From a virus, in IMG/VR virus record IMGVR_UViG_3300044620_000614, positions 9,553 to 73,552 of that record: a stretch of 64,000 nucleotides of DNA. One strand, written 5' to 3'. The position numbers were made by a program, and so were the translations under genes. Each line of letters begins with the position of its first letter. The first letter of the stretch is position 1. The notes under the pieces were generated by a model. The model was not told where the DNA came from. It saw nothing but the letters and a program-made list of their open reading frames with translations, and ran no database searches. This document shows positions 1 to 64,000 of this stretch, one piece after another.

Positions 1-64
1 ACTGTCTCCTAATCGATCCCCGGTATTCAAATCCCTCCAACCACCTCTATTTATAATAGGCAAG

Positions 65-277
65 TTATCTGGCTCTAACATTTATTCGTTTTGCTCTGCG
101 AATATTCTCTTGATTTGCAGTGCTGACCATGACCAGTTCTGGAGCAGTCTTGTGTGCCCAATCCATAAAACCCATCATTGGCTTTGCTTCTGAGCAACCA
201 ACACAGGTATCTACGCCAGGAAGTGCTTCCTGACGAGCCTTGGGAATATTCTTTTCACAATTCTTACACTTAGCCAT
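65..277 (-). CDS. DksA/TraR C4 zinc-finger protein
   Basis: CKNCEKNIPKARQEALPGVDTCVGC matches the CxxC-IP-R-ALPG-CxxC TraR/DksA pattern. Confidence 0.75.
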   Translation of the reverse strand: MAKCKNCEKNIPKARQEALPGVDTCVGCSEAKPMMGFMDWAHKTAPELVMVSTANQENIRRAKRINVRAR

Positions 278-280
278 TTG

Positions 281-475
281 TTACCTCACAAAGAAAGAGT
301 TCTTGACAGTCTTACGCTGAACTGCGAAAAAAGCATCACCGTGCATCTTTCGCGTCTTAAGTGTCACCTTACCGAGACCCCGTTTGGCAATTTGTGTAGT
401 CACTTGCTTCTTGAAGGCATTACCTTCCCTCTCAGCAGCCATATCAAACTCATCCCAATGTCTCTTGCGATTCAT
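281..475 (-). CDS. small basic hypothetical protein
   Basis: ORF with GGAG RBS, downstream of the sigma70-like promoter at 517-544. Confidence 0.6.
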   Translation of the reverse strand: MNRKRHWDEFDMAAEREGNAFKKQVTTQIAKRGLGKVTLKTRKMHGDAFFAVQRKTVKNSFFVR

Positions 476-516
476 AATATAACTCCAAATAAAAGAGGAC
501 GCACTTCTCGTCCTCT

Positions 517-544
517 AGTATAGTCTTATTTAGTTGTAAGTCAA
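517..544 (-). promoter_or_regulatory. sigma70-like promoter
   Basis: TTGACT-16 nt-TATACT on the minus strand. Confidence 0.6.
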
Positions 545-615
545 GTTTTGGGTCTTAGGTCTTTATGGGCCTGTGTCGCACATACACAGGTATGTAGACT
601 TCGGTATGAGTGGCC

Positions 616-1074
616 TTATAGAGTGAAGGAAGATGCTCCCTTTGCTCTCATAGCGGCCGCCTTGTCTCTTCTTAAACCAGCCAAAGCCTTTTCTGCTTTG
701 TCTACGTTCTTAGAAGCCTCTATCTTGCCACATTCGACTTTAAGTTCATCAAAGTCTTGTTGAATTAATTTTTGTTTATCTGGATTATTCTTGGCACTAG
801 CATGTTGTCTTTGGAGTGCAGCCAATCTTTCATGACAACGAATGACTTCCTTGTCCAACATTTCTGCACCCTCTTTACGACGTTGCATTGCTTCCATACC
901 ACCGGATACAGCGGCTTTAGCCAAAGGACCACCAACAACATCTAAAGCGGCAGAACCTATTGTTTTACCAATACCACCCAATGCACCCTTTAAGAAAGAG
1001 CCAATTTGCTCTTCAACGGGTTCTTGGCATCCGCAATCTTCTTGTGAATTTAAATATTGTGAGAAGTTCTTCAT
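616..1074 (-). CDS. late protein, putative internal head protein (starts MKNFSQYL)
   Basis: TATAAATA at 1083-1090 just upstream; the longer ORF-track start overlaps tRNA-Pro. Confidence 0.65.
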   Translation of the reverse strand: MKNFSQYLNSQEDCGCQEPVEEQIGSFLKGALGGIGKTIGSAALDVVGGPLAKAAVSGGMEAMQRRKEGAEMLDKEVIRCHERLAALQRQHASAKNNPDKQKLIQQDFDELKVECGKIEASKNVDKAEKALAGLRRDKAAAMRAKGASSFTL

Positions 1075-1094
1075 AGTGCCAGTATTTATAATAG

Positions 1095-1168
1095 TCGGAG
1101 AAACAGGATTTGAACCTGCGACCTCCTGGTCCCAAACCAGGCGCACTACCAAACTGTGCTACTCTCCG
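1095..1168 (-). tRNA. tRNA-Pro(TGG)
   Basis: cloverleaf CGGAGAG...CTGGT-TTGGGAC-CAGG...GGTTCAAATCC. Confidence 0.95.
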
Positions 1169-1170
1169 AA

Positions 1171-1260
1171 CGGATAGAGAGGGATTCGAACCCCCGGTAA
1201 GTATCTAGTACCTACGGCGGTTTAGTAAACCGCAGCCTTAAACCACTCGGCCATCTATCC
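1171..1260 (-). tRNA. tRNA-Ser(ACT), long variable arm
   Basis: anticodon arm GCGGT-TTACTAA-ACCGC, long variable arm, G73, GGTTCGAATCC. Confidence 0.9.
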
Positions 1261-1263
1261 AAA

Positions 1264-1352
1264 AGCGTAGTGGAGGACTTGCACCTCTGTTGCTCTGTAT
1301 CAAATCACCCCTTGCAAGTAGGCGATTCTAGTCAGCGTTAACTGAACTACGC
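1264..1352 (-). ncRNA. tRNA-like RNA with non-canonical core
   Basis: 7-bp acceptor stem GCGTAGT/ACTACGC and T-arm GAGG-TGCAAGT-CCTC; D and anticodon regions atypical. Confidence 0.6.
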
Positions 1353-1356
1353 AGAA

Positions 1357-1438
1357 TGCGAGCGGAGGGACTCGAACCCCCGAAGTCGAATGACAACAGA
1401 TTTACAGTCTGTCCTCGTTGCCGCTTGAGTACACTCGC
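1357..1438 (-). tRNA. tRNA-Tyr(GTA)
   Basis: ACAGA-CTGTAAA-TCTGT, long variable arm. Confidence 0.95.
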
Positions 1439-1442
1439 AAAA

Positions 1443-1515
1443 TACCCAAGGTCGGGATCGAACCGACGACTTCTTCCGTGTAAAGGAAGCACTCTAGCCG
1501 CTGAGTTACTCGGGT
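1443..1515 (-). tRNA. tRNA-Val(TAC)
   Basis: CTTCC-TTTACAC-GGAAG. Confidence 0.95.
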
Positions 1516-1845
1516 TTAAATCTTGGCAATAATGATTCCAAGTACGGAAATCACACAACCAATAATTGTCTTAGTATCTATTTTAAAATCAAAGAGAAAA
1601 AGCGGAAATGCTAGGACCATAATTGTCACACCAACATCCCAAATACAATTAATAATCATGATTGTATTTGGATCTTTATAGTGACGAACCAAACAAGTCC
1701 AAGCAGTCACACTCAATATTGCTGCAATTGCTGCCAAGGTATATGCAAAGAATGCATTCTTTTGACATTTATCTGAATACGCAACAATCGCATACAAATA
1801 ACTGGAAACGGTAATAGCAATAAATCCAATAATATAAGGCATCAT
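1516..1845 (-). CDS. small 4-TM membrane protein (DMT/SMR-like)
   Basis: four hydrophobic segments; start moved to MMPY because the ORF-track start overlaps tRNA-Asn. Confidence 0.6.
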   Translation of the reverse strand: MMPYIIGFIAITVSSYLYAIVAYSDKCQKNAFFAYTLAAIAAILSVTAWTCLVRHYKDPNTIMIINCIWDVGVTIMVLAFPLFLFDFKIDTKTIIGCVISVLGIIIAKI

Positions 1846-1848
1846 AAA

Positions 1849-1921
1849 CTCCCCGAACTGGACTCGAACCAGTGACATGCGAGTTAACAGCTCGCCGCTC
1901 TACCAACTGAGCTATCAGGGA
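1849..1921 (-). tRNA. tRNA-Asn(GTT)
   Basis: GCGAG-CTGTTAA-CTCGC. Confidence 0.95.
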
Positions 1922-2295
1922 ATGTTTCTCAAAATTCCGTCCAAACTTCTCATCAGTACCGGATCATTCCAACAACCGGCAACTTTAAGAATTTTGTAAC
2001 CAAAATTCTGAAGCAAAGTATGTATGTTGTTTCCACCAACAGGATTCATGGTATGAACAACGACCATACCACACTTAATATTATGCTCTACCATGTATTT
2101 TGCAACATCATAACCGGTCTTAATTTCATCACCAAGATCGTGATCTAAAAACACAATATCGTATTGGCGATAACCAAAACCATTAGTTGCAGCATTATAG
2201 TTGATAGCCCAAGCCGCACACCAATTCATTTCTGTTGCTTGCTTGGAATATTCACTCCAACGCTCAGTACTATCATCTACAAACAAAGTATTCAT
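1915..2295 (-). CDS. cyclic-phosphate-processing receiver (REC) domain protein
   Basis: LFVDD...LDHDLG...TGYDVAKY...VHTMNPVG motifs. Confidence 0.75.
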   Translation of the reverse strand: MNTLFVDDSTERWSEYSKQATEMNWCAAWAINYNAATNGFGYRQYDIVFLDHDLGDEIKTGYDVAKYMVEHNIKCGMVVVHTMNPVGGNNIHTLLQNFGYKILKVAGCWNDPVLMRSLDGILRNIP

Positions 2296-2663
2296 TTTTC
2301 TTCTGTCTTTTCTTGTTTCGTTCTGGCTTCTAATGAGTCATAATAGTCCATGCGCTCAATGGCATCTTGAAGCCCATAATACTTTGCCATAATCTTTTCT
2401 TCTACAAATTCAATACGAATTTGCAAATCTTTGCGCTTTGGGTTATCATAATAATTCTTGGTTTCACCCTTATGTTGTTCAATAAGACAACCTTGGGCTT
2501 CTCTCAAGTAACCGTGTTCTTCTAGAAGAACAGCAATTGGTGCGTACTTCAAACGGAATGTAAACTTATCAAAAGTTTCATCTAAAACCCAATTGATGGC
2601 ACCTTTTGGTGACCATAATTTTGTAATTTTATCAATAGACTTTTTAACTCTCTTCTTTGCCAT
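2292..2663 (-). CDS. hypothetical protein
   Basis: ORF with AGGAG RBS before MAKKRV. Confidence 0.6.
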   Translation of the reverse strand: MAKKRVKKSIDKITKLWSPKGAINWVLDETFDKFTFRLKYAPIAVLLEEHGYLREAQGCLIEQHKGETKNYYDNPKRKDLQIRIEFVEEKIMAKYYGLQDAIERMDYYDSLEARTKQEKTEEK

Positions 2664-2865
2664 CTTTATGCTCCTGATGAAACACAATAAAATGTTCCGG
2701 TACATCTTCTGGATTGTTCTCTGCTCTTATCTTTGCTCGGTTATATTCAACATCAGTTAAAAGTAATGATGTTACTTCTCCGTTGGCATCAACATGTGCA
2801 ACAAAATAATACTCTTCGTTTGCAGTTGGCTTCTTGTTTTTGTTTTTAATTTTTCCCTTGGCCAT
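2644..2865 (-). CDS. hypothetical protein
   Basis: tightly packed ORF. Confidence 0.6.
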   Translation of the reverse strand: MAKGKIKNKNKKPTANEEYYFVAHVDANGEVTSLLLTDVEYNRAKIRAENNPEDVPEHFIVFHQEHKDGKEES

Positions 2866-3053
2866 TAACCGCTCTCCTCGTCGAATCTACGACGAATATC
2901 CTGTTTGTGATAAAATCCCATCAACTCATCACGAACATCATTTAGTAAATCGACAATACTATCAGTAGTATATTCGTGCATTAAAGCACGAGGCGTAGAC
3001 AATTCTAGTAGCGCCTTGTTGATTCGTTCGATTGTGTAATACTTTGGATTCAT
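2865..3053 (-). CDS. hypothetical protein
   Basis: ORF from MNPKYY, immediately after tRNA-Leu. Confidence 0.5.
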   Translation of the reverse strand: MNPKYYTIERINKALLELSTPRALMHEYTTDSIVDLLNDVRDELMGFYHKQDIRRRFDEESG

Positions 3054-3056
3054 AAG

Positions 3057-3130
3057 TAGCACGGGTGGGACTCGAACCCACACTACACAGATTTTAAGTC
3101 TATTGACTCTGCCGATTGGTCTACCGTGCC
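3057..3130 (-). tRNA. tRNA-Leu(TAA), short variable loop
   Basis: ATAGA-CTTAAAA-TCTGT with a 5-nt variable region. Confidence 0.9.
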
Positions 3131-3134
3131 GTAG

Positions 3135-3217
3135 TACCCGCAGTAGGACTTGAACCTACACGCTTCTTAGGGCAGCGGATTTTGAATCCGCTGTGTCTGC
3201 CATTCCACCATGCGGGC
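3135..3217 (-). tRNA. tRNA-Leu(CAA)
   Basis: GCGGA-TTCAAAA-TCCGC, long variable arm. Confidence 0.95.
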
Positions 3218-3226
3218 GTGAACTGT

Positions 3227-3255
3227 ATTATATCATGCCTCTGTCTTCAATGCAA
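3227..3255 (-). promoter_or_regulatory. sigma70-like promoter for the tRNA-Leu operon
   Basis: TTGCAT-17 nt-TATAAT. Confidence 0.65.
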
Positions 3256-3257
3256 GT

Positions 3258-3600
3258 GGTTGTTGAGGATTTCTCCCCAACAACCGTGATCCGTTCAGTC
3301 GCGGGTGGATCAGACCCCACTGCTTCAAGCAGCCATTGCCATTGGTGCGGCAATCAATTTTTGCAACTGTTTATTTACGACACTTGTTACCCGTGTCGGG
3401 TATCTCCTTCTTCATTACTCTGCGTCAATCGAAGCCAGTTCAGCCCCTTAAATACCTGAAGCCCGGGCTTCAGGAATTGCCCCCTGCAAAGAGGACTTTA
3501 CTCGCCATCTCTAATAGACTTGCAGAATCTATTTCGGTTAGGCTAATGGAGCCGAGGGGAATCGAACCCCTGTGTTGTTCGCATTTCAATCCAATATCAA
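3258..3600 (-). ncRNA. ssrA: circularly permuted (two-piece) tmRNA
   Basis: acceptor piece ...GGGGTTCGATTCCCCTCGGCTCCA (ends at 3547) precedes the coding piece GGGGCTGAACTGGCTTCGA (starts at 3447); G3-U70 pair, pk1, tag AAPMAMAA* at 3351-3325. Confidence 0.88.
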
Positions 3601-3616
3601 CAATACCAAAGATTAT

Positions 3617-3889
3617 TTAGTCCATTTCCTTTTGATCGCTTATAAAGTCGTCATATAGACCAAGTTCTTCATCTAATTGTGCCAGTCTATCAAGTGCGTC
3701 GCGGCGAGGAGTATTTAGAATATGCACTGCTTCTTTTACAATAGAAGCCAATCCATGCACATCGCCCTTTTTTAGCGTTTCGCTGTAGTATCCATCATAG
3801 TCTACGAGGATAGCCCATGCGCGGAACATAGTTTCTCTAAGTTCCTTATTTTCTTTTTCAAGTTGCTTAATCTTTTCTTCGTTACTCAT
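3617..3889 (-). CDS. hypothetical coiled-coil protein
   Basis: ORF from MSNEEK. Confidence 0.55.
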   Translation of the reverse strand: MSNEEKIKQLEKENKELRETMFRAWAILVDYDGYYSETLKKGDVHGLASIVKEAVHILNTPRRDALDRLAQLDEELGLYDDFISDQKEMD

Positions 3890-4121
3890 CCTTACCCTTT
3901 CCCCAACCATTTTGAAACTTTTGCATCGCTTCGCGTTTAATTTGAGAAATTTCTTTTTCTAAATTTAAAACTCGTTCACGTAACTTATCGTTTTCAATTT
4001 CCAACATTTGATTACGCAAACGCAATGCTTGATTATTCATCAAGACATCTTCAAACTCCCAAGAACGCTCAGGAGTTCTATCAGTCTGCTCCTTCAGAAA
4101 ATCCTTGTGATCCATACTCAT
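3882..4121 (-). CDS. hypothetical coiled-coil protein
   Basis: ORF with AAGGA RBS. Confidence 0.55.
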   Translation of the reverse strand: MSMDHKDFLKEQTDRTPERSWEFEDVLMNNQALRLRNQMLEIENDKLRERVLNLEKEISQIKREAMQKFQNGWGKGKDE

Positions 4122-4249
4122 GTTTCGTTCCTTTTGGTTCTCTAAGTAATCGAATTTCATACATGGCATCTTTGCAAACATCTCTAACTTCAGGTTGCGC
4201 CCACTGCCATTTGTTTGCTAATTCTTGCAATCTATCTAGTATGTCTGTA

Positions 4250-4522
4250 TTATTCATATCTAACCTTAATCTTTGCGTAACCTTTTTCCGAATCTAGTAT
4301 TTCAATAGAACGGACTTTAGCATCCATATCTATCTCAATCATTGGATCACCGACCATTAAAAATGGACCACCTTCAAAGTCAAACATTTCGGTGGTATTA
4401 TCTTTGTCAACCGTAGAACAACGATAGTACAGAGTTTCCCCTTCAATAATTAGGGAACCATCTGCATCTTCTGTAATTAAACGATTAACTCCGTATCTTG
4501 ATTTTATCAGTTTTACCATCAT
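4250..4522 (-). CDS. hypothetical protein
   Basis: ORF with DFEGGPF motif. Confidence 0.6.
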   Translation of the reverse strand: MMVKLIKSRYGVNRLITEDADGSLIIEGETLYYRCSTVDKDNTTEMFDFEGGPFLMVGDPMIEIDMDAKVRSIEILDSEKGYAKIKVRYE

Positions 4523-4526
4523 ATAG

Positions 4527-4599
4527 TGCGGTAGGAGAGAATCGAACTCTCATGTCGGGTTTGGAAAACCCGCGTAATGAGCCATTATACGACGACCGC
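4527..4599 (-). tRNA. tRNA-Gly(TCC)
   Basis: CGGGT-TTTCCAA-ACCCG. Confidence 0.9.
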
Positions 4600-4798
4600 T
4601 TGTTTTCGCGCTCTTTTGCCATAAAGAGCCCTTGACTGATGCCACTATGGTTTCCATCTTGATAACCATTGTGATAAGCAGTTCTATAGTACCAAATTTG
4701 AAAGGCAATGATAGCGCACAGACCTGATATCGAAAGTAGTATTGTTTCCATGCAAGTATGTTTGCCTTACCATATTTTGAACCGAATCTTAACTTTAG

Positions 4799-4872
4799 TA
4801 CACCTACGGGGACTCGAACCCCGAGTCACCGCCTTGAAAGGGCGGGGATTTAGCCGGTTAATCTATAGGTGC
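4799..4872 (-). tRNA. tRNA-Glu(TTC)
   Basis: CCGCC-CTTTCAA-GGCGG. Confidence 0.95.
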
Positions 4873-4926
4873 AGAAAGCCCCAATCACAAATCATAATAT
4901 ACGCCGGGGCCCAGCGAATGTATATA

Positions 4927-5472
4927 TCAACCTATTTGCACTCCGTTGCAAACCTTAGAGCAGTAATCATACATTGCGATACCGCTGGCTGTTCCAACAT
5001 TTAGACTTCTCACTGATCCATACTGCCTAATATACACCAACTCATCACACAAGTCAAGCAGTTTCTTCGGGATTCCAATCTGCTCCTGTCCAAAAATCAT
5101 GAGGACAGGCTTACTGCATGGCCAACTAAACTCATCAATTGGCTTAGCATCTCCAACATTGTCAACACCAACAACATACATGCCACGCATTGCCTTTAGA
5201 AGTTCTGCTTCTTGATCTTCCTTAAAATGGCGGAAGTGGGTATAGTTGTGTGTACCGACAGTTCCACGACGATCATATTGCTTATTTCCATAAATCCAAA
5301 CGGAGTTGGCTAGAAATGCATTAGCATTACGAATCACCGTAGCAATGTTGAAATCATTTCCAAGATTACTGCAAAGAACAGTAAAGTTGTTGCGCTTGGT
5401 GTCAAGATCTGCAACAATATCATCGTGCTTCCAATAATGATAGTGGTCGATGATGTTACGAGTTTCGCTCAC
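4927..5472 (-). CDS. TrmH/SpoU-family RNA 2'-O-methyltransferase
   Basis: NIATVIRNANAF, IFGQEQIGI, SLNVGTASGIAMY; GTG start after AAGGAGG. Confidence 0.9.
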   Translation of the reverse strand: MSETRNIIDHYHYWKHDDIVADLDTKRNNFTVLCSNLGNDFNIATVIRNANAFLANSVWIYGNKQYDRRGTVGTHNYTHFRHFKEDQEAELLKAMRGMYVVGVDNVGDAKPIDEFSWPCSKPVLMIFGQEQIGIPKKLLDLCDELVYIRQYGSVRSLNVGTASGIAMYDYCSKVCNGVQIG

Positions 5473-5702
5473 TTGTCGTCCTCCTTTCGTGGCACAGGGA
5501 CAATCGTCACCAGATCGTCGGGAGGTGCAGGAAGGTCGCGCACACCGCGTAGCACCTCTTGACCGAGCAACAGCAAGCGACATTCCCGCCTCGCCTCGTC
5601 GCGCTCTTTGATTAGCCGCTCAATCACTTCTGCGATCTCATCGGCACAGTTGATGCTGTGAGACAGTCTCTTGATCCTTGCGATGGCATCGTGTTCGTTC
5701 AC
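5469..5702 (-). CDS. hypothetical protein (GC-rich)
   Basis: GTG start after AAGGAGG; promoter TTGACA-17 nt-TATACT at 5725-5753. Confidence 0.55.
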   Translation of the reverse strand: MNEHDAIARIKRLSHSINCADEIAEVIERLIKERDEARRECRLLLLGQEVLRGVRDLPAPPDDLVTIVPVPRKEDDK

Positions 5703-5871
5703 TTGGTTTCCTCCTTGTCGGTAGAGTATAGCAGGTAAATAGTGTGGTGTCAAGCAAACATCTTGCGGATCTGCTGGTAGCCGTAGTATGCCATCACGGA
5801 CACTCCCATGACGATGGCTGCGGCTTTGATGTACTTCCAAAAGTTATTCATGGCTTTTTCCTTTCTGTGTT

Positions 5872-6243
5872 TCAGTTGATGACTTCTGCTGTGACGGGAA
5901 CGGGCTTTGACCGCTTCCCATACTTCTTATAGATGGTGTAGGCAAGGTAGGCAAACGCCGCCAAGACACCCATCTTCAACAGGGACGAGAACCATCCGCT
6001 GCTGGGCTTCTCATTGGGCTTGCTCTCCGCTTCCTCGGTGTGTGCGTGGTTCTTCTTGCAAGCACATCCCGAAAAGTAGAGACTGCTGTAGTGGCGCAAC
6101 TCGGATTCAAGATGACGAATCTTGTTGTCCTTGCTCAAGAGTTTCCACTTGGTGTCATACAAGTGAATCACGTAGAGCAAGAACACCACGACGAATCCGA
6201 CTGTGGAAAGTCCAAGCAAAATGTTGAGATTGTGTGGGGTCAC
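5872..6243 (-). CDS. membrane protein, 2 TM
   Basis: two hydrophobic helices; GTG start after AAGGAGG. Confidence 0.55.
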   Translation of the reverse strand: MTPHNLNILLGLSTVGFVVVFLLYVIHLYDTKWKLLSKDNKIRHLESELRHYSSLYFSGCACKKNHAHTEEAESKPNEKPSSGWFSSLLKMGVLAAFAYLAYTIYKKYGKRSKPVPVTAEVIN

Positions 6244-6677
6244 TTGCAGTCCTCCTTGTAAGGAACATAACGATCCATTCGGTGTTCTTCGCAAACTGTT
6301 TTAAGCCAAAAACCACCTTGAGTTACACAAACTTGACCGGGATTACCACAAACTTCACAAGTCTTGCCACTCTTTCTTTCCGCTTCAATAATCCAATCAA
6401 AAATTTGATTATCGGCACCACTAACATAGAAACGAAGAGTGCCAAACTTTTCTTTGACCTGTTCTATGCGGAATGGGAATTCAACATCCACGAACTTATC
6501 ACGATTGGTATCAAGATAGTTTTCTATCTTTTGTAGAAGTTCATGTAGAAGTTCAGTCCAACCAATACCACACTCTATACCAAAAAGAATGCAACAACCT
6601 TCATTCTTAAAGCACAGGGGATACTTTGATTTCCAATCTTCGAAATTAAATTCTTTGCTTGTCATTTTGAAAAACAT
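6240..6677 (-). CDS. conserved phage protein (QxKEKFGxLRFY-CxxCG family)
   Basis: CGIGW...QVKEKFGTLRFY...CEVCG. Confidence 0.7.
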   Translation of the reverse strand: MFFKMTSKEFNFEDWKSKYPLCFKNEGCCILFGIECGIGWTELLHELLQKIENYLDTNRDKFVDVEFPFRIEQVKEKFGTLRFYVSGADNQIFDWIIEAERKSGKTCEVCGNPGQVCVTQGGFWLKTVCEEHRMDRYVPYKEDCK

Positions 6678-6846
6678 CCGGGTAGCGTTGTTCTATGGAA
6701 TAATCCATAGGGAAGTGCTTACAAACTCTGTACGCTCGCTGCCGAACTGCCTTGGGTACGCGAGGAGTCTTTGACGGATCAAGTAGATCGTAAAGAAATC
6801 TACGAACTGCTTGTAAACTTTGAACTTCTTCGTTCGGTAAAGTCAT
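6646..6846 (-). CDS. BPSL0761-like small protein
   Basis: MTLPNE...TPRVPKAVRQRA...KHFP. Confidence 0.65.
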   Translation of the reverse strand: MTLPNEEVQSLQAVRRFLYDLLDPSKTPRVPKAVRQRAYRVCKHFPMDYSIEQRYPDVFQNDKQRI

Positions 6847-6848
6847 AA

Positions 6849-6919
6849 TGCGCGATTCAGGGATTGAACCTGATTGAACCCGTTATAAGCGGGTCTGCGA
6901 AGCCATCCGCCCATCGCGC
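6849..6919 (-). tRNA. tRNA-Ile(TAT)
   Basis: ACCCG-CTTATAA-CGGGT; acceptor stem GCGCGAT/ATCGCGC. Confidence 0.85.
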
Positions 6920-6968
6920 TTGTAAATCCTACCACTTATATATATAAGTATATCAAGGAGTATCCATT

Positions 6969-7382
6969 ATGTCAAGCAATAAAACCAAAAAAGTATTCTG
7001 CACAAATTGTGGAACATGGTGTGGTTCTGGCAGAAAATACTGTAAAGACTGTCGATTAAAAAGGAAACAAGAATTAAAAGAGCAATCAATAAATGCCAAA
7101 AAATCTGATGCAATTTATACACATGGTCATATTTCAAATAAATATGCAAAAATAAGATACCACGCAAGACATGATTTTGAAAAATCAATAACTAAATGTC
7201 AAAAATGTGGTTATGATAAACATGTTGAAATATGTCATATCAAATCCATAAAAGAGTTTCCCGATAGTGCAACCATAGCAGAAATAAACAACAAATCAAA
7301 TATTATTGGTCTTTGTCCAAATTGTCATTGGGAATTTGATCATGGACTATTAAATATTACTACTGCCATAATTGATAACTGA
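6969..7382 (+). CDS. HNH endonuclease (probable homing endonuclease)
   Basis: CQKCG...EICHIK...NIIGLCPNCHWEFD; AT-rich and opposite in orientation to its neighbours. Confidence 0.85.
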   Translation: MSSNKTKKVFCTNCGTWCGSGRKYCKDCRLKRKQELKEQSINAKKSDAIYTHGHISNKYAKIRYHARHDFEKSITKCQKCGYDKHVEICHIKSIKEFPDSATIAEINNKSNIIGLCPNCHWEFDHGLLNITTAIIDN

Positions 7383-7607
7383 TTTTCTATTGTTCACATG
7401 ACCTGAAGGAGTCTTGATGAAGTAGTTGCTCTTTTGGCGATCTTCGTCGTGACCAAGACGATAGTTGATCTGTTCAAGACCAAGTTCGCGCATTCGCTTT
7501 TCGGAAATGCCATTATCAAAACAAAAGCGAATGATTTCCTTTGCTACTTCTAGAGCCTGTGCTTCGTCACCATTAATTGGAATGTCGATGTGTAATCTGT
7601 AGGTCAT
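7350..7607 (-). CDS. hypothetical protein
   Basis: ORF, coupled to the upstream gene. Confidence 0.6.
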   Translation of the reverse strand: MTYRLHIDIPINGDEAQALEVAKEIIRFCFDNGISEKRMRELGLEQINYRLGHDEDRQKSNYFIKTPSGHVNNRKSVINYGSSNI

Positions 7608-7963
7608 TCTTTATATTCTCGCTTGTCGTGCCAGTAACCGTAATCGTTCTCTGCTCCGTGCCGTGCCTTTAGATCAATGTATTGGAACACTGCCAATTCT
7701 TTGATGAAGTCATCTATCATTTTGATTGGTTCTTCGCTGATTGGCCATTCTTTGGGTGCTTCTGCTTGCCAATCACATGGACGGCACTTGTCGGGATTCT
7801 TTTTGCATACTTCCATTTCTGCAACGATGAGATCGCCCATTTTAACCATATTCAACAAAGTTTCAAGTGCCTTTGCGCTTTGATAATAGAGATCCTTTTT
7901 GGGTAAATCTTCTTCCTTGCGGGCGAGATTGCGGAGTTCGTAACACATTTCCTGAATACGCAT
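7604..7963 (-). CDS. hypothetical protein
   Basis: ORF with AAGGAG RBS. Confidence 0.65.
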   Translation of the reverse strand: MRIQEMCYELRNLARKEEDLPKKDLYYQSAKALETLLNMVKMGDLIVAEMEVCKKNPDKCRPCDWQAEAPKEWPISEEPIKMIDDFIKELAVFQYIDLKARHGAENDYGYWHDKREYKE

Positions 7964-7997
7964 AAAGGTATCTCCTTATTAGAATGTCCACAACTAT

Positions 7998-8375
7998 TTA
8001 GTATGCCAACTGCTCAAAACCATCATTTGTAGTAAAACGAATGCTGTGAAAAACCTTAACACACCAAGGCATGCAAAGTTCACAAGGACGAGCCATACGC
8101 ATGTCGCCAAATTGATTAAACCTAATATTGATTAGGTGCAACTTCTTTCCAAGAAGCCGCTTTTCGATCTTCTGAAATGCGTCCAGTTCGGAATGCATTT
8201 CTTCGTACATATAGCCAATTTGCTTCGCCTTGGGGTGAGTCTTGAAACGATTCATACCAACAGAAACAATCTTGTGCTTATGCACAATAATTGAGACATG
8301 CTTCTTTTGCCTGGGAATATCCAGGCAAATAGGATAAGCAACATCAAGCAAAGAATCGAGAGTTGTATTAGTCAT
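7998..8375 (-). CDS. cytidine/adenosine deaminase-fold protein
   Basis: HSE...RPCELC Zn-dependent deaminase motifs. Confidence 0.8.
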   Translation of the reverse strand: MTNTTLDSLLDVAYPICLDIPRQKKHVSIIVHKHKIVSVGMNRFKTHPKAKQIGYMYEEMHSELDAFQKIEKRLLGKKLHLINIRFNQFGDMRMARPCELCMPWCVKVFHSIRFTTNDGFEQLAY

Positions 8376-8828
8376 TTAAATCTTTCGCTTACGCGAGATC
8401 GCAAACAAGGCCGCAACACCAAGCATAACGGACACGCTCGGTGCTGGTACTGGCGGACGAACAGGGCAATCGGGACACGGAATACTTTCATTTCCGGCAG
8501 TAATCATTGCGTCACTTTCGACATAATCGTGTGCAATTGGCAAAAACATATCCTGATCTACACCCTGCACAGTATACACCAAATTACCCTCACGATACAA
8601 CTTATGAATCCAAAAACCATCAAATGAACCCATAAAGAACGGAGTAGCCGTATTGGTATAATTACTAACCGTTGGCATTTCAATTGCTTCTTTAGTTTCA
8701 GTAGTCATGCTCAAAGAGCCATCAAACTTAAGTGGTAGTGTGTACGAAACACCCATGTAAGTTGAACCCTGATAGTTTGAAGAAGTGAAACGCTGACCTT
8801 CGCCGTAAATTGTAGATGTTGTAATCAT
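8376..8828 (-). CDS. PEP-CTERM-like sorting-domain protein
   Basis: C-terminal VPAPS + TM helix + RKRK. Confidence 0.7.
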   Translation of the reverse strand: MITTSTIYGEGQRFTSSNYQGSTYMGVSYTLPLKFDGSLSMTTETKEAIEMPTVSNYTNTATPFFMGSFDGFWIHKLYREGNLVYTVQGVDQDMFLPIAHDYVESDAMITAGNESIPCPDCPVRPPVPAPSVSVMLGVAALFAISRKRKI

Positions 8829-8847
8829 AATATAAACCCTTTCAAAG

Positions 8848-8921
8848 CGTTCCCGAGTGGATTCGAACCACTGACCATTCGCTTAGAAGGCGAATGCTCT
8901 ATCCAACTGAGCTACGGGAAC
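8848..8921 (-). tRNA. tRNA-Arg(TCT)
   Basis: TTCGC-CTTCTAA-GCGAA. Confidence 0.95.
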
Positions 8922-8969
8922 AAAGAATAATGCGGGCACTTTCATACCCGCATTATATCAGAAGTTGAA

Positions 8970-9284
8970 TCAACCTTCAACTAATTTTAGTTCAGGAGCA
9001 ACAACTTCTTGCTGCACCGGAACAACCAAGCCATTGCCAAATGCACTGTTGTAGTGATTTGCAAGATCCATCTTAGCATCAACATGCCAAGCAATTGCGT
9101 TCCAGCGGACCAAAATACCATTCTCAATCTCGCCATAAGGAATCCACGGAGCCATTCCGAGTTCTCCCTTACCTGCCGGAACAAGAATGGCAGCCTTCTT
9201 AAGAAGAAGACCGTTTTCCTGTTGCTCTACCTTTGCGATTAGTTGTTCGCCCGTCGTCAATCCTACTAGTTGAATCATTGTCAT
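8970..9284 (-). CDS. small beta-rich (Sm-like) T4-like phage protein
   Basis: LxTGEQLIA...MAPWIPY...Y.SAFG..LVVP pattern. Confidence 0.6.
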   Translation of the reverse strand: MTMIQLVGLTTGEQLIAKVEQQENGLLLKKAAILVPAGKGELGMAPWIPYGEIENGILVRWNAIAWHVDAKMDLANHYNSAFGNGLVVPVQQEVVAPELKLVEG

Positions 9285-9384
9285 TTCCTTTCTTTCCAAA
9301 GATTCTGTCATAGTTTTCTGAATACTTATCCCAGTCTACTCGGCGATAAGCATCACCTTTACCAGCGCCGTGTTTACCTTCCAT
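9199..9384 (-). CDS. small conserved phage protein
   Basis: GKGDAYR.VD..KY.ENYDRIF; AAGGAG RBS. Confidence 0.55.
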   Translation of the reverse strand: MEGKHGAGKGDAYRRVDWDKYSENYDRIFGKKGNDNDSTSRIDDGRTTNRKGRATGKRSSS

Positions 9385-9404
9385 AACATCTCCTTATTCA
9401 GAAA

Positions 9405-9476
9405 AGCCACTTACTGGACTCGAACCCGCAACCTGTGCTTTACAAAAGCACTGCTCTACCATTGAGCTAAAGTGGC
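9405..9476 (-). tRNA. tRNA-Thr(TGT)
   Basis: GTGCT-TTTGTAA-AGCAC. Confidence 0.93.
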
Positions 9477-9478
9477 AA

Positions 9479-9549
9479 CTGCCCCGCTTGGATTCGAACC
9501 AAGAAGAGGAGGTTCAAAGCCTCCCATGTTACCGTTACATCACAGGGCA
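9479..9549 (-). tRNA. tRNA-Gln(TTG)
   Basis: GGAGG-CTTTGAA-CCTCC. Confidence 0.93.
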
Positions 9550-9612
9550 TTAAAGAAAGAGCGGAGTTATTTATGCTCCGCTCCTTCAACCCTCAACCCG
9601 AGGATTTACCGA

Positions 9613-9867
9613 TTAGCGGCAACCGCCAACGGTGTAGTTAGAAGGACCAACGAGGGCGACGCGCTTCATGAAGTAGCGAGTGCTGCCATCACGGTTAGTG
9701 TGCGAAACGATACGCCAGTTGCCGTAACGCTCAACAGTCTCCTTGATGTTGCTGATGGTGGCGCGGAAATTCTTGACACCAAACATCTTGCTAGCCTGAG
9801 CAGCGGTCAATCCACGACCTGTATGGAGATAATTGAGAACGCGATCCTTCTTAGTAATAGTTGTCAT
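9613..9867 (-). CDS. winged-helix DNA-binding protein
   Basis: RVLNYL.TGRGLT..QA..MFGV.N.RATIS.I. Confidence 0.7.
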   Translation of the reverse strand: MTTITKKDRVLNYLHTGRGLTAAQASKMFGVKNFRATISNIKETVERYGNWRIVSHTNRDGSTRYFMKRVALVGPSNYTVGGCR

Positions 9868-9940
9868 AACGAAACCTTTCAAACCGGCATTCACTTAAAC
9901 ACAAATAAACTCTGCCGTTAAGTTTATTTGCTTTTGGAAG

Positions 9941-10013
9941 TGCCTCCAGCAGGGGTCGAACCTGCGACCTATCGGTTAAAAGCCGAATGCTCTGCCAACT
10001 GAGCTATAGAGGC
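9941..10013 (-). tRNA. tRNA-Lys(TTT)
   Basis: TCGG-CTTTTAA-CCGA. Confidence 0.95.
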
Positions 10014-10015
10014 GT

Positions 10016-10260
10016 GAAACGGTTTTGTAAAGAACCGTAAACTTTATGACGGTTTCGTAGTTATGTAGAAAGTTATCCGTAAACTTTTCTACACACTTGA
10101 GAGACAAGTCCTCTCAAAAACCTTCCGCAACCTTCACAATCTCGTTTTAGTTGCTAGGGGGTGTTCCTCACACCTTGTCCTGATCGGATGCATTCTATGA
10201 GACTTGATACTCCATCAAATGCACACGCGATGTGCTAACATTACATAATAAAAAGGTTCA
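10016..10260 (-). ncRNA. candidate structured ncRNA
   Basis: ORF-free, several hairpins and two tandem pseudoknots; downstream of TTGACA-16 nt-TATAAT (10327-10354). Confidence 0.45.
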
Positions 10261-10350
10261 AAACATTTAAATAGTAATCATTGTTAACACTCCGTTGAAG
10301 GTACTGTGTTTCCTGTCATGCTCATAATTATACTGCATTTCCGTTGTTTG

Positions 10351-11412
10351 TCAAGCAATTTCCTGTCCATTAAATACGGAATTGATTTGGCGGTTTACCC
10401 GAACGAATGTCGTACACTTTGGCAGATCCTTCAGACGCTTGGCGCCAACATAAGTGCAAGCCGAACGAACACCACCAAGAATTTCCTGAACTGTATTGTC
10501 GATTGGACCGGTTTGCTTAACCTTGATGGTCTTACCCTCTGACGCTCGGTAAGTGGCTACACCGCCAGAAAACTTATTCATTGCGGTGTCTGATGACATT
10601 CCATAAAACACTCTGTTGCCAGATTCATCGTGTTGTGCTGCTTCATCGGAACCCGCAAACATACCACCAAGCATGACAAAATCACCACCAGCACCAAATG
10701 CCTTTGCAACATCGCCTGGACAAGTACAACCACCATCTGCCATAATGTGACCACCAAGACCGTGCGCCGCATCAGCACATTCCATGATTGCGGACAGTTG
10801 CGGATATCCAACGCCAGCAACCTTACGAGTGGTGCAAACTGAGCCAGGACCAATTCCTACCTTTACGATATTTGCGCCAGCAAGAATTAATGCTTCTGTC
10901 ATTTCACGGGTTACTACATTACCGGCAATCAAAATCTTGCCAGGAAAAATCTTACGAATAGTCGAAACATACTCTACAAACTTTTGCGTGTAACCGTTTG
11001 CAACATCAATACAAATAAATTTTACAGCAGAGCAATAATCTAGAATATTAGTTGCTTTGCGAATTTCTTCATAGGAATTTGTTCCCATTCCCATACTGTA
11101 AACGAGACAATCAAGATCAGGATTGCTAATCAGTTGATTATCGTAATTTTTCATCCACTCTTCTTCAGTATAGAACTTGTGAATGCAAGTTAACATTCTG
11201 TGTTGAGATAATTTTTCTGCAACAGAAAAAGTACCAATACCACTCATATTTGCCGCTGCAATAGGAATTCCATCCCAAGCAACATGCATTCCAGAACTAT
11301 CAAAATCAAATCTGCGTGAAAGTGAAACTTCTTTACGGCTGTTTAGTTCACTTCGCTTTGGACGAATTAGTACATCAGCAAAATCCAACTTCACATCATC
11401 TTCAACTTTCAT
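10351..11412 (-). CDS. guaC: GMP reductase
   Basis: [40 protein letters not shown]. Confidence 0.95.
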
Positions 11413-11414
11413 AA

Positions 11415-11723
11415 TTAATCCTTATTATACTTGGCGTAAAATTCCTTGAAGAAATCCGACTTACCATATGGAGTGTTCTTGTTGTGGAAAGAATCTTCAG
11501 AAGAGGTAGTGTAACCGTCTTCCCATGCCTTTGCAACAAGTTCTCTCACTTCGGCAATACTAAACATTTTTGGTTGTACATTTTGTTCATTCATAATATT
11601 TTTTTCTTCCCACTCAAAATCATCAAGTGACAGTTCTTCATTATTGACATAATAATGTGGATATTTTACTGGTTTTGGTCTTATTTGTTTAATTGTACGA
11701 CCACCGACACTTGGAATTTCCAC
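11415..11723 (-). CDS. hypothetical protein
   Basis: ORF; start uncertain. Confidence 0.45.
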   Translation of the reverse strand: MEIPSVGGRTIKQIRPKPVKYPHYYVNNEELSLDDFEWEEKNIMNEQNVQPKMFSIAEVRELVAKAWEDGYTTSSEDSFHNKNTPYGKSDFFKEFYAKYNKD

Positions 11724-11763
11724 GACTTCATAATCTGTTTCAATTATGTCCTACTTTTTGGTG

Positions 11764-12084
11764 TTAGATGTCCGATTGGTCGGTTTCATCTGATTCAGTG
11801 ATGTCATTAATTGCTTGTTGTATTCCATTTAGCAATTCTTTTTCAATATTTGAAACCCATTTATGATATTCGAACGCTTCACAATCAATAATTTCTTTAA
11901 TTACTGGTGGAATACGGATTATAACATTATTTTCATGCTTTTCAAGTAAATAGTGAAGTAAATCCGAAGGAGATTCGGAGTCTACTATCTTCTTATATTT
12001 ACCTTCTTCATAAAAAAACAACTCATATACGCCATCTTTAGCATATTCTATGAGGGCTTCGTACTTTTTTCTTGCTTTTTTCAT
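11764..12084 (-). CDS. hypothetical protein
   Basis: ORF. Confidence 0.55.
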   Translation of the reverse strand: MKKARKKYEALIEYAKDGVYELFFYEEGKYKKIVDSESPSDLLHYLLEKHENNVIIRIPPVIKEIIDCEAFEYHKWVSNIEKELLNGIQQAINDITESDETDQSDI

Positions 12085-12151
12085 ATACTTATCCGAAAAA
12101 AGGTATAAATTTGCTCATAACGAACAAATTATACAAGGTACGAGTAAAAAA

Positions 12152-12475
12152 TCAAGCAGATTGCTCAGGATTTTCTTGTTGTTGTGATTCTTCTTGTCCC
12201 GGTTCAGCGCCTTGTTGTCCTTGTTCAGCGGCTTGTTGTTGTGCTTCTAGTTCTTGTTGCTGCATTTCTGCTTCTTGTTGCTTTGCCATGACAACTTGAG
12301 CAGATAAACTTGGTATTAATTGCTGCACAACACGATGAATAAACCATTTTCTATCGGGACTTTTAACATTTTGTGTTTTTGCCTTTTCAATCTCTGCTGC
12401 ATTTGCATTTTGCATTGATGTTGAAGTTGGCATTACACTTTTTTGCGCGGCGGTTTCTGCTTCGTTTAATCTCAT
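12152..12475 (-). CDS. Gln/Glu-rich late protein
   Basis: ATAAATA and GAGGA RBS upstream; MRLNE-A start. Confidence 0.6.
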   Translation of the reverse strand: MRLNEAETAAQKSVMPTSTSMQNANAAEIEKAKTQNVKSPDRKWFIHRVVQQLIPSLSAQVVMAKQQEAEMQQQELEAQQQAAEQGQQGAEPGQEESQQQENPEQSA

Positions 12476-12495
12476 TTTATTCCTCACTAACCTAT

Positions 12496-12777
12496 TTATG
12501 GTTGTACATCATCTTCAAGATCTCTGTAATAATCAGAAACTCGAACTCTTAAATATTTTTTGGCTTTTTGTAGCAAAACCAACTCTTGTTGTGTTAATGC
12601 TTCTCCGCCTTTTTGTTTATCTACCAGTTCTTGAACAATTTCGCGCATTCTCCATTCAATATCTTCTCCACCTTCTTCGTGCGCGTCTTTTGGAGAATTT
12701 CCTCCCTGTTCGGGTGGTGTCCCGAACATTGCTTTGATGTAGTTCTCAAAGTCATTTGGAGAAAATTCTGGCTTCAT
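12496..12777 (-). CDS. hypothetical late protein (MKPEF...)
   Basis: ATAAATA immediately upstream of the ATG at 12777. Confidence 0.6.
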   Translation of the reverse strand: MKPEFSPNDFENYIKAMFGTPPEQGGNSPKDAHEEGGEDIEWRMREIVQELVDKQKGGEALTQQELVLLQKAKKYLRVRVSDYYRDLEDDVQP

Positions 12778-12790
12778 GAAAGTATTTATT

Positions 12791-12949
12791 TTATTTTGCG
12801 TGTTTAAAATACTCAATTTGTCGCAGACGATTTTTTGCAGCCGCTTTAGTATCAAACTTGCCCATATTTTTACCCTTCTCAGAGCGTACCACATATTGAC
12901 TACCCTCACGACGAATAAATTCAAGAAGATGTTGCTTAAAGGTTTTCAT
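12791..12949 (-). CDS. 52-aa protein with T4 capsid-targeting-like N-terminus
   Basis: MKTFKQHLLE...RLRQIEYFKH; TATAAATA at 12955-12962; below the ORF-track cutoff. Confidence 0.7.
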   Translation of the reverse strand: MKTFKQHLLEFIRREGSQYVVRSEKGKNMGKFDTKAAAKNRLRQIEYFKHAK

Positions 12950-13036
12950 ATGTGTATTTATAAAGAAACAACCTCCTTTTGAGGGGAGGTTGTCGGACCG
13001 GAGATGCTATCTCCGGTGGGGTTGTAAGTATTTATA

Positions 13037-13204
13037 TTACTTGCCGCTTACTGCACCGACGAGGTTGTTAACAGCATTGACAACCATGTGGACACCAGCA
13101 ACAGTAAAAGGTAGTACAGCAAGGAAGAAAAACCAATGAGTTGGGTTCTTCCAGCAAAAACCACCGAGGGGGCACTTCTTAACGCATGTTTGTGTTTGTT
13201 CCAT
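13037..13204 (-). CDS. 55-aa membrane protein
   Basis: AAGGAG RBS; MEQTQTCVKKCPLGGFCWKNPTHWFFFLAVLPF... Confidence 0.65.
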   Translation of the reverse strand: MEQTQTCVKKCPLGGFCWKNPTHWFFFLAVLPFTVAGVHMVVNAVNNLVGAVSGK

Positions 13205-13230
13205 TTTTAATCTCCTTTAAAATAAATGAA

Positions 13231-13965
13231 TTAGAACTTGATTCCCAAACCAGCCGTAACGATTGCGTTCGCTTCGGGCGTAACAACATCTTGATACACG
13301 GGAATACCTACTCCCAAGTTCAAGTCTACATTTGAAGCAACACTCCAGTTGACTGTTGGGCCAAGGAAGAGTTGTGCTTCACCACTATTGACATAGTACA
13401 ATTGATCAAACTCAAGACCGAACTTGAAGGCATTCCAGTCGTATGATAGACCGGTTCCCAAAGAAACGACATCTGAATTTGTCTTTGCACCAAGCCAAGT
13501 GATATAGGATTCGCCACCATTGAACCGATATCCGGCAGTTTGAGTGAAATCAAACATCCAGAGTTTGCAGTTAAATGCAGCGTTGAGGTATGGATCTACG
13601 TTAGCATTGCGGAAATATTCCGAACCAACGGGGATGTACATACCAGCACCTACAGAGACGCCCCACTTATCACCGGACAAAACATCCCAAGCACCACCAA
13701 GATTGATGTTGCTTACAGTTGTGTTATCGTCCTGTGTATAAACTGGAACATCCAAATCAACATGGAAATCCTTGTTGATATCCAATGAGAGGTTTTGGTT
13801 GAGTCCAACCAAAGTAGAGCCGGCACCCTTGAAGGTGTGGACTTCTACAGTCTCATTAAATGACCACTTAAGATCCCAATTTGAAACCGGAGCAGGAGCA
13901 GCATTTTGTGCTGCCGCGGAACCGGAGACTGCAAGTGCAGTCAAAACTGTATAACCTGTATTCAT
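13231..13965 (-). CDS. outer-membrane beta-barrel protein
   Basis: signal peptide (SAAA-Q), alternating amphipathic strands, terminal GLGIKF beta-signal. Confidence 0.8.
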   Translation of the reverse strand: MNTGYTVLTALAVSGSAAAQNAAPAPVSNWDLKWSFNETVEVHTFKGAGSTLVGLNQNLSLDINKDFHVDLDVPVYTQDDNTTVSNINLGGAWDVLSGDKWGVSVGAGMYIPVGSEYFRNANVDPYLNAAFNCKLWMFDFTQTAGYRFNGGESYITWLGAKTNSDVVSLGTGLSYDWNAFKFGLEFDQLYYVNSGEAQLFLGPTVNWSVASNVDLNLGVGIPVYQDVVTPEANAIVTAGLGIKF

Positions 13966-14111
13966 TCATTTCTCCTTATATAAAAATGTCAGTACAGTTA
14001 CACCTCGCACTTCTTGAGGTGTAGGGGTATATAGTATCAACATTTTTTGGCTTGTCTAGCCTTAAAACGAAATTTCTATTTTATATAAATAAAATAAACT
14101 AGGAGATTACT

Positions 14112-14312
14112 ATGACAGACTCAAGATGGTTAAATGAATTAACAAAAACCTACGTTCAAGAATCAGTAGGTCAACCCGCTAATTTAAACGAACAACGCAT
14201 TCAAGAACAAGAAGAATACATTCAACTTCTCGAAAGTGTAATTTCCGACATTGTAGAACAATATAACATCAATATTGAAGCAATTTTAGAAGAAAAACAA
14301 AAAGCAAACTAA
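14112..14312 (+). CDS. small late protein
   Basis: TATAAATA at 14084-14091, AGGAG RBS. Confidence 0.7.
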   Translation: MTDSRWLNELTKTYVQESVGQPANLNEQRIQEQEEYIQLLESVISDIVEQYNINIEAILEEKQKAN

Positions 14313-14333
14313 TCAAAATAACAAAAAAGAAAG

Positions 14334-14358
14334 AACCCCGGTTGATCCGGGGTTTTTT
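14334..14358. terminator. bidirectional intrinsic terminator
   Basis: AACCCCGG-TTGAT-CCGGGGTT-TTTT between convergent genes. Confidence 0.75.
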
Positions 14359-14359
14359 A

Positions 14360-14668
14360 TTATATCTCTAATGGTTTTCTTGTTAGACTTGTAATTCTAT
14401 CAATCTGTTTGGTAATTGCAACAGTACGATCAGGCCACTTAATATAATCCTTGTCGGGATTTTTCAAAAGATTATACAATAGAGGAAGAATCAATTTTTC
14501 CAACGATTGCATGTTTTGTGTGTACTTTGCAATTGCTGCTTCTTTTGCCTCATCAATTGCATCGTTGGCCTCTTCTTGTGCCTTTTGAATTGTTTGCTCA
14601 GGTGTATCCGAGAATTCAAAACTGAAATCTTCTGAGAATGGATCTGCTGGATTAAATGTGTTTGCCAT
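14360..14668 (-). CDS. conserved T4-like hypothetical protein
   Basis: ILPLLYNL.KNPDKDYIKWPDR motif. Confidence 0.7.
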   Translation of the reverse strand: MANTFNPADPFSEDFSFEFSDTPEQTIQKAQEEANDAIDEAKEAAIAKYTQNMQSLEKLILPLLYNLLKNPDKDYIKWPDRTVAITKQIDRITSLTRKPLEI

Positions 14669-15823
14669 TTATTTTTTCCCCTTTTTATTCATTTCATCTA
14701 ATTGTTTAGCCAAATCATACATCATTGGTCCGGCTTCAATCAAATTTCTCATATATGGTTTATATGTTTTTTTCCCACCCGATTTAGAAGATGGTGATTC
14801 TACTTTTACTCTTATTTGCAACAATCTGTTTGAGCTCTTTACAGAATCCACATATAGTTCTACTTTTGGATCACCTTCTTCTTCATCAAACTGTACCAAT
14901 ATTTTTTTACTTTTCAATAGATTGGTATAATCTTTAATAAAGGTTGGAGTAAATGCTATTCTTTTATAGGTTCCCTTTTCCAACTTTACCAATTCAATAC
15001 CGGGTTCACCTAGTGTGGCACTATTTGCTATAAGTTTTGTGAGAGTAGTATAAAAGGCAGAATTTTTTGAATTAATCATACTTTTTAATTCTTTTGCTGC
15101 CTGCCCATATACAAACCTTCCCGCTTCCTTTAGTATTTTTTTTAACGTTTTCAATCTCGCATTTTCTCTGGAAGTAAATACGATATCCTTATCATAATTT
15201 TCTAATAGTTTGTTATATTTTTTTTCCAGCCCAACAATGTCTATGCCAAGCGTTTTTTTCCAAACCGAAATTTGTTTAGTAAATTCCTCACCCGATACCT
15301 GAGCAAACTGATCACCACCAGCCACTTTCAGTGAAATCTGACGAGAATAGGTTTGTCCATTATGTGTAATCTTAATGTCCGCCTTGGTCTGCGTTTGTGC
15401 GCCAGTACCATCTGAATGAACATCTACTGCATCTATTATACCATTCAGAGCAAATTGGATAGCATCGCTTTTCCATGTCTCGTTCACATATTCAATTGCA
15501 GATGAATAGAGATCTTTTAAAACATCCATCTGTCTAGTTTTTTTGACTTTTAGTATATCCGTATCTGCTTGTGGAATGTTAATTTGCAAAGTCATATTGT
15601 CTTTGACTTTTGTGCCGGGATCGGTAATAGTTTTCTTTAAAACCTTCCCAACACTATAAGATCCGTAATACTCTGCCAATACATCTTCCACCATAGCCAA
15701 AGTTAAATCTGGATAATTAGATTTCTTATCTTTTGGACGATTTATAAATTTAGCAAATAGAGCAGCACCTACAATTGCTTCTGCTATGTTACCTTTATTA
15801 TATTTTGCTCGTTCGTTGGCCAT
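14669..15823 (-). CDS. PD-(D/E)XK-like endonuclease
   Basis: GNIAE...TKADIKI...ISLK motif. Confidence 0.55.
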   Translation of the reverse strand: MANERAKYNKGNIAEAIVGAALFAKFINRPKDKKSNYPDLTLAMVEDVLAEYYGSYSVGKVLKKTITDPGTKVKDNMTLQINIPQADTDILKVKKTRQMDVLKDLYSSAIEYVNETWKSDAIQFALNGIIDAVDVHSDGTGAQTQTKADIKITHNGQTYSRQISLKVAGGDQFAQVSGEEFTKQISVWKKTLGIDIVGLEKKYNKLLENYDKDIVFTSRENARLKTLKKILKEAGRFVYGQAAKELKSMINSKNSAFYTTLTKLIANSATLGEPGIELVKLEKGTYKRIAFTPTFIKDYTNLLKSKKILVQFDEEEGDPKVELYVDSVKSSNRLLQIRVKVESPSSKSGGKKTYKPYMRNLIEAGPMMYDLAKQLDEMNKKGKK

Positions 15824-15867
15824 AAAAATATGTATGGTTTCCTAAATACAAAAAAGGAGCATCAATT

Positions 15868-16038
15868 ATGTCAAATATACCAAACAATATCAAGAAGATG
15901 TGGGAAGCAGCAGCAAACATCGAAGCCATAAAGAAGGGAATGAGCAAATCGACAGCGAGCATTCCCGGTGGACCCAAGAAGGAAGTCGGTGGAAAGATTC
16001 ACGGTAATCGTGATGAAAAGGGAAACCTAAAGAACTAA
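15868..16038 (+). CDS. 56-aa basic late protein
   Basis: CTAAATA + AAGGAG; MSNIPNNIKK... Confidence 0.55.
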   Translation: MSNIPNNIKKMWEAAANIEAIKKGMSKSTASIPGGPKKEVGGKIHGNRDEKGNLKN

Positions 16039-16502
16039 ACAAATAACAAAGAACAAATAGAGAGCCTCCCTTGATGGGAGGTTTTTCTTTTGGGGGGTTC
16101 CTTTTGGAAATGTCTATAGGATTTGACGGGGGTGGGGGTCCCAAGTAATTGCTTATAGGATTTCCGGGGGAGGGGTCCCATGAGAAGTATTTGAGAGAAG
16201 AGGGGATGGGGGAGCCTTGCCCCACCGGGTCCCACCCAAATCCCCCTAGAAATACTGTTTTTCCCGCCAAGTCTTGCTCTAGAAACCCCTATGTTTCGCC
16301 TACGATCATAGCGTTTTCAGCACATCGCGCGGCAGGCCATAGAAGCCGAAGGCCAGTACTTCGAGCACGCCAGAGTCGCTTTGATCCCACTTTGGGTCGG
16401 GGATCAAAGTTTCTGTGGCTCCCCGGCAACACGGCAAACGAAAAAGCCCCCACGAACCGGTTAGGGTTCGCGGGGGCTACTATGGGTCTGATCTACTCTA
16501 GA

Positions 16503-18806
16503 TCAGGAGAGGTTCTTGGCGATGATGTCCGCGACTCGTCCCATCAGCACACGGCTGGTGCGCTTGGACTTCTCGGTCTTGGCGAAGGTGTTCTTCAGCT
16601 GCGTACCGGTCAGTCCCGTCAGGTCACCCTGCTTCACCGTCTTGGTGGGGACGATGATGAAGTTGGAGTCGAACCCGTCACCCGGCAGGGCGGCGAAGTT
16701 GTTCTCCTTCATTGACTCCTTGGCGATCTCCGCGACCTTGGGATTCGTACCGATCAGCATATGATCGAAGTACCGGGCGCTGCCGATGAGGAAGAACCCG
16801 ACGACATTGGCACCGGTCTTGTGCTTCAGGTACATACGCAGAATGGCCGTGGTGGAGCACTGCATGGACACATTCGTACCCCACCGGGTCTTTTCCTTGC
16901 GAACCGGGATCGTCCAGGTCTTGCTACCGTCGACCAGCACCGGGATGGCGTTGGCGTCACCCTTGGCGTTGTAGATGTCGAACGGGTGCGAGCCAGACTC
17001 ACCATCGGTCAGGAAGCACACATTGACAACCTGCAGGCGATTGTCCCGCTTGAACTTCTCGGTCACGGGAACCATCGCGTACACAGCTTCATCGAGCGGC
17101 GTACCACCGAGGCTGAATCCCGCAGGAGTCTTGGCGGTGTACGCATTCGAGTCCTCCGCGATCCGCAGCATCATACCGGCGGCCACATCGAACTCGGTCT
17201 TGCTCATCCGGCTCGACAGAGTGTTGAGCAGGTGGAAGTGGCTGAAGCGGAGGTAATCACCAGTGGTCTGATACCCGTGCTCGTCCTTCTCATACTCCTT
17301 GCACACGGAGGGACGAGTGAAGGACTTGCTCGGCATCTTGCCGGTGAGGTTCATCTCCGCGTACTCCGGCGAGTACGAATCGGAGAACAGATAGACCTCG
17401 TAGGGGATGTTGACCGACTTGCAGAACATGACGAGGTTCAGCAACTGGTAGATCGTCTCGCGGAGGTTCTGGCTCATCGAACCCGACCAGTCCATGCAGA
17501 AGATCATGCCGTGGTTCTTACCCTTGGCGATCTCCTCGGTGGCGAGGAAGATGTCATCAGCGAACTTGTAATCGTTGATACGATCCATGTCGATGATACC
17601 GCAACGGGCCGAACGCGTACGGCGCGACTCGTCGGCAGCCATCTTCATCTCAAACTGCTTGACGAGCATCTTGATGGCGTCCGCGCTGTTCGTGCGGAAA
17701 TCCTTGAGCAGCTTCTCGTTGTTGAGGCCGTTACGCTGCGCGACAGCGGCGAACTGGGGCACGATGGTCTTGAAGTCAACGAGGATCGAATCCATGTTGA
17801 GCGTCGGCATCTTCCACCGACGAACCTGCGTGGCCGAAGTGTCCACCATGTTCTTGCGGTTACGCTCCTCGGCTTCCGCAGTCACCGAACGAGTCGGCTT
17901 GCCGTTCTGATTACCACCGGTCGACGCGGTGTTGCCGGGCTTGGACTCGGACTTGGACGGCTGCGAGCCGTTACCCTGGTCCTTGTCCTGCTTCTGCTCA
18001 CCCTGGCCCTGACCGTCCTGCGACTGATCGTCGCTCTGGTCACCCGCGCAATCGGCGGGATCGTTACCCTGACCCTGACCAGTCGGCTGGGTGCCGGTGT
18101 TGCCGGAACCCGAGGGCTGACCCTGCGGACCGTTGTTCGGCTTGTTCTGCTGCTGCTTCGCAGCCTTACGCGCACCATCGTACTCGTAGATCTCGGCAGC
18201 GAGAGCGACCACATCGTCCCAGGTCTTCATCGCCTCAAGGCGAGGAAGGAACGCAGCTTCGTCCGCAGTCATCGGCACGGCAGTGACGCCGTAGATGCCA
18301 GACTTGAAGTGGACATTGAGACGGTCGAGCAGCGGGAGATCCTGCATCGCTTCGGTGTTGAGCGACTTGACGCCAAAGAAGTCCTTGTCGAACAGATACT
18401 TGCCCGCTTCGGCGTAGCAACGCTTCAGACCGGGGAAGCGATCCTTCATCTGGCGGTCGATACGAATGTCCTCGCACACATTGAGGTAGTCGTGAATCAC
18501 GCGCACATCGACGCCGGTATCCGCATCGACAGCGGCGTGCGACTGGTCGATGACGGTGAGATCAGCCGGAGTGAAGAGAGCGTGACCGACCTCGTGAGCG
18601 CAGAGCATATCGTACAGGTCACCGCTCATCTCCTGCCAGACGGGGAGAGTGAGAACGCGAGTGCCGGTATCGAACGATGCAGTCTGCGCGGTCGCGTCAT
18701 GCATGACCGTGAGATTCTCGGTAGCCAGCAGACGCGCGAATGCGTCCTTGGCAGCCGTGTTGATGGCGAACGGGTTAGAAACGGTAGTGGTAGGAGTCTG
18801 TCCCAT
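16503..18806 (-). CDS. VWA-domain protein with N-terminal HExxH motif (CobT-like MoxR partner)
   Basis: HEVGHAL, EDIRI, DWSGSM MIDAS, GGTPL, FLTDGE; Q/G-rich linker. Confidence 0.85.
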   Translation of the reverse strand: MGQTPTTTVSNPFAINTAAKDAFARLLATENLTVMHDATAQTASFDTGTRVLTLPVWQEMSGDLYDMLCAHEVGHALFTPADLTVIDQSHAAVDADTGVDVRVIHDYLNVCEDIRIDRQMKDRFPGLKRCYAEAGKYLFDKDFFGVKSLNTEAMQDLPLLDRLNVHFKSGIYGVTAVPMTADEAAFLPRLEAMKTWDDVVALAAEIYEYDGARKAAKQQQNKPNNGPQGQPSGSGNTGTQPTGQGQGNDPADCAGDQSDDQSQDGQGQGEQKQDKDQGNGSQPSKSESKPGNTASTGGNQNGKPTRSVTAEAEERNRKNMVDTSATQVRRWKMPTLNMDSILVDFKTIVPQFAAVAQRNGLNNEKLLKDFRTNSADAIKMLVKQFEMKMAADESRRTRSARCGIIDMDRINDYKFADDIFLATEEIAKGKNHGMIFCMDWSGSMSQNLRETIYQLLNLVMFCKSVNIPYEVYLFSDSYSPEYAEMNLTGKMPSKSFTRPSVCKEYEKDEHGYQTTGDYLRFSHFHLLNTLSSRMSKTEFDVAAGMMLRIAEDSNAYTAKTPAGFSLGGTPLDEAVYAMVPVTEKFKRDNRLQVVNVCFLTDGESGSHPFDIYNAKGDANAIPVLVDGSKTWTIPVRKEKTRWGTNVSMQCSTTAILRMYLKHKTGANVVGFFLIGSARYFDHMLIGTNPKVAEIAKESMKENNFAALPGDGFDSNFIIVPTKTVKQGDLTGLTGTQLKNTFAKTEKSKRTSRVLMGRVADIIAKNLS

Positions 18807-18815
18807 AGTGCGCCC

Positions 18816-18844
18816 ATTGTACCAGGTCCGTCTGGCGCTTGCAA
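18816..18844 (-). promoter_or_regulatory. sigma70 early promoter (near-leaderless)
   Basis: TTGCAA-17 nt-TACAAT, 9 nt before the ATG. Confidence 0.7.
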
Positions 18845-18987
18845 GCCCCTAGAATATAGGGAATAACTGGGGGCGGACGCAGCAGGCCCTGTAAATCTAG
18901 GGGTCCTAGGTCCGATAACGCGCTGTCGATGCAGGGCGCCGCGTAAACCCTTGCTATTACTGGACTTACGATTTCTTGGGCGCCCCC

Positions 18988-19016
18988 TTGCGCCGGACCC
19001 AGGGATCGGGTACAAT
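18988..19016 (+). promoter_or_regulatory. sigma70 early promoter
   Basis: TTGCGC-17 nt-TACAAT. Confidence 0.65.
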
Positions 19017-19095
19017 GGCTGCACACGGCCCGCAGTGGGCCACAGACTTCCGTACCGTCTAGTTTCACTCTTTCCTCTTTCGGAGAATCACTACT

Positions 19096-20484
19096 ATGGC
19101 TAACGCCACCAACAACAAGATCGCTACCTTCGTCAACCTCTGCGTGACCGAGGGATACAAGTCGCCGCTTTCCCGTTCGCAGATCAAGGCGCTGCGCGCG
19201 AAGTACGGTTGCCCGATGCCCGCGTGGCTGATGAAGGACGAGGACCGTCGCGTCGGTCACGGCAAGTACGCTTGCGCGGAGCTCGACGCTGCGTGGTCGA
19301 CTCGCAACGGCGTCGCTGCTGCTGCGTCCGTTCCGGCTCCCGTGTCCGCTCCGGTCGCTGTCGCGGCTCCGGCTGCTCCTGCGATGCAGGCTCGCATCGC
19401 CCGTGCGGAGTCCACGCTTGACGGTAACTTCATCCCGTCGAAGCTGATGACCTATGTGCCGTACGGCAACTACAAGGACATCGAAGCCATCGTGAAGTCC
19501 AAGCGTTGGTATCCGACGATGGTGACCGGTCTGTCGGGTAACGGCAAGACGACCATGATTGAGCAGGTGTGCGCGAAGCTCGGTCGTGAATGCATCCGCG
19601 TCAACCTCACCAGCCAGACCGATGCGGACGACCTGCTCGGTGGGTTCCGCCTCGTCAACGGTGACACCGTGTGGCAGGACGGTCCGGTCGTGACCGCGAT
19701 GAAGCGCGGTGCGATCCTCCTGCTCGACGAGATGGATACCGCGTCGCACAAGATCATGTGCCTCATGCGTGTCCTCGAAGGTAAGGGTGCGTTCCTGCCG
19801 AAGATCAACACCCAGGTCGAGCCTGCTACCGGGTTCAATGTGTTCGCTACGATGAACACCAAGGGCCAGGGTGGCGAGGGTTCCGAGCAGTTCTCCTCGC
19901 GTAGCATTCTCGATGAGGCGCTGCTTGAGCGTTTCAGCGGCACCTACGAGCAGGACTACCCCACCAAGGCGGTGGAGAAGAAGATCGTCCTCGGCAACAT
20001 GGAGGCGCTGTCGTGCGTGGACGAGCCGTTCGCTGACTGCCTGGTGAAGTGGGCCGAGATGATCCGCAAGACCTACATGGAAGGTGGTGCGGACGCGATC
20101 ATCACGACCCGTCGTCTGTGCATGATCGTGGACAACTTCAGCATCTTTGCTGACCGCACCAAGGCTGTGACCGCTGCGTGTGCGCGCTTCAGCAACTCGA
20201 CCAAGGAGGCGTTCGTGAACCTCTACACCAAGGTCGACGCGGAAGTGTCCACGACCGCTGATCCGGCTCGCGCTGCTGCGATGGAGGCGGAAGCCGCTGC
20301 CGCCGCTGTCGCCAAGGCTACGCGGTTCGACCTCAAGGGTGCTGCGTTTCAGGATCGCGCCACGGTGAAGAACCTCGGTGCGGCGTGGGACGCGACTGCC
20401 AAGGTTTGGTATGTCACGGGTGACCAGTACCGCGCGAACCCGAGCGCGTTCGACCCCTTCAAGCCGACTCCGGTGTCGGCCTAA
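19096..20484 (+). CDS. MoxR/CobS-like AAA+ ATPase with C-terminal DUF5710-like domain
   Basis: GLSGNGKT Walker A, LLLDE Walker B, ATMNTKG, EALLERF; C-terminal KNLGAAWDATAKVWYV. Confidence 0.9.
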   Translation: MANATNNKIATFVNLCVTEGYKSPLSRSQIKALRAKYGCPMPAWLMKDEDRRVGHGKYACAELDAAWSTRNGVAAAASVPAPVSAPVAVAAPAAPAMQARIARAESTLDGNFIPSKLMTYVPYGNYKDIEAIVKSKRWYPTMVTGLSGNGKTTMIEQVCAKLGRECIRVNLTSQTDADDLLGGFRLVNGDTVWQDGPVVTAMKRGAILLLDEMDTASHKIMCLMRVLEGKGAFLPKINTQVEPATGFNVFATMNTKGQGGEGSEQFSSRSILDEALLERFSGTYEQDYPTKAVEKKIVLGNMEALSCVDEPFADCLVKWAEMIRKTYMEGGADAIITTRRLCMIVDNFSIFADRTKAVTAACARFSNSTKEAFVNLYTKVDAEVSTTADPARAAAMEAEAAAAAVAKATRFDLKGAAFQDRATVKNLGAAWDATAKVWYVTGDQYRANPSAFDPFKPTPVSA

Positions 20485-20502
20485 TCCAACGAAAGGAACC
20501 AC

Positions 20503-20784
20503 ATGAAGAATCCTTCTTCCAACAGCACGACCAACACTAGTGACCAACTCGCACTTATCGACTGGACATACGATGCCTGGCTGAAGTGCGAAGATGGGAG
20601 CGACAAGGAGGAGCAGTTGCACACCTACCTTGGCGAACTCCTGCTGACGTTTGCCCGTTGCAATCCGCCAGAGCGCCTGCTCCCGCAGGAGTACACCCAC
20701 TTCATGAACATCTCCCGCGAGTTGTGTCTCTCGGGTGGCATGAGTGAGGACGAGTTTGATTCCAACGACATCGAGAACGCCTAA
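20503..20784 (+). CDS. hypothetical early protein
   Basis: GAAAGGA RBS. Confidence 0.6.
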   Translation: MKNPSSNSTTNTSDQLALIDWTYDAWLKCEDGSDKEEQLHTYLGELLLTFARCNPPERLLPQEYTHFMNISRELCLSGGMSEDEFDSNDIENA

Positions 20785-20801
20785 CAGAAAGACCGCACAG
20801 T

Positions 20802-20978
20802 ATGAAGCTCACCAAGAAGAAGCCCGTTCGCAAGACCCCCGTCCGCACTCGCATCGACGCGCTGATCGAAGATATCCAAGTCTTTGTAGCCGAATACGAG
20901 AACAACTCCACAAACGACTATCATAACGAGATCCTGCGCGTCCGTGATGAACTCCGTAAGATCAAGCGCATCGCCTAA
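20802..20978 (+). CDS. 58-aa hypothetical protein
   Basis: MKLTKKKPVRK...; fills the gap in the operon. Confidence 0.55.
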   Translation: MKLTKKKPVRKTPVRTRIDALIEDIQVFVAEYENNSTNDYHNEILRVRDELRKIKRIA

Positions 20979-20998
20979 CAACAGAAAGAGAACCAACA

Positions 20999-21343
20999 AT
21001 GAACACTCTCAACGCAACCATTCCCGCCGCATACCTCAAGTGGGTTGATGCAGCAATCGCATCTGGCCTCTCTACCGACCTCATCAGTCGTAAGCAGGCT
21101 CTGAAGGTGAAGCAAGCGACTGGCGCCCGTCTTCCGCGATGGCTGATGAAGGACCCGAGTCGTCGTCGTGGTCGTGGCAACTATTCGTGTCCCGAGATCC
21201 CCGAGCGGATCAAGGAACTCGAAGCTGCGCGTAACGCCAAGCCCGCCAACATGGCGTTCCGTGGTAAGGGTATCCCGCAGATCGCCCGTATGGCGCTGCG
21301 CGGTAAGGTTTCGATTCGCACCAAGATCAAGCGGAGGAAGTGA
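20999..21343 (+). CDS. paralog of the AAA N-terminal domain
   Basis: SRKQ...PRWLMKDPSRRRGRGNYSC. Confidence 0.7.
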   Translation: MNTLNATIPAAYLKWVDAAIASGLSTDLISRKQALKVKQATGARLPRWLMKDPSRRRGRGNYSCPEIPERIKELEAARNAKPANMAFRGKGIPQIARMALRGKVSIRTKIKRRK

Positions 21344-21344
21344 T

Positions 21345-21566
21345 ATGTGTAACTGCACCGAGACTCACGAATGCGATGACTGCGCCGATGAGCGCGCTGT
21401 CGCCGCCGAAGAGATGGCTGATATCGAACGCGAGATCAACATCTTCCAAGAGTTCTACGCCGTCCACAACCTGAAGCCGGTTGTGCGTAAGCCTGTCAAC
21501 GAACCCATCACCAACGAGGAGTACGATCTCCTCGCTTCCATCGACTCCAACGGAGGTTTCTGCTAA
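21345..21566 (+). CDS. hypothetical protein
   Basis: GGAGG RBS before MCNCTETHEC. Confidence 0.55.
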   Translation: MCNCTETHECDDCADERAVAAEEMADIEREINIFQEFYAVHNLKPVVRKPVNEPITNEEYDLLASIDSNGGFC

Positions 21567-22063
21567 TGTCCGACACCATTCTTCGCCGTGCCCACATGTC
21601 CGCCATTCAGGAGGTTTCGTCCCTCAATCAGCGCATCAAGCGGCTCGAAGCCGGTCTTGTGGTCGCCGAGTGCATGAACCAGTACCTCGCCGCTCGACTC
21701 CAGCTGCACGGTAAGCCGTACAAGATGGATACGGCAGTCCTCACGCTCGGCCAGGCAGCCATTGATGTTGAGGACAATGCTGCCGCACAGAAGTGCATCG
21801 ACGCTCTGCGTGAACTGATGGGACTGGCTCGGAAGTTCACCGACGAAGCCATCAAGGAACACAAGAACAATGTCGATCTCTACACCGACGACCAGATGAC
21901 CGCAGATGGGATCATCCGCTCGGTGTTGCAGAGCGTGGACAAGAAGCTTTTGGCTCACCGTGACGCCGAGTTCAAGAAGCATGGCTTCACCGAGGAGGAT
22001 CTCAAGGATCTGATCGCCGAACTGGAGCGCGACCTTGGCCTTGGCGGGAAGGATTCCGAGTAA
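21566..22063 (+). CDS. hypothetical protein
   Basis: translationally coupled ORF with GC3-rich codons. Confidence 0.65.
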   Translation: MSDTILRRAHMSAIQEVSSLNQRIKRLEAGLVVAECMNQYLAARLQLHGKPYKMDTAVLTLGQAAIDVEDNAAAQKCIDALRELMGLARKFTDEAIKEHKNNVDLYTDDQMTADGIIRSVLQSVDKKLLAHRDAEFKKHGFTEEDLKDLIAELERDLGLGGKDSE

Positions 22064-22143
22064 TCCTACTTGACTTTGTATGAAACCCTTATATAATATG
22101 TTCATACATCCGTGTGGATGAACAATACGAATAAGGAGTCATC

Positions 22144-22452
22144 ATGCAAATCAAGTCAGACTACACGAAGAACCAAGTAGAGTTCTTCAACAAGGCGAAG
22201 GAAATGTTCCCGAACCAGGCGTCGTTCTCCCGCAAGCAACTTCTCGCAGTCAAGGATAGCCTTGGCTACAGCGTCATTCCCGTGTGGATCACTGGCGACC
22301 CGGCGCGAAAGGTGAATCGAGGTATGTACAGTCTCCCCGAGTGTACGACCGACCTCACCTCGCTGCCAGTGACCAACGATACTCGTGGTGCGCCACGGAA
22401 GAGCCAGTCAGCGCCGGCCCTCACGACGGCTGACAACAGCGCACAGTCCTGA
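22144..22452 (+). CDS. second paralog of the AAA N-terminal domain
   Basis: SRKQ...PVWITGDPARKVNRGMYSL; promoter TTGACT-16 nt-TATAAT at 22070-22097. Confidence 0.7.
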   Translation: MQIKSDYTKNQVEFFNKAKEMFPNQASFSRKQLLAVKDSLGYSVIPVWITGDPARKVNRGMYSLPECTTDLTSLPVTNDTRGAPRKSQSAPALTTADNSAQS

Positions 22453-22511
22453 TAGCAGGACACTTGGGAAATGGCGGGGAAACCCGCCATCCTCCTTTTC
22501 TTATGAGAGCA

Positions 22512-22793
22512 ATGAAAGAACCACAGGCAGAAACCCAGACGCACACCTTTGTCAACCCCAAAACGATCATGCGTCGTTGTTGGTGGACTGGCAAGACCTC
22601 CATCATCACGGTGGAGGAAGATGGATACATGGAGTGGCTGGCTTCCGGCAATATGAAGCCGTTGGAGGTCTGCCTTCCCATGCTAACCCGCGAGGAGCGG
22701 GAGCTGCTCATCTCTGGCTTGTCTGAAGCCGGATACGAAGCCGTTGTGGGCCACGGTTTCGATGAGGATGAGCAGGACGAATCAGGTGATTGA
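22512..22793 (+). CDS. hypothetical protein
   Basis: P.LTREERELLISG motif. Confidence 0.6.
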   Translation: MKEPQAETQTHTFVNPKTIMRRCWWTGKTSIITVEEDGYMEWLASGNMKPLEVCLPMLTREERELLISGLSEAGYEAVVGHGFDEDEQDESGD

Positions 22794-22833
22794 GCCTTGA
22801 CATTCAGACTGGCCCGATTACAATAGAGGACAT

Positions 22834-23001
22834 ATGAGCGACAGAGATCGAAACTGGCGTAGAGAACGAGAAGCGCAGCACCGCAAGAGGAAAGAGAAGC
22901 AGTCGCCCCGCGTTTCCCATCGTCCGAGACAGGACGATGACCACGACCGTCGATGGGATCGTTTCGACCTCCCCCATGAGGATCACGACCTAGACGACTG
23001 A
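22834..23001 (+). CDS. 55-aa Arg/Asp-rich protein
   Basis: TTGACA-16 nt-TACAAT (22797-22824), 9 nt before the ATG. Confidence 0.55.
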   Translation: MSDRDRNWRREREAQHRKRKEKQSPRVSHRPRQDDDHDRRWDRFDLPHEDHDLDD

Positions 23002-23101
23002 TCGTGAAGGGGGCTGGCTTCGGCCAGCCCCATCTAACCGACGAAGCAAGTCTACCGCTTCTGTGAGAGTAGACAACACCAACCCGTTTGAGGATTTCAG
23101 T

Positions 23102-23335
23102 ATGAAGAATCGCAACAACAACATCATCGACCGCACCATCAACATCTTCCGCGACTATATGCGTGAGCAGGCTGCCATGCTCGACTCTCGTTCGTTCGAG
23201 AACGCTCGGCAGTGCCGCATCGTCGCCCGTGAGGGTGGGTTCCTTGCGAAGTTTGATCGCGCTGTCGCCGCGGACAAGTCGCTTCGCGTGTTCACGGACA
23301 ACGACTACAAGTACGGTCGTGCCGTCAGCGCCTAA
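23102..23335 (+). CDS. hypothetical protein
   Basis: GAGGA RBS; followed by a terminator. Confidence 0.6.
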   Translation: MKNRNNNIIDRTINIFRDYMREQAAMLDSRSFENARQCRIVAREGGFLAKFDRAVAADKSLRVFTDNDYKYGRAVSA

Positions 23336-23372
23336 TGCGTAACGACAACTGAATACAAAGCCCCTCGGGGTT

Positions 23373-23396
23373 GAGCCACCTTCGGGTGGCTCTTTT
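23373..23396 (+). terminator. intrinsic terminator
   Basis: GAGCCACC-TTCG-GGTGGCTC-TTTT. Confidence 0.85.
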
Positions 23397-23421
23397 CATT
23401 GGGCCACCTAGAAAGCCCCCC

Positions 23422-23450
23422 TTGACACGGCCCCCAAGATCGGGTATACT
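23422..23450 (+). promoter_or_regulatory. sigma70 early promoter
   Basis: TTGACA-17 nt-TATACT; shares GATCGGGTAYAMTGGC with the 18988 promoter. Confidence 0.8.
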
Positions 23451-23479
23451 GGCCCCATCTAACGAATAGGACTAATCAC

Positions 23480-24070
23480 ATGAAGATCGCTTTCAACCCT
23501 CGTTTCGTCCCCTCTCGCACTTTCATGCACGACATCGTTGGTCGTGTGGACGAGTACCGCTTCACTCGCAAGGAGTGGGCGCGCCTGCGTGGTTCGTCTG
23601 CTCATGGCGTGCAGTCGTTCTTCATCCCCAACAACGCCAAGCCGCATCAGCGGAATCACTACGCCCTCAAGGTGTACGACACGCTGGTCGAAGCGTTCGC
23701 CGCGTGGCAGCGTCAGGGAATCGCCGCGCGTAAGCACCTCGCCCCGCCTGTTCGTCGCATCTGCAAGTTCGTCATTGACGGACTGGAGCCGCGTTGGGGA
23801 TACCAGTCCTGCGTGGCTAGCCATATCAACCGCGTGGGTGGTTGGGATGACTGGGGGTGGGGGCCCTCCGTGACGCTAGAGCGCGATCTCCTGCGGCTGG
23901 ATATCTCGGGTACGGTCAACGACGACCAGCGGTATGTTGGTATCCGCCGCGCCAAGCGTCTCGGCAAGCGTACTCGCATCCGTGGTGATCTCCACGGTGG
24001 TAATGTCGGATTCTTCAAGCACCGGCTCGTCTGCATCGACTTCGGCACGGAGTCGATTGATTTCCGCTAA
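23480..24070 (+). CDS. protein kinase-like (PKL fold) enzyme
   Basis: YALKVY, GDLHGGNVG catalytic loop, CIDFG. Confidence 0.75.
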   Translation: MKIAFNPRFVPSRTFMHDIVGRVDEYRFTRKEWARLRGSSAHGVQSFFIPNNAKPHQRNHYALKVYDTLVEAFAAWQRQGIAARKHLAPPVRRICKFVIDGLEPRWGYQSCVASHINRVGGWDDWGWGPSVTLERDLLRLDISGTVNDDQRYVGIRRAKRLGKRTRIRGDLHGGNVGFFKHRLVCIDFGTESIDFR

Positions 24071-24085
24071 TCAGAGGACACACAC

Positions 24086-24703
24086 ATGGGATACTGCTTT
24101 GACATCACAGACTCTAGTTTCCACATCGAGGAACGACACTACCCCGACATGATGGATCACCTCATCCAGTTCCACAATCGGCTGATCGCGCAGAAGGTGG
24201 AAGTCAAGTGGGTGGATCTGCCGGCGGCGCTGTCGCTGCTCGAAGCCGGTGATCTGATTGGATTCTTCGCTGCGTGGAACTACGAGGTCAAGATCGACAT
24301 CACGACCGGCGATATCGTGGATATCACCACGATGGCAGAGAAGATCGCCGACGAGGAGAAGCTGTGGGAACAGATTGCGCCTTGGGTGGTGGATTGCTCA
24401 TACATCCAATGCCACGGAGAAGACGGAGCGTATTGGCGTTGGGTGTGGCGTGAAGGTGCCTACTACTATGTGGAGGCAACCCTGCGCTTCGATGACCCCA
24501 TCGACTGTGGCTACCGCATCGTCAATGCCAACATGATGGACGACGAACTCCGCGTCGCTCGCAAGGCTGTTGGGTACGACGAAGATCAGGTGCCGCTGAA
24601 GCCAGATCCGGTGACCACGCTCAACGAGATCATCAACAGCATCCACCAACCGATTGACACGCAGTACGCTCTGAACGCACTCCGAACGAAGGGAACGACA
24701 TGA
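24086..24703 (+). CDS. conserved phage hypothetical protein
   Basis: IAPWV...GEDGAYWRW. Confidence 0.65.
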   Translation: MGYCFDITDSSFHIEERHYPDMMDHLIQFHNRLIAQKVEVKWVDLPAALSLLEAGDLIGFFAAWNYEVKIDITTGDIVDITTMAEKIADEEKLWEQIAPWVVDCSYIQCHGEDGAYWRWVWREGAYYYVEATLRFDDPIDCGYRIVNANMMDDELRVARKAVGYDEDQVPLKPDPVTTLNEIINSIHQPIDTQYALNALRTKGTT

Positions 24704-25116
24704 CGCCACTAGTGACCGGAACAAAATCTGCAATGCACGCCGACATCATCACCGACATGGAGTATTTGGCTGCCGAGATGGTGGCAGGTAAGATTTCAAT
24801 CCTGCGCGGAACTCACATCGAGGTGCAACTGACCAATCTGCTTCTCAAGGCAGCCAGAACGGTTCGAGATCAGCAGTATCAGATCATCGAGCTTGAGGAA
24901 GCCAATACGGCACTCGCCCGCACCGCGGTCCCCGATACGGTCGAGGGAATAAGCGATCACTACCAGCAGCTGATCGTGGAGAACGAGAAACTGAAGAAGC
25001 GTAATGCCAACCAAGCGGCATTGATCGACGCCATCAATCAGGGACGAGCAAAGAAAGTCGCCGGTGGTGGTTGGACACACGACAACATCCCACACACAGA
25101 GGTAACCAGCCCATGA
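24700..25116 (+). CDS. coiled-coil hypothetical protein
   Basis: ATGA overlap with the upstream gene. Confidence 0.6.
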   Translation: MTPLVTGTKSAMHADIITDMEYLAAEMVAGKISILRGTHIEVQLTNLLLKAARTVRDQQYQIIELEEANTALARTAVPDTVEGISDHYQQLIVENEKLKKRNANQAALIDAINQGRAKKVAGGGWTHDNIPHTEVTSP

Positions 25117-25517
25117 GCAAGCCACAGCCAGACATCTTTCAACCCATCACCGAAGCCACCGCGCTTGAGCATGAACTCTCCATCATGCTCAACGCCAAAC
25201 AGGTTGTCGATCACTTCATGCCAGTCCCCGGCTCCTACCCACCAGGCCCTCAAGTGGCCAAAGCCGTCCGCGTCATTCAGGCGCTGATGATCTTGGTACA
25301 CGCCCAGCAGAAGGTCGTCATCGAAGCAGAGAATGCCCTTCAGCCCACTCTAGACCAACTGGGTGATACCAAGATGGCTCTCAAGGAAGCCGAACAGCGT
25401 GTCGTTGCTGTAGAGAAGATGAGGGATGACGCCGAACAACTCTACAACGATCTGCTCGTACAGATGGCCAATTTGGAGCAGGGTATTCACGACGAGTACA
25501 ACTCCCTACAGAGCTAA
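25113..25517 (+). CDS. coiled-coil hypothetical protein
   Basis: ATGA overlap; MSKPQPD start. Confidence 0.6.
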   Translation: MSKPQPDIFQPITEATALEHELSIMLNAKQVVDHFMPVPGSYPPGPQVAKAVRVIQALMILVHAQQKVVIEAENALQPTLDQLGDTKMALKEAEQRVVAVEKMRDDAEQLYNDLLVQMANLEQGIHDEYNSLQS

Positions 25518-25927
25518 CCAAGGTCTTCATGTGATTGCCCCCGGCATACCGTAACTGGATGTCGGGGGTTTTGCATTTGGTCCTGCCAAACGGCGACAGC
25601 GCCGGCGCCAGAGTCTACAGCACCCTTTGGCGGAATAAAAATGATCGTCGAATAAAAATATATTCGGTTTAATTAGTTCTGGCGCTCAAAAACCCCTAGA
25701 TTTACAGGGGCCACAAGGCAAAGTTTCCCAGGTTTTGGATTTAATACTTCTGGCGAGCACGAGAAGACGCCCGCCAAATGGAAGTTTTACGACCCGGGCT
25801 GTCAAAACTGCCGTTCGATTGGAAGTTTAGCCATTTGGCGCACGCATTGGCTCCAGAACCAGCTCGAGCAGGTGGAGCCAAAACAATTATAACTTGATAC
25901 TCGGGGTGGCTCCTATATACTAGGAAC

Positions 25928-26347
25928 ATGAAGAGTACAGACCGACGAGTTCTGGCTTTCATTGATTACCTCCGCGAGTCTTGCCGCGAGGGGAAGACCC
26001 GTATTATCCTAAAAAATCTGAAGAGTATACCAGACTGGGACGGGGAATTCGTTGACGGCCTCGATGGCTACTTCAACCCACCCAAGAAAAAGACCATTGG
26101 CACGATAGTAATCGCCGCCAATCGTCCATTACCGACTGTTTTACACACTTTGGCGCATGAATATGTCCATTATTTGCAATGGAAAGCCAAAAATAAGTAC
26201 TACAACACGGTTTCTTACCACCAATTAGAGAAAAAAACTGAAGCCAGAGCGTTAAAACTGCTGGAACAGTTCAATTTACCCATAGACTTGAGCGCCAGAA
26301 AGCGTTCGTCTACCCGTTACATCAAAAGATTAGCCAAAATGCGCTGA
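25928..26347 (+). CDS. zincin (ImmA/IrrE-like) metallopeptidase
   Basis: TLAHEYVHYLQ...E...A. Confidence 0.65.
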   Translation: MKSTDRRVLAFIDYLRESCREGKTRIILKNLKSIPDWDGEFVDGLDGYFNPPKKKTIGTIVIAANRPLPTVLHTLAHEYVHYLQWKAKNKYYNTVSYHQLEKKTEARALKLLEQFNLPIDLSARKRSSTRYIKRLAKMR

Positions 26348-26370
26348 GTTTGGCGGATTCCCTGCGAATT

Positions 26371-26454
26371 CATCGACAGCGACACTCTAGACACTCAGGG
26401 TTTTCTCTGAAATACCCGTCGCTTCGCGGAGTGTCTAGAGTGTCGCTGTCGATG
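26371..26454. repeat. 26-bp perfect inverted repeat
   Basis: CATCGACAGCGACACTCTAGACACTC (26371-26396) and its reverse complement (26429-26454). Confidence 0.95.
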
Positions 26455-26465
26455 CGCGCGTTTGG

Positions 26466-26738
26466 CGACTGGAAGTTCTCGATGAGTCGCTCTTGGAACG
26501 TTGATCTCGATTGGAAGTTCTGGCGAGCACTGTGCGAATGGAAGTTTTCACACAGTGCCGGCGATTGGAAGTTCGATTGGAAGTTTTAGAGTACCTCAGC
26601 TCGACATGCGCGATTGGAAGTTTTGGCTTCATAAAACTTTTTGGAGTTCGATTGGAAGTTCCCAGAGGCCAAATAGAATTCGCCCCATTCGAATGGAAGT
26701 TCTAGCACATTACTGCCACCCCAGAACGATTGGAAGTT
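26466..26738 (+). repeat. array of nine CGA(T/A/C)TGGAAGTT direct repeats
   Basis: copies at 26466, 26508, 26535, 26562, 26574, 26611, 26649, 26690 and 26727; another at 25816 and a variant near 25776. Confidence 0.9.
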
Positions 26739-26768
26739 CTGGGATACATACTGGTAAAGGAGTACATT

Positions 26769-27053
26769 ATGCCGGCATATGATTACCAATGCAGTAAGTG
26801 TGAGAGAGTCTGGGAAGAGATCCGTAAGATCGCAGAACACGACGAACCCGAGAGGCTTCCGTGTCCCCATTGCGGCAAGAAGAAGTGCGTACAACAGGTG
26901 GTCTTAGAGGCCCCTGCGATGGCAATGGACACTAATCACCGTATAGATGGGAAGGCTAAGGGTGGCTTTAAAGATGTGATGAGTAAGATTGCTGATTCTG
27001 CGGGCGTCAAAGGTGGCAAGTTAGAGAAGGCGATTCGTCGCAGATACCTCTGA
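26769..27053 (+). CDS. FmdB-family zinc-ribbon protein
   Basis: MPAYDYQCSKC...CPHCG. Confidence 0.8.
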   Translation: MPAYDYQCSKCERVWEEIRKIAEHDEPERLPCPHCGKKKCVQQVVLEAPAMAMDTNHRIDGKAKGGFKDVMSKIADSAGVKGGKLEKAIRRRYL

Positions 27054-27104
27054 TCCCCCCAACAAACACCGAATCTGGCCCCCAGACCCCCCTTTATTTC
27101 ATAT

Positions 27105-27112
27105 TATAAATA
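27105..27112 (+). promoter_or_regulatory. T4-type late promoter
   Basis: TATAAATA; also at 48-55(-), 1083-1090(-), 12955-12962(-), 13029-13036(-), 14084(+) and 33184(+). Confidence 0.8.
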
Positions 27113-27153
27113 CCCATAGATTTCAAAAATGTTAACAAATTAAGGATCTACCC

Positions 27154-27630
27154 ATGTCAGACATAGTAAAGAAATACCAACACTACTTCGCAGAATCTAC
27201 TCGTTTACAAGAACTGGTTAATGAACAGGCTGCTTATATTGCAGAACTAGAGGAGGCAGTATTGGCTCTCTCTGAGGATTACTTTGACTCTCCTGCAAGT
27301 TCTGCTGCAAGTAGAGCAAATGTCAAAAAGGCAACGAAAGTATTGGGTGCAGAATCACCAGCCACAAAAGCACTAGCACAAACTCATGCTGCTATTGTAA
27401 AAAGTCCTAGAGCATACGGTATTTCCGATGATGAGTTGGGTCGCCGAGAAGGTGACGAGTTTGACGTTCTTGGTAGACCATTTACTGGAAAACCAACATT
27501 GACCCCAATTACACCAAAGGATATGGACGGATATGATGCTGAATTTGGTGGTAAAGAAAAAGGAGTAAATTTGGGATCTATCGGTAAGGCTGCAAAGGCA
27601 ATCAAAGCGACTAAAGGTAAAAAGGGATAA
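27154..27630 (+). CDS. putative internal head protein
   Basis: late promoter; YFAE-S, LVNE-Q and LSE-D motifs. Confidence 0.65.
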   Translation: MSDIVKKYQHYFAESTRLQELVNEQAAYIAELEEAVLALSEDYFDSPASSAASRANVKKATKVLGAESPATKALAQTHAAIVKSPRAYGISDDELGRREGDEFDVLGRPFTGKPTLTPITPKDMDGYDAEFGGKEKGVNLGSIGKAAKAIKATKGKKG

Positions 27631-27632
27631 AC

Positions 27633-28211
27633 ATGGACAACATAAACAACGATGTAATGCAACAATTGGCTCAAGCATATATGAATATGCTTGCTGAAAG
27701 CCACACCCACGAACAACTCATGAAACTCTCTGTTGAGAAGTTGAAAGAACTCAAGGCCGAATATGTAAAAAAGATCGGTGAGGCTGAAGGTGAAGAGAAA
27801 GAGAAGCACCAAAAGGAATTGGCTAACATTGAGGACATTTTGGCTTCCCGTAAGGATGACAAGGATGATAAGGAAGAGGTCGAAGAGGCTTATCGTCTTA
27901 CTCCCGAAAGAGAAAAGGTATTGGATAAGGCTGATGCAGACGCAACAAAGGCATTAGACAAATCTATTGGCTCTGCAAATAAAGATGAAGCCATAAAGGC
28001 ACTTGGCAGGTCAACAAGAGCAGAAATCCTCCGTCAATTGGCAAAGCCAAAGAAAACAGGTGCATGGGCAGGATCATCCGACGACGATCTAAAATCAACA
28101 TTGAACTATGCGCGGAAATCACAACTTGGTGAATCTGCTAAAGAGATTGTACAAAATATCAGTGAATGGATGAAGAATATGAAAGGTAAGAAGAATGGCA
28201 AGAGTAAGTAA
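27633..28211 (+). CDS. putative internal head protein
   Basis: MLAE-S, VEE-A, LGE-S. Confidence 0.65.
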   Translation: MDNINNDVMQQLAQAYMNMLAESHTHEQLMKLSVEKLKELKAEYVKKIGEAEGEEKEKHQKELANIEDILASRKDDKDDKEEVEEAYRLTPEREKVLDKADADATKALDKSIGSANKDEAIKALGRSTRAEILRQLAKPKKTGAWAGSSDDDLKSTLNYARKSQLGESAKEIVQNISEWMKNMKGKKNGKSK

Positions 28212-28316
28212 TAAGGGTAAGGGTCGTGGTGGTTTCAAGCATGTAACCAAGCGCAATCGTCATTGGATGGCTCAAGTGAAATCAACCAATCGTAAAACCG
28301 ATTTAGCGAGAAAATC

Positions 28317-28580
28317 ATGAACAAGAAAGAACTATTTCAAAGAATAAAGCAACTAAAAGAATCTCGTCAGTTGAACGAACACGTTCCACTTGATGATGAA
28401 GAGGGTGGCATGGCTATGGGTGAGTTGAAAACTAGTGCTGAAGCGGCAAATGAAATTGCTGGAATGTTGCAAAACAACACTCAACTTGAAGCATGGGTTC
28501 AAAGCAAGATAACCAAGGCTAAAGATTACTTGGTTTCTGTTCGTGATTATCTGAAGAGTAACCCAGATGCAAAAGAATGA
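28317..28580 (+). CDS. putative internal head protein
   Basis: EGGMA...LEAWVQSKITKA.DY motif. Confidence 0.7.
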   Translation: MNKKELFQRIKQLKESRQLNEHVPLDDEEGGMAMGELKTSAEAANEIAGMLQNNTQLEAWVQSKITKAKDYLVSVRDYLKSNPDAKE

Positions 28581-28708
28581 TATTGAAGAATACATAAAAG
28601 ATATAAGACAAGCAATTGCAAGAGAAACAGCAAGGACTCCTGCAAGCAACAAACCATCACCATCTGACATCTTGCTTGCTGCAAGAGAGATGATGAAAAG
28701 AGCAAAAG

Positions 28709-28897
28709 ATGCAAGATCCAACAAAAGCAATCGCTGAAGCATACACAAAACAAGTTCTTTTTGAGCAATGGGCATCTTCAAAACAAAATGACATTGTTGA
28801 AGCAATTTCATTGTTTGAAGAAGAAAATGGTGTAGAATTAACCGAAGAGCAAATCAAGTTCGTAGTAGAATCATTTTTAACTGAATCATATCAATGA
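28709..28897 (+). CDS. small acidic protein
   Basis: ORF in an operon. Confidence 0.55.
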   Translation: MQDPTKAIAEAYTKQVLFEQWASSKQNDIVEAISLFEEENGVELTEEQIKFVVESFLTESYQ

Positions 28898-30819
28898 GAT
28901 CATTTCGTCAACATATGAGCGGTGGATATGTTCCACCAACCCCAGAAGAGCGTGCAGAATTAGCACGCGAGCGTGCTGCACATTTTGAAAGACAAATTGC
29001 TGGCAGCAAAATGACCGATTTTGATCGTGGACAATACACAGAGATTGGTCATGCTGCAACAACCGGTGGCATTGGCAGCAACGCCGATACCGAACTCTGG
29101 GTTCACCACGACGACAAGATTCTAAAGAAAAGATTACCTTCATGGCGTCCACACGGCGCACACCATGATGTTTTTGGTATGGGTGAGTTGAACTATCCAG
29201 AAGGTGGTCCTCGCAAACCCGCTGGTAGAGTAGATCACGCATTAAAAGCCATCTCACTACAATATGATCCAAAGACACCTTCTCAAAATATAGAAAGAGT
29301 TGTTCAACAATTACGCAAAGCACATCCTGATTATGTCATTCGTGATTATGAACAAAACAAGTATGTTCATGAGGGTGTAGCAAAAGATATTGCAAAAGTG
29401 TTGGGTGCAGCGGCAATTGCTGGAGCCGCTACATTTGGTGGTGGAAAAGCCGTCAAGCAAATATTTCCAAGTAAACCAGAAGCACCAATCGCAAAAATAG
29501 ATCACGGTTCAAAACCAGTAGATAAACCAACATCTACGCTTAAAGTGCCAAAAGATGTCAAGACTCAAATGCCAGCCGCTCCCAAGGTCAAAGAACCAAC
29601 AGGACATAAAGAGTTTCACGGCAGACTACAAAAGCATTTTGGTGCAGAATATCCAGTAATAATGGCTGCTGCAAAAAGAAATGGTATTGCTGAAACCGAT
29701 CACGATAACTTGGCTACACTATTCGCCATCCGCAAATCTGAAAACGGTAAACCCGGAAAAGAGTTTGGAGTTCTACATCCAAAGGCTGTGGGTAAGAAAG
29801 GCGAATCCAGAGAAGCAACTCTGGATAGACAAGCAGGATGGTCGGCGGCAACTATAATGAGTAAGCGCCGCGCACACGAAGCATCAAAAACTGGTGGAGA
29901 CTTTGTGGAATATTTGGCATCAAAGTATGCTCCTGTTGGTGCTAGTAATGATCCAAACAATCTGAATAAAAATTGGCACAAAAATGTTTCTGGTTGGCGT
30001 GATGTGTTTAGTGGCAAAAAGAGTGGGATAAGCGAAGCAAAAAAGCATCTTCATGTATTTGATTTCGACGATACTCTTGTAAAGAAAACTGGTTCAACTG
30101 TTAATGTTAGAAATAAAAAGACAGGTGAAACTAGAAAACTTTCATCAGGTGAATTTGCATCATTCAAACCTGAGGACGATCATGAATTAGACTTTTCTGG
30201 TTTCAATACTGTAGAGAATCCAGAACCAATTAAAGGATTAGATCGTGCTGCTCGTAACGCCTCAAGAAAGGGCAGAGATGTTGCAATATTGACGGCTAGA
30301 CCTGGTGAAGCAGAACCCGCAATTCGTAAGTACTTGAAAGGTCGTGGTATAGGAGGCAAGCGTCTCAAAATAATGGCAGTTGGTTCTTCAGAACCTACAG
30401 CAAAACGCGATGCATTAAGAAAACATATTGCTGGTAAAGGATATAAGAAAATAGAATACAGCGACGATCATGCTCCAAATGTGGCAGCCGTTGGTGAATT
30501 ACAACAAGAAAATCCAAGCACAAAATTTAGATTGAGAACAGTAAAGATTAAAGAGGAAGCAAAACCCAAAATTTTAACTCGTTTAACAAATCAATTAAGA
30601 TCAAAAGGTGTAAAGAATGCCGCTGGTGTTGCTGTTGGTAAACTTCGCCAATTTGGTTTAATGAAGAAGGATTCTTTGTCGCTCACAGACAAGGGTGCCA
30701 CTAGGAACAAAATGTCACCCGGTGCAAGAGCCAAAAGTAGAGCAGCCAAATATAATGGTGGATCGCCAAAAGATTATACATATAATAGCAAAACAAACAG
30801 AGCCACTAAAAAGGACTAA
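28894..30819 (+). CDS. multidomain virion polyprotein: lysozyme/glucosaminidase-like + HAD phosphatase
   Basis: AIRKSENG...KYAPVGASNDPNNLNKNW; HVFDFDDTL, ILTAR, SDD HAD motifs. Confidence 0.7.
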   Translation: MRSFRQHMSGGYVPPTPEERAELARERAAHFERQIAGSKMTDFDRGQYTEIGHAATTGGIGSNADTELWVHHDDKILKKRLPSWRPHGAHHDVFGMGELNYPEGGPRKPAGRVDHALKAISLQYDPKTPSQNIERVVQQLRKAHPDYVIRDYEQNKYVHEGVAKDIAKVLGAAAIAGAATFGGGKAVKQIFPSKPEAPIAKIDHGSKPVDKPTSTLKVPKDVKTQMPAAPKVKEPTGHKEFHGRLQKHFGAEYPVIMAAAKRNGIAETDHDNLATLFAIRKSENGKPGKEFGVLHPKAVGKKGESREATLDRQAGWSAATIMSKRRAHEASKTGGDFVEYLASKYAPVGASNDPNNLNKNWHKNVSGWRDVFSGKKSGISEAKKHLHVFDFDDTLVKKTGSTVNVRNKKTGETRKLSSGEFASFKPEDDHELDFSGFNTVENPEPIKGLDRAARNASRKGRDVAILTARPGEAEPAIRKYLKGRGIGGKRLKIMAVGSSEPTAKRDALRKHIAGKGYKKIEYSDDHAPNVAAVGELQQENPSTKFRLRTVKIKEEAKPKILTRLTNQLRSKGVKNAAGVAVGKLRQFGLMKKDSLSLTDKGATRNKMSPGARAKSRAAKYNGGSPKDYTYNSKTNRATKKD

Positions 30820-30821
30820 AT

Positions 30822-31709
30822 ATGACATCTGAATCTAATTGGATCAAAGAAGTATCAAAGACTTACCTCGAAGAAGCATACAAGACAAATGCAGTTCACA
30901 ATGCTGGTAAGAAGCCTTCTTATATAAAGGACAAGAAAGAAGAAGTTAAGGAAGAGACTGAAGAGTGCAGTGATTGCTTACAAGAGCAAACACTCATTGA
31001 GTCTATTGACTTCTTAACAGAAGAACAACAAGAACTCTTTGCTCTTTCTTTCGTAGATGATCTTCTTGAGAATCTTTCGTGGGAAGAAATTGAAGCATTG
31101 ACAGAGGAACAACTTGAAGAAGGCTTGATGGCTAAACTCAAGGGTTATGCCGGTGGTGCTCTCGCTGCCGCTAAGTCTGCTCCACTTTCACAATTTGTAT
31201 CAAAGGCAAAGAAGTATGGTGCAGAAAGAACTGAGCGTCTTGAAAAGAAGGAAGCAGAAACTGCACACGCTAAGGAAGTAGAAAAAGCAAGAGGTGAAGC
31301 CAAGGGTGGAGTAAGAAAAGCAACTGATGCTGAACTTCACGCAATCGTTGGTAAACTCGGTAAGTCTAAGGGTGCAACAAATAAGGCAGTCCTCGCAAAG
31401 GCTCAAGAAACTCTCGGTAAGAGAGCAGAAGCCGCTGCTGGTAAGGGATTGGGTGGTTTGGTTGCAAAGACAAGAGGATTGCTTGGCAACAAGGCTGCCA
31501 TGCGCGATAGAGTATCAAAGATGGCCGAGCGTTCGAAACAACAAGCCGGTAAGGTAAAGGTTGATGCTGCTGGAACTGTAGATAAAGCCAGACAGGGTTA
31601 CAAGAAACAAACCATTTCAAAAATTCAAGCACTACGCGCACAGGGTAAGCAATCTGCGGGTGCGATAAAGAAACTACAAAAAACATTACCTAAAAATAAA
31701 AAGAAGTGA
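30822..31709 (+). CDS. putative internal head protein, acidic N-terminus and basic C-terminus
   Basis: multiple LxE motifs followed by a Lys/Ala-rich tail. Confidence 0.65.
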   Translation: MTSESNWIKEVSKTYLEEAYKTNAVHNAGKKPSYIKDKKEEVKEETEECSDCLQEQTLIESIDFLTEEQQELFALSFVDDLLENLSWEEIEALTEEQLEEGLMAKLKGYAGGALAAAKSAPLSQFVSKAKKYGAERTERLEKKEAETAHAKEVEKARGEAKGGVRKATDAELHAIVGKLGKSKGATNKAVLAKAQETLGKRAEAAAGKGLGGLVAKTRGLLGNKAAMRDRVSKMAERSKQQAGKVKVDAAGTVDKARQGYKKQTISKIQALRAQGKQSAGAIKKLQKTLPKNKKK

Positions 31710-31711
31710 AC

Positions 31712-31737
31712 AAAACCCCCAGAAATGGGGGTTTTTT
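31712..31737 (+). terminator. intrinsic terminator
   Basis: AAAACCCCC-AGAAAT-GGGGGTTTTTT. Confidence 0.75.
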
Positions 31738-31768
31738 GTTGGATAAATACTTTCATCGGGAGTATCAT

Positions 31769-32674
31769 ATGGATCGATCACAACTATTATCTAATATAAA
31801 GAAAATACTCGAAAAACAAGGCGCAAAACGAAAACTCATGCAAAAAGCAAAAAGAGATTCCGTTGCAGTTGCCAGTGAATTGATTGGGATTACCATGCCA
31901 GCCATTAGAATGCCTTCTATCAACGAAGAGGCAATTATAAAGCAATACTCCGTACAAGCAGTTGGTCGCAAAAGAAACACCATGATGAATGCGATGCAAT
32001 TGAATGATGCCGAATTCTTGAACTGGGTTCAAGATAGACTTTACAGATTAGCCCATGAAAACGAAAGAGCCGTTGTGGAATTTAGCGTAAAAGATTTATC
32101 TGCTGGATTGCAAAGATGGGAAAGTTTATTTTCAGAACAAGATAAAGACTGGGGTAAATATCGAGACACCTTTATGAAGTATAAGGATCGATTTATTAAA
32201 GCCGCAACAGTCATACTTAATACTGGTCAAGCATCTGGTTCATTAAACGATTCTCCAAGTAAAGCGGCACCAAATAATACAAAAGGTTCGCCCGCTACTC
32301 CTGCAATGCTAAAACAACAAGCATCTGATGGTAGAGGTGGACAAGGTGCAATGACAGTTGGTGGCGGTGGAGAAGCCGCACCACAAGAAGAACAACCACA
32401 AGAATACGGTCCTTCTGAATATTTGCAATATTTCCAACAACTATTGCAAATGGATGATGCACAATTTGCTGAATTTGTGCAGGATAAGATACTTAGTGGA
32501 GAACAAGATCCAACCAATGTATCAAAGAAGACAGTAGAAAAGATGTTAAAAAGAGACGAAAAAGAAGTAACAAAAATTTTCAAGAAGTATGAAAAGGAGA
32601 TGCATAAACTGTACAAAGAATATTCAAAACGATTCTTAAGTGCTGTAGAAATGATGCTGGGCCAAGAGGAATAA
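31769..32674 (+). CDS. late hypothetical protein with an internal duplicated domain
   Basis: QLNDAEFLNWVQD and QMDDAQFAEFVQD repeats; ATAAATA upstream. Confidence 0.65.
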   Translation: MDRSQLLSNIKKILEKQGAKRKLMQKAKRDSVAVASELIGITMPAIRMPSINEEAIIKQYSVQAVGRKRNTMMNAMQLNDAEFLNWVQDRLYRLAHENERAVVEFSVKDLSAGLQRWESLFSEQDKDWGKYRDTFMKYKDRFIKAATVILNTGQASGSLNDSPSKAAPNNTKGSPATPAMLKQQASDGRGGQGAMTVGGGGEAAPQEEQPQEYGPSEYLQYFQQLLQMDDAQFAEFVQDKILSGEQDPTNVSKKTVEKMLKRDEKEVTKIFKKYEKEMHKLYKEYSKRFLSAVEMMLGQEE

Positions 32675-32677
32675 ATT

Positions 32678-33199
32678 ATGAGTAAAGATGTATTATTATT
32701 AAATGCTTCAGAAGAAGTAATTAATGTGATTGATTGGACTAAAGCAGTAAAACTTCTGATGGCTGGAAAAGCAATAAAGCCATATAACTACGAAGATTAT
32801 CACGAAATCACAACTAGCAGTGGAATATATAAACTTCCTACTGCGATTGTTCTCGTTCAATATATTAGAATACCATATCGAAAGTGCAAACTTAATAAAA
32901 AGAATTTGTTGAATCGGGATAATGGTATTTGTCAATATTGTGCAAAGAAGTTAACAAAAGCAACTTTGACGGTAGATCACGTTTTACCAAAGAGTCGTGG
33001 TGGTAAAAACTCATGGGAAAACATGGTGTCATGCTGCCGAGCGTGTAATGTTAAAAAGAAAAATAGAACTCCATCAGAAGCAAATATGAAATTGCTCTCT
33101 GTTCCGGGTTTACCTCATAAGGATTTTGTACTTATTAAGGTATACGATGGCTCCCACAACAAATTATGGGAGAGATGGATTAGTATAAATAATAAGTAA
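32678..33199 (+). CDS. HNH endonuclease (McrA-like)
   Basis: RDNGICQYC...TVDHVLPKSRGG...WENMVSCC..CN. Confidence 0.9.
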   Translation: MSKDVLLLNASEEVINVIDWTKAVKLLMAGKAIKPYNYEDYHEITTSSGIYKLPTAIVLVQYIRIPYRKCKLNKKNLLNRDNGICQYCAKKLTKATLTVDHVLPKSRGGKNSWENMVSCCRACNVKKKNRTPSEANMKLLSVPGLPHKDFVLIKVYDGSHNKLWERWISINNK

Positions 33200-33219
33200 C
33201 CTTAAGGAGAATACACAAA

Positions 33220-33546
33220 ATGAGATTTTCGAACTTTCCCGCATATACAATAACTGGCACATTAAGTGCAAATGTTGAACTTAATTCTCGCGCCTTATTA
33301 ATAACAAATTCAAACGCAGCAGCTGGTGCAAATGCATCCGTTGCAATTACCGCAGATGTGTGGATTACACAAAATGCTGGAACAAGAGATGCGGATGAGT
33401 ATGGTGATTACACTGGTAGAACATATAAGTCTGTAACATTTACAGTGTATGTCAGACCGGGAGAAACATTGACATTGCCACTTGCACTCAAAAAAGTAAC
33501 TTCTTTGACAAAAGGTTCTGGTGCGGAAGTATATGTACTTGTTTGA
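33220..33546 (+). CDS. beta-rich late virion protein
   Basis: TATAAATA + AAGGAG. Confidence 0.6.
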   Translation: MRFSNFPAYTITGTLSANVELNSRALLITNSNAAAGANASVAITADVWITQNAGTRDADEYGDYTGRTYKSVTFTVYVRPGETLTLPLALKKVTSLTKGSGAEVYVLV

Positions 33547-34918
33547 TTTTTCACAATTTCAATTAAACTGGAATCAAAAGCATCCTAGTGGAGATCTCAG
33601 AACCATTAGCGAGGCTCGTCAATCTAATGATGACGCTGGTCCTAATGTTCACTTAGATCACGCAGAGGATGCTATTTTTGATGAAGGACATGATGGTGGT
33701 AGATCTGCTGCCCATTATATTCATTCTTTGGCTAATGGACTACGCGGTAAACATGGTGCAGACTTCAAGGTTACGACAAAATATGATGGTGCTCCGGCAA
33801 TAATATTTGGTGTACACCCAGTTACCGGCAAATTCTTTGTTGGTACTAAATCTGTGTTTGCCAAAACTCCAAAGATAAACTACTCTCTAAAAGACATAGA
33901 AAGAAATCACGGAGATTCCCCAGGTCTTGTAACAAAGTTGCAAGCCGCATTTACCAATTTGCGTAAGTTAAACCTCGCCCACGGTGAAGTATATCAGGGT
34001 GACATGATGTACACTCCAGATGATATTAAACTAGAAAATATAGATGGTAAAGAGCATTTAACATTCACTCCAAATACTCTGACATACGCAGTTCCTCATG
34101 GTGGAGAAGACGCAAAACGAATTGCGGCTTCTAAAATGGGCATTATAATTCACACTGGTTATAGAAACTTTGGTCAAAAAGGAATGACGACAGAGTTTTC
34201 GCCAGATTTAAGTCACATTGAACAACATCCCGATATTTGGATGAAAGATGCTCAATTGAGCAGAGATGGTGATAAACAACTTTCTTCCGGTGATCACAAA
34301 CGAATTGTGGATCATTTAAGAGCAGCACACAAACATTTAGATGATAGTAAAGATTTTATTGGTGGTGTTGCGGGACATGGAACACTAAAACCACTAATGA
34401 AAATGTTTGTCAATGATATGGTCAAGCGTGGAATAGAAAAACCAACAAGACAACATGTTACAGATTTTATCACAGCAAGACACGATGCTGAAGCAGAAAA
34501 ATTAAAAACACAAGCGGGTAGAGATAGAGTTCATGCTCGTAGGACAGAATTGCTAAGTCATCTTATGCAAAATGGACAACACCTTGATAATCTTTTGGCT
34601 GCACATCATAATATTGCAGCAGCAAAACATGTTCTTATCGGTGGATTAAAAAAGACTAAGGGTATTGCAACATATGCAAGAACTCAAAAACAAAACGCAG
34701 ATACAAAAGAAATGATGGATCATTTAGAGCCAGTTTCTCCAGAGGGATTCGTTATGATTGATACTGGAACTGGTAAAGCATTAAAGGCCGTTAATCGTTC
34801 CGAATTCTCTCGTATGAACTTTGAACGCGGTAAAATGGCACAAATGAAAAAAGAAAAACAACAAGACAAAGAAAACCAAGAAGATCAAGAAGATCAAGAA
34901 GGAGATCAAAATGGCTAA
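33533..34918 (+). CDS. DUF6267-like T4-like protein (KxDG ligase-type motif)
   Basis: HLDHAED, TTKYDGAPAIIFG, FFVGTKSVF, YQGDMMY, PEGFV. Confidence 0.75.
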   Translation: MYLFDFSQFQLNWNQKHPSGDLRTISEARQSNDDAGPNVHLDHAEDAIFDEGHDGGRSAAHYIHSLANGLRGKHGADFKVTTKYDGAPAIIFGVHPVTGKFFVGTKSVFAKTPKINYSLKDIERNHGDSPGLVTKLQAAFTNLRKLNLAHGEVYQGDMMYTPDDIKLENIDGKEHLTFTPNTLTYAVPHGGEDAKRIAASKMGIIIHTGYRNFGQKGMTTEFSPDLSHIEQHPDIWMKDAQLSRDGDKQLSSGDHKRIVDHLRAAHKHLDDSKDFIGGVAGHGTLKPLMKMFVNDMVKRGIEKPTRQHVTDFITARHDAEAEKLKTQAGRDRVHARRTELLSHLMQNGQHLDNLLAAHHNIAAAKHVLIGGLKKTKGIATYARTQKQNADTKEMMDHLEPVSPEGFVMIDTGTGKALKAVNRSEFSRMNFERGKMAQMKKEKQQDKENQEDQEDQEGDQNG

Positions 34919-34966
34919 AAAAGGATGCGGCTGCGGTGGCCCAAAAACTGGAAATGGTGGTAAGTA

Positions 34967-35209
34967 ATGCTTAAAGCAAAGATGATGGGCATATTTAAAA
35001 ATATGTTTGGTGGTTCTTATAGTAAAAAAGATGGTAAGATTTTTTGGTCAAAAGATGGATTTAAAGAACTTGTTACGATTGGTTTCTTAAAACACTTTAT
35101 TGATAAAAAGAAAGATCCATCAGTATCAGATACAGTAAAACCAGCACCAAAGAAAGTAAAGAAAGATGCAAAAGTTGCAACAAATCCTGAAGTACCTGAA
35201 GGAAGCTAA
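34967..35209 (+). CDS. hypothetical protein
   Basis: ORF in an operon. Confidence 0.5.
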   Translation: MLKAKMMGIFKNMFGGSYSKKDGKIFWSKDGFKELVTIGFLKHFIDKKKDPSVSDTVKPAPKKVKKDAKVATNPEVPEGS

Positions 35210-36287
35210 GTCAGTAGGACCTGCTTTCTTGGTTACTGGTGCATTCGGTCCTTATACAAGAGGACATGAAGAAATGGCACGTGCTGCCGCAACACATGCT
35301 GCTAGTACAGGTCACAGTCACTTTTATCATGGTATTGGTGCTTCTGAATTAAAACCAGACGCTCCACTAACACATGAACAAAAAACAGAAATAGTATCCG
35401 GTTCACATAAGCACATTGCCGGAAGCATGCCCAGAGAACATCGAGGCAGATTGGGATTTGGTGTAGTTCCTAGAGAGCATTCAACTACACCATTTCACCA
35501 AATAGGTCATTTAATATCTAAGGGACACAGAGATATTACCGTTGCTGTTGGTTCCGATCAATTGGCAAAAGGTGGATTGAAAGATCAAATACTAAAGCAC
35601 ATAGAAAGACACGGTGGATTTGTTGGTCCAGACAAACAAGTTCATGATGTCACTATTAATTTTCACCAACTTGGTAAACCCAGAGTAGAGGGTGAAATAC
35701 CAAGAGAAAAATTATTGAAGCAAGTTCGTGGTGGAGACTATACCGGAGTCAAAGCAGGCAAATTGCGCGCCGCTGTTGGCTCTGGTGATGAAGAATTGGC
35801 ACACGAAATGATGCCACATTCCATAAAAGATAAAGCAGGCTATTTCAAACTAATCAAAGGACAAATGGATGCAGTTCAAAGAGGAATTGACGCCCAACGA
35901 GCCGAGAAAGAAGCGAAAAAAGCAGCCAAGACTACGGCGAAGCCAAAAACCAAACCTAAAAAGAAGAAGGTAGTAAAAGAGGCACTACAGCGCATTGCTT
36001 CTTTCATGGAAGCAACTAAAGATCCTACTCGTAAAGAGAGAGATCATAGAATGTATGGTTGGGGTAAAGAAGATCCAACCCCGAAACAATTGGCTAATAG
36101 AAAGAAGAAGGATAAGAGAACTGTCGCTCGCAGACGAGCAAATGCATCGGGACGAACCCGTAAAGGAGATAGTTCTGTGGAACTGGATCACAAAAACGGT
36201 AATGCAAACGACAACAGTTCGGATAATTTAAGAGTTATTTCTAGAAAAACTAACCGTTCTAGAAACAATAACAAATGGCGTAAATGA
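35166..36287 (+). CDS. cytidylyltransferase-like (HxGH) domain + C-terminal HNH
   Basis: GAFGPYTRGHEE, VAVGSDQ; ELDHKNGNANDNSSDNLRVISRKTNRSRN. Confidence 0.7.
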   Translation: MQKLQQILKYLKEAKSVGPAFLVTGAFGPYTRGHEEMARAAATHAASTGHSHFYHGIGASELKPDAPLTHEQKTEIVSGSHKHIAGSMPREHRGRLGFGVVPREHSTTPFHQIGHLISKGHRDITVAVGSDQLAKGGLKDQILKHIERHGGFVGPDKQVHDVTINFHQLGKPRVEGEIPREKLLKQVRGGDYTGVKAGKLRAAVGSGDEELAHEMMPHSIKDKAGYFKLIKGQMDAVQRGIDAQRAEKEAKKAAKTTAKPKTKPKKKKVVKEALQRIASFMEATKDPTRKERDHRMYGWGKEDPTPKQLANRKKKDKRTVARRRANASGRTRKGDSSVELDHKNGNANDNSSDNLRVISRKTNRSRNNNKWRK

Positions 36288-36310
36288 TAAATACATCGGA
36301 GATTTAACAA

Positions 36311-36790
36311 ATGGATTTTCATAAATTACGCCAAATTATAAAAGAAGCCTCTTGGAAAGATACACCAGCAGGCAAAAAACTTGCTAAAGCAAAAGCAGAT
36401 TATGCAAAGCATGTCTCCGATAACTTGGGTGAAGTACCCCCTCAAATGGGTTCAGTTAATGCTAGAAGAAACCCCAAAACAGGCAAAGTTGAGTGGGTAA
36501 AAGAAAGCAAAGAAAGCATGCCTTGCAACAAACCAACTCGCTCTACCAGTGCTGGTAAGAAGATGATGGTAAAGGCTTGTGAAGGTGGTCAAGAAAAGAT
36601 AGTCCACTTTGGAGCAAAGGGATATGGACACAACTATAGTCCCGCTGCTCGTAAGTCTTTCCGTGCTAGACATAAGTGCGGTGAAACGAAATCAAAATTA
36701 GGAGCACAATACTGGGCTTGCCGTAAACTATGGGCAGGACCAAAAGGATCAAAGAAATCATGCCCACCAGGCAGAAAGTGTAAGTATTGA
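36311..36790 (+). CDS. T4-like conserved basic protein (DUF6321-like)
   Basis: KIVHFG...RKSFRARHKC...YWACRKLW. Confidence 0.7.
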   Translation: MDFHKLRQIIKEASWKDTPAGKKLAKAKADYAKHVSDNLGEVPPQMGSVNARRNPKTGKVEWVKESKESMPCNKPTRSTSAGKKMMVKACEGGQEKIVHFGAKGYGHNYSPAARKSFRARHKCGETKSKLGAQYWACRKLWAGPKGSKKSCPPGRKCKY

Positions 36791-36791
36791 T

Positions 36792-37361
36792 ATGAAATTC
36801 AAACAACTCAGAAGATTGATCGAACAATATGACCTATTCCACACCATCAATGAAGGTGGTAAAGGAATGATGGTTCCCGGCTTGAACAGCAATCAAGCAT
36901 CTGACGGTAGCGTTGGATTGCATGAACTGGATAAGCCAGAAATGATTGAGCGCATCAATGCGTTCATCGCTGCATTCCTGTCCAATGTCCCACAAGCAGG
37001 AACATTAGATCCACGCGGCTTATTGGTTCAACTTCGTGTAGAATTGAATAAGATTGGTTTGGACTTCAAGTATGATGGTAAACACTATCCACAAGAACAC
37101 ATGGAATTCTCTTTGACCCAATTTGGTGGACGCAAGGGAATCGATAACAACGCTAAGAAACTTGAAGATGATGGCATTGAACATCGTCTTGGTCACAAGT
37201 TAAAACTTGTAATGGATATGAATCACCCACCAGAGATGGGATTCCATAAAATTGAAGCAAAGGTTGTTTCTGGAGAAGGTGCGGGAGAACCATCACACGA
37301 TGGTGGTTCCGAAGCAGCATCAACCTATAAACAGGTCAAGGAACAAGTAAAAAAAAACTGA
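36792..37361 (+). CDS. T4-like conserved protein; ends in an A9C slippery run
   Basis: MKFKQL...TINE-G; QFGGR. Confidence 0.7.
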   Translation: MKFKQLRRLIEQYDLFHTINEGGKGMMVPGLNSNQASDGSVGLHELDKPEMIERINAFIAAFLSNVPQAGTLDPRGLLVQLRVELNKIGLDFKYDGKHYPQEHMEFSLTQFGGRKGIDNNAKKLEDDGIEHRLGHKLKLVMDMNHPPEMGFHKIEAKVVSGEGAGEPSHDGGSEAASTYKQVKEQVKKN

Positions 37362-37496
37362 ATGAAGAGAAAGACGCCTGTTACTATAAGGTAAGAGCAA
37401 GATATGATGTTTGGCCGTCAGCATATGCTTCAGGTGCATTGGCAAAATGCAGGAAAGTAGGTGCAGACAATTGGGGAAACAAGAGTAAGGATTAAT
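37358..37496 (+). CDS. start-less -1-frame extension (DACYxKV...WPSAYASG domain)
   Basis: LNEEKDACYYKVRARYDVWPSAYASGALAKCRK, with no in-frame start codon. Confidence 0.7.
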
Positions 37497-37497
37497 A

Positions 37498-37893
37498 ATG
37501 GAACTTTTGGTTATGGATGTTTATAAAATAAATGATGATAACTTTTTGATGTTTGCAATGAAACACTACGATAATCCGCAGTGTAAAAACATTGAAGAAT
37601 TTCACGAAGATATGAATAGAATTAAATACCTGAAGAGATTGTTTAGAAAATATAAAACATCAGGTATATTACGAGAGAGATTGATACTAAACCATTTGAT
37701 TATATTCACAAATGTATTTGGGATAGAAGCGGCAAGTAGATTACTTTTTTCTAGAATAGAAGAAGATCTTCACACATATCTTAAAACTTTTCTTGTATTT
37801 CTTAACAGCATGCCAGAAAACATCCCAGAAGTAGACTTAGTAATGATTCCTTTAGATAGAAGAATAATAACGAGACTCAGAGAAATTAAATGA
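37498..37893 (+). CDS. conserved T4-like hypothetical protein
   Basis: KHYDNPQC..EEF.ED..RIKYLKRL...RLILNHLI. Confidence 0.8.
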   Translation: MELLVMDVYKINDDNFLMFAMKHYDNPQCKNIEEFHEDMNRIKYLKRLFRKYKTSGILRERLILNHLIIFTNVFGIEAASRLLFSRIEEDLHTYLKTFLVFLNSMPENIPEVDLVMIPLDRRIITRLREIK

Positions 37894-38720
37894 ATAAACA
37901 ACCCGTATATCTTCTAGAAGATCTCCGTAGGTGGTTCAAGGAAAAATGGACCGCTCAGGATGGTTCTCCGTGTGGAGCATATGAGGGAAAAGGAAGAGTC
38001 AAATGTCGCCCATCCAAGAGAGTATCAGGTAAGACTACAAAGACCTGGGGCGAAATGGATAAAAAAGAAAAAAGAAGTGCCATACGATTGAAGCAAAAGG
38101 CTCATCGTAGGGGACACCAATTTAGTAGCCACAAAACTGGCGAAACTTGGAAAGGTGATAAGTATCAACCCGAAAAAGTTAAGTCTACTGTGAAAGAGTC
38201 TGCTCAAATTAAACCAAACAAAGCAGAAATGAAACAAATAATGTCATATCTAAAAGGATCTATCAATAATCCTAATAGATTTTATTATCTTTTGCTCTTA
38301 TCTGGTATGAATGGTTCTAAGGCAAATAGTTTATTGTTTGATTTAAAGAATCCAAATCTAAGAACATCTAGTCCGATATTTAGAAAAAGATTGTTAAAAC
38401 TGCTAAAGTCTATAATTGACGCCATTACAAAAGATCAACTGCTCTACAATAGAGTTCGTTCAATGGCACTAAGTGGTAATCTTTCTCTGCATGAGCAAGA
38501 GGGTGCTGCCACTGGTGGCGGAGATGCTGGTGGGGAAAGCGGTGGAATGGGTGGAATGAGTGTCGGTGGTGGATATATTGAAGGAATGCCAGACGCTACA
38601 CCACCAGAACAAACTTCTGGTCCTGCTTGGGGTTCTTCACCACCACCAAATAAGAAAAATAGAAAGCGTTTAGTGAAACAGTATCGTGACTTTGCCAATT
38701 TACACAGGAGACAACCATGA
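37890..38720 (+). CDS. T4-like protein (LRRWFKEKW domain)
   Basis: LRRWFKEKW...CG...KCRPSKRVS. Confidence 0.7.
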   Translation: MNKQPVYLLEDLRRWFKEKWTAQDGSPCGAYEGKGRVKCRPSKRVSGKTTKTWGEMDKKEKRSAIRLKQKAHRRGHQFSSHKTGETWKGDKYQPEKVKSTVKESAQIKPNKAEMKQIMSYLKGSINNPNRFYYLLLLSGMNGSKANSLLFDLKNPNLRTSSPIFRKRLLKLLKSIIDAITKDQLLYNRVRSMALSGNLSLHEQEGAATGGGDAGGESGGMGGMSVGGGYIEGMPDATPPEQTSGPAWGSSPPPNKKNRKRLVKQYRDFANLHRRQP

Positions 38721-39157
38721 TCCCTACAGAATTAATAAGTATGATTGGAGGAGGAGCAACAGGATTCCTCTTCAAATTTATGGCACAAAAGAGTGCCGAT
38801 CAAAAGCAGATGTTTGAGCAATTGATTAAGGCAAATCAACAAACAACTGAGAACCAAGACAAAGCAGTACAAAGAGTATCAATTGATGCGGGACGAGTTG
38901 TTCGTCAAATCATCGTATTGACTGTTCTCTTTGGTGCCTTCGCTGCTCCATTCATTCTTCCATTCTTTGGCGTTCCAACCTTCATTGAAGTTGATGTCAA
39001 GAACCCAGAGGGATTGTTTGGTTTAATCCCAGAAACTTCCAGAAAGGTATTCGTTGAAGTCAACGGATTCTTCTGGTCATCTGAAAATAGACAAATTCTT
39101 CTAAGCATCGTTGGTTTCTACTTCGGAACCGCTGCTGCAACACCAAGTAGATCATAA
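38717..39157 (+). CDS. membrane protein, holin-like
   Basis: TM helices ending SIVGFYFG. Confidence 0.5.
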   Translation: MIPTELISMIGGGATGFLFKFMAQKSADQKQMFEQLIKANQQTTENQDKAVQRVSIDAGRVVRQIIVLTVLFGAFAAPFILPFFGVPTFIEVDVKNPEGLFGLIPETSRKVFVEVNGFFWSSENRQILLSIVGFYFGTAAATPSRS

Positions 39158-39167
39158 GGAGTAACAC

Positions 39168-39455
39168 ATGAAATATATTACAATACTATTCTCCGCTTTG
39201 GTGCTTGCTGCTTGTGATACCATGCCAGTAATTGTACCGGACAACACAAGCGATAATGTGGTAATGATGCAATTGAAGGATTCGATTTCACAACCAGGTC
39301 CAACCCCACCTTCATTTGGTTGGGTTATTTGGTACTTCCCAGTAGCAGTAATCTCTATGATGGCTGCTTGGAGATACCTGATAAAGAAACCAGTGGTATG
39401 TGAAGAGGATAAAGATGGTGATGGTTTCGTTGATCCGCAAAAACCAAAACAATAA
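39168..39455 (+). CDS. lipoprotein with C-terminal TM helix
   Basis: lipobox LAAC; WVIWYFPVAVISMMAAW. Confidence 0.6.
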   Translation: MKYITILFSALVLAACDTMPVIVPDNTSDNVVMMQLKDSISQPGPTPPSFGWVIWYFPVAVISMMAAWRYLIKKPVVCEEDKDGDGFVDPQKPKQ

Positions 39456-39511
39456 TAAATAAGTAAACTGCGAATTCTTGGTTATGTTAAATCTTTTTGG
39501 GGGAGATTTTC

Positions 39512-40219
39512 ATGACGAAAAAAGTAGAATCGCATGGCACATGCGAAGTATGTGCCAAAGCATGTGAAGATGCTAAAGATAATGTAAAGAAACTTCAAAA
39601 GAAGTTGCAAACGATGACTATTGTTACTTGCGTATCCATCACGCTCGGTGGAGAACAAGTAGCAAAGTCTATCGTTTCTTACATTACTTCATTTAATGAA
39701 GCAACAAAAGCGGCTGAGGGTAAAACACCAACAGTCAATAAGGACGACAAGAAGGAGGATGGAGATGGCAAAATAGCCATCTCCCCCTTTCGCGGTCCAG
39801 CATATAAATTTGGCTTAAAAACAAATATCAAAGAAGATATCAAATATAAACCAGAAGACGAATTGGCGCGATTTGCTAAAAAACCAATACAACAAAAACC
39901 AATACCAGAAGAAGCAGTGGCTATAGTGCCCCCTTCAGCCGAATCTGTTGCTATAGCGAAAGCCCTGTCAAATGACACACAGTTAGGAATAATGGGTGGA
40001 ATCGCACAAACAGACTGGCGAACCGTCCTATTGACGCCTAGCACCCTTCCTTTCGATGTATACAGCACCACCGTTGGGTTGGGTTACAACTATGGATTTG
40101 GTGAGTACTATGGACTGGGTGAAGCCAATGGGTACTCTGCTGGCCCATCCGTACCTTCCCCCTCATCATTATCAGTATTTGCAATTGCACAATTATTCAA
40201 TACAAGAAAGAGAATATAA
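39512..40219 (+). CDS. PEP-CTERM-like protein
   Basis: C-terminal VPSPSSLSVFAIAQLFNTRKRI. Confidence 0.65.
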   Translation: MTKKVESHGTCEVCAKACEDAKDNVKKLQKKLQTMTIVTCVSITLGGEQVAKSIVSYITSFNEATKAAEGKTPTVNKDDKKEDGDGKIAISPFRGPAYKFGLKTNIKEDIKYKPEDELARFAKKPIQQKPIPEEAVAIVPPSAESVAIAKALSNDTQLGIMGGIAQTDWRTVLLTPSTLPFDVYSTTVGLGYNYGFGEYYGLGEANGYSAGPSVPSPSSLSVFAIAQLFNTRKRI

Positions 40220-40222
40220 CAC

Positions 40223-40858
40223 ATGAATCGACTACTATTGGCTTCTATCGCATCATTTACAATTTCAGCATCGGCAAGTGCTGGACTTGTTGACGGCAGT
40301 TTTGAATCTGCCGACCCGTGGGGATACTCATTCTTTAATGGAGGATATGATACTCCGTGGCTAACCACAGCCCCAGATAATCTTATCGAAATCTGGAACG
40401 GTCCAAACATGGGCGTATCTGCATATCATGGAATCAACTTTGCAGAACTTAATGCAAACTACTCTTCCGCTCTGTATCAGGATGTAAATGGATTGGGTGA
40501 TTCTCAACCAATCAACTGGCACTTTGCCCACCGTGGACGCGATGGAGTAGACACCATGCGTCTTACCATTACAGACTTGGGCGCAGATCAAGCATGGGGT
40601 GGTGGTGACGATACTACCCTACACACCGCTCTATACTCAGATGGAAATGCCGCATGGGGTGTATATTATGGAACCATCACTTCTATTGGAAATCTAACTC
40701 GATTTTCATTCGAAGCAATTAGTGCAGTTGGTGGTAATACACAAGGTAATTTTATCGACTGGTGTGATTTTGGACCAGGAGTTGTAATTCCTACACCCGG
40801 ATCACTGGCTCTGCTTGCAATCGGTTGTATTATTACATCAAGACGCAGATTCGTTTAA
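40223..40858 (+). CDS. PEP-CTERM-like secreted surface protein
   Basis: signal peptide ASA-GLVDGSFE; C-terminal IPTPGSLALLAIGCIITSRRR. Confidence 0.85.
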   Translation: MNRLLLASIASFTISASASAGLVDGSFESADPWGYSFFNGGYDTPWLTTAPDNLIEIWNGPNMGVSAYHGINFAELNANYSSALYQDVNGLGDSQPINWHFAHRGRDGVDTMRLTITDLGADQAWGGGDDTTLHTALYSDGNAAWGVYYGTITSIGNLTRFSFEAISAVGGNTQGNFIDWCDFGPGVVIPTPGSLALLAIGCIITSRRRFV

Positions 40859-41398
40859 TTTAGAATACAAGTACTTACAGATATAGTACGAATCAACAAT
40901 ATCTGACACCGGACTAGTAATATCCTTCTTGTCCGGTGTTATTATTGATTTCAATAGCATATTGTTTTCAATAACAAATGCATCATACATTTTTTCTTTA
41001 TCCGCATTACCTTTGCCAGTTGCATACTTCTTCACCTCTGTTGGTGGCATAATGCTTAATGGTATCCCTTTTTGATAAATCTTGTACTTAAGAACACCAG
41101 TATTTTCAGCAATGTGGAAAACTTTACCTTTGGCACCATAAGCATATCCTTCCAATGCAATAGCAGAACAACCCAGAAGAACTTCCATTGCCCAATCTGC
41201 GATTGTTTCATATCTTTCGATATCACAATCCCAATCAAGGAATGTTTCTCCTATGATGTTACTGAGATAACTGTTAGCGTACTTTTTGGTGTCTGTAAGG
41301 TAGTAAAACGAACACTTGTTGAACGCGAAGGTTCCCGTTCCATTGAACACACAAATTGCGGGCCCAGTTAAGGAATAATCTATACCAGCGATTACCAT
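40838..41398 (-). CDS. RuvC-like Holliday junction resolvase
   Basis: IAGIDYSL, ALEGYAYG, KKYATGKGNADK, DIVDSY. Confidence 0.85.
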   Translation of the reverse strand: MVIAGIDYSLTGPAICVFNGTGTFAFNKCSFYYLTDTKKYANSYLSNIIGETFLDWDCDIERYETIADWAMEVLLGCSAIALEGYAYGAKGKVFHIAENTGVLKYKIYQKGIPLSIMPPTEVKKYATGKGNADKEKMYDAFVIENNMLLKSIITPDKKDITSPVSDIVDSYYICKYLYSKLNESAS

Positions 41399-41563
41399 AC
41401 ATCATATGTATTCTGCTTGTAGACACTTATCCCCACACAATCTGTTGTCTTAATCTTTCTATTGATTTAAGACGATCCGCTTCGGGATTCGATCATGTGG
41501 GGACACAATTATTTATGCCACTTTATTAAATAAAAATCCCGATTTTTTAGATCGGGATTTCAT

Positions 41564-41854
41564 TCACTTCTTGTTTTTCATATATGTGTTGATTTTGTCT
41601 TCCAAACTCCGAACCCTCTGATATAGAGCGGAAATACTATCATTAGAATTTTTACTTGATTCATCCATATTTCTTTGTAATGCTTCCGCTTCTCTTTGCA
41701 TTTGATTATAAACATCAGTAAATCTCTGGTGTTCTTCTGCTGCTTCTTTTTGTCTGCGGAGCTTTTTGTTTTCACTTTCCGCTATAAAAAACAAAACAGT
41801 CATGAAACCAAAACTACCCAATAGTAACCAAACATAAAACATTGCATTACTCAT
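41564..41854 (-). CDS. membrane-anchored coiled-coil protein
   Basis: N-terminal TM helix; AAGGAG RBS. Confidence 0.6.
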   Translation of the reverse strand: MSNAMFYVWLLLGSFGFMTVLFFIAESENKKLRRQKEAAEEHQRFTDVYNQMQREAEALQRNMDESSKNSNDSISALYQRVRSLEDKINTYMKNKK

Positions 41855-41855
41855 A

Positions 41856-42794
41856 TCAAGTCTCCTTAAAAAGTGTTTTCATTCGCTTTGCAACCCATTC
41901 CGCCACGTTGACGGTTACTGCGTTGCCCATTTGATTGTATCTTGCACGATCTGACAAACCATCTGTCCAACCATCAGGGAATCCTTGTAATCTTTCCCAT
42001 TCTAATGGTGTCAAATATCTAACCGTATTCTTATTTTCCATCACCAATACACTAGATCGTTGTCCAACATCAAACAGATTTAATGTATTGGAATACTCAG
42101 TCTGTACCCATGTTTCAAAATCTTTATTGCTTTGTGCTTTTCTAGACTTTCTTATGGCTTCTGGGTACTGCTCAACATATTCGTCAAACAGTGGGCTAAA
42201 GGTGGATACAGGGTTTTTCCCATTCGTTGCCCTCGCTCTAGTATCCCCTCGCATGTCGGTATTGAGATCCAGTACTTCTGAGGCGCGTTCTCCTCTAAGA
42301 TCTGCAACAACGAACACTCGTTCTCTTCTTTGGGGAATACCGAAGTATCTACTGTCCAATGTTCTCCACGCGATAGATTTAGGACTCCACTGCTTGACCA
42401 TTTCATTGAGAACGATTCCGAAATCTCTTCCGTTACTGCTTGTGAGCATTCCGGGGACATTTTCGACCACCACGAAGGATGGTCTGGTTGGCATGTCTCT
42501 GACGATTCGAATAAACTCATAAAATAATCCTGAGCGTTCTCCCGCTAATCCTTTTCTCTGTCCACCCGTAGATAGATCCTGACAAGGGAACCCACCGATT
42601 ACGACATCGACTGGACTGGCCTTGAGAGGATCTATCGTTCGGACATCTTCGTATATTGTAGCGTTTGGGAAATGCTTTGCAAGTATTTTCCTGCAACTTC
42701 TTTCCTTATCGCATGCCCAGGAAATGGAGAATCCTTGACGCTCGAATCCGAGATCAAGGCCTCCAACTCCTGAGAATAGCGATCCTACCTTCAT
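41856..42794 (-). CDS. dcm: DNA (cytosine-5) methyltransferase
   Basis: LFSGVGG, GGFPCQD, ENV, QRRERVF, RLQGFP, GNAV. Confidence 0.95.
   Translation of the reverse strand: MKVGSLFSGVGGLDLGFERQGFSISWACDKERSCRKILAKHFPNATIYEDVRTIDPLKASPVDVVIGGFPCQDLSTGGQRKGLAGERSGLFYEFIRIVRDMPTRPSFVVVENVPGMLTSSNGRDFGIVLNEMVKQWSPKSIAWRTLDSRYFGIPQRRERVFVVADLRGERASEVLDLNTDMRGDTRARATNGKNPVSTFSPLFDEYVEQYPEAIRKSRKAQSNKDFETWVQTEYSNTLNLFDVGQRSSVLVMENKNTVRYLTPLEWERLQGFPDGWTDGLSDRARYNQMGNAVTVNVAEWVAKRMKTLFKET
42152..42520 (-). CDS. nested alternative-frame ORF resembling the M.EcoHK31I beta polypeptide
   Basis: KMSPECS...WSSSG..RGEHW...ECSLLQILE..AP..Y. Confidence 0.55.
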   Translation of the reverse strand: MSLFESSETCQPDHPSWWSKMSPECSQAVTEEISESFSMKWSSSGVLNLSRGEHWTVDTSVFPKEENECSLLQILEENAPQKYWISIPTCEGILERGQRMGKTLYPPLAHCLTNMLSSTQKP

Positions 42795-44701
42795 TTAGTC
42801 AAGTCTACGATTTCACACTTATCGCCACTGCAAGCGTAGGTTTGTGTACCAGCAGTGTTGTCTTCCTTCTCATACTTCTTGAGTTGACTCCAATCAACAC
42901 TCTTTGGCATCTTTGCAAGCATTTCTTCATATTGCTCCTTTGTGCAATCTTGATATGGTGCTTGACGGTAACTGTGATCAGAATGTGGCAAGAAGGAAAT
43001 ACCACTAATCTCATCAAAGTGCTTGTAAACCCATGCTCCAACTTCCACCCATTCATGTTCCTTCACGGTGATGGTAACTGATGGCTTATGCTCACACCAG
43101 TTGCGTTGATACACCAACCAAAGTTCTAGTTGCTCAATGGCGGTCATATCATTTCGGGTGATAGAACCTTCTGCTTTCATTGGGAAAGAGAATACCATTG
43201 TGTGTTCTGGCTTCATAACGCATGGCTCATGTGGGAAGCCAAGATCCACCATAAGTTTACAAATTGGATCTTTTTGGTCCGCACGAACAGTACGGATATA
43301 ATATTCGGCGTGTCTGGCGTGAATACCAGATGCGGCGTCTACCAGTTGCGAGACTGTACCCGATGGTTTTACACAGGTGATGGCAGCAGCAGAATTGATT
43401 CCTAGACGCTTTGCCCATTCCTGATTGGTGCTGATCGCTTCTTGCTTCAATGTGCCTAAAAGATCACTGCTTGGATTTTGCATCATCTTGTTATCAAGAA
43501 TGCCAGTCAGGGATACACCAAGAAGTGCTTCTTCTTCACAATTCTTCTTCCATTCGCTTGAGAGGTATGGGAAGTTTGTGAGAGATGCTTGCCAAGTGCC
43601 GAGAATGGCAGCCAAGCGAGTCTTGCGCTTTAGTGATTCTGTTGTATCCTCTGTACGAACAACAACCTCAGTTAAGTTGCAGAACTCACGATCACGCAGA
43701 ATAATCTCACTGCATGGGTTTGTACCAAACTCAAAGTTCGGATCACGACGCTCACCTAGACGAGCAACGGTCTTCTTTGTTGCATCACGGTTAAAGATAC
43801 CACGCTCACCACTCTTACTGTTGTAGAGAGATAGCCATTCTTCCATGAATACACCAATCTCTGGACGCTCTGTATAAACGGCAGAGTTGTTTGCCAAGGC
43901 GCGTTGTGGATTTGCTTCCCACCATGCACCTGTCTTGGCGTTTCTCATGCGGTCGTCCGAGAGATTTGATAGGCTAATAAGAGCAGATCGACGGACTCCT
44001 CCGACCACGACAATCTCCGCAATCTTGCAGACGATATCATGGCATTCAATTGAGGTAAGTTTGCGCCCTGCCGCTCTCTTAAAAGTATCACAGGTGAATT
44101 GGAATAGATCTTCGAGAGGCTTTGGACCTGAAGCTCTCCCTCCAAATGTCTTAAGCCGCGCACCAGCAGGTCGTACCTTAGATACGTCCCATTGTGGTAT
44201 TTGACCTCCAATGAGCAAGGAGACAAGTTCCTTATAAGCCTTAGCCCAACCAGCCTTACTGTCCTGTACAATGATAGTGGTATCTGACTGAGTGAACTCC
44301 TCAGCGATTGTTGGGAGTTTCTCGACGAATTGCTTCTCGACACTAAAACCCACACCAGTACCGCACATAAGAATATATAAAATTTCATCAAATGCCCTCA
44401 CACGGTTTACTGCCACATAAGAACAATTATAGCCGGCAGTGTTGTCCCGCAGTAACGCTTCACCTGCCGTCATCAATGATCTCATACTTGGCATAATTTC
44501 TAAATTTAAAACTGCTTGGCGCAATTCCTCGCGCTCTTCTTTTGTAATTTTAACCTTCATTCCCTTGAGATGTTCATCAAAAAAATTAAAGTAGCGATTC
44601 ACAGTTTCTTCCCAAGTTTCTCTGCGACCTTCTTCCTCAAGCCAACGAGAGTAGCGAGAAAGGTGAATAAAATCTTGGTAAAGTGTTGGTAAGTTTTTCA
44701 T
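42791..44701 (-). CDS. nrdJ: class II (B12-dependent) ribonucleotide reductase
   Basis: YNCS, GTGVG, GGVRRSA, TNPCSEI, TCVKPSGT, C-terminal ACSGDKC. Confidence 0.93.
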   Translation of the reverse strand: MKNLPTLYQDFIHLSRYSRWLEEEGRRETWEETVNRYFNFFDEHLKGMKVKITKEEREELRQAVLNLEIMPSMRSLMTAGEALLRDNTAGYNCSYVAVNRVRAFDEILYILMCGTGVGFSVEKQFVEKLPTIAEEFTQSDTTIIVQDSKAGWAKAYKELVSLLIGGQIPQWDVSKVRPAGARLKTFGGRASGPKPLEDLFQFTCDTFKRAAGRKLTSIECHDIVCKIAEIVVVGGVRRSALISLSNLSDDRMRNAKTGAWWEANPQRALANNSAVYTERPEIGVFMEEWLSLYNSKSGERGIFNRDATKKTVARLGERRDPNFEFGTNPCSEIILRDREFCNLTEVVVRTEDTTESLKRKTRLAAILGTWQASLTNFPYLSSEWKKNCEEEALLGVSLTGILDNKMMQNPSSDLLGTLKQEAISTNQEWAKRLGINSAAAITCVKPSGTVSQLVDAASGIHARHAEYYIRTVRADQKDPICKLMVDLGFPHEPCVMKPEHTMVFSFPMKAEGSITRNDMTAIEQLELWLVYQRNWCEHKPSVTITVKEHEWVEVGAWVYKHFDEISGISFLPHSDHSYRQAPYQDCTKEQYEEMLAKMPKSVDWSQLKKYEKEDNTAGTQTYACSGDKCEIVDLTK

Positions 44702-44725
44702 ATATTTACATCTCCTATGGGTAAT

Positions 44726-44753
44726 ATTATAGTACGAGACACTAACTTGTCAA
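44726..44753 (-). promoter_or_regulatory. sigma70-like promoter for nrdJ
   Basis: TTGACA-16 nt-TATAAT. Confidence 0.7.
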
Positions 44754-44782
44754 TTCTTTTGGTACGATATTTAGTGTTTAAA

Positions 44783-46576
44783 TTAAAGTTCGTTTATGCT
44801 TGCTTCAGCAAAAATTCTAATTGTTTCTGCTGATGTAAAGTTATTACCATCACCGGAAGCAACTGTTATTTGTGCAGTTGTTGCTGAATAACTATTAACA
44901 AAAACGCTACTAACTTTTCCACCACGATTTGGAGTTACTGAAGTACCATCAGACGAACCCGCTGTTGCTATAATTCTTGGTAAACGAGTTGCGGGATAAG
45001 GATATCTAAATGTCCAAGTGGAACTTGCAACTTTATAGTCACTAGTTGAGGTAGTTAATTGTTCAGTATAGTGTTGTTTTTGCAGTCTCATTGGAGCCGC
45101 GGCATTTGCAGATGAACCAAAGACAGCCAATATAGTTCCGCTTGGGGCAATTATATCGTCAATTATAATAGAAAGATTAGCGGAAACGTCATTGGTTCCT
45201 AGGAAAGATAATATTGAAAATGCGCTGGCTGCTTTATGATTCAATCCACGTATATCAATATTGATTTTATCTGTAGGTGCAGAACTATTACCAGCATAAA
45301 GCATGACACAACGATGGGTGCTTGGAGAGGAACCTTTATTTTCCATAGTGTTATTGTGCATAATCAATTTAAAATCTTCAGTGATTTTATCAACATCAAG
45401 GTACACACAACCAGCAGAACTGCAATTACCATATGTTATTAATTCACAATTTTGTATTGTAAAAGTTCCACCCACCACTTCGCTACCCCATATACAGGAA
45501 CCATCATCAGACAATCCTAAATCACCAGCACCCAATAATGTACTAGTTGGTCTTCCATATATCTTACAATTTTTATATGAAACATTTCTACCGGCCATGT
45601 TCGCATGTTGAATTATGCAATTTGTATATAAGACATCATCAGAATTGCCGTGCATATCAGCGGCACCCACTCCCAATTCTCCATCATTTTCTAAAATGCA
45701 ATGATCTATGATTACATTTCTAACAGGAGGCCCCAAACCACCACCCATAGCAATACAATGACGATCACTGTACAATGAACAATTACTAACCGTAATTTTT
45801 TGCGAATTAAGAAAGACTATAGGATAAGAATCACTAGATGGGAAGGATGCGCTTCTTCTTGCTGTTGCTTTTAAATTTTTAACATCAATATCAAAACATG
45901 TTTGAATTGCTATACCAGTTCCTGTAGCACCAGTATTTAATGAAATATCACGAATAACTACTCCTTCGTGCCCCTCAACGGTTAATGCAATTTTTGATGA
46001 TCCGCTTGGTGGAATAATTTTTAAATTTGAAATATGAACTTTACCACCAGTCAGTTTGGTCATAGTCATAGAGCCCGAAGCATAGGTGTCTGGTGAAGTT
46101 GAGTATGTTTTTATATTAGTAGAATTTGTTGGATCTGCTACTTTGAAAAAACAACCATCTCTATAATAATTTCTGTGAGGTCCAAAACTAAAATCAGTAG
46201 GATTGTATGCAACAATAACATCACCCTCAGACAATCCGTGTGCTGTTGAAAATGAAATAACATTACCACCGGCCTGTATATTGGATGCTAAATTTGGCAA
46301 AGAACTTCGTGTGCATACTAATTTTAATTCACCATTCGTAGAAAAATTTAAAACCGAACTATCACCAGATCCATATAAATGAATATTTGCATTTGATATA
46401 GTTAGTGTACTTGTTATTTTATATGTTCCTTGTGGAAAAAACAATGGAACATTTGCATTAAAAGCCAATTGAATAGCGGCTGTATCATCAGTTACACCAT
46501 CTCCAGTTGCTCCGTAATCCTTTATGGATTTTATGTCGCAAACTTTACTGCTGATAGTTCTTGAGGTACAAGTCAT
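44783..46576 (-). CDS. tailspike-like beta-helix (pectate lyase 3) protein
   Basis: IKDYGATGDGVTDDTAAIQ, FPQGTY, parallel beta-helix repeats. Confidence 0.85.
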   Translation of the reverse strand: MTCTSRTISSKVCDIKSIKDYGATGDGVTDDTAAIQLAFNANVPLFFPQGTYKITSTLTISNANIHLYGSGDSSVLNFSTNGELKLVCTRSSLPNLASNIQAGGNVISFSTAHGLSEGDVIVAYNPTDFSFGPHRNYYRDGCFFKVADPTNSTNIKTYSTSPDTYASGSMTMTKLTGGKVHISNLKIIPPSGSSKIALTVEGHEGVVIRDISLNTGATGTGIAIQTCFDIDVKNLKATARRSASFPSSDSYPIVFLNSQKITVSNCSLYSDRHCIAMGGGLGPPVRNVIIDHCILENDGELGVGAADMHGNSDDVLYTNCIIQHANMAGRNVSYKNCKIYGRPTSTLLGAGDLGLSDDGSCIWGSEVVGGTFTIQNCELITYGNCSSAGCVYLDVDKITEDFKLIMHNNTMENKGSSPSTHRCVMLYAGNSSAPTDKINIDIRGLNHKAASAFSILSFLGTNDVSANLSIIIDDIIAPSGTILAVFGSSANAAAPMRLQKQHYTEQLTTSTSDYKVASSTWTFRYPYPATRLPRIIATAGSSDGTSVTPNRGGKVSSVFVNSYSATTAQITVASGDGNNFTSAETIRIFAEASINEL

Positions 46577-46614
46577 AATTCTTCCTTTAAATTATTTGGT
46601 ACTATATTTAGTTG

Positions 46615-46842
46615 TCAGAATGCTCCACCGTCAAGCGAATTGGAATTTTTCCATTCGATACCATCATACTTCAATACTTCATTTGAAGTCGGTGTTGTGA
46701 TGGTTACGTCGCTTAAATCACTTAATGAAATATCAATTGTTCCTGCACTTTTCACAGTCCAAGCAGTGCCATTCCATTCCCATGTAATAGTTCCTACTGT
46801 GTAGGTATTGCCAATTGATGGTGTGTTTGGAAATCCTGCCAT
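46615..46842 (-). CDS. small virion/fibre protein
   Basis: FPNTP..G.TYT..WEWNG.AW; LSDLSDV; LDGGAF. Confidence 0.7.
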   Translation of the reverse strand: MAGFPNTPSIGNTYTVGTITWEWNGTAWTVKSAGTIDISLSDLSDVTITTPTSNEVLKYDGIEWKNSNSLDGGAF

Positions 46843-46853
46843 TTATTATTCCT

Positions 46854-48071
46854 TTATATGATTTCAAACCAAGAAAAATCTACGGCAACATCTGTCTGAT
46901 TACTTTTACCGGCCATTGCAATGGTGATTATATCTGAAACTCCAGCTTGTGTTCTTCCTAATTGGAAATTAAAGTCATTTATATCGGATATAGTAAGCAA
47001 TCCATTGATTTCAATATATCCGCCAATAATATCAGTACCACCTGTATATGATGTTCCAGAACCGTGAAAAGAATATTGAACATTTCCATTGTAGTGATCG
47101 CTCCAAGTGACAGCATCCCCAGTAAATGTGGGATTTAGTAAAATTCTGTATTGTGCAGAGGTATTTGCAATTACCAATGCACTTATATTTGATGGAACAA
47201 TTACAGAATCTAATCTAGAGTCTTTTAAACGCAAAGAAACTACAGGATAGAAAGTACCAGCGGTTGCCAATCTTTTTGGAGATGTTATAGTCGTTGCGAC
47301 ATTATACCGTCTAGAGAATCCTTCAAATCCTGCTTCCGACATTACGCTATTGCATATTTGTTTTGCTGTGGATGCAGATGCGGTTGCTGCTAAATTCTCT
47401 ATCTCTATACGCAATGGTAGAGTTGCAGTAGTCATGTATGTGGTAGGTCTCAAATTATCATTATGAAATGTATGTGCTATAACAGGTCTTCCATCAACAA
47501 AAAATCCAACACGCACATCACCCACACCTAACCATTCAATATCCATTATCAAAATGTTTGCTTTGGTTAGATCTAAAGTTCTGCCACTTGGACCAGTGCC
47601 ATTGAACTTATCGCCGTTCCAATTCGCTTGGGATACTTTATATGTCTCATCATCAACAGATCCATCAACATATGTTCTCAATACAAGATAAACATCATTT
47701 CCATTTTGCTCAAGATAGATTCCATTTTGAGCACCAAAATAACCAACTCTTTGACGAAGGTTTGCTTTCTTTGCTGCAAATACGAAAGTACTTAATACCA
47801 ATAAAGATTTGCCTGGTTGATATGCAAATACTCTTTTTGTTTCTCTATAAACCTTCGCACCCGAAGCGGTTGTTAGATTTAAATTAATCGCACTTTCATT
47901 TGGTTTGAATTCTGTAGAACCACCACTAGTGGTTAAAGTATCCCATTTATCATTTTCTTGATAACGGTGCTGTGAATCAAACAGAGTAAATGGTGTGCTT
48001 ACTTTAAGACGAGCAAAAGCATCAATTGCTTCGCCGTTAAATCGTATTTGATCGTTAAATAGGTAACTCAT
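46854..48071 (-). CDS. virion structural protein
   Basis: DAFARL.VS.PFTLFD, YQPGKS, EWLGVG.VR.GF. Confidence 0.7.
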
Positions 48072-49726
48072 ATGATTCTCCATCCATTTCTATAAATGAA
48101 TTGTAATGCACCATTGCTAATATTTAAAATTGCAGATTCTTCATTATCTATGAAATCGTTTGTATTGCCAGGAACAATTTCAATGTAACGATTAGCATAT
48201 CCTGCTTGTCCAGATTCATCTTTTACTGTAATAGTTTCTCCAGTAACTGGTGTTGTTGGAAGAGTAATTGTAACTATTCCGGCGTAGTTTACACCAATAT
48301 AATAATCTAAGGATGACGCTTGATATGATGATGTGGTTACTGCTTGTGTGTGATAAACAGGCGACAAATTAATAGAGGGTACTACAGAAATTTCTACCCA
48401 TTGAGATGAATCACCATCGTCAATGTAAACAAAGTATCTACCAGTTAAACTATTAAACCATCTATCACCATTGATTGCACCTTCGGGTGGAACCGGAGCA
48501 TAAGTGAATCTATTTGCTACCGTAGTTCCACCACCAGAGATATCGATGTTGATATTCTTGCCATCAGAAGAAACCGATGAAATACCAGTTCCTGTGAAGT
48601 TTATACTTTTAGCGGCAGAAGTAAGTCTACTTCCTTCATGTTTAACAATAAGGTTTCCACCACCACCGCCTTGTGCGCTATGTTTTCCTACATGTGCAAC
48701 AAGATCATTTAAATACTTAGATTCTATCGAAAGAGTTTTCTTTTCGAGTTTCAAAGGAAACGTAGCAGCAACTACACCGGGTTCTCCAGTATCTCCTTTA
48801 GGACCAATTGATCCTGCTTCTCCCGCTACACCAGCAGGTCCCTGCGGACCTACATCGCCTTTTGCTCCCTGAGTTCCCTGTATACCTTGAGCGCCGCGTT
48901 CTCCCTTTGGACCAGTTTCGCCCGCTTCTCCCTTATCGCCGCTCGGACCTCTGTCTCCTTTAGCACCGCGAGGACCACGTGGACCGGGTGGACCAGATAA
49001 CCCAATAGGCCCTTGGGGACCGGTATCTCCTTTTTCGCCCTTTTCTCCTCGCGGTCCAATTGGGCCAACTTCTCCCTTATCTCCAGTATCTCCACGGTCA
49101 CCTTTAGGACCAATTTCGCCTTGTAATCCATCTGTGCCCCTTTCTCCGGTGTCACCCTTTGGACCTTGAATACCTTGTGGACCAATATCGCCTGGTTCGC
49201 CCTTGTCTCCCTTTTCACCTTTCTCTCCGCGATCACCAATAAATCCACGTTCTCCACGGTCACCCTTTTCACCATTGTCTCCCTTTAAACCGGGAAGCAT
49301 AATAGGAGTTGGTGCTTCTAGTTGTTTTGGTTCTTCTTTAATTACTTCAGCAACAGAATCAACAATAACATCTTCACTTGCAAGAACAAACAACTTATCA
49401 ATGATGTTATATTCTTTACCATCTGGATATTTGTCATTACCACCAAGGATTTTAAATAATCTGTTTGTTCCTTCTTCTACAAAGCAATATTCACCTATAC
49501 CGTTTAATTTCACAATATATGGTTTATTGCCCTCTTCTGTAAGAAACTGAAATGTTTCAGAAAGGATTATATTAAATACTGATCCTTGCTTCATTTCTCC
49601 CAGATCACGGGTAAGTAAAAATCTATTATTCCGTGGTGCAGCCTTTCCTGAAATGTACCAATTTGATAAATTGGCATAATTCAATCGCGGTTCCGGTGTG
49701 TTAAATGAAGAAAATGATGGTAGCAT
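48068..49726 (-). CDS. collagen-like (Gly-X-Y) fibre protein
   Basis: long GxY run; C-terminal GDRWFN and ITLP...VKDE domains. Confidence 0.85.
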
Positions 49727-49734
49727 ATCTCTAT

Positions 49735-50442
49735 TTATTTGCCAGTCAAAGCCTTCCAAGAGTGCGGAAATAGCGGTTGGATTATATCATAAATGGCTTG
49801 TGCATACTGGCGAACCTCCCATTGTGCATGGGGATCAATTCTTTGTGCATATACTCTCGCGTATGCAGAAAGTGATCCTGTCCACCACCATTCGGTGTAA
49901 GTCCCCTGTGGTAGCACGGAACGCGCCTGCTCGGGGGCTACCCCCTCTGCGATGAGTTTATGATACACCTCTAGCGCGGGTTTAGCGATCCTTTCCCAAT
50001 CAGTATTATATGAATTCACTAATTCGGGGTTAACGAAATCTTCGCTTCCCTGCTTTGCGCCATTTGTTGGCTTTGAACGCCACTGCGGACAATAGATTTC
50101 TGGCGTATCCGAAACATATCTACGGGATACTTCATTCTCTACGAATCCAACCTTGTGCTTAAAAAGTTGAGTTCGGATGAAAATTGGGGCTTTGATTCTC
50201 AAAGTTATCTGAGGATGTGCAAAGGGAGTCCAGTGCTTGTGCTTTGCAAGATAAGAGATCAGTTTCTGATCTTTTTCAGACAATTTGTGTTCACGATAAC
50301 CAGTCCAATTGGGATCAGTATCCCAATCACTTTCCTTATTAAAGGAAACTCTCGCGGCATTTACTACCGTGAGATCGCTTCCCATGTAATCAACTAAGTT
50401 AACAAATCCGTGATCAAGTAGGTTTATCTTTTTGTTCATTAT
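49735..50442 (-). CDS. thyX: flavin-dependent thymidylate synthase
   Basis: [34 protein letters not shown]. Confidence 0.95.
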
Positions 50443-50782
50443 CATCACCAAAATTAAATTCCACACCATCAATTTGAACGTAATCTAGAGCATAATCTTT
50501 TGCGCGTTTCCACATTTCGGGATCTATCGCTTTGATGTACTCTGCAAATTTTATACCAAATTCAGCAACGGCTTCTGTGCTTAAAATCCAAGCGCGTTGC
50601 TCTTCTGTTAAGTTGTCGAATTCGACTTCAATTTCGTCCAAGTCGATAACTTCTTCATCATCTTCTTCGGACCCTCCATCTGAGTAACTTGGGAATGGTG
50701 GAGTTTCTTCCGGATCATCTGATTCAATCTCGTCATCTTCATAGTATTCATCCTCATCTTCGTAGTCGTCGTAGTTTGACAT
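50414..50782 (-). CDS. highly acidic protein
   Basis: D/E-rich N-terminus. Confidence 0.6.
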   Translation of the reverse strand: MSNYDDYEDEDEYYEDDEIESDDPEETPPFPSYSDGGSEEDDEEVIDLDEIEVEFDNLTEEQRAWILSTEAVAEFGIKFAEYIKAIDPEMWKRAKDYALDYVQIDGVEFNFGDDNEQKDKPT

Positions 50783-51775
50783 TTAAACCTTCTTCCATTG
50801 AGAGAATCTAATAAGTGCTTCAGGTCCGGAGTAAGTGTTAGTATCGATTACTCTTTTTACTTCGATTGGTGTTCTACCTCTCAACACCATATCATTTACA
50901 TCCTTACCTGTTACACTATTAGGCCATATGCAAACTGTCTTACCAGTATTTATTAATTTTTGATATTGCTGAACCACATGCTTATTACGAGGTTCATTGT
51001 CCAACACATAAATCAACTTACTACTTGCAAATAAATTTGCATCAATTTCGTGGTTCATTCCAAGAATGGCAACTGAGTTTGGAATGAACAACGAATCAAT
51101 GGGTCCTTCCATAACATACACAACTGATTTCAAATTTGCTCGCTCGACACCAAAACACAACTTGGTATCTTCGTCAAATTTGATAGTAACATAACGAATT
51201 GCATTGTCATCCAATGCTCTTCCCTGAAACCCAACAAGTTCATTGTCCTTATCGAATATTGGAATAATCAATCTTGGTTCTTCACCAACATCTTTTTGAA
51301 TATGCTTATTCACAAATTCCGCAAAGTTTTCTGCATAATACAAATTTTCCCAATGTTCTTGTGGTATCTTTCTGCGTGTTACATAAGATTTACAAACATG
51401 TGAACGATCCAAATCATTAATAGTTGGTAAAACTATCTTATTAAATTTGGGAGTGTCCATTTTGATTTTTGGTTTTTCATAATTTGAATGACCGTTTTCT
51501 CCACCTTTCCAACGCTCCAAAGAGTATTGTTTGCTTAATGCTGGAGAAACGGTTTCCAAAAATCTATAGATGCTTGTAGATGCCCCACAGTTGTGACATC
51601 TATAAAACATATCATTGTTTTTAGAATAAAAGTATCCTCTTGCTTTTGTCTTATTTGATTTGGAGTCACCACAAATAGGACAACGACAATTTGCCAAAGT
51701 ATCACCCTTCCACTTGAACATCTCAAGCATGGGGGATACTAGATTGATATACTTTTTATCTACAATTAATGACAT
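50783..51775 (-). CDS. DNA primase (T4 gp61-like)
   Basis: CRCPICGDS, CHNCG, EGPIDS, DNEPRN, KDVND. Confidence 0.95.
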   Translation of the reverse strand: MSLIVDKKYINLVSPMLEMFKWKGDTLANCRCPICGDSKSNKTKARGYFYSKNNDMFYRCHNCGASTSIYRFLETVSPALSKQYSLERWKGGENGHSNYEKPKIKMDTPKFNKIVLPTINDLDRSHVCKSYVTRRKIPQEHWENLYYAENFAEFVNKHIQKDVGEEPRLIIPIFDKDNELVGFQGRALDDNAIRYVTIKFDEDTKLCFGVERANLKSVVYVMEGPIDSLFIPNSVAILGMNHEIDANLFASSKLIYVLDNEPRNKHVVQQYQKLINTGKTVCIWPNSVTGKDVNDMVLRGRTPIEVKRVIDTNTYSGPEALIRFSQWKKV

Positions 51776-51913
51776 TATTACTCAATGTTAAATGTGCGCT
51801 TTGCCCACTCTTCCCACTCTGGAAGATCCTCGTCGCGGATTGCCGGTAAAGCGGCAAGTCGTTGCTCAAAGGTGCGAGTATCGTTTTCACTGATGTATTG
51901 TACTTGCTTATAT

Positions 51914-53332
51914 TCAGGCATCGTGTGTCTCCTCAAATTGCCAATCCTTTGCTTTGTTACCAAAACTTTTTCTCTTAAACTTACTAGTAAAACCGTTATC
52001 CTTTGTTGCTACCTCATCCTCTGCACCAACACCAATCAATCCTTCTTGTGCAGATTCTTCAACAGTATACAACTTCATCTTGGAACGGTTGATACCAAGA
52101 ATGAATTTACGATTAGAAGCCAAATCATTATATCGATTCTTTAGTTGTTTGACAACAACTTGATCCATCTTGTCAAGATCCTCTGTGCGGATCATTGCAA
52201 ACATGAAATCGGCTGTCTGCGGCAAACCAAATGACTCTGAAGTATTTTCCAAACCAAGATCAGTATTTGTATACCCATCACGGTTTGTTTGTGTTGCAGT
52301 AAAAACTGGCACATTGTATTCTACTGCCAATCCACGAAGTTCTTCTGCTATTCCCTTAACATAAGTGTAGGAATTTACCATAGCCGCTTTAAAACGACTA
52401 GAGGCACAGATGTTCAGATAATCTACAAAGATAATATCTGGAACAAACTTCTTCTTAAGTTTTAGTTCTTCCAACAGATGGCGGAAGTGATTTACATTTG
52501 AAGATCCGGTAGGATACTCCTTCACGATCAACTTACCGCTAACCCCACGGGTTGCATTGAATAACTTTTTGGCGTACATCTCTTTTGGTAGTTGCTTGAG
52601 ATCATCCAAAGTGATGTCCATGATATTTGCATCGATTCTTTCTGCAATTCGTTCTTCTGCCATTTCACAAGTGATGTAAAGCACATTCTTGTTCTGCATT
52701 AAACAGTTTGCAGCATGGTGACACAAAAACAAAGACTTACCCACACCAGTACCCGCAATGACTACATTCAAAGTCTTTTGAGGAGTACCATTGTTTGTAA
52801 TTTGATTCATGTAATCAAGATCGAAGGGTATACGCTGTTCTACTGTGTGATAGAACTCGTATCGCTTTTCTGCATCTCGTAGGTAATCGTGTCCGATGTT
52901 ATTATCAAAAGAAACAGCCAATGCATCCGACAATATAGACGGAAGTGCATTGACTGACTTCTCCTTCGACTTACCCTCAATAATATGAACAGACTCTAGG
53001 ATAGCATTGAAGATTGCTTTGTCTTTGCAAAACTTCTCTGTCTCATCCACAAGCCAATTTTCATCTTGCTTCGTGGTTGTATCGAACGCTTTAATTTTTT
53101 GATCAATACTATCAAACTCGTTCTGAGTTAAATCAGTACGAGATGATAGACCAATTTTTAGTGCATCAAGAGATGGTAACGCATTATACTTATTGAAGAA
53201 CTCCTGAACAGCACGAAATATGGCTTTATCAGTTCGTTCTTGAAAGTATTCATCCTTGATGAACGGCAGTACTCGTCTAACATATGGTTCGTTAGAGAGT
53301 AAGTTTTCAAGTATTACTTTTTCTACACTCAT
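51914..53332 (-). CDS. replicative helicase (T4 gp41-like)
   Basis: [32 protein letters not shown]. Confidence 0.95.
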
Positions 53333-54396
53333 TCATCAGACTCATCATTGTCCTCTGAAGCAGTCTTCTCGCCGGCAGACTGAGTACCGTATTTGAACTC
53401 CGCACCAGCGGCTTGTTCAAGTCTATCCATTACATCTTGCGTAAAGAACTTTTCGGGATTCTCTCGAATACTCTTCTCAAAAGCAGTTTTGCCATCGGGA
53501 AGTTCAATACGAGTAGAAACCTTCTTAAAGATTCCATACTTTAGGGCTAGATCAACTAGTCCATAGTATCTATCCAATCCACTGTCATACTTAAGCAGAA
53601 CATCAACCATCTTGTTCTCCTTAGTAATTCTACCCTTGTAGAGTTTGCAGTGTATCACATTTCCAACTACACCTCCATCACTATCCTTCTCTTTTCTCTT
53701 GGAGAGATAGACAATAGTTGTGGCTGCATACTTTAGACCAGATCCACCACCCATTTCCTTCGTTGGGAACATCGAACCCACAACATCGTAGGTGTGATTG
53801 GTCATAATAAGTGGCACATTTGCCTTACCAAGTTTTAATGTAAGAACCCGGAAAGTGGCTTTAATTACTTGTGCGCGAGTCATATCCTTTGTAGTCTTAC
53901 CTTCGGCAGTGTCCACCATTTCTTTATTTGTAGACAACATACCAAGAGAATCAAGAACAATCATCATTGGCTTCTTATCCTTCTCCGCTAGAGCCAAATA
54001 AGAATCAAGAATAGTGACTGCTTGATGACGGAACTCCTCCACCGTGTTTACGGGGAATACAGCAACCCTAGAAGGATCTACACCGCGTTCCTTGAACATT
54101 TGACTAGTGACTGCTTGCTCTGTATCAAAATACAGCACAGCACCGTCTGGACGATCCTTGAGAAATTGGCTTACGATACCGAGCGTGAAGTAAGTTTTTC
54201 CAGTTGCACTCTCACCTGCCAAAGCCATGATCTTATTGTCAGGCATGCCACCATGAAGAGAACCAGAGAGTAGAGCATTGAAAGCGTAACTGCCAGTATC
54301 AACGAACCCCTTGATATCGCTTCCTTCAATTCCTTCATCCACGATTGAAGCAAACTCATTTTTAGATTCCTTAATGATGTTTTTCAAAAAACTCAT
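53329..54396 (-). CDS. uvsX: RecA-like recombinase
   Basis: [26 protein letters not shown]. Confidence 0.93.
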
Positions 54397-54398
54397 AA

Positions 54399-54578
54399 TT
54401 ATTTATCTCCTTTTAGTTGTGATTTGGCATATTCTAGATCTGCAATTTTGTTATTGAATGTTTCAAGTTGGGATAATGATAGTTTTGCCAGATCGCTTTT
54501 TAGAATTAGGCGATATTCTTCTATCTTTTCGTCCAGACATTGTTCAATAATTAGTGTTGCATCTTTATTCATACGAAT
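54399..54578 (-). CDS. hypothetical protein
   Basis: short ORF between gp43 and uvsX; start uncertain. Confidence 0.45.
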
Positions 54579-57124
54579 AAACTTTCCAAAGTGCTTTCTT
54601 CTTTTAGTTTCCATTTAATTGCATCAAGAATAATCTTGAGCGGTTCAATGAAACTGCTTTCAAACTGTGAAGTATAATCAATAAAACGATGTAAGTCAAG
54701 TTCTTTCGGAAGAGTATTGATGAATGATATGACATCCTCTCCGATGGGATTAGGTTCTTTTAGATAAACAAACTTAATCTTTTCTCCGTCTTTGATTAAT
54801 TGGTATTTCTTTGTGAGTTTATTCTGTTTCAAATAATGATTATACAAAAGAGAACCACGCACATGGATTGGTGTAGATTTGCGATAGATTCTAGATGAAT
54901 CGGCATATTCAGTAATGCCATTGCATCCGCGAGGAAACGCAATTACCTCTGGATCTTGTTTGTTAAAGACATCTCTAAATTCGTTTACAAAATTACGCAA
55001 AGCAAGTTCATCCTGATTCATGATGATATCAATGGCATTAGTCAACCCCTCACGCACAATTTGTGGAGTTGAGGATTTTGTCGTTTCGATACCCATGATC
55101 TTTAGTTCTGGCTTGTCGAGAAGAACATTGTCCTCACCCATGAACACATTCAACATGTAACGCTTCTTTGCAGTCCAAATACCTTTGTTGGAGATAGACT
55201 CGCGTTTCATATGCATCTTTTGCGAATAAGCGTTCATCATAGTTGCAAGTTCTTCGTACTTCGATTCGATGAATGGATCGATGATATCCTTACACGCTTT
55301 ATCCAAGAACTTCACAACCTTCTTGTTGTCTGCATTAGGCATAACCTTCTGCACCAACTTGTCTAAACAGATATAAACCGAATCAGTATCTGCTGCAATA
55401 ACAAAGTCAACATCGTTTGTTCCTACAGTCTTGTTTAGGAACTTGTTCAACCCACGCTCAATCCATCGAATTGACAATTGACCGGACACGGTAATTGCTT
55501 CTGCCAAGTCTAGATCGTAGTAACGGAAGTATTGATTACCGATTGCACCGAACGCGCTGTTTAATTGAATCTTACGAACCAACTGAAAGTTGTGATACTT
55601 GGAAATCAGATTCTTTAGTTCTGTAACTTTTTCTTTTGGTGCATCCTTCGGAAGATTCTTCAGTTCTGCTTTACACTCCAACATCTTCTTCTTGTACATC
55701 TTCCGTTCTTCATACATGGTTTCCATCAACTTTGGAAGGAACCCCTGTCGATCTTTGCGGAAGGTAACACCATTTGCTGCCAACGATTCGCTGCGGAGTT
55801 TAACATCACGCATTAGATTCACACAATCTATGAATGAAGTTACTGGTTTTCCATCCTCACGATCAAAGATAACATCCGGATTCAAAGATCCCCGCTTACC
55901 ATATGATGTTTTTGTCTCGGGTGAAATGTTGTATTGCATAATCAAATGTGGATACAAAGAATCCAAGTCAAAAGACACGATCCACTTATGCTCACCAACT
56001 TGCGGTGGCTTCACATATGCACCTTCAAACTTCTTGTCCTTCTCTTCAACTTCCTTTTGCGGGATTACAATCTTATGCTCGTTAAGATAATGGTAGATGA
56101 TAGTGTCCCAAGTTCGAACTTGAGAGAATACATCTCGCAGATTAACCTTTGCACTATATGCTAGAGCGAGAGCAAGTTCAAGTAGACGCAACTTCTCTTC
56201 CAAACGAAGAACCAGTTGGACATCTTTGTGGTTATATGCAACAAACTTATCGAAGTCACCCTTGTAGAATTGTTGAAGGTTGTCGTATCCCTCAAAGGAT
56301 GCTTTTCTTTCTCCAAGTTCGACATATGCAATATGATCTAACTTGTAACTCTCTCTAGTAACGAAGGTAAACTTGCGATATAAATCAAAATAGTCCATCG
56401 TAGCAATACCAACAAGATCATAAACAACATGCTCTTGCTGCTTAACTGCTACGGTGCGTGTCTTGATTTGTCCCCACGGAGAAAGACGATTTGCTGCTTT
56501 ATCATCTAGGACATTGTTCAGTCTATGGATAATGTACGGAATATCAAAGAACTGGACATTCCAGCCAGTGATGATGTCAAAATCTTTGTCTTGCCAGAAT
56601 TGTAAAAATTGCTCCAACATAATGTCTTCCTTTGTGTAGGAATAGACATGGTGATTGGAGTCAACCGGAGTCGCTTTACCAAGACAGAATGTATAAGTCT
56701 GGTCGTGCAGACGAATTGTAATTACATTGATTCGTTGATCGGCTTGTTCAATGTTCGGAAATCCATTTTCACATTCAGTTTCAATATCCAAATAAGCGAT
56801 ACGAAGTTGATTGTAATCATACGCAACTTCTTTCGGATACTCTTCTCCAATAAACTGATATACGAAGTCGTTGTTTCCGTAGATTTCAAATCCAGAGACA
56901 TCCTTGTAGTCATCAATGAACTTTCTAGTTTCATCAATGTTTCCAGGCTTAAAAGACTCAACATACTTTCCCTCCAGAGTCTTCCACTCTGTTTGTTTGT
57001 TGACCGCTGGCACAAACACCGTAGGATAAAACGGCTCTGCGCGATGAATGCGCTTGGAGCCGTCATATCCACGGTATAAGATTCGGTTTCCCCGAATCGC
57101 AACATAAGTATAAAATTTAGACAT
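54569..57124 (-). CDS. family B DNA polymerase (T4 gp43-like)
   Basis: DIET, SFDLDSLYP, KIQLNSAFG, DTDS, KKRY. Confidence 0.97.
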   Translation of the reverse strand: MSKFYTYVAIRGNRILYRGYDGSKRIHRAEPFYPTVFVPAVNKQTEWKTLEGKYVESFKPGNIDETRKFIDDYKDVSGFEIYGNNDFVYQFIGEEYPKEVAYDYNQLRIAYLDIETECENGFPNIEQADQRINVITIRLHDQTYTFCLGKATPVDSNHHVYSYTKEDIMLEQFLQFWQDKDFDIITGWNVQFFDIPYIIHRLNNVLDDKAANRLSPWGQIKTRTVAVKQQEHVVYDLVGIATMDYFDLYRKFTFVTRESYKLDHIAYVELGERKASFEGYDNLQQFYKGDFDKFVAYNHKDVQLVLRLEEKLRLLELALALAYSAKVNLRDVFSQVRTWDTIIYHYLNEHKIVIPQKEVEEKDKKFEGAYVKPPQVGEHKWIVSFDLDSLYPHLIMQYNISPETKTSYGKRGSLNPDVIFDREDGKPVTSFIDCVNLMRDVKLRSESLAANGVTFRKDRQGFLPKLMETMYEERKMYKKKMLECKAELKNLPKDAPKEKVTELKNLISKYHNFQLVRKIQLNSAFGAIGNQYFRYYDLDLAEAITVSGQLSIRWIERGLNKFLNKTVGTNDVDFVIAADTDSVYICLDKLVQKVMPNADNKKVVKFLDKACKDIIDPFIESKYEELATMMNAYSQKMHMKRESISNKGIWTAKKRYMLNVFMGEDNVLLDKPELKIMGIETTKSSTPQIVREGLTNAIDIIMNQDELALRNFVNEFRDVFNKQDPEVIAFPRGCNGITEYADSSRIYRKSTPIHVRGSLLYNHYLKQNKLTKKYQLIKDGEKIKFVYLKEPNPIGEDVISFINTLPKELDLHRFIDYTSQFESSFIEPLKIILDAIKWKLKEESTLESLFV

Positions 57125-57531
57125 TATTTTGTTGGTTCAATTCTGATTGGATGATTTGGATCTTCCACTAGGAACATAGGCTTACCCTGCTCGCGCTTGG
57201 TTTGCTTCTCTTGCATATAGCAGTAGAATAGTACGGAATAGTTAATCATGTCAAGAATTGTATCCAAAAGTTTCTCATCAGAAACAGCAAAAGTGCCAGA
57301 TTCAGTAAAAGATGATAAACGACTCATCTTATCTGTCATACGGACAAGCATTCCTTTTTCCGTAGTAGTTACACCCATTGCTTCAGTGCGAGTAAAGTTT
57401 GCAAATGGTTCTTCGCCACCCTTACCGGCATAATCGTGATTCTTTTTCTTCATTAGTTCCAATGCTTCCTTGCATAGATTTTCATGGAAACCAAGAAGTT
57501 CGTCTCTTGTCATCTTATACGGTTGATTCAT
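57124..57531 (-). CDS. DUF1599/nucleotide-modification-associated domain protein
   Basis: KKNHDYA...FANF...VRMTDKMSRL...DTILDMINY. Confidence 0.75.
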   Translation of the reverse strand: MNQPYKMTRDELLGFHENLCKEALELMKKKNHDYAGKGGEEPFANFTRTEAMGVTTTEKGMLVRMTDKMSRLSSFTESGTFAVSDEKLLDTILDMINYSVLFYCYMQEKQTKREQGKPMFLVEDPNHPIRIEPTK

Positions 57532-57962
57532 GATTTAATTCCTGTTGAGCCAAAACCACCCACACGGTCGGTTTTCTGTGTGGGTTTAGTATAGCACTCA
57601 TCAATGGTATAGTCAAGAGATTTAATCAGTTCCCCTTGAGCAATACGATCACCTTTGTTAATCGTGAAATCAATATTTGAAGTATTGTAAAGAATTACTT
57701 TCAATTCATCTGTGTAATCTGAATCAATAATCCCTTCACAATTTAAAAGAGTAATTCCCTTTTTATATGCCAATCCAGATCGGGGATGAATTCTTACAGA
57801 ATAACCCTCAGGTATATCAAGAATTAATCCCGTTGAAACGGCATAACTATGTTTTGCAATTATTGTACAATCTTCACTTGCAGATATGTCAAAGCAAGCA
57901 GATTGTTTTGTGGCAAATTTTGGTAAAGTAGCATTTTCACCAATACGATAAATTTTAAGCAT
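57528..57962 (-). CDS. dut: dUTPase
   Basis: RSGLA, GIIDSDY, RIAQ, RVGGFGSTG. Confidence 0.95.
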   Translation of the reverse strand: MLKIYRIGENATLPKFATKQSACFDISASEDCTIIAKHSYAVSTGLILDIPEGYSVRIHPRSGLAYKKGITLLNCEGIIDSDYTDELKVILYNTSNIDFTINKGDRIAQGELIKSLDYTIDECYTKPTQKTDRVGGFGSTGIKS

Positions 57963-57981
57963 AATATAAGTCTTTCAAAAA

Positions 57982-58161
57982 TTATTCAGGTTGTTCTGTG
58001 AATCTTGGTGTATTGTTTGCTTCATACAACCAGCCTATGGAACATGGTTCATTTTCAGTCAAAAGAACATTCAAAGTATTTGGAAATAGAGTACCTTCGC
58101 CATCCCAAATTACAACATTTTCTACTAAATTATTTTCACTATTAATTAAAGCCCATCTCAT
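57982..58161 (-). CDS. 59-aa tail-fibre-associated small protein
   Basis: MRWALI...VENVVIWDG...IGW; AGGAG RBS. Confidence 0.6.
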   Translation of the reverse strand: MRWALINSENNLVENVVIWDGEGTLFPNTLNVLLTENEPCSIGWLYEANNTPRFTEQPE

Positions 58162-58174
58162 TTTAATTCTCCTA

Positions 58175-59113
58175 TTAATTATATGAAACTATAAGAACAT
58201 AACCGTCACCACCGAGGCCGCCGGCACCAGAACCAGTGTGGGTACTCCAACATCCGCCTCCTCCTCCACCTCCACCACCGCGATAACCGGCACCACCCGA
58301 TTGACCTTGACTTGAGGTTGCACCATTTCTTCCTCCGGCACCACCAAGTCCTGGCGTACATTTTCCCGCTATTGTAAAACCAAAAGCAGATTGTCCTCCA
58401 GCACCAGAACCACTTAAAATTGTACCACTTCTAACATAATAAGAACTCATTACACTTGTGGATGCGGTTGTAGATGTTGTGATGTTTCCTCCGCTGTTAG
58501 AGGTTGCTGCTCCTCCCGCGTTAGTGTGACCACCACCACCAGCACCACCATTATAGTTGTAACCTTGTATTATGTTGCCGTTTCCAGATGTTGAGCCACC
58601 TGAACTACCGGCACCTAAGGCACCCACAGCAATTCCTTGGACTATAGATGCTCTAGCAGTACCACCCGTTCCTGCTGTTGCGGTTCCACCAGTTCCGCCC
58701 GCACCTCCAACTGTTGAAATTAAAAAACCAAATTTTCCGGGCATAGTAATGGTTGTCGAACCCCCAGTACCACCGGCACCACCATTGTTTCCAGAAGACA
58801 CTGGTGCAGCACCAGCATTACCACCAGCACCTATTGTAATTAATAAGGTAGATCCTGGTCCACCCAACTCATCTACTAGAAAATCATGAAGCACATAAGA
58901 ACCACCACTGCCACCACCACCACCAAATGTATTTGCTGCATCTCCTGCGGCACGCCAGCGACCAGCTCCACCACCACCTCCACCAGCAACAGCAAGGATA
59001 CTTATTAGTTTTGCTTCTTTTGGTATGGAATATGACCCACTTGAATCGAATTCATCAATTGCAAGCACATTCATATTCAAAGCAGAAGGAAATCCAAAAA
59101 ATCCATTATTCAT
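58175..59113 (-). CDS. glycine-rich fibre protein, paralog 1
   Basis: MNNGFFGFP...F.SSG...GGGGG...GGDGYV. Confidence 0.8.
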   Translation of the reverse strand: MNNGFFGFPSALNMNVLAIDEFDSSGSYSIPKEAKLISILAVAGGGGGGAGRWRAAGDAANTFGGGGGSGGSYVLHDFLVDELGGPGSTLLITIGAGGNAGAAPVSSGNNGGAGGTGGSTTITMPGKFGFLISTVGGAGGTGGTATAGTGGTARASIVQGIAVGALGAGSSGGSTSGNGNIIQGYNYNGGAGGGGHTNAGGAATSNSGGNITTSTTASTSVMSSYYVRSGTILSGSGAGGQSAFGFTIAGKCTPGLGGAGGRNGATSSQGQSGGAGYRGGGGGGGGGCWSTHTGSGAGGLGGDGYVLIVSYN

Positions 59114-59125
59114 AGTATTATCCCT

Positions 59126-60076
59126 TTAATAAGCAACAATAACAACATACCCATCACCACCGCGGCCACCGGCACCGGCGGCAACTCCGTTTCTTGAACC
59201 CCCTCCTCCTCCACCACCACCTCCACGATAGCCAGCACCACCAGCGCCTCCACCAGACGCTAGAGTATCTGGTCCGGCTCCACCACCAGCACCCCCAAGT
59301 CCTGGGCTGTACTGTCCAAAAATTGTTTTACCAGTTGCACTATCACCGGGCAAACCAGTATTAACTTGTCCGGGCTGACAAATATTACTTGATAGGGCAT
59401 ATAAAGGATTTCTTACTCCAGAAAACTGTCCACCACCTGTAATTGCGCCACCTTGAAATCCCGTTCCGGGTGTTCCGTTATTTATTCCACCACCAGCAGC
59501 ACCACCTGTGTGATTGAGATAATATACTACCTGCGAACCCGCTTGTGCTGAAGATGAACTAGAAGCGCCAGCACCATGTGTTGCGACAGCCGCAGTAAAA
59601 AATCCAAACATCCAATTATTTTTGCCAGATGCACCATTTCCCGATGTGCCTGATCCACCGCTTCCACTATTTCCACCCGAAGCAGCAATAAAAAATCCGG
59701 GTGAGCCTAATATTGATAGTGTTGTATGTCCTCCAACTGAACCTACGGTACCGCTCGTAGTGTTCGATGCACCAGCAGGTCCACCAGTTCCTCCACTTCC
59801 GATAGTAATTAATAATGTTGTATTAGGTCCACCTAAAGTATCAACAAGAAAATCATGTATAACAATTGTTCCACCACCTCCACCACCCCCACCAAAAGAA
59901 GCAGTGCCCGCAGCGCGGCGACCACCACCGCCACCTCCTCCTCCGCCACCAATTGCCATAATCCATAATTTTTTTGCGGAAAAAGGAATAATATAAGTTC
60001 CACTAGTGTTAAATTCACTTATGGAATACTTATTATTTACATTTCTGTTTGGGAATCCAAAAAATCCATTATTCAT
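59126..60076 (-). CDS. glycine-rich fibre protein, paralog 2
   Basis: same architecture as paralog 1. Confidence 0.8.
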   Translation of the reverse strand: MNNGFFGFPNRNVNNKYSISEFNTSGTYIIPFSAKKLWIMAIGGGGGGGGGGRRAAGTASFGGGGGGGGTIVIHDFLVDTLGGPNTTLLITIGSGGTGGPAGASNTTSGTVGSVGGHTTLSILGSPGFFIAASGGNSGSGGSGTSGNGASGKNNWMFGFFTAAVATHGAGASSSSSAQAGSQVVYYLNHTGGAAGGGINNGTPGTGFQGGAITGGGQFSGVRNPLYALSSNICQPGQVNTGLPGDSATGKTIFGQYSPGLGGAGGGAGPDTLASGGGAGGAGYRGGGGGGGGGSRNGVAAGAGGRGGDGYVVIVAY

Positions 60077-60081
60077 ATTAA

Positions 60082-61047
60082 TTATCCAAAAGCAGCAATA
60101 ACAACATATCCATCTCCACCTTTACCACCGTTACCAGTAGTTATACCATTTCTTGCTCCACCTCCACCACCTCCCCCACCACCACGATATCCATCTTGAC
60201 CATTATTAGCAGTTGTTAGACTTCCACCCCCACCACCAACACCACCAACACCGGGTGAGTATTTTGTAAATAGTGTATATCTGTGAGGACTACGAGTAGT
60301 TGCATTATCCCCAACTCCACCTGCAATTAATGTTTGATTTCTTACATAATCTGGATTGGATATTGCTATTGCGGTGGAAGCACTTGTAGATATTGGACCA
60401 CCATTTCCTACGGCATCTCCTGAACTTACTCCACCACCACCCGCTCCACCATTAGATGTATATGACGAAAGAGTTATTCCAGATGCTAAATTGGTGGCAC
60501 CCGCACCACCAGCACCACTGTTCGCGGGAGAAGACATGCCATAATACACAAAGGCAGTTGATCCACCAGCAGTGCCGGCTGTGTTAGTTCCACCTTGACC
60601 AGCAGCACTTGATCCAGAATGAATGGCATACATTATATAACCGGGAGTACCATCAAGTGTTATATAAGTTGCTCCACCAATTGAACCATTTCCTCCGGAA
60701 GCAGTATTTGTAGTTGCACCCAGACCACCTGTTCCCCCGGCACCAATACCAACGGTTAGTGTGAGGTTTGCTATATTATTTGAATATCCATATGCAGAAA
60801 CCGTATATGCCAATTCATCGACATTTAAAAATGTCTGATTGACAACTCCTCCTGCTCCTCCTCCACCACCAAATGAGTTAGTGCCAGAAGCTCGGCGTCC
60901 ACCCCCTCCACCACCCGCTCCGGCACCCACCATAAAAACCCATAGCCTTTTTGCGAATGAGGGAATCCGATAGGTGCCACTACTCTCAAACTCTTTAATC
61001 TCAAATAAAGAACTACCAGTAGGAAATCCATAAAAACCATTGTTCAT
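60082..61047 (-). CDS. glycine-rich fibre protein, paralog 3
   Basis: same architecture as paralog 1. Confidence 0.8.
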   Translation of the reverse strand: MNNGFYGFPTGSSLFEIKEFESSGTYRIPSFAKRLWVFMVGAGAGGGGGGRRASGTNSFGGGGGAGGVVNQTFLNVDELAYTVSAYGYSNNIANLTLTVGIGAGGTGGLGATTNTASGGNGSIGGATYITLDGTPGYIMYAIHSGSSAAGQGGTNTAGTAGGSTAFVYYGMSSPANSGAGGAGATNLASGITLSSYTSNGGAGGGGVSSGDAVGNGGPISTSASTAIAISNPDYVRNQTLIAGGVGDNATTRSPHRYTLFTKYSPGVGGVGGGGGSLTTANNGQDGYRGGGGGGGGGARNGITTGNGGKGGDGYVVIAAFG

Positions 61048-61457
61048 AATAAACCAGATTCAACTAAAATATTAAATGTTTCTGAGTTGTTTGTTGTTGC
61101 GTAAATTTTATTTGTTGTTCCGCCTGGGATGATTAAACCAACTAATTCTGCAACTTCTGTTCTGAATGCAGCAACAGATGTGCTTGGTGTGATTGCTGGA
61201 ACCAATTTTTCACAAATAAGTCTTTTAGTTGTTCCCGAATCCGTAGAGTAAAAGAAACGAATTACACCAGCAGTTGTTGTTGCGGTGGCTTGAATGGTAA
61301 CTCTGAAGATTCTTTTTCCAACTCCGTTACCGGCGGTAGCACTAGGACCTGCGGTAATTTCGGTGCTGTTTGTTGGTGCGGTTCTAGAAGTATCTGCTGT
61401 TGTGACCTGTGCATACTCTACAATTGGTGCTGCTGTATATTGTGCGTTTGTTGCCAT
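61044..61457 (-). CDS. virion structural protein
   Basis: Thr-rich beta protein in the tail cluster. Confidence 0.6.
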   Translation of the reverse strand: MATNAQYTAAPIVEYAQVTTADTSRTAPTNSTEITAGPSATAGNGVGKRIFRVTIQATATTTAGVIRFFYSTDSGTTKRLICEKLVPAITPSTSVAAFRTEVAELVGLIIPGGTTNKIYATTNNSETFNILVESGLL

Positions 61458-61476
61458 AATTATTTCTCCGTGTGTA

Positions 61477-62709
61477 TTATACTATACCCATATCAAAAAG
61501 CAAGTAGTCTGGTGTTTTTGTTATTTGCTGTGAACCATCTTGAAATTCCATGTATTGGTTAGACGCCATTTTTAATATTGCTGCTACGGTAAAAAAACCA
61601 GTATTGTCATTTAATTCTATAGAATAACCATTACTATTTCCTACTATATCTCCGGCTTGAAATAGTGGTGTATCACATTTAATATAACCCACGGTGTAAT
61701 CGTAGGCAGCAGCTCCATAAATGTCAATTTCCCCTCCACCGTCTTGATTGTCAATTGCCATTGCTACGGGAGCAATCGTCGCATCCTCCGCAGTTACTGT
61801 TATTCCTTTTCTTCCACCTTTTGCGTTTCCCATAGCAATAGAATCAAAAGACGATACACTTGAGTACATTATAAATGTTGAGCCTATCTGATTCACTTCT
61901 CCATATGCACTAATACTAGAAGTTCCCAAAATAGACCCAATATTAATTGCGGTGGTACTACTACCACCACCACCAGTGCCTATGTTAATTGTTTTGGTGT
62001 GAGTTGAACCAACTGCTCCAGTATTAATATTTGTAGTAGATGATGCTGTGCTATCATAGCCTAAATTTAATGTTGTAGTGGCACCAAATGCATTTACCGT
62101 TGTTGCAGTTGCATCAAATATAGAAGCAGTTGTTGTAGATGTCGTTATATCTCCACCATTTACAGCAAGATCTCCGGTAATAGTCAAGGAGTCAGTTGTC
62201 TTGTTGTATGTTAAACCAGAATCTCCACCAAAAGAACCACCATCATTAAATTGAACCTGAGTGTCCGAACCACCGGGAGTTCCACCACCACCAGACACAG
62301 TTGCCCACTGTAAAGTAGCATCATTACCAGCAACAGATGCTATTTGCAGAACTTGATTTGCAGAACCGACCGCGGATGGTAATGTGTAAATGTTATTATT
62401 ACTAACGGTTGCGGGAGCCTGAAAAGCAATATAATTAGAAGAATCCGAATCTGCTAAACGAAGATCTCCCTGAGAACCTATCTGTAAATTTGTTCCATCA
62501 AACGTAAAATTGGCACTGCTTCCAAAATTGCCACTATTATTATACTGAACCTGTGTATTTGATCCGCTAGGTGCAGAACCAATCAAATCGCCACCACCAC
62601 CAGAATTACCAATATAAACTCGTTTATTTGTTGTATCAACAGCAAGTTCGTGTTGGCTTAATCCAGTCGATGGTGCAGTAGTGCCGCGCTTTGGTTTAAT
62701 TATTGCCAT
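61477..62709 (-). CDS. tail fibre protein
   Basis: IKPKRGT..P...ELAVDT; repeated GS.TQVQ.N...FG. Confidence 0.75.
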   Translation of the reverse strand: MAIIKPKRGTTAPSTGLSQHELAVDTTNKRVYIGNSGGGGDLIGSAPSGSNTQVQYNNSGNFGSSANFTFDGTNLQIGSQGDLRLADSDSSNYIAFQAPATVSNNNIYTLPSAVGSANQVLQIASVAGNDATLQWATVSGGGGTPGGSDTQVQFNDGGSFGGDSGLTYNKTTDSLTITGDLAVNGGDITTSTTTASIFDATATTVNAFGATTTLNLGYDSTASSTTNINTGAVGSTHTKTINIGTGGGGSSTTAINIGSILGTSSISAYGEVNQIGSTFIMYSSVSSFDSIAMGNAKGGRKGITVTAEDATIAPVAMAIDNQDGGGEIDIYGAAAYDYTVGYIKCDTPLFQAGDIVGNSNGYSIELNDNTGFFTVAAILKMASNQYMEFQDGSQQITKTPDYLLFDMGIV

Positions 62710-62723
62710 TTATCTCTCCACAA

Positions 62724-63194
62724 TCAGAACACATCACCATCGAGAATATCGTCTTTAGGTTGTGTTTTCTTTTTCTTAGATGGGGGTGTCTTGAGAACTT
62801 CTATTTCTGCTTTCGCAGTATTTAGTTGTTTATTCAACTCATCTATAATTGCTTGTTGTTCTTTAATTGAAGATCTATTAATACTAATTGTATTTGCGCG
62901 ATCATTTGCAATATTCGTTAATTCTTCTATTTTACTATGAAGATCACCAATTATTGGCGATTCAGATTGTAATTGATTATACTTTCCTTTATATTGGGAA
63001 ATTAAATCATCTCGCTTAGAAATTTCTAAAGCAAAGTTCTGAGTGATGTTATTAAATTTTTCTGTTAGATCTTTGTTTTTATTCTGTTCCACCATCAAAT
63101 TAACTTCAAGAACTAAATTGTTGTTTACAAGTTCTTGAAACTTCTTTTGAAGAAATGGAATTACGACTGTTTCATTATAATTCACTTCTGACAT
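62724..63194 (-). CDS. coiled-coil protein
   Basis: heptad-rich ORF. Confidence 0.6.
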   Translation of the reverse strand: MSEVNYNETVVIPFLQKKFQELVNNNLVLEVNLMVEQNKNKDLTEKFNNITQNFALEISKRDDLISQYKGKYNQLQSESPIIGDLHSKIEELTNIANDRANTISINRSSIKEQQAIIDELNKQLNTAKAEIEVLKTPPSKKKKTQPKDDILDGDVF

Positions 63195-63213
63195 AATATA
63201 TCTCTTTCATTTA

Positions 63214-64000
63214 TTAATAAGTTCCACCATCAATGTTGGCTTCCAAATAGTTCGTAGATGCGTTATATGCTAATGACGAATTATACTTTAATGCTTGATT
63301 TGATGCAGATGCGGTATTCACGAAAGCCAAGAAGCAAGTCGTATCTGAAGTTTCACTTGCCATAGTTACTGCTGAAGCATTTGATGCTGTACCGGTCAAA
63401 CTTGCTGTTATTGTACCAGCACTAAAATTACCAGAACCATCTCGCTTTACGATAGCAGATGTAGTATTTGCATCTGTAGCATTTGTCCAACTTGGTGATC
63501 CTGCACCGCCAGATGTTAGCACATAACCAGATGTACCAGCAGCAAGAACTTCCATACTGTCGGCATCTGTCCAGACGATACCACCGTTGCTGGCTGTTAG
63601 TGCTTTACCTGTACCACCATAAGTCAAACCAACTACTGTACCTTGCCATGTACCTGTTCCGATTGTACCAAGAGTAGTTATGCTAGATTGTCCAATATAT
63701 GTGCTCTTGATACTAAATGTATCTCCACTTTTGGTTAAAGTGACTTCATCGGCAATAAATGTACCAGCACCGGAGAATTGATCCCACAGAATGGAATCTG
63801 TGTCCAATGTAGTGATAACTTCTGTTTGCACCCAACCTGTGTTGTTATATGTTGTTCCTTCTAAAACGAAGACGAAATCACCACCGATATATTCTGCTGC
63901 TGTATTTGCGTCTACGGATCTTCTCAATTCTCTGGCACCATACACATAATAAATTCCGTTATATGCTGCACCCAATCCACCAACATCTCCTTCATTTTTT
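63214..64000 (-). CDS. tail fibre protein, C-terminal part (truncated by the window edge)
   Basis: NGIY...FVFVLEG...QFSGAG, GTWQG, IVKRDGSGNFSAG, IDGGTY. Confidence 0.75.
   Translation of the reverse strand, partial: KNEGDVGGLGAAYNGIYYVYGARELRRSVDANTAAEYIGGDFVFVLEGTTYNNTGWVQTEVITTLDTDSILWDQFSGAGTFIADEVTLTKSGDTFSIKSTYIGQSSITTLGTIGTGTWQGTVVGLTYGGTGKALTASNGGIVWTDADSMEVLAAGTSGYVLTSGGAGSPSWTNATDANTTSAIVKRDGSGNFSAGTITASLTGTASNASAVTMASETSDTTCFLAFVNTASASNQALKYNSSLAYNASTNYLEANIDGGTY

Follow-up and report, generated by a model that had tools for sequence, protein, structure and literature searches.

Comparison with described systems

Iteron arrays flank the initiator gene in replicons of the P1 and F type, and helical phasing is usual in cooperative operator, iteron or centromere arrays. 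Protease-plus-regulator switches are represented by ImmA/ImmR, IrrE(PprI)/DdrO and CapP/CapH. CRISPR arrays are defined by repeats longer than 20 nt, regular spacers and cas genes, and ToxI-like type III toxin–antitoxin loci by identical tandem units of ~36 nt that precede the gene of an endoribonuclease toxin. In RNA sponges, irregular spacing is the norm. T4 relatives package their DNA by the headful, without a fixed site.

T4 oriE carries 12-nt iterons, given as still undefined in role in the account cited here, and is said there to depend on an early-type promoter (PMC3016281). The T5 iss is described as lying in a terminal-repeat leader with eight DnaA boxes (10.1101/866236). TIGR arrays are described as two alternating repeats of 8–12 nt with 9-nt spacers, forming regular units of ~36 nt adjacent to the gene of a Nop-domain Tas protein (PMC12045711).

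The locus compared here with these systems lies in a 64,000-nt stretch of DNA (the window) from an uncultured T4-like lake myovirus; its relatives are likewise uncultured T4-like lake phages. The source record has 73,552 bases and is a linear fragment of ~40% of the genome. The features referred to below are as follows.

25537..25582, + strand: terminator-like hairpin with a U-run (fold of 25530-25595: -30.1 kcal/mol, z -2.8)
25775..25827, + strand: two upstream copies of the 12-mer, CAAATGGAAGTT at 25775 and CGATTGGAAGTT at 25816
25894..25921, + strand: sigma-70-like promoter match TTGATA-16-TATACT (10/12 positions, a consensus match only)
25928..26347, + strand: zincin-like gene, 139 aa, HEYVH motif
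26371..26454: perfect 26-bp inverted repeat with a 32-nt centre (arms 26371-26396 and 26429-26454, 100% complementary)
26466..26738, + strand: array of nine co-oriented CGAWTGGAAGTT(YT) sites, including one abutting pair at 26562-26585
26769..27053, + strand: FmdB-type Zn-ribbon gene, 94 aa, ribosome-binding site AAAGGAG
27105..27112, + strand: TATAAATA, a T4-type late-promoter word preceding the gene at 27154-27630

Setting of the module

The module, consisting of the hairpin and the 12-mer array, is placed between the zincin-like gene and the FmdB-type Zn-ribbon gene. GC content falls from 0.54–0.61 at 16–26 kb to 0.38–0.45 beyond 26 kb, just 5' of the first late-type promoter, which bears out the initial annotation in placing the locus at a compositional switch. 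A chimeric assembly behind the GC jump was ruled out, the GC-rich block being syntenic in G001 and L085. The TATAAATA word at 27105 is its first + strand occurrence past the array and is kept in L008 and L009; by extension from T4, we take it to be a late promoter. The terminator-like hairpin, missed by the consensus terminator scan owing to its loop of more than 8, closes the upstream GC-rich gene block and sets that block apart from the module. The promoter-like match stops 6 nt short of the zincin-like ATG, and ATATATACTAGG, the segment preceding this ATG, is also found in L085 and L012. The region from 26.4 to 28.9 kb is hypervariable among strains, genes included.

A signal on moving DNA was considered, whether a T5 iss-like injection stop, as the initial annotation had proposed, or a site of terminase recognition or concatemer processing. 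The site is unique, pairs a large palindrome with short repeats and, like the T5 iss, is untranslated, rich in repeats and palindromes and located at the edge of the first-expressed genes. In addition, three IMG/VR contigs end in the site or next to it (G002 at the inverted repeat, G003 inside the array and G004 64 nt before the Zn-ribbon gene). Nevertheless, these ends differ in position, and other contigs are interrupted at various points from 26.4 to 28.9 kb. DNA contigs from one independent run break exactly at the hairpin arms (26395 and 26448), which resembles an assembly or sequencing effect, while the window, G001 and L085 are continuous through the site. The T5 element is defined by its eight DnaA boxes within a terminal repeat; searching 25000-27500 with up to one mismatch returned 0 DnaA boxes, so the analogy with iss is not supported. 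Headful packaging in T4 relatives also speaks against this role, which we regard as highly improbable.

The 12-mer copies

A mismatch search reproduced the nine co-oriented 12-mers reported earlier, with start-to-start spacings of 42, 27, 27, 12, 37, 38, 41 and 37 nt, as well as the two further copies upstream of the zincin-like gene. With at most one mismatch, CGATTGGAAGTT was found at 26466, 26508, 26535, 26562, 26574, 26611, 26649, 26690, 26727 and 25816, and with two mismatches at 25775; all eleven copies are on the + strand. The upstream pair lies ~70–150 nt 5' of the promoter-like match preceding the zincin-like gene. Allowing two mismatches, the whole window holds 15 matches compared with 6.98 ± 2.81 in shuffled sequences (15 or more in 0/100 shuffles). 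Eleven are packed within 964 bases, and the remaining four are scattered two-mismatch matches at 14504, 17563, 44925 and 56797. Exact 12-mers in the 73,552-base record number seven in forward orientation, all in the locus, and none in reverse; a reversed control word gave none.

Coding and promoter functions of the array were rejected: the copies stand in different reading frames at spacings that are not conserved, as would not suit a protein repeat, and the array contains a single sigma-70-like match and no common downstream -10 that would make the 12-mer a -35 element. Pairing of the 12-mer with the phage's own tRNA-Gly(UCC) involves just the 6–7-nt anticodon loop and is at chance level.

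Two local hairpins around single copies exist in the window, GCACTGTG...CACAGTGC and CCCAGAAC...GTTCTGGG, so the earlier observation that some copies sit in hairpin loops stands for the window itself (two of the nine). It does not extend to close relatives, since the GCACTGTG...CACAGTGC stem is broken in L130, L009 and L085, and one of the two stems is thus lost in near-identical phages. At the stem around the last copy, L009 has an A-to-G change that keeps a G-U pair in RNA and no pair in DNA, a single case. The array alone has no significant RNA structure (sense z -1.2 to -1.75 in four lineages), and Rfam gave no relevant match for 25000-27500 at E ≤ 1. With these results, the suggestion of a CsrB-like sponge presenting GGA in loops is weak. 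The locus does resemble CsrB/RsmZ in having many irregularly spaced GGA-containing words in one non-coding stretch. It differs in that the conserved word is 12–14 nt long rather than A(N)GGA, ANGGA being found in three of the eleven copies, and in that loop presentation is not conserved.

Conservation and selection

The order zincin-like gene, hairpin, about nine copies and Zn-ribbon gene is found in L008/L012, L009, L085, L096 and L130, with further fragments of the module in L115 and L134; four or more lineages besides that of the window share the layout. Absence from related phages, which would have counted against a function, is therefore not what was observed; the module is present there and selected. 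In the distant relatives L138 and L143 the two genes are 32 nt apart without an array, which indicates that the module was inserted into a conserved gene pair.

From 38 copies in four distinct arrays, an asymmetric consensus of 12–14 nt was derived, CGAWTGGAAGTTYT, in which C1, A3, G6, G7, A8, A9 and G10 are invariant (38/38). All 38 copies in the four lineages are oriented with the genes. Each array has about nine copies and at least one abutting pair at 12–13 nt despite lineage-specific spacings (46/40/13/35/59/45/60 in L012); across lineages, unit lengths range from 12 to 60 nt and spacers from 0 to 48 nt. The comparison of spacers among relatives proposed with the initial annotation showed that they vary in sequence and length around a fixed 12-mer. 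Between the window and its near-identical relative L130, 0/108 motif positions and 25/178 spacer positions (14%) differ (Fisher p 4.5e-6), compared with 0/84 in the inverted repeat and at most 4/239 in flanking coding sequence. Between L012 and L096 the differences are 3/110 in the motif and 19/232 in the spacers. Lineages that share the 12-mer letter for letter have flanking proteins that are only ~61–63% identical. The spacers are homologous copy by copy between lineages. The upstream pair and the 29 nt between its copies are kept in L085 and absent in L012.

Searches beyond this group returned little. The nucleotide sequence of the locus had no match among 50,697 phage records, with chance-level 25-nt matches to inoviruses at E up to 10. 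A metagenome pattern scan gave at least 121 loci, mostly unrelated tandem repeats in coding sequence that have a period of 21, 27 or 39 nt; among the matches listed, the only relatives were L085, L096, L115 and L130. Searching with the 641-aa downstream protein retrieved close relatives on contigs ending before the locus and two rearranged distant contigs without the gene pair. The motif pair (10–40 nt apart) was found at five unrelated loci in one genome each of 185,579 prokaryote species, with no host signal, and a literature search for the 12-mer itself gave primer coincidences only.

These comparisons bear on the possibility that the locus is a functionless patch of fast-turnover repeats, a selfish or slippage-generated family occupying a permissive gap. 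The gap does take other repeats, as L085 has there an extra block of ~400 nt made of AT-rich 154-nt repeats, and the hypervariability of 26.4–28.9 kb is in keeping with this. A passive family is harder to reconcile with the lack of any other copy in the record, the five unrelated prokaryote loci, a 12-mer that stays identical where spacers and flanking proteins have diverged, and a hairpin architecture kept by compensatory change. We consider this explanation improbable.

The same contrast between invariant repeats and spacers that differ by 14% in almost identical strains would suit a repeat-spacer guide array of an undescribed kind, unrelated to CRISPR or TIGR. Handles of 12–14 nt and fast-changing spacers of 15–30 nt would then be cut to units of ~37–42 nt, released beside an RNase III-type helix and used as guides or decoys for a nuclease, a repressor or a candidate effector. 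Five of the eight window spacings are 37–42 nt, and a long helix suitable for RNase III stands just upstream. As in TIGR systems, the array is in a phage, with short repeats, variable spacers and units near 36 nt. Unlike them, it has a single repeat type in place of alternating edge and loop repeats, irregular units and spacers, and no Nop domain (PF01798, E ≤ 1) encoded in the 73.5-kb record, ~40% of the genome. The copy-by-copy homology of the spacers gives no sign of acquisition, and no spacer targets were found elsewhere in the genome, in four relatives or in the phage collection. The processed guide array of the initial annotation thus fits no known type, and a guide function of any type is very unlikely. 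A CRISPR array was rejected on the 12–14-nt repeat and irregular units, PADLOC giving Cas-like rows below threshold only, for one downstream gene. A ToxI-like array was rejected as well, because just 12–14 nt per unit are conserved and the downstream gene encodes a Zn-ribbon.

The hairpin element

The perfect 26-bp inverted repeat at 26371-26454 was confirmed and is the only long perfect one in the window. Scanning for arms of at least 18 nt within 200 nt gave three pairs, the other two being imperfect palindromes of 18–20 nt. Its fold is a long stem that ends in a three-way tip, composed of an inner hairpin of 8–9 bp and a mini hairpin. Three sequence variants all fold into hairpins (z -5.7 to -13); the outer stem and the off-centre inner hairpin are kept among them via compensatory changes, with 5 of 29 predicted pairs altered on both sides. 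The term cruciform used earlier is doubtful, as the 32-nt centre itself folds and co-varies, and these properties would suit a structure in single-stranded RNA or DNA more readily than extrusion from duplex DNA.

Each arm contains two GACACTC heptamers in the window, and all four arm heptamers are changed to GACCTT(C/T) in L012. Hairpin pairing does not demand this parallel change, which, on sequence comparison, suggests protein contacts.

Taken together, the fixed 12-mer, the changing spacers and the compensated hairpin indicate that both parts of the module are under selection. As judged by these alignments, purifying selection acts on the 12-mers, which are unique in the record and share one orientation, and the architecture of the hairpin is conserved.

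The flanking genes

The zincin-like protein matched Pfam DUF3920 at E 8e-4, which is below the cutoff, and had five homologues in a large protein search; searching viral contigs with it yielded no relative contig beyond one already found. Its AlphaFold model (pLDDT 88.3) gave no Foldseek match at E ≤ 0.001. The weak rows, of which the best had E 0.1 and none was significant, were small zincin-like metalloproteases, PprI/IrrE and CapP.

The Zn-ribbon protein matched Pfam Zn_ribbon_8 (4.8e-11), TIGR02605 (5.9e-12) and PHROG 385, 'transcriptional regulator' (1.2e-7). FmdB proteins are called 'regulatory' on the strength of database annotation and not of experiments. Scans of the neighbours with Pfam, PHROGs, NCBIfam and PADLOC gave no recognised DNA-binding domain. 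No arrays were found 5' of related Zn-ribbon genes at 25 more distant phage loci, one of which has an unrelated 9-mer three times. In Kuttervirus, a related Zn-ribbon gene is tightly packed beside gp33.

The gene pair resembles the protease-plus-regulator switches in that the gene of a small HEXXH protease is next to that of a small putative regulator, and the control region holds repeated sites. It differs from them in its partner, an FmdB-type Zn ribbon rather than a helix-turn-helix repressor, in its nine to eleven sites, far above the number in their operators, and in the quality of the fold matches.

RNA or DNA level

A close rival to the explanation preferred below is that the module is transcribed as the spacer of a zincin/Zn-ribbon operon and acts as RNA, which is possible though doubtful. 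In that case the 26-bp helix and its three-way tip would serve for RNase III-type processing or stabilise an RNA end, and the unstructured 12–14-nt words would be sites for an RNA-binding protein or for small-RNA pairing, making up a sponge or a region that controls translation of the Zn-ribbon gene through multiple sites. This reading is favoured by the position of the module within a gene pair that, at 32 nt apart, forms an operon in L138 and L143, by the co-directionality of all 38 copies with the genes, by the irregular spacing and by the compensated hairpin, whose centre co-varies like a folded single strand. The G-U-preserving change in L009 points the same way. Moreover, RNA-library contigs cover 26611-26794 (four copies and the 5' end of the Zn-ribbon gene) and 25940-26323. 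These data are nevertheless contigs and strandless, and carry-over of DNA is possible. All four sequencing runs are contigs with flat depth, and the RNA-library gap at 26324-26610 carries no weight. The stretch 25438-25839 has no RNA-library contig, which at low depth counts only weakly against transcription. The single-copy hairpins are not conserved, the array is neither significantly structured nor matched in Rfam, and the parallel change of the four arm heptamers is not needed for an RNA helix.

The two upstream copies also weigh against RNA. They are 3' of the terminator-like hairpin and 5' of the promoter-like site and are thus probably outside the operon transcript, which favours the DNA level.

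We tentatively prefer to explain the module as a series of sites on DNA for a single sequence-specific protein, with the class of DNA-level protein platforms as a whole put somewhat below an even chance. In its favour we count the uniqueness and conservation of the module, the selection on the word, the heptamer change and an array without a significant RNA fold; against it, the lack of a recognised DNA-binding domain in the neighbours, the lack of helical phasing and the absence of the upstream copies from L012. We infer that a protein binds, that it does so on DNA rather than RNA, which protein this may be and what binding would do. Within the class, an operator or roadblock is the version with most weight, although on its own unlikely; an origin is a little less probable again, and any other DNA-level version very improbable.

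The origin version

The iteron-containing origin of the initial annotation, one of four roles put forward there without a preference, keeps a place among these versions, and several direct repeats of one site (nine plus two) do occur at this locus only. The remaining hallmarks of such origins do not accompany them. Regular, helically phased spacing was found in neither the window nor the L012 array. The window has no AT-rich unwinding element, AT content in the array being 45–57% compared with ~60% in the genome, and an AT-rich insert at the locus is found only in L085. DnaA boxes are lacking, as noted above, and no member of a Rep initiator family is among the neighbours, the flanking genes being zincin-like and Zn-ribbon. 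The replication genes are at 50–57 kb, not near the module.

T4 oriE belongs to the same broad phage group and, as here, has 12-nt direct repeats clustered at a single site. The oriE repeats (GTTGAAGGTAAT-like) have an even 24-nt period and are part of the gene 5 coding sequence, and thereby coincide with a protein repeat. The present array differs in being non-coding, irregular, unrelated in sequence and not syntenic with the gene 5/repEA region. The arrangement is also similar to that of P1 and F iterons, with two co-oriented repeat sets flanking one small gene, the small set 5' of the promoter and about nine copies downstream, and with spacers that evolve freely. Unlike those replicons, the flanked gene is zincin-like and not Rep, and the array has neither DnaA boxes, an AT-rich element nor phasing.

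Proposed mode of action

The preferred reading, a platform for protein on DNA, may be outlined as follows. A lineage-specific, cis-acting module would have been inserted between two genes that abut in more distant phages. Its first part is the hairpin-forming element, which is very stable and ends in the three-way tip, and its second about nine copies of the consensus word, with two more upstream in some lineages. On duplex DNA, a single sequence-specific protein, probably encoded by the phage, may bind each word independently and with high affinity. Lined up just 5' of the operon promoter and again between the two cistrons, the bound protein could act as an operator, roadblock or looping platform and set the expression or timing of the zincin/Zn-ribbon pair. 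Such a putative switch would operate where the GC-rich block gives way to the late genes. Among candidate binders the Zn-ribbon protein comes first to mind, with the protease as a possible controller of it. In the second DNA-level version, the same sites would form an iteron-type replication origin or an origin control locus.

Significance

The cis-acting sites of large uncultured phages are almost uncharted. In the present case, selection acts on one site across several lineages belonging to a common group of lake phages; the site is flanked by a protease-like gene and the gene of a putative regulator and lies at the late-gene edge. The module looks like a docking platform for a candidate nucleic-acid-binding protein. 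If its word binds either of the two flanking proteins, it would be the first defined nucleic-acid target of the FmdB-type Zn-ribbon family and would constitute a new phage timing switch. If the module is instead an origin, it would represent a non-coding iteron origin in a T4-type phage.

Organization of the locus

The observations show that the locus is a unique, selected, two-part cis element, in which a long inverted repeat is followed by an array of a 12-mer word, CGATTGGAAGTT. Behind a terminator-like hairpin come two word copies, then a sigma-70-like promoter match, a zincin-like gene, the inverted repeat, nine copies and an FmdB-type Zn-ribbon gene.

Features of the locus and its surroundings (window positions)
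1094-10013, - strand: 14 tRNA genes, interspersed with small unknown genes
16503-18806, - strand: CobT-like gene (phrog_459, E 1.8e-164), inside the GC-rich block
19096-20484: CobS-like AAA ATPase gene, inside the GC-rich block
25537-25582: terminator-like hairpin, closing the GC-rich block
25775 and 25816, + strand: two upstream word copies
25894-25921: sigma-70-like promoter (consensus match); -10 TATACT ends 6 nt 5' of the zincin-like ATG
25928-26347: zincin-like gene, 139 aa, HEYVH motif
26371-26396 and 26429-26454: arms of the inverted repeat
26466-26738, + strand: nine-copy array
26769-27053: FmdB-type Zn-ribbon gene, 94 aa (Pfam 4.8e-11; TIGR02605), with a good ribosome-binding site ahead
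27105: TATAAATA word (late-promoter type), preceding the next gene

A mismatch search of the window found ten copies of CGATTGGAAGTT with no more than one mismatch, plus one with two, all on the + strand within 25775-26738. The array, its two upstream copies and start-to-start spacings of 42, 27, 27, 12, 37, 38, 41 and 37, as described in the initial annotation, were borne out exactly. Exact matches in the whole record number seven, all at this locus; the opposite strand holds none, nor does a reversed control word occur in the record. Since the copies occupy different reading frames, the array cannot be read as a protein repeat. A further word, TTCTGGCGAGCAC (13 nt), is present at two places, 5' of the zincin-like gene (25748-25760) and immediately behind the second array copy (26518-26530).

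The zincin-like ATG is preceded by ATATATACTAGG, conserved in L085 and L012 of related phages, and on sequence grounds the mRNA may be leaderless or nearly so. The AlphaFold model of the protein is confident (pLDDT 88.3), and a fold search gave weak matches to small zincins, PprI/IrrE and CapP (best E 0.1).

Relatives and genomic setting

Relatives were sought by pattern and protein-anchored scans, and the element was found across several lineages, as a functional element had been expected to be. The arrangement is present in IMGVR_UViG_3300042937_000486 (contig G001, loci L008/L012), whose flanking proteins share 61-63% identity with their window counterparts, in IMGVR_UViG_3300009184_000317 (G002, L009), in the metagenome contig L085 and in the short loci L096, L115 and L130; a further related contig (G003, L134) begins inside the array. 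The majority of the at least 121 metagenome pattern matches were unrelated coding tandem repeats. In the distant phages L138 and L143, a 33%-identical zincin-like gene lies only 32 nt from the Zn-ribbon gene, with no array between them, which argues that hairpin and array were inserted between two genes that form a conserved pair. None of 25 other loci has an array upstream of its Zn-ribbon gene, and in Kuttervirus this gene is tightly packed beside gp33 and gp32.

The phage is a T4-type myovirus, represented by a 73.5-kb IMG/VR record with a completeness estimate of 40%; many lake-water metagenome runs contain near-identical DNA. Its family-B DNA polymerase shares 50% identity with the Synechococcus phage S-RIM8 counterpart, and it encodes a UvsX-like recombinase, DnaB-like helicase, primase, ribonucleotide reductase and thymidylate synthase. 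The block at 16-26 kb, which also contains small unknown genes, has a GC content of 0.54-0.61 versus about 0.40 elsewhere in the phage. Its synteny in G001 and partly in L085, with raised GC kept in both, argues that the window contig is not chimeric. In L085 (1-2420) the module directly follows the CobT-like gene, which faces it, whereas in the window and G001 that gene is 7 kb away in the opposite orientation, pointing to an inversion or deletion beside the module.

Near the tRNA cluster are genes for a DksA/TraR zinc-finger protein (65-277), a cREC_REC receiver-domain protein (1915-2295), a SpoU-type methylase (4927-5583) and an IMPDH/GMP-reductase-like protein (10351-11412). Three consecutive paralogous genes with a glycine-rich domain (Pfam Gly_rich_2) occupy 58175-61047, and the N-terminal domain of the major tropism determinant was matched, weakly and below threshold, by the protein at 61477-62709.

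Selection on word and hairpin

The 38 copies compared, drawn from four distinct arrays, give the word the consensus CGAWTGGAAGTTYT with seven invariant positions. Between the window and the near-identical L130, 0/108 motif positions differ compared with 25/178 in spacers, 0/84 in the inverted repeat and at most 4/239 in flanking coding sequence (Fisher's test: motif versus spacer, p 4.5e-6; spacer versus coding sequence, p 7.8e-7). Between L012 and L096, a comparison covering regions outside the inverted repeat, differences were 3/110 in the motif, 19/232 in spacers, 1/117 in flanking coding sequence and 9/121 in the leader 3' of the array. From the motif and spacer counts, the word is fixed and the spacers are free or fast-changing; a functionless patch of repeats is improbable. 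Spacing varies among lineages, but copy number stays near nine and every array retains one or more abutting pairs (12-13 nt).

TTCTGGCGAGCAC at 26518-26530 is retained in L130, L009 and L085; the L012 array instead carries CCAGAGCTCT three times. In L085 a 90-nt AT-rich insert divides the array into two groups, and between array and Zn-ribbon gene lie about 400 additional bases of AT-rich repeats (3240-3700; 154-nt period, 2.1 copies), which contain TTTAAACCGGAT three times along with short palindromes.

The inverted repeat is perfect over 26 bp and is the sole repeat of such size in the window. Its variants in the window/L130, L085 and L012 share one fold, an outer stem (21-26 bp) topped by a three-way tip that consists of an inner hairpin (8-9 bp) and a mini hairpin. 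Fold z-scores for the three variants were -5.7 to -13, as RNA or single-stranded DNA. Two-sided changes occur in 5/29 predicted pairs; the inner hairpin is GGGT/ACCC in the window, GGAT/ATCC in L085 and an unrelated 9-bp stem in L012. The cruciform proposed initially stands as an inverted repeat, but extrusion from duplex DNA seems less plausible than an RNA or transiently single-stranded DNA structure, because the 32-nt centre is itself folded. GACACTC heptamers, two per arm in the window, are all four GACCTT(C/T) in L012. Pairing alone does not demand such parallel change, which hints at protein contacts.

Comparison with known systems

Within this phage group the closest named parallel is the T4 oriE iterons, described as 12-nt repeats (PMC3016281), but these are evenly spaced at 24 nt and lie inside gene 5. 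In the T4 locus L011 (7403-7570; T4 record 79402-79569) the 24-nt period is strict and falls in the gene 5 end, so that the iterons coincide with an 8-residue protein repeat; this coincidence may explain the persistent unclarity of their role in replication. The classical form of the suggested iteron origin is not supported: phasing, an AT-rich element, DnaA boxes and a neighbouring Rep gene were looked for and not found, an AT-rich insert among the copies being confined to L085.

The T5 injection stop signal, also suggested, is described as eight DnaA boxes in the terminal repeat (10.1101/866236); such boxes are absent at the locus. Contigs of an independent DNA run stop at 26395 and resume at 26448, both at hairpin arms, which accounts for some public contigs ending at the hairpin. 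Many others break at varied points (26.4-28.9 kb). The two genes 3' of the late-promoter word (27154-28211) are hypervariable, with 44-75% amino acid identity among relatives versus 86-97% for neighbouring genes. Scattered breaks and hypervariable genes indicate strain diversity rather than a genome terminus, and a signal acting on moving DNA is most improbable.

According to PMC12045711, TIGR guide arrays combine two alternating repeats with 9-nt spacers in regular units of 36 nt and are accompanied by a Nop-domain protein; none of these four features was found for the window array, the Nop search covering the 73.5-kb record. No match to the spacers was found in the rest of the genome, four relatives or a phage collection, and a processed guide array is very unlikely. 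A CsrB-like sponge was disfavoured too: close relatives no longer present single copies in loops, the array alone is unstructured and Rfam returned nothing.

Proposed role

Tentatively, the leading reading is that the copies would act at the DNA level, as a row of sites bound by one sequence-specific protein. It is favoured because two copies lie upstream, outside the likely transcript, because the arm heptamers changed in parallel and because the word resembles a protein site in its length and asymmetry. An RNA-level element is a close rival, possible though rather doubtful: the copies are co-oriented with the genes, the module is intercistronic, spacing is irregular, and the hairpin centre is folded and co-varying. 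One RNA library also yielded a contig at 26611-26794 (four copies and the Zn-ribbon gene start) and a second at 25940-26323; the former is compatible with distal array transcription, although it is strandless and could stem from DNA carry-over. If the DNA-level reading is correct, the row of sites might serve the flanking zincin/Zn-ribbon pair as operator or roadblock, a role slightly ahead of an origin.

As a described motif, the 12-mer is absent from the searchable literature, primer coincidences apart. The module is a clade-specific, short-repeat putative binding array beside a structured element.
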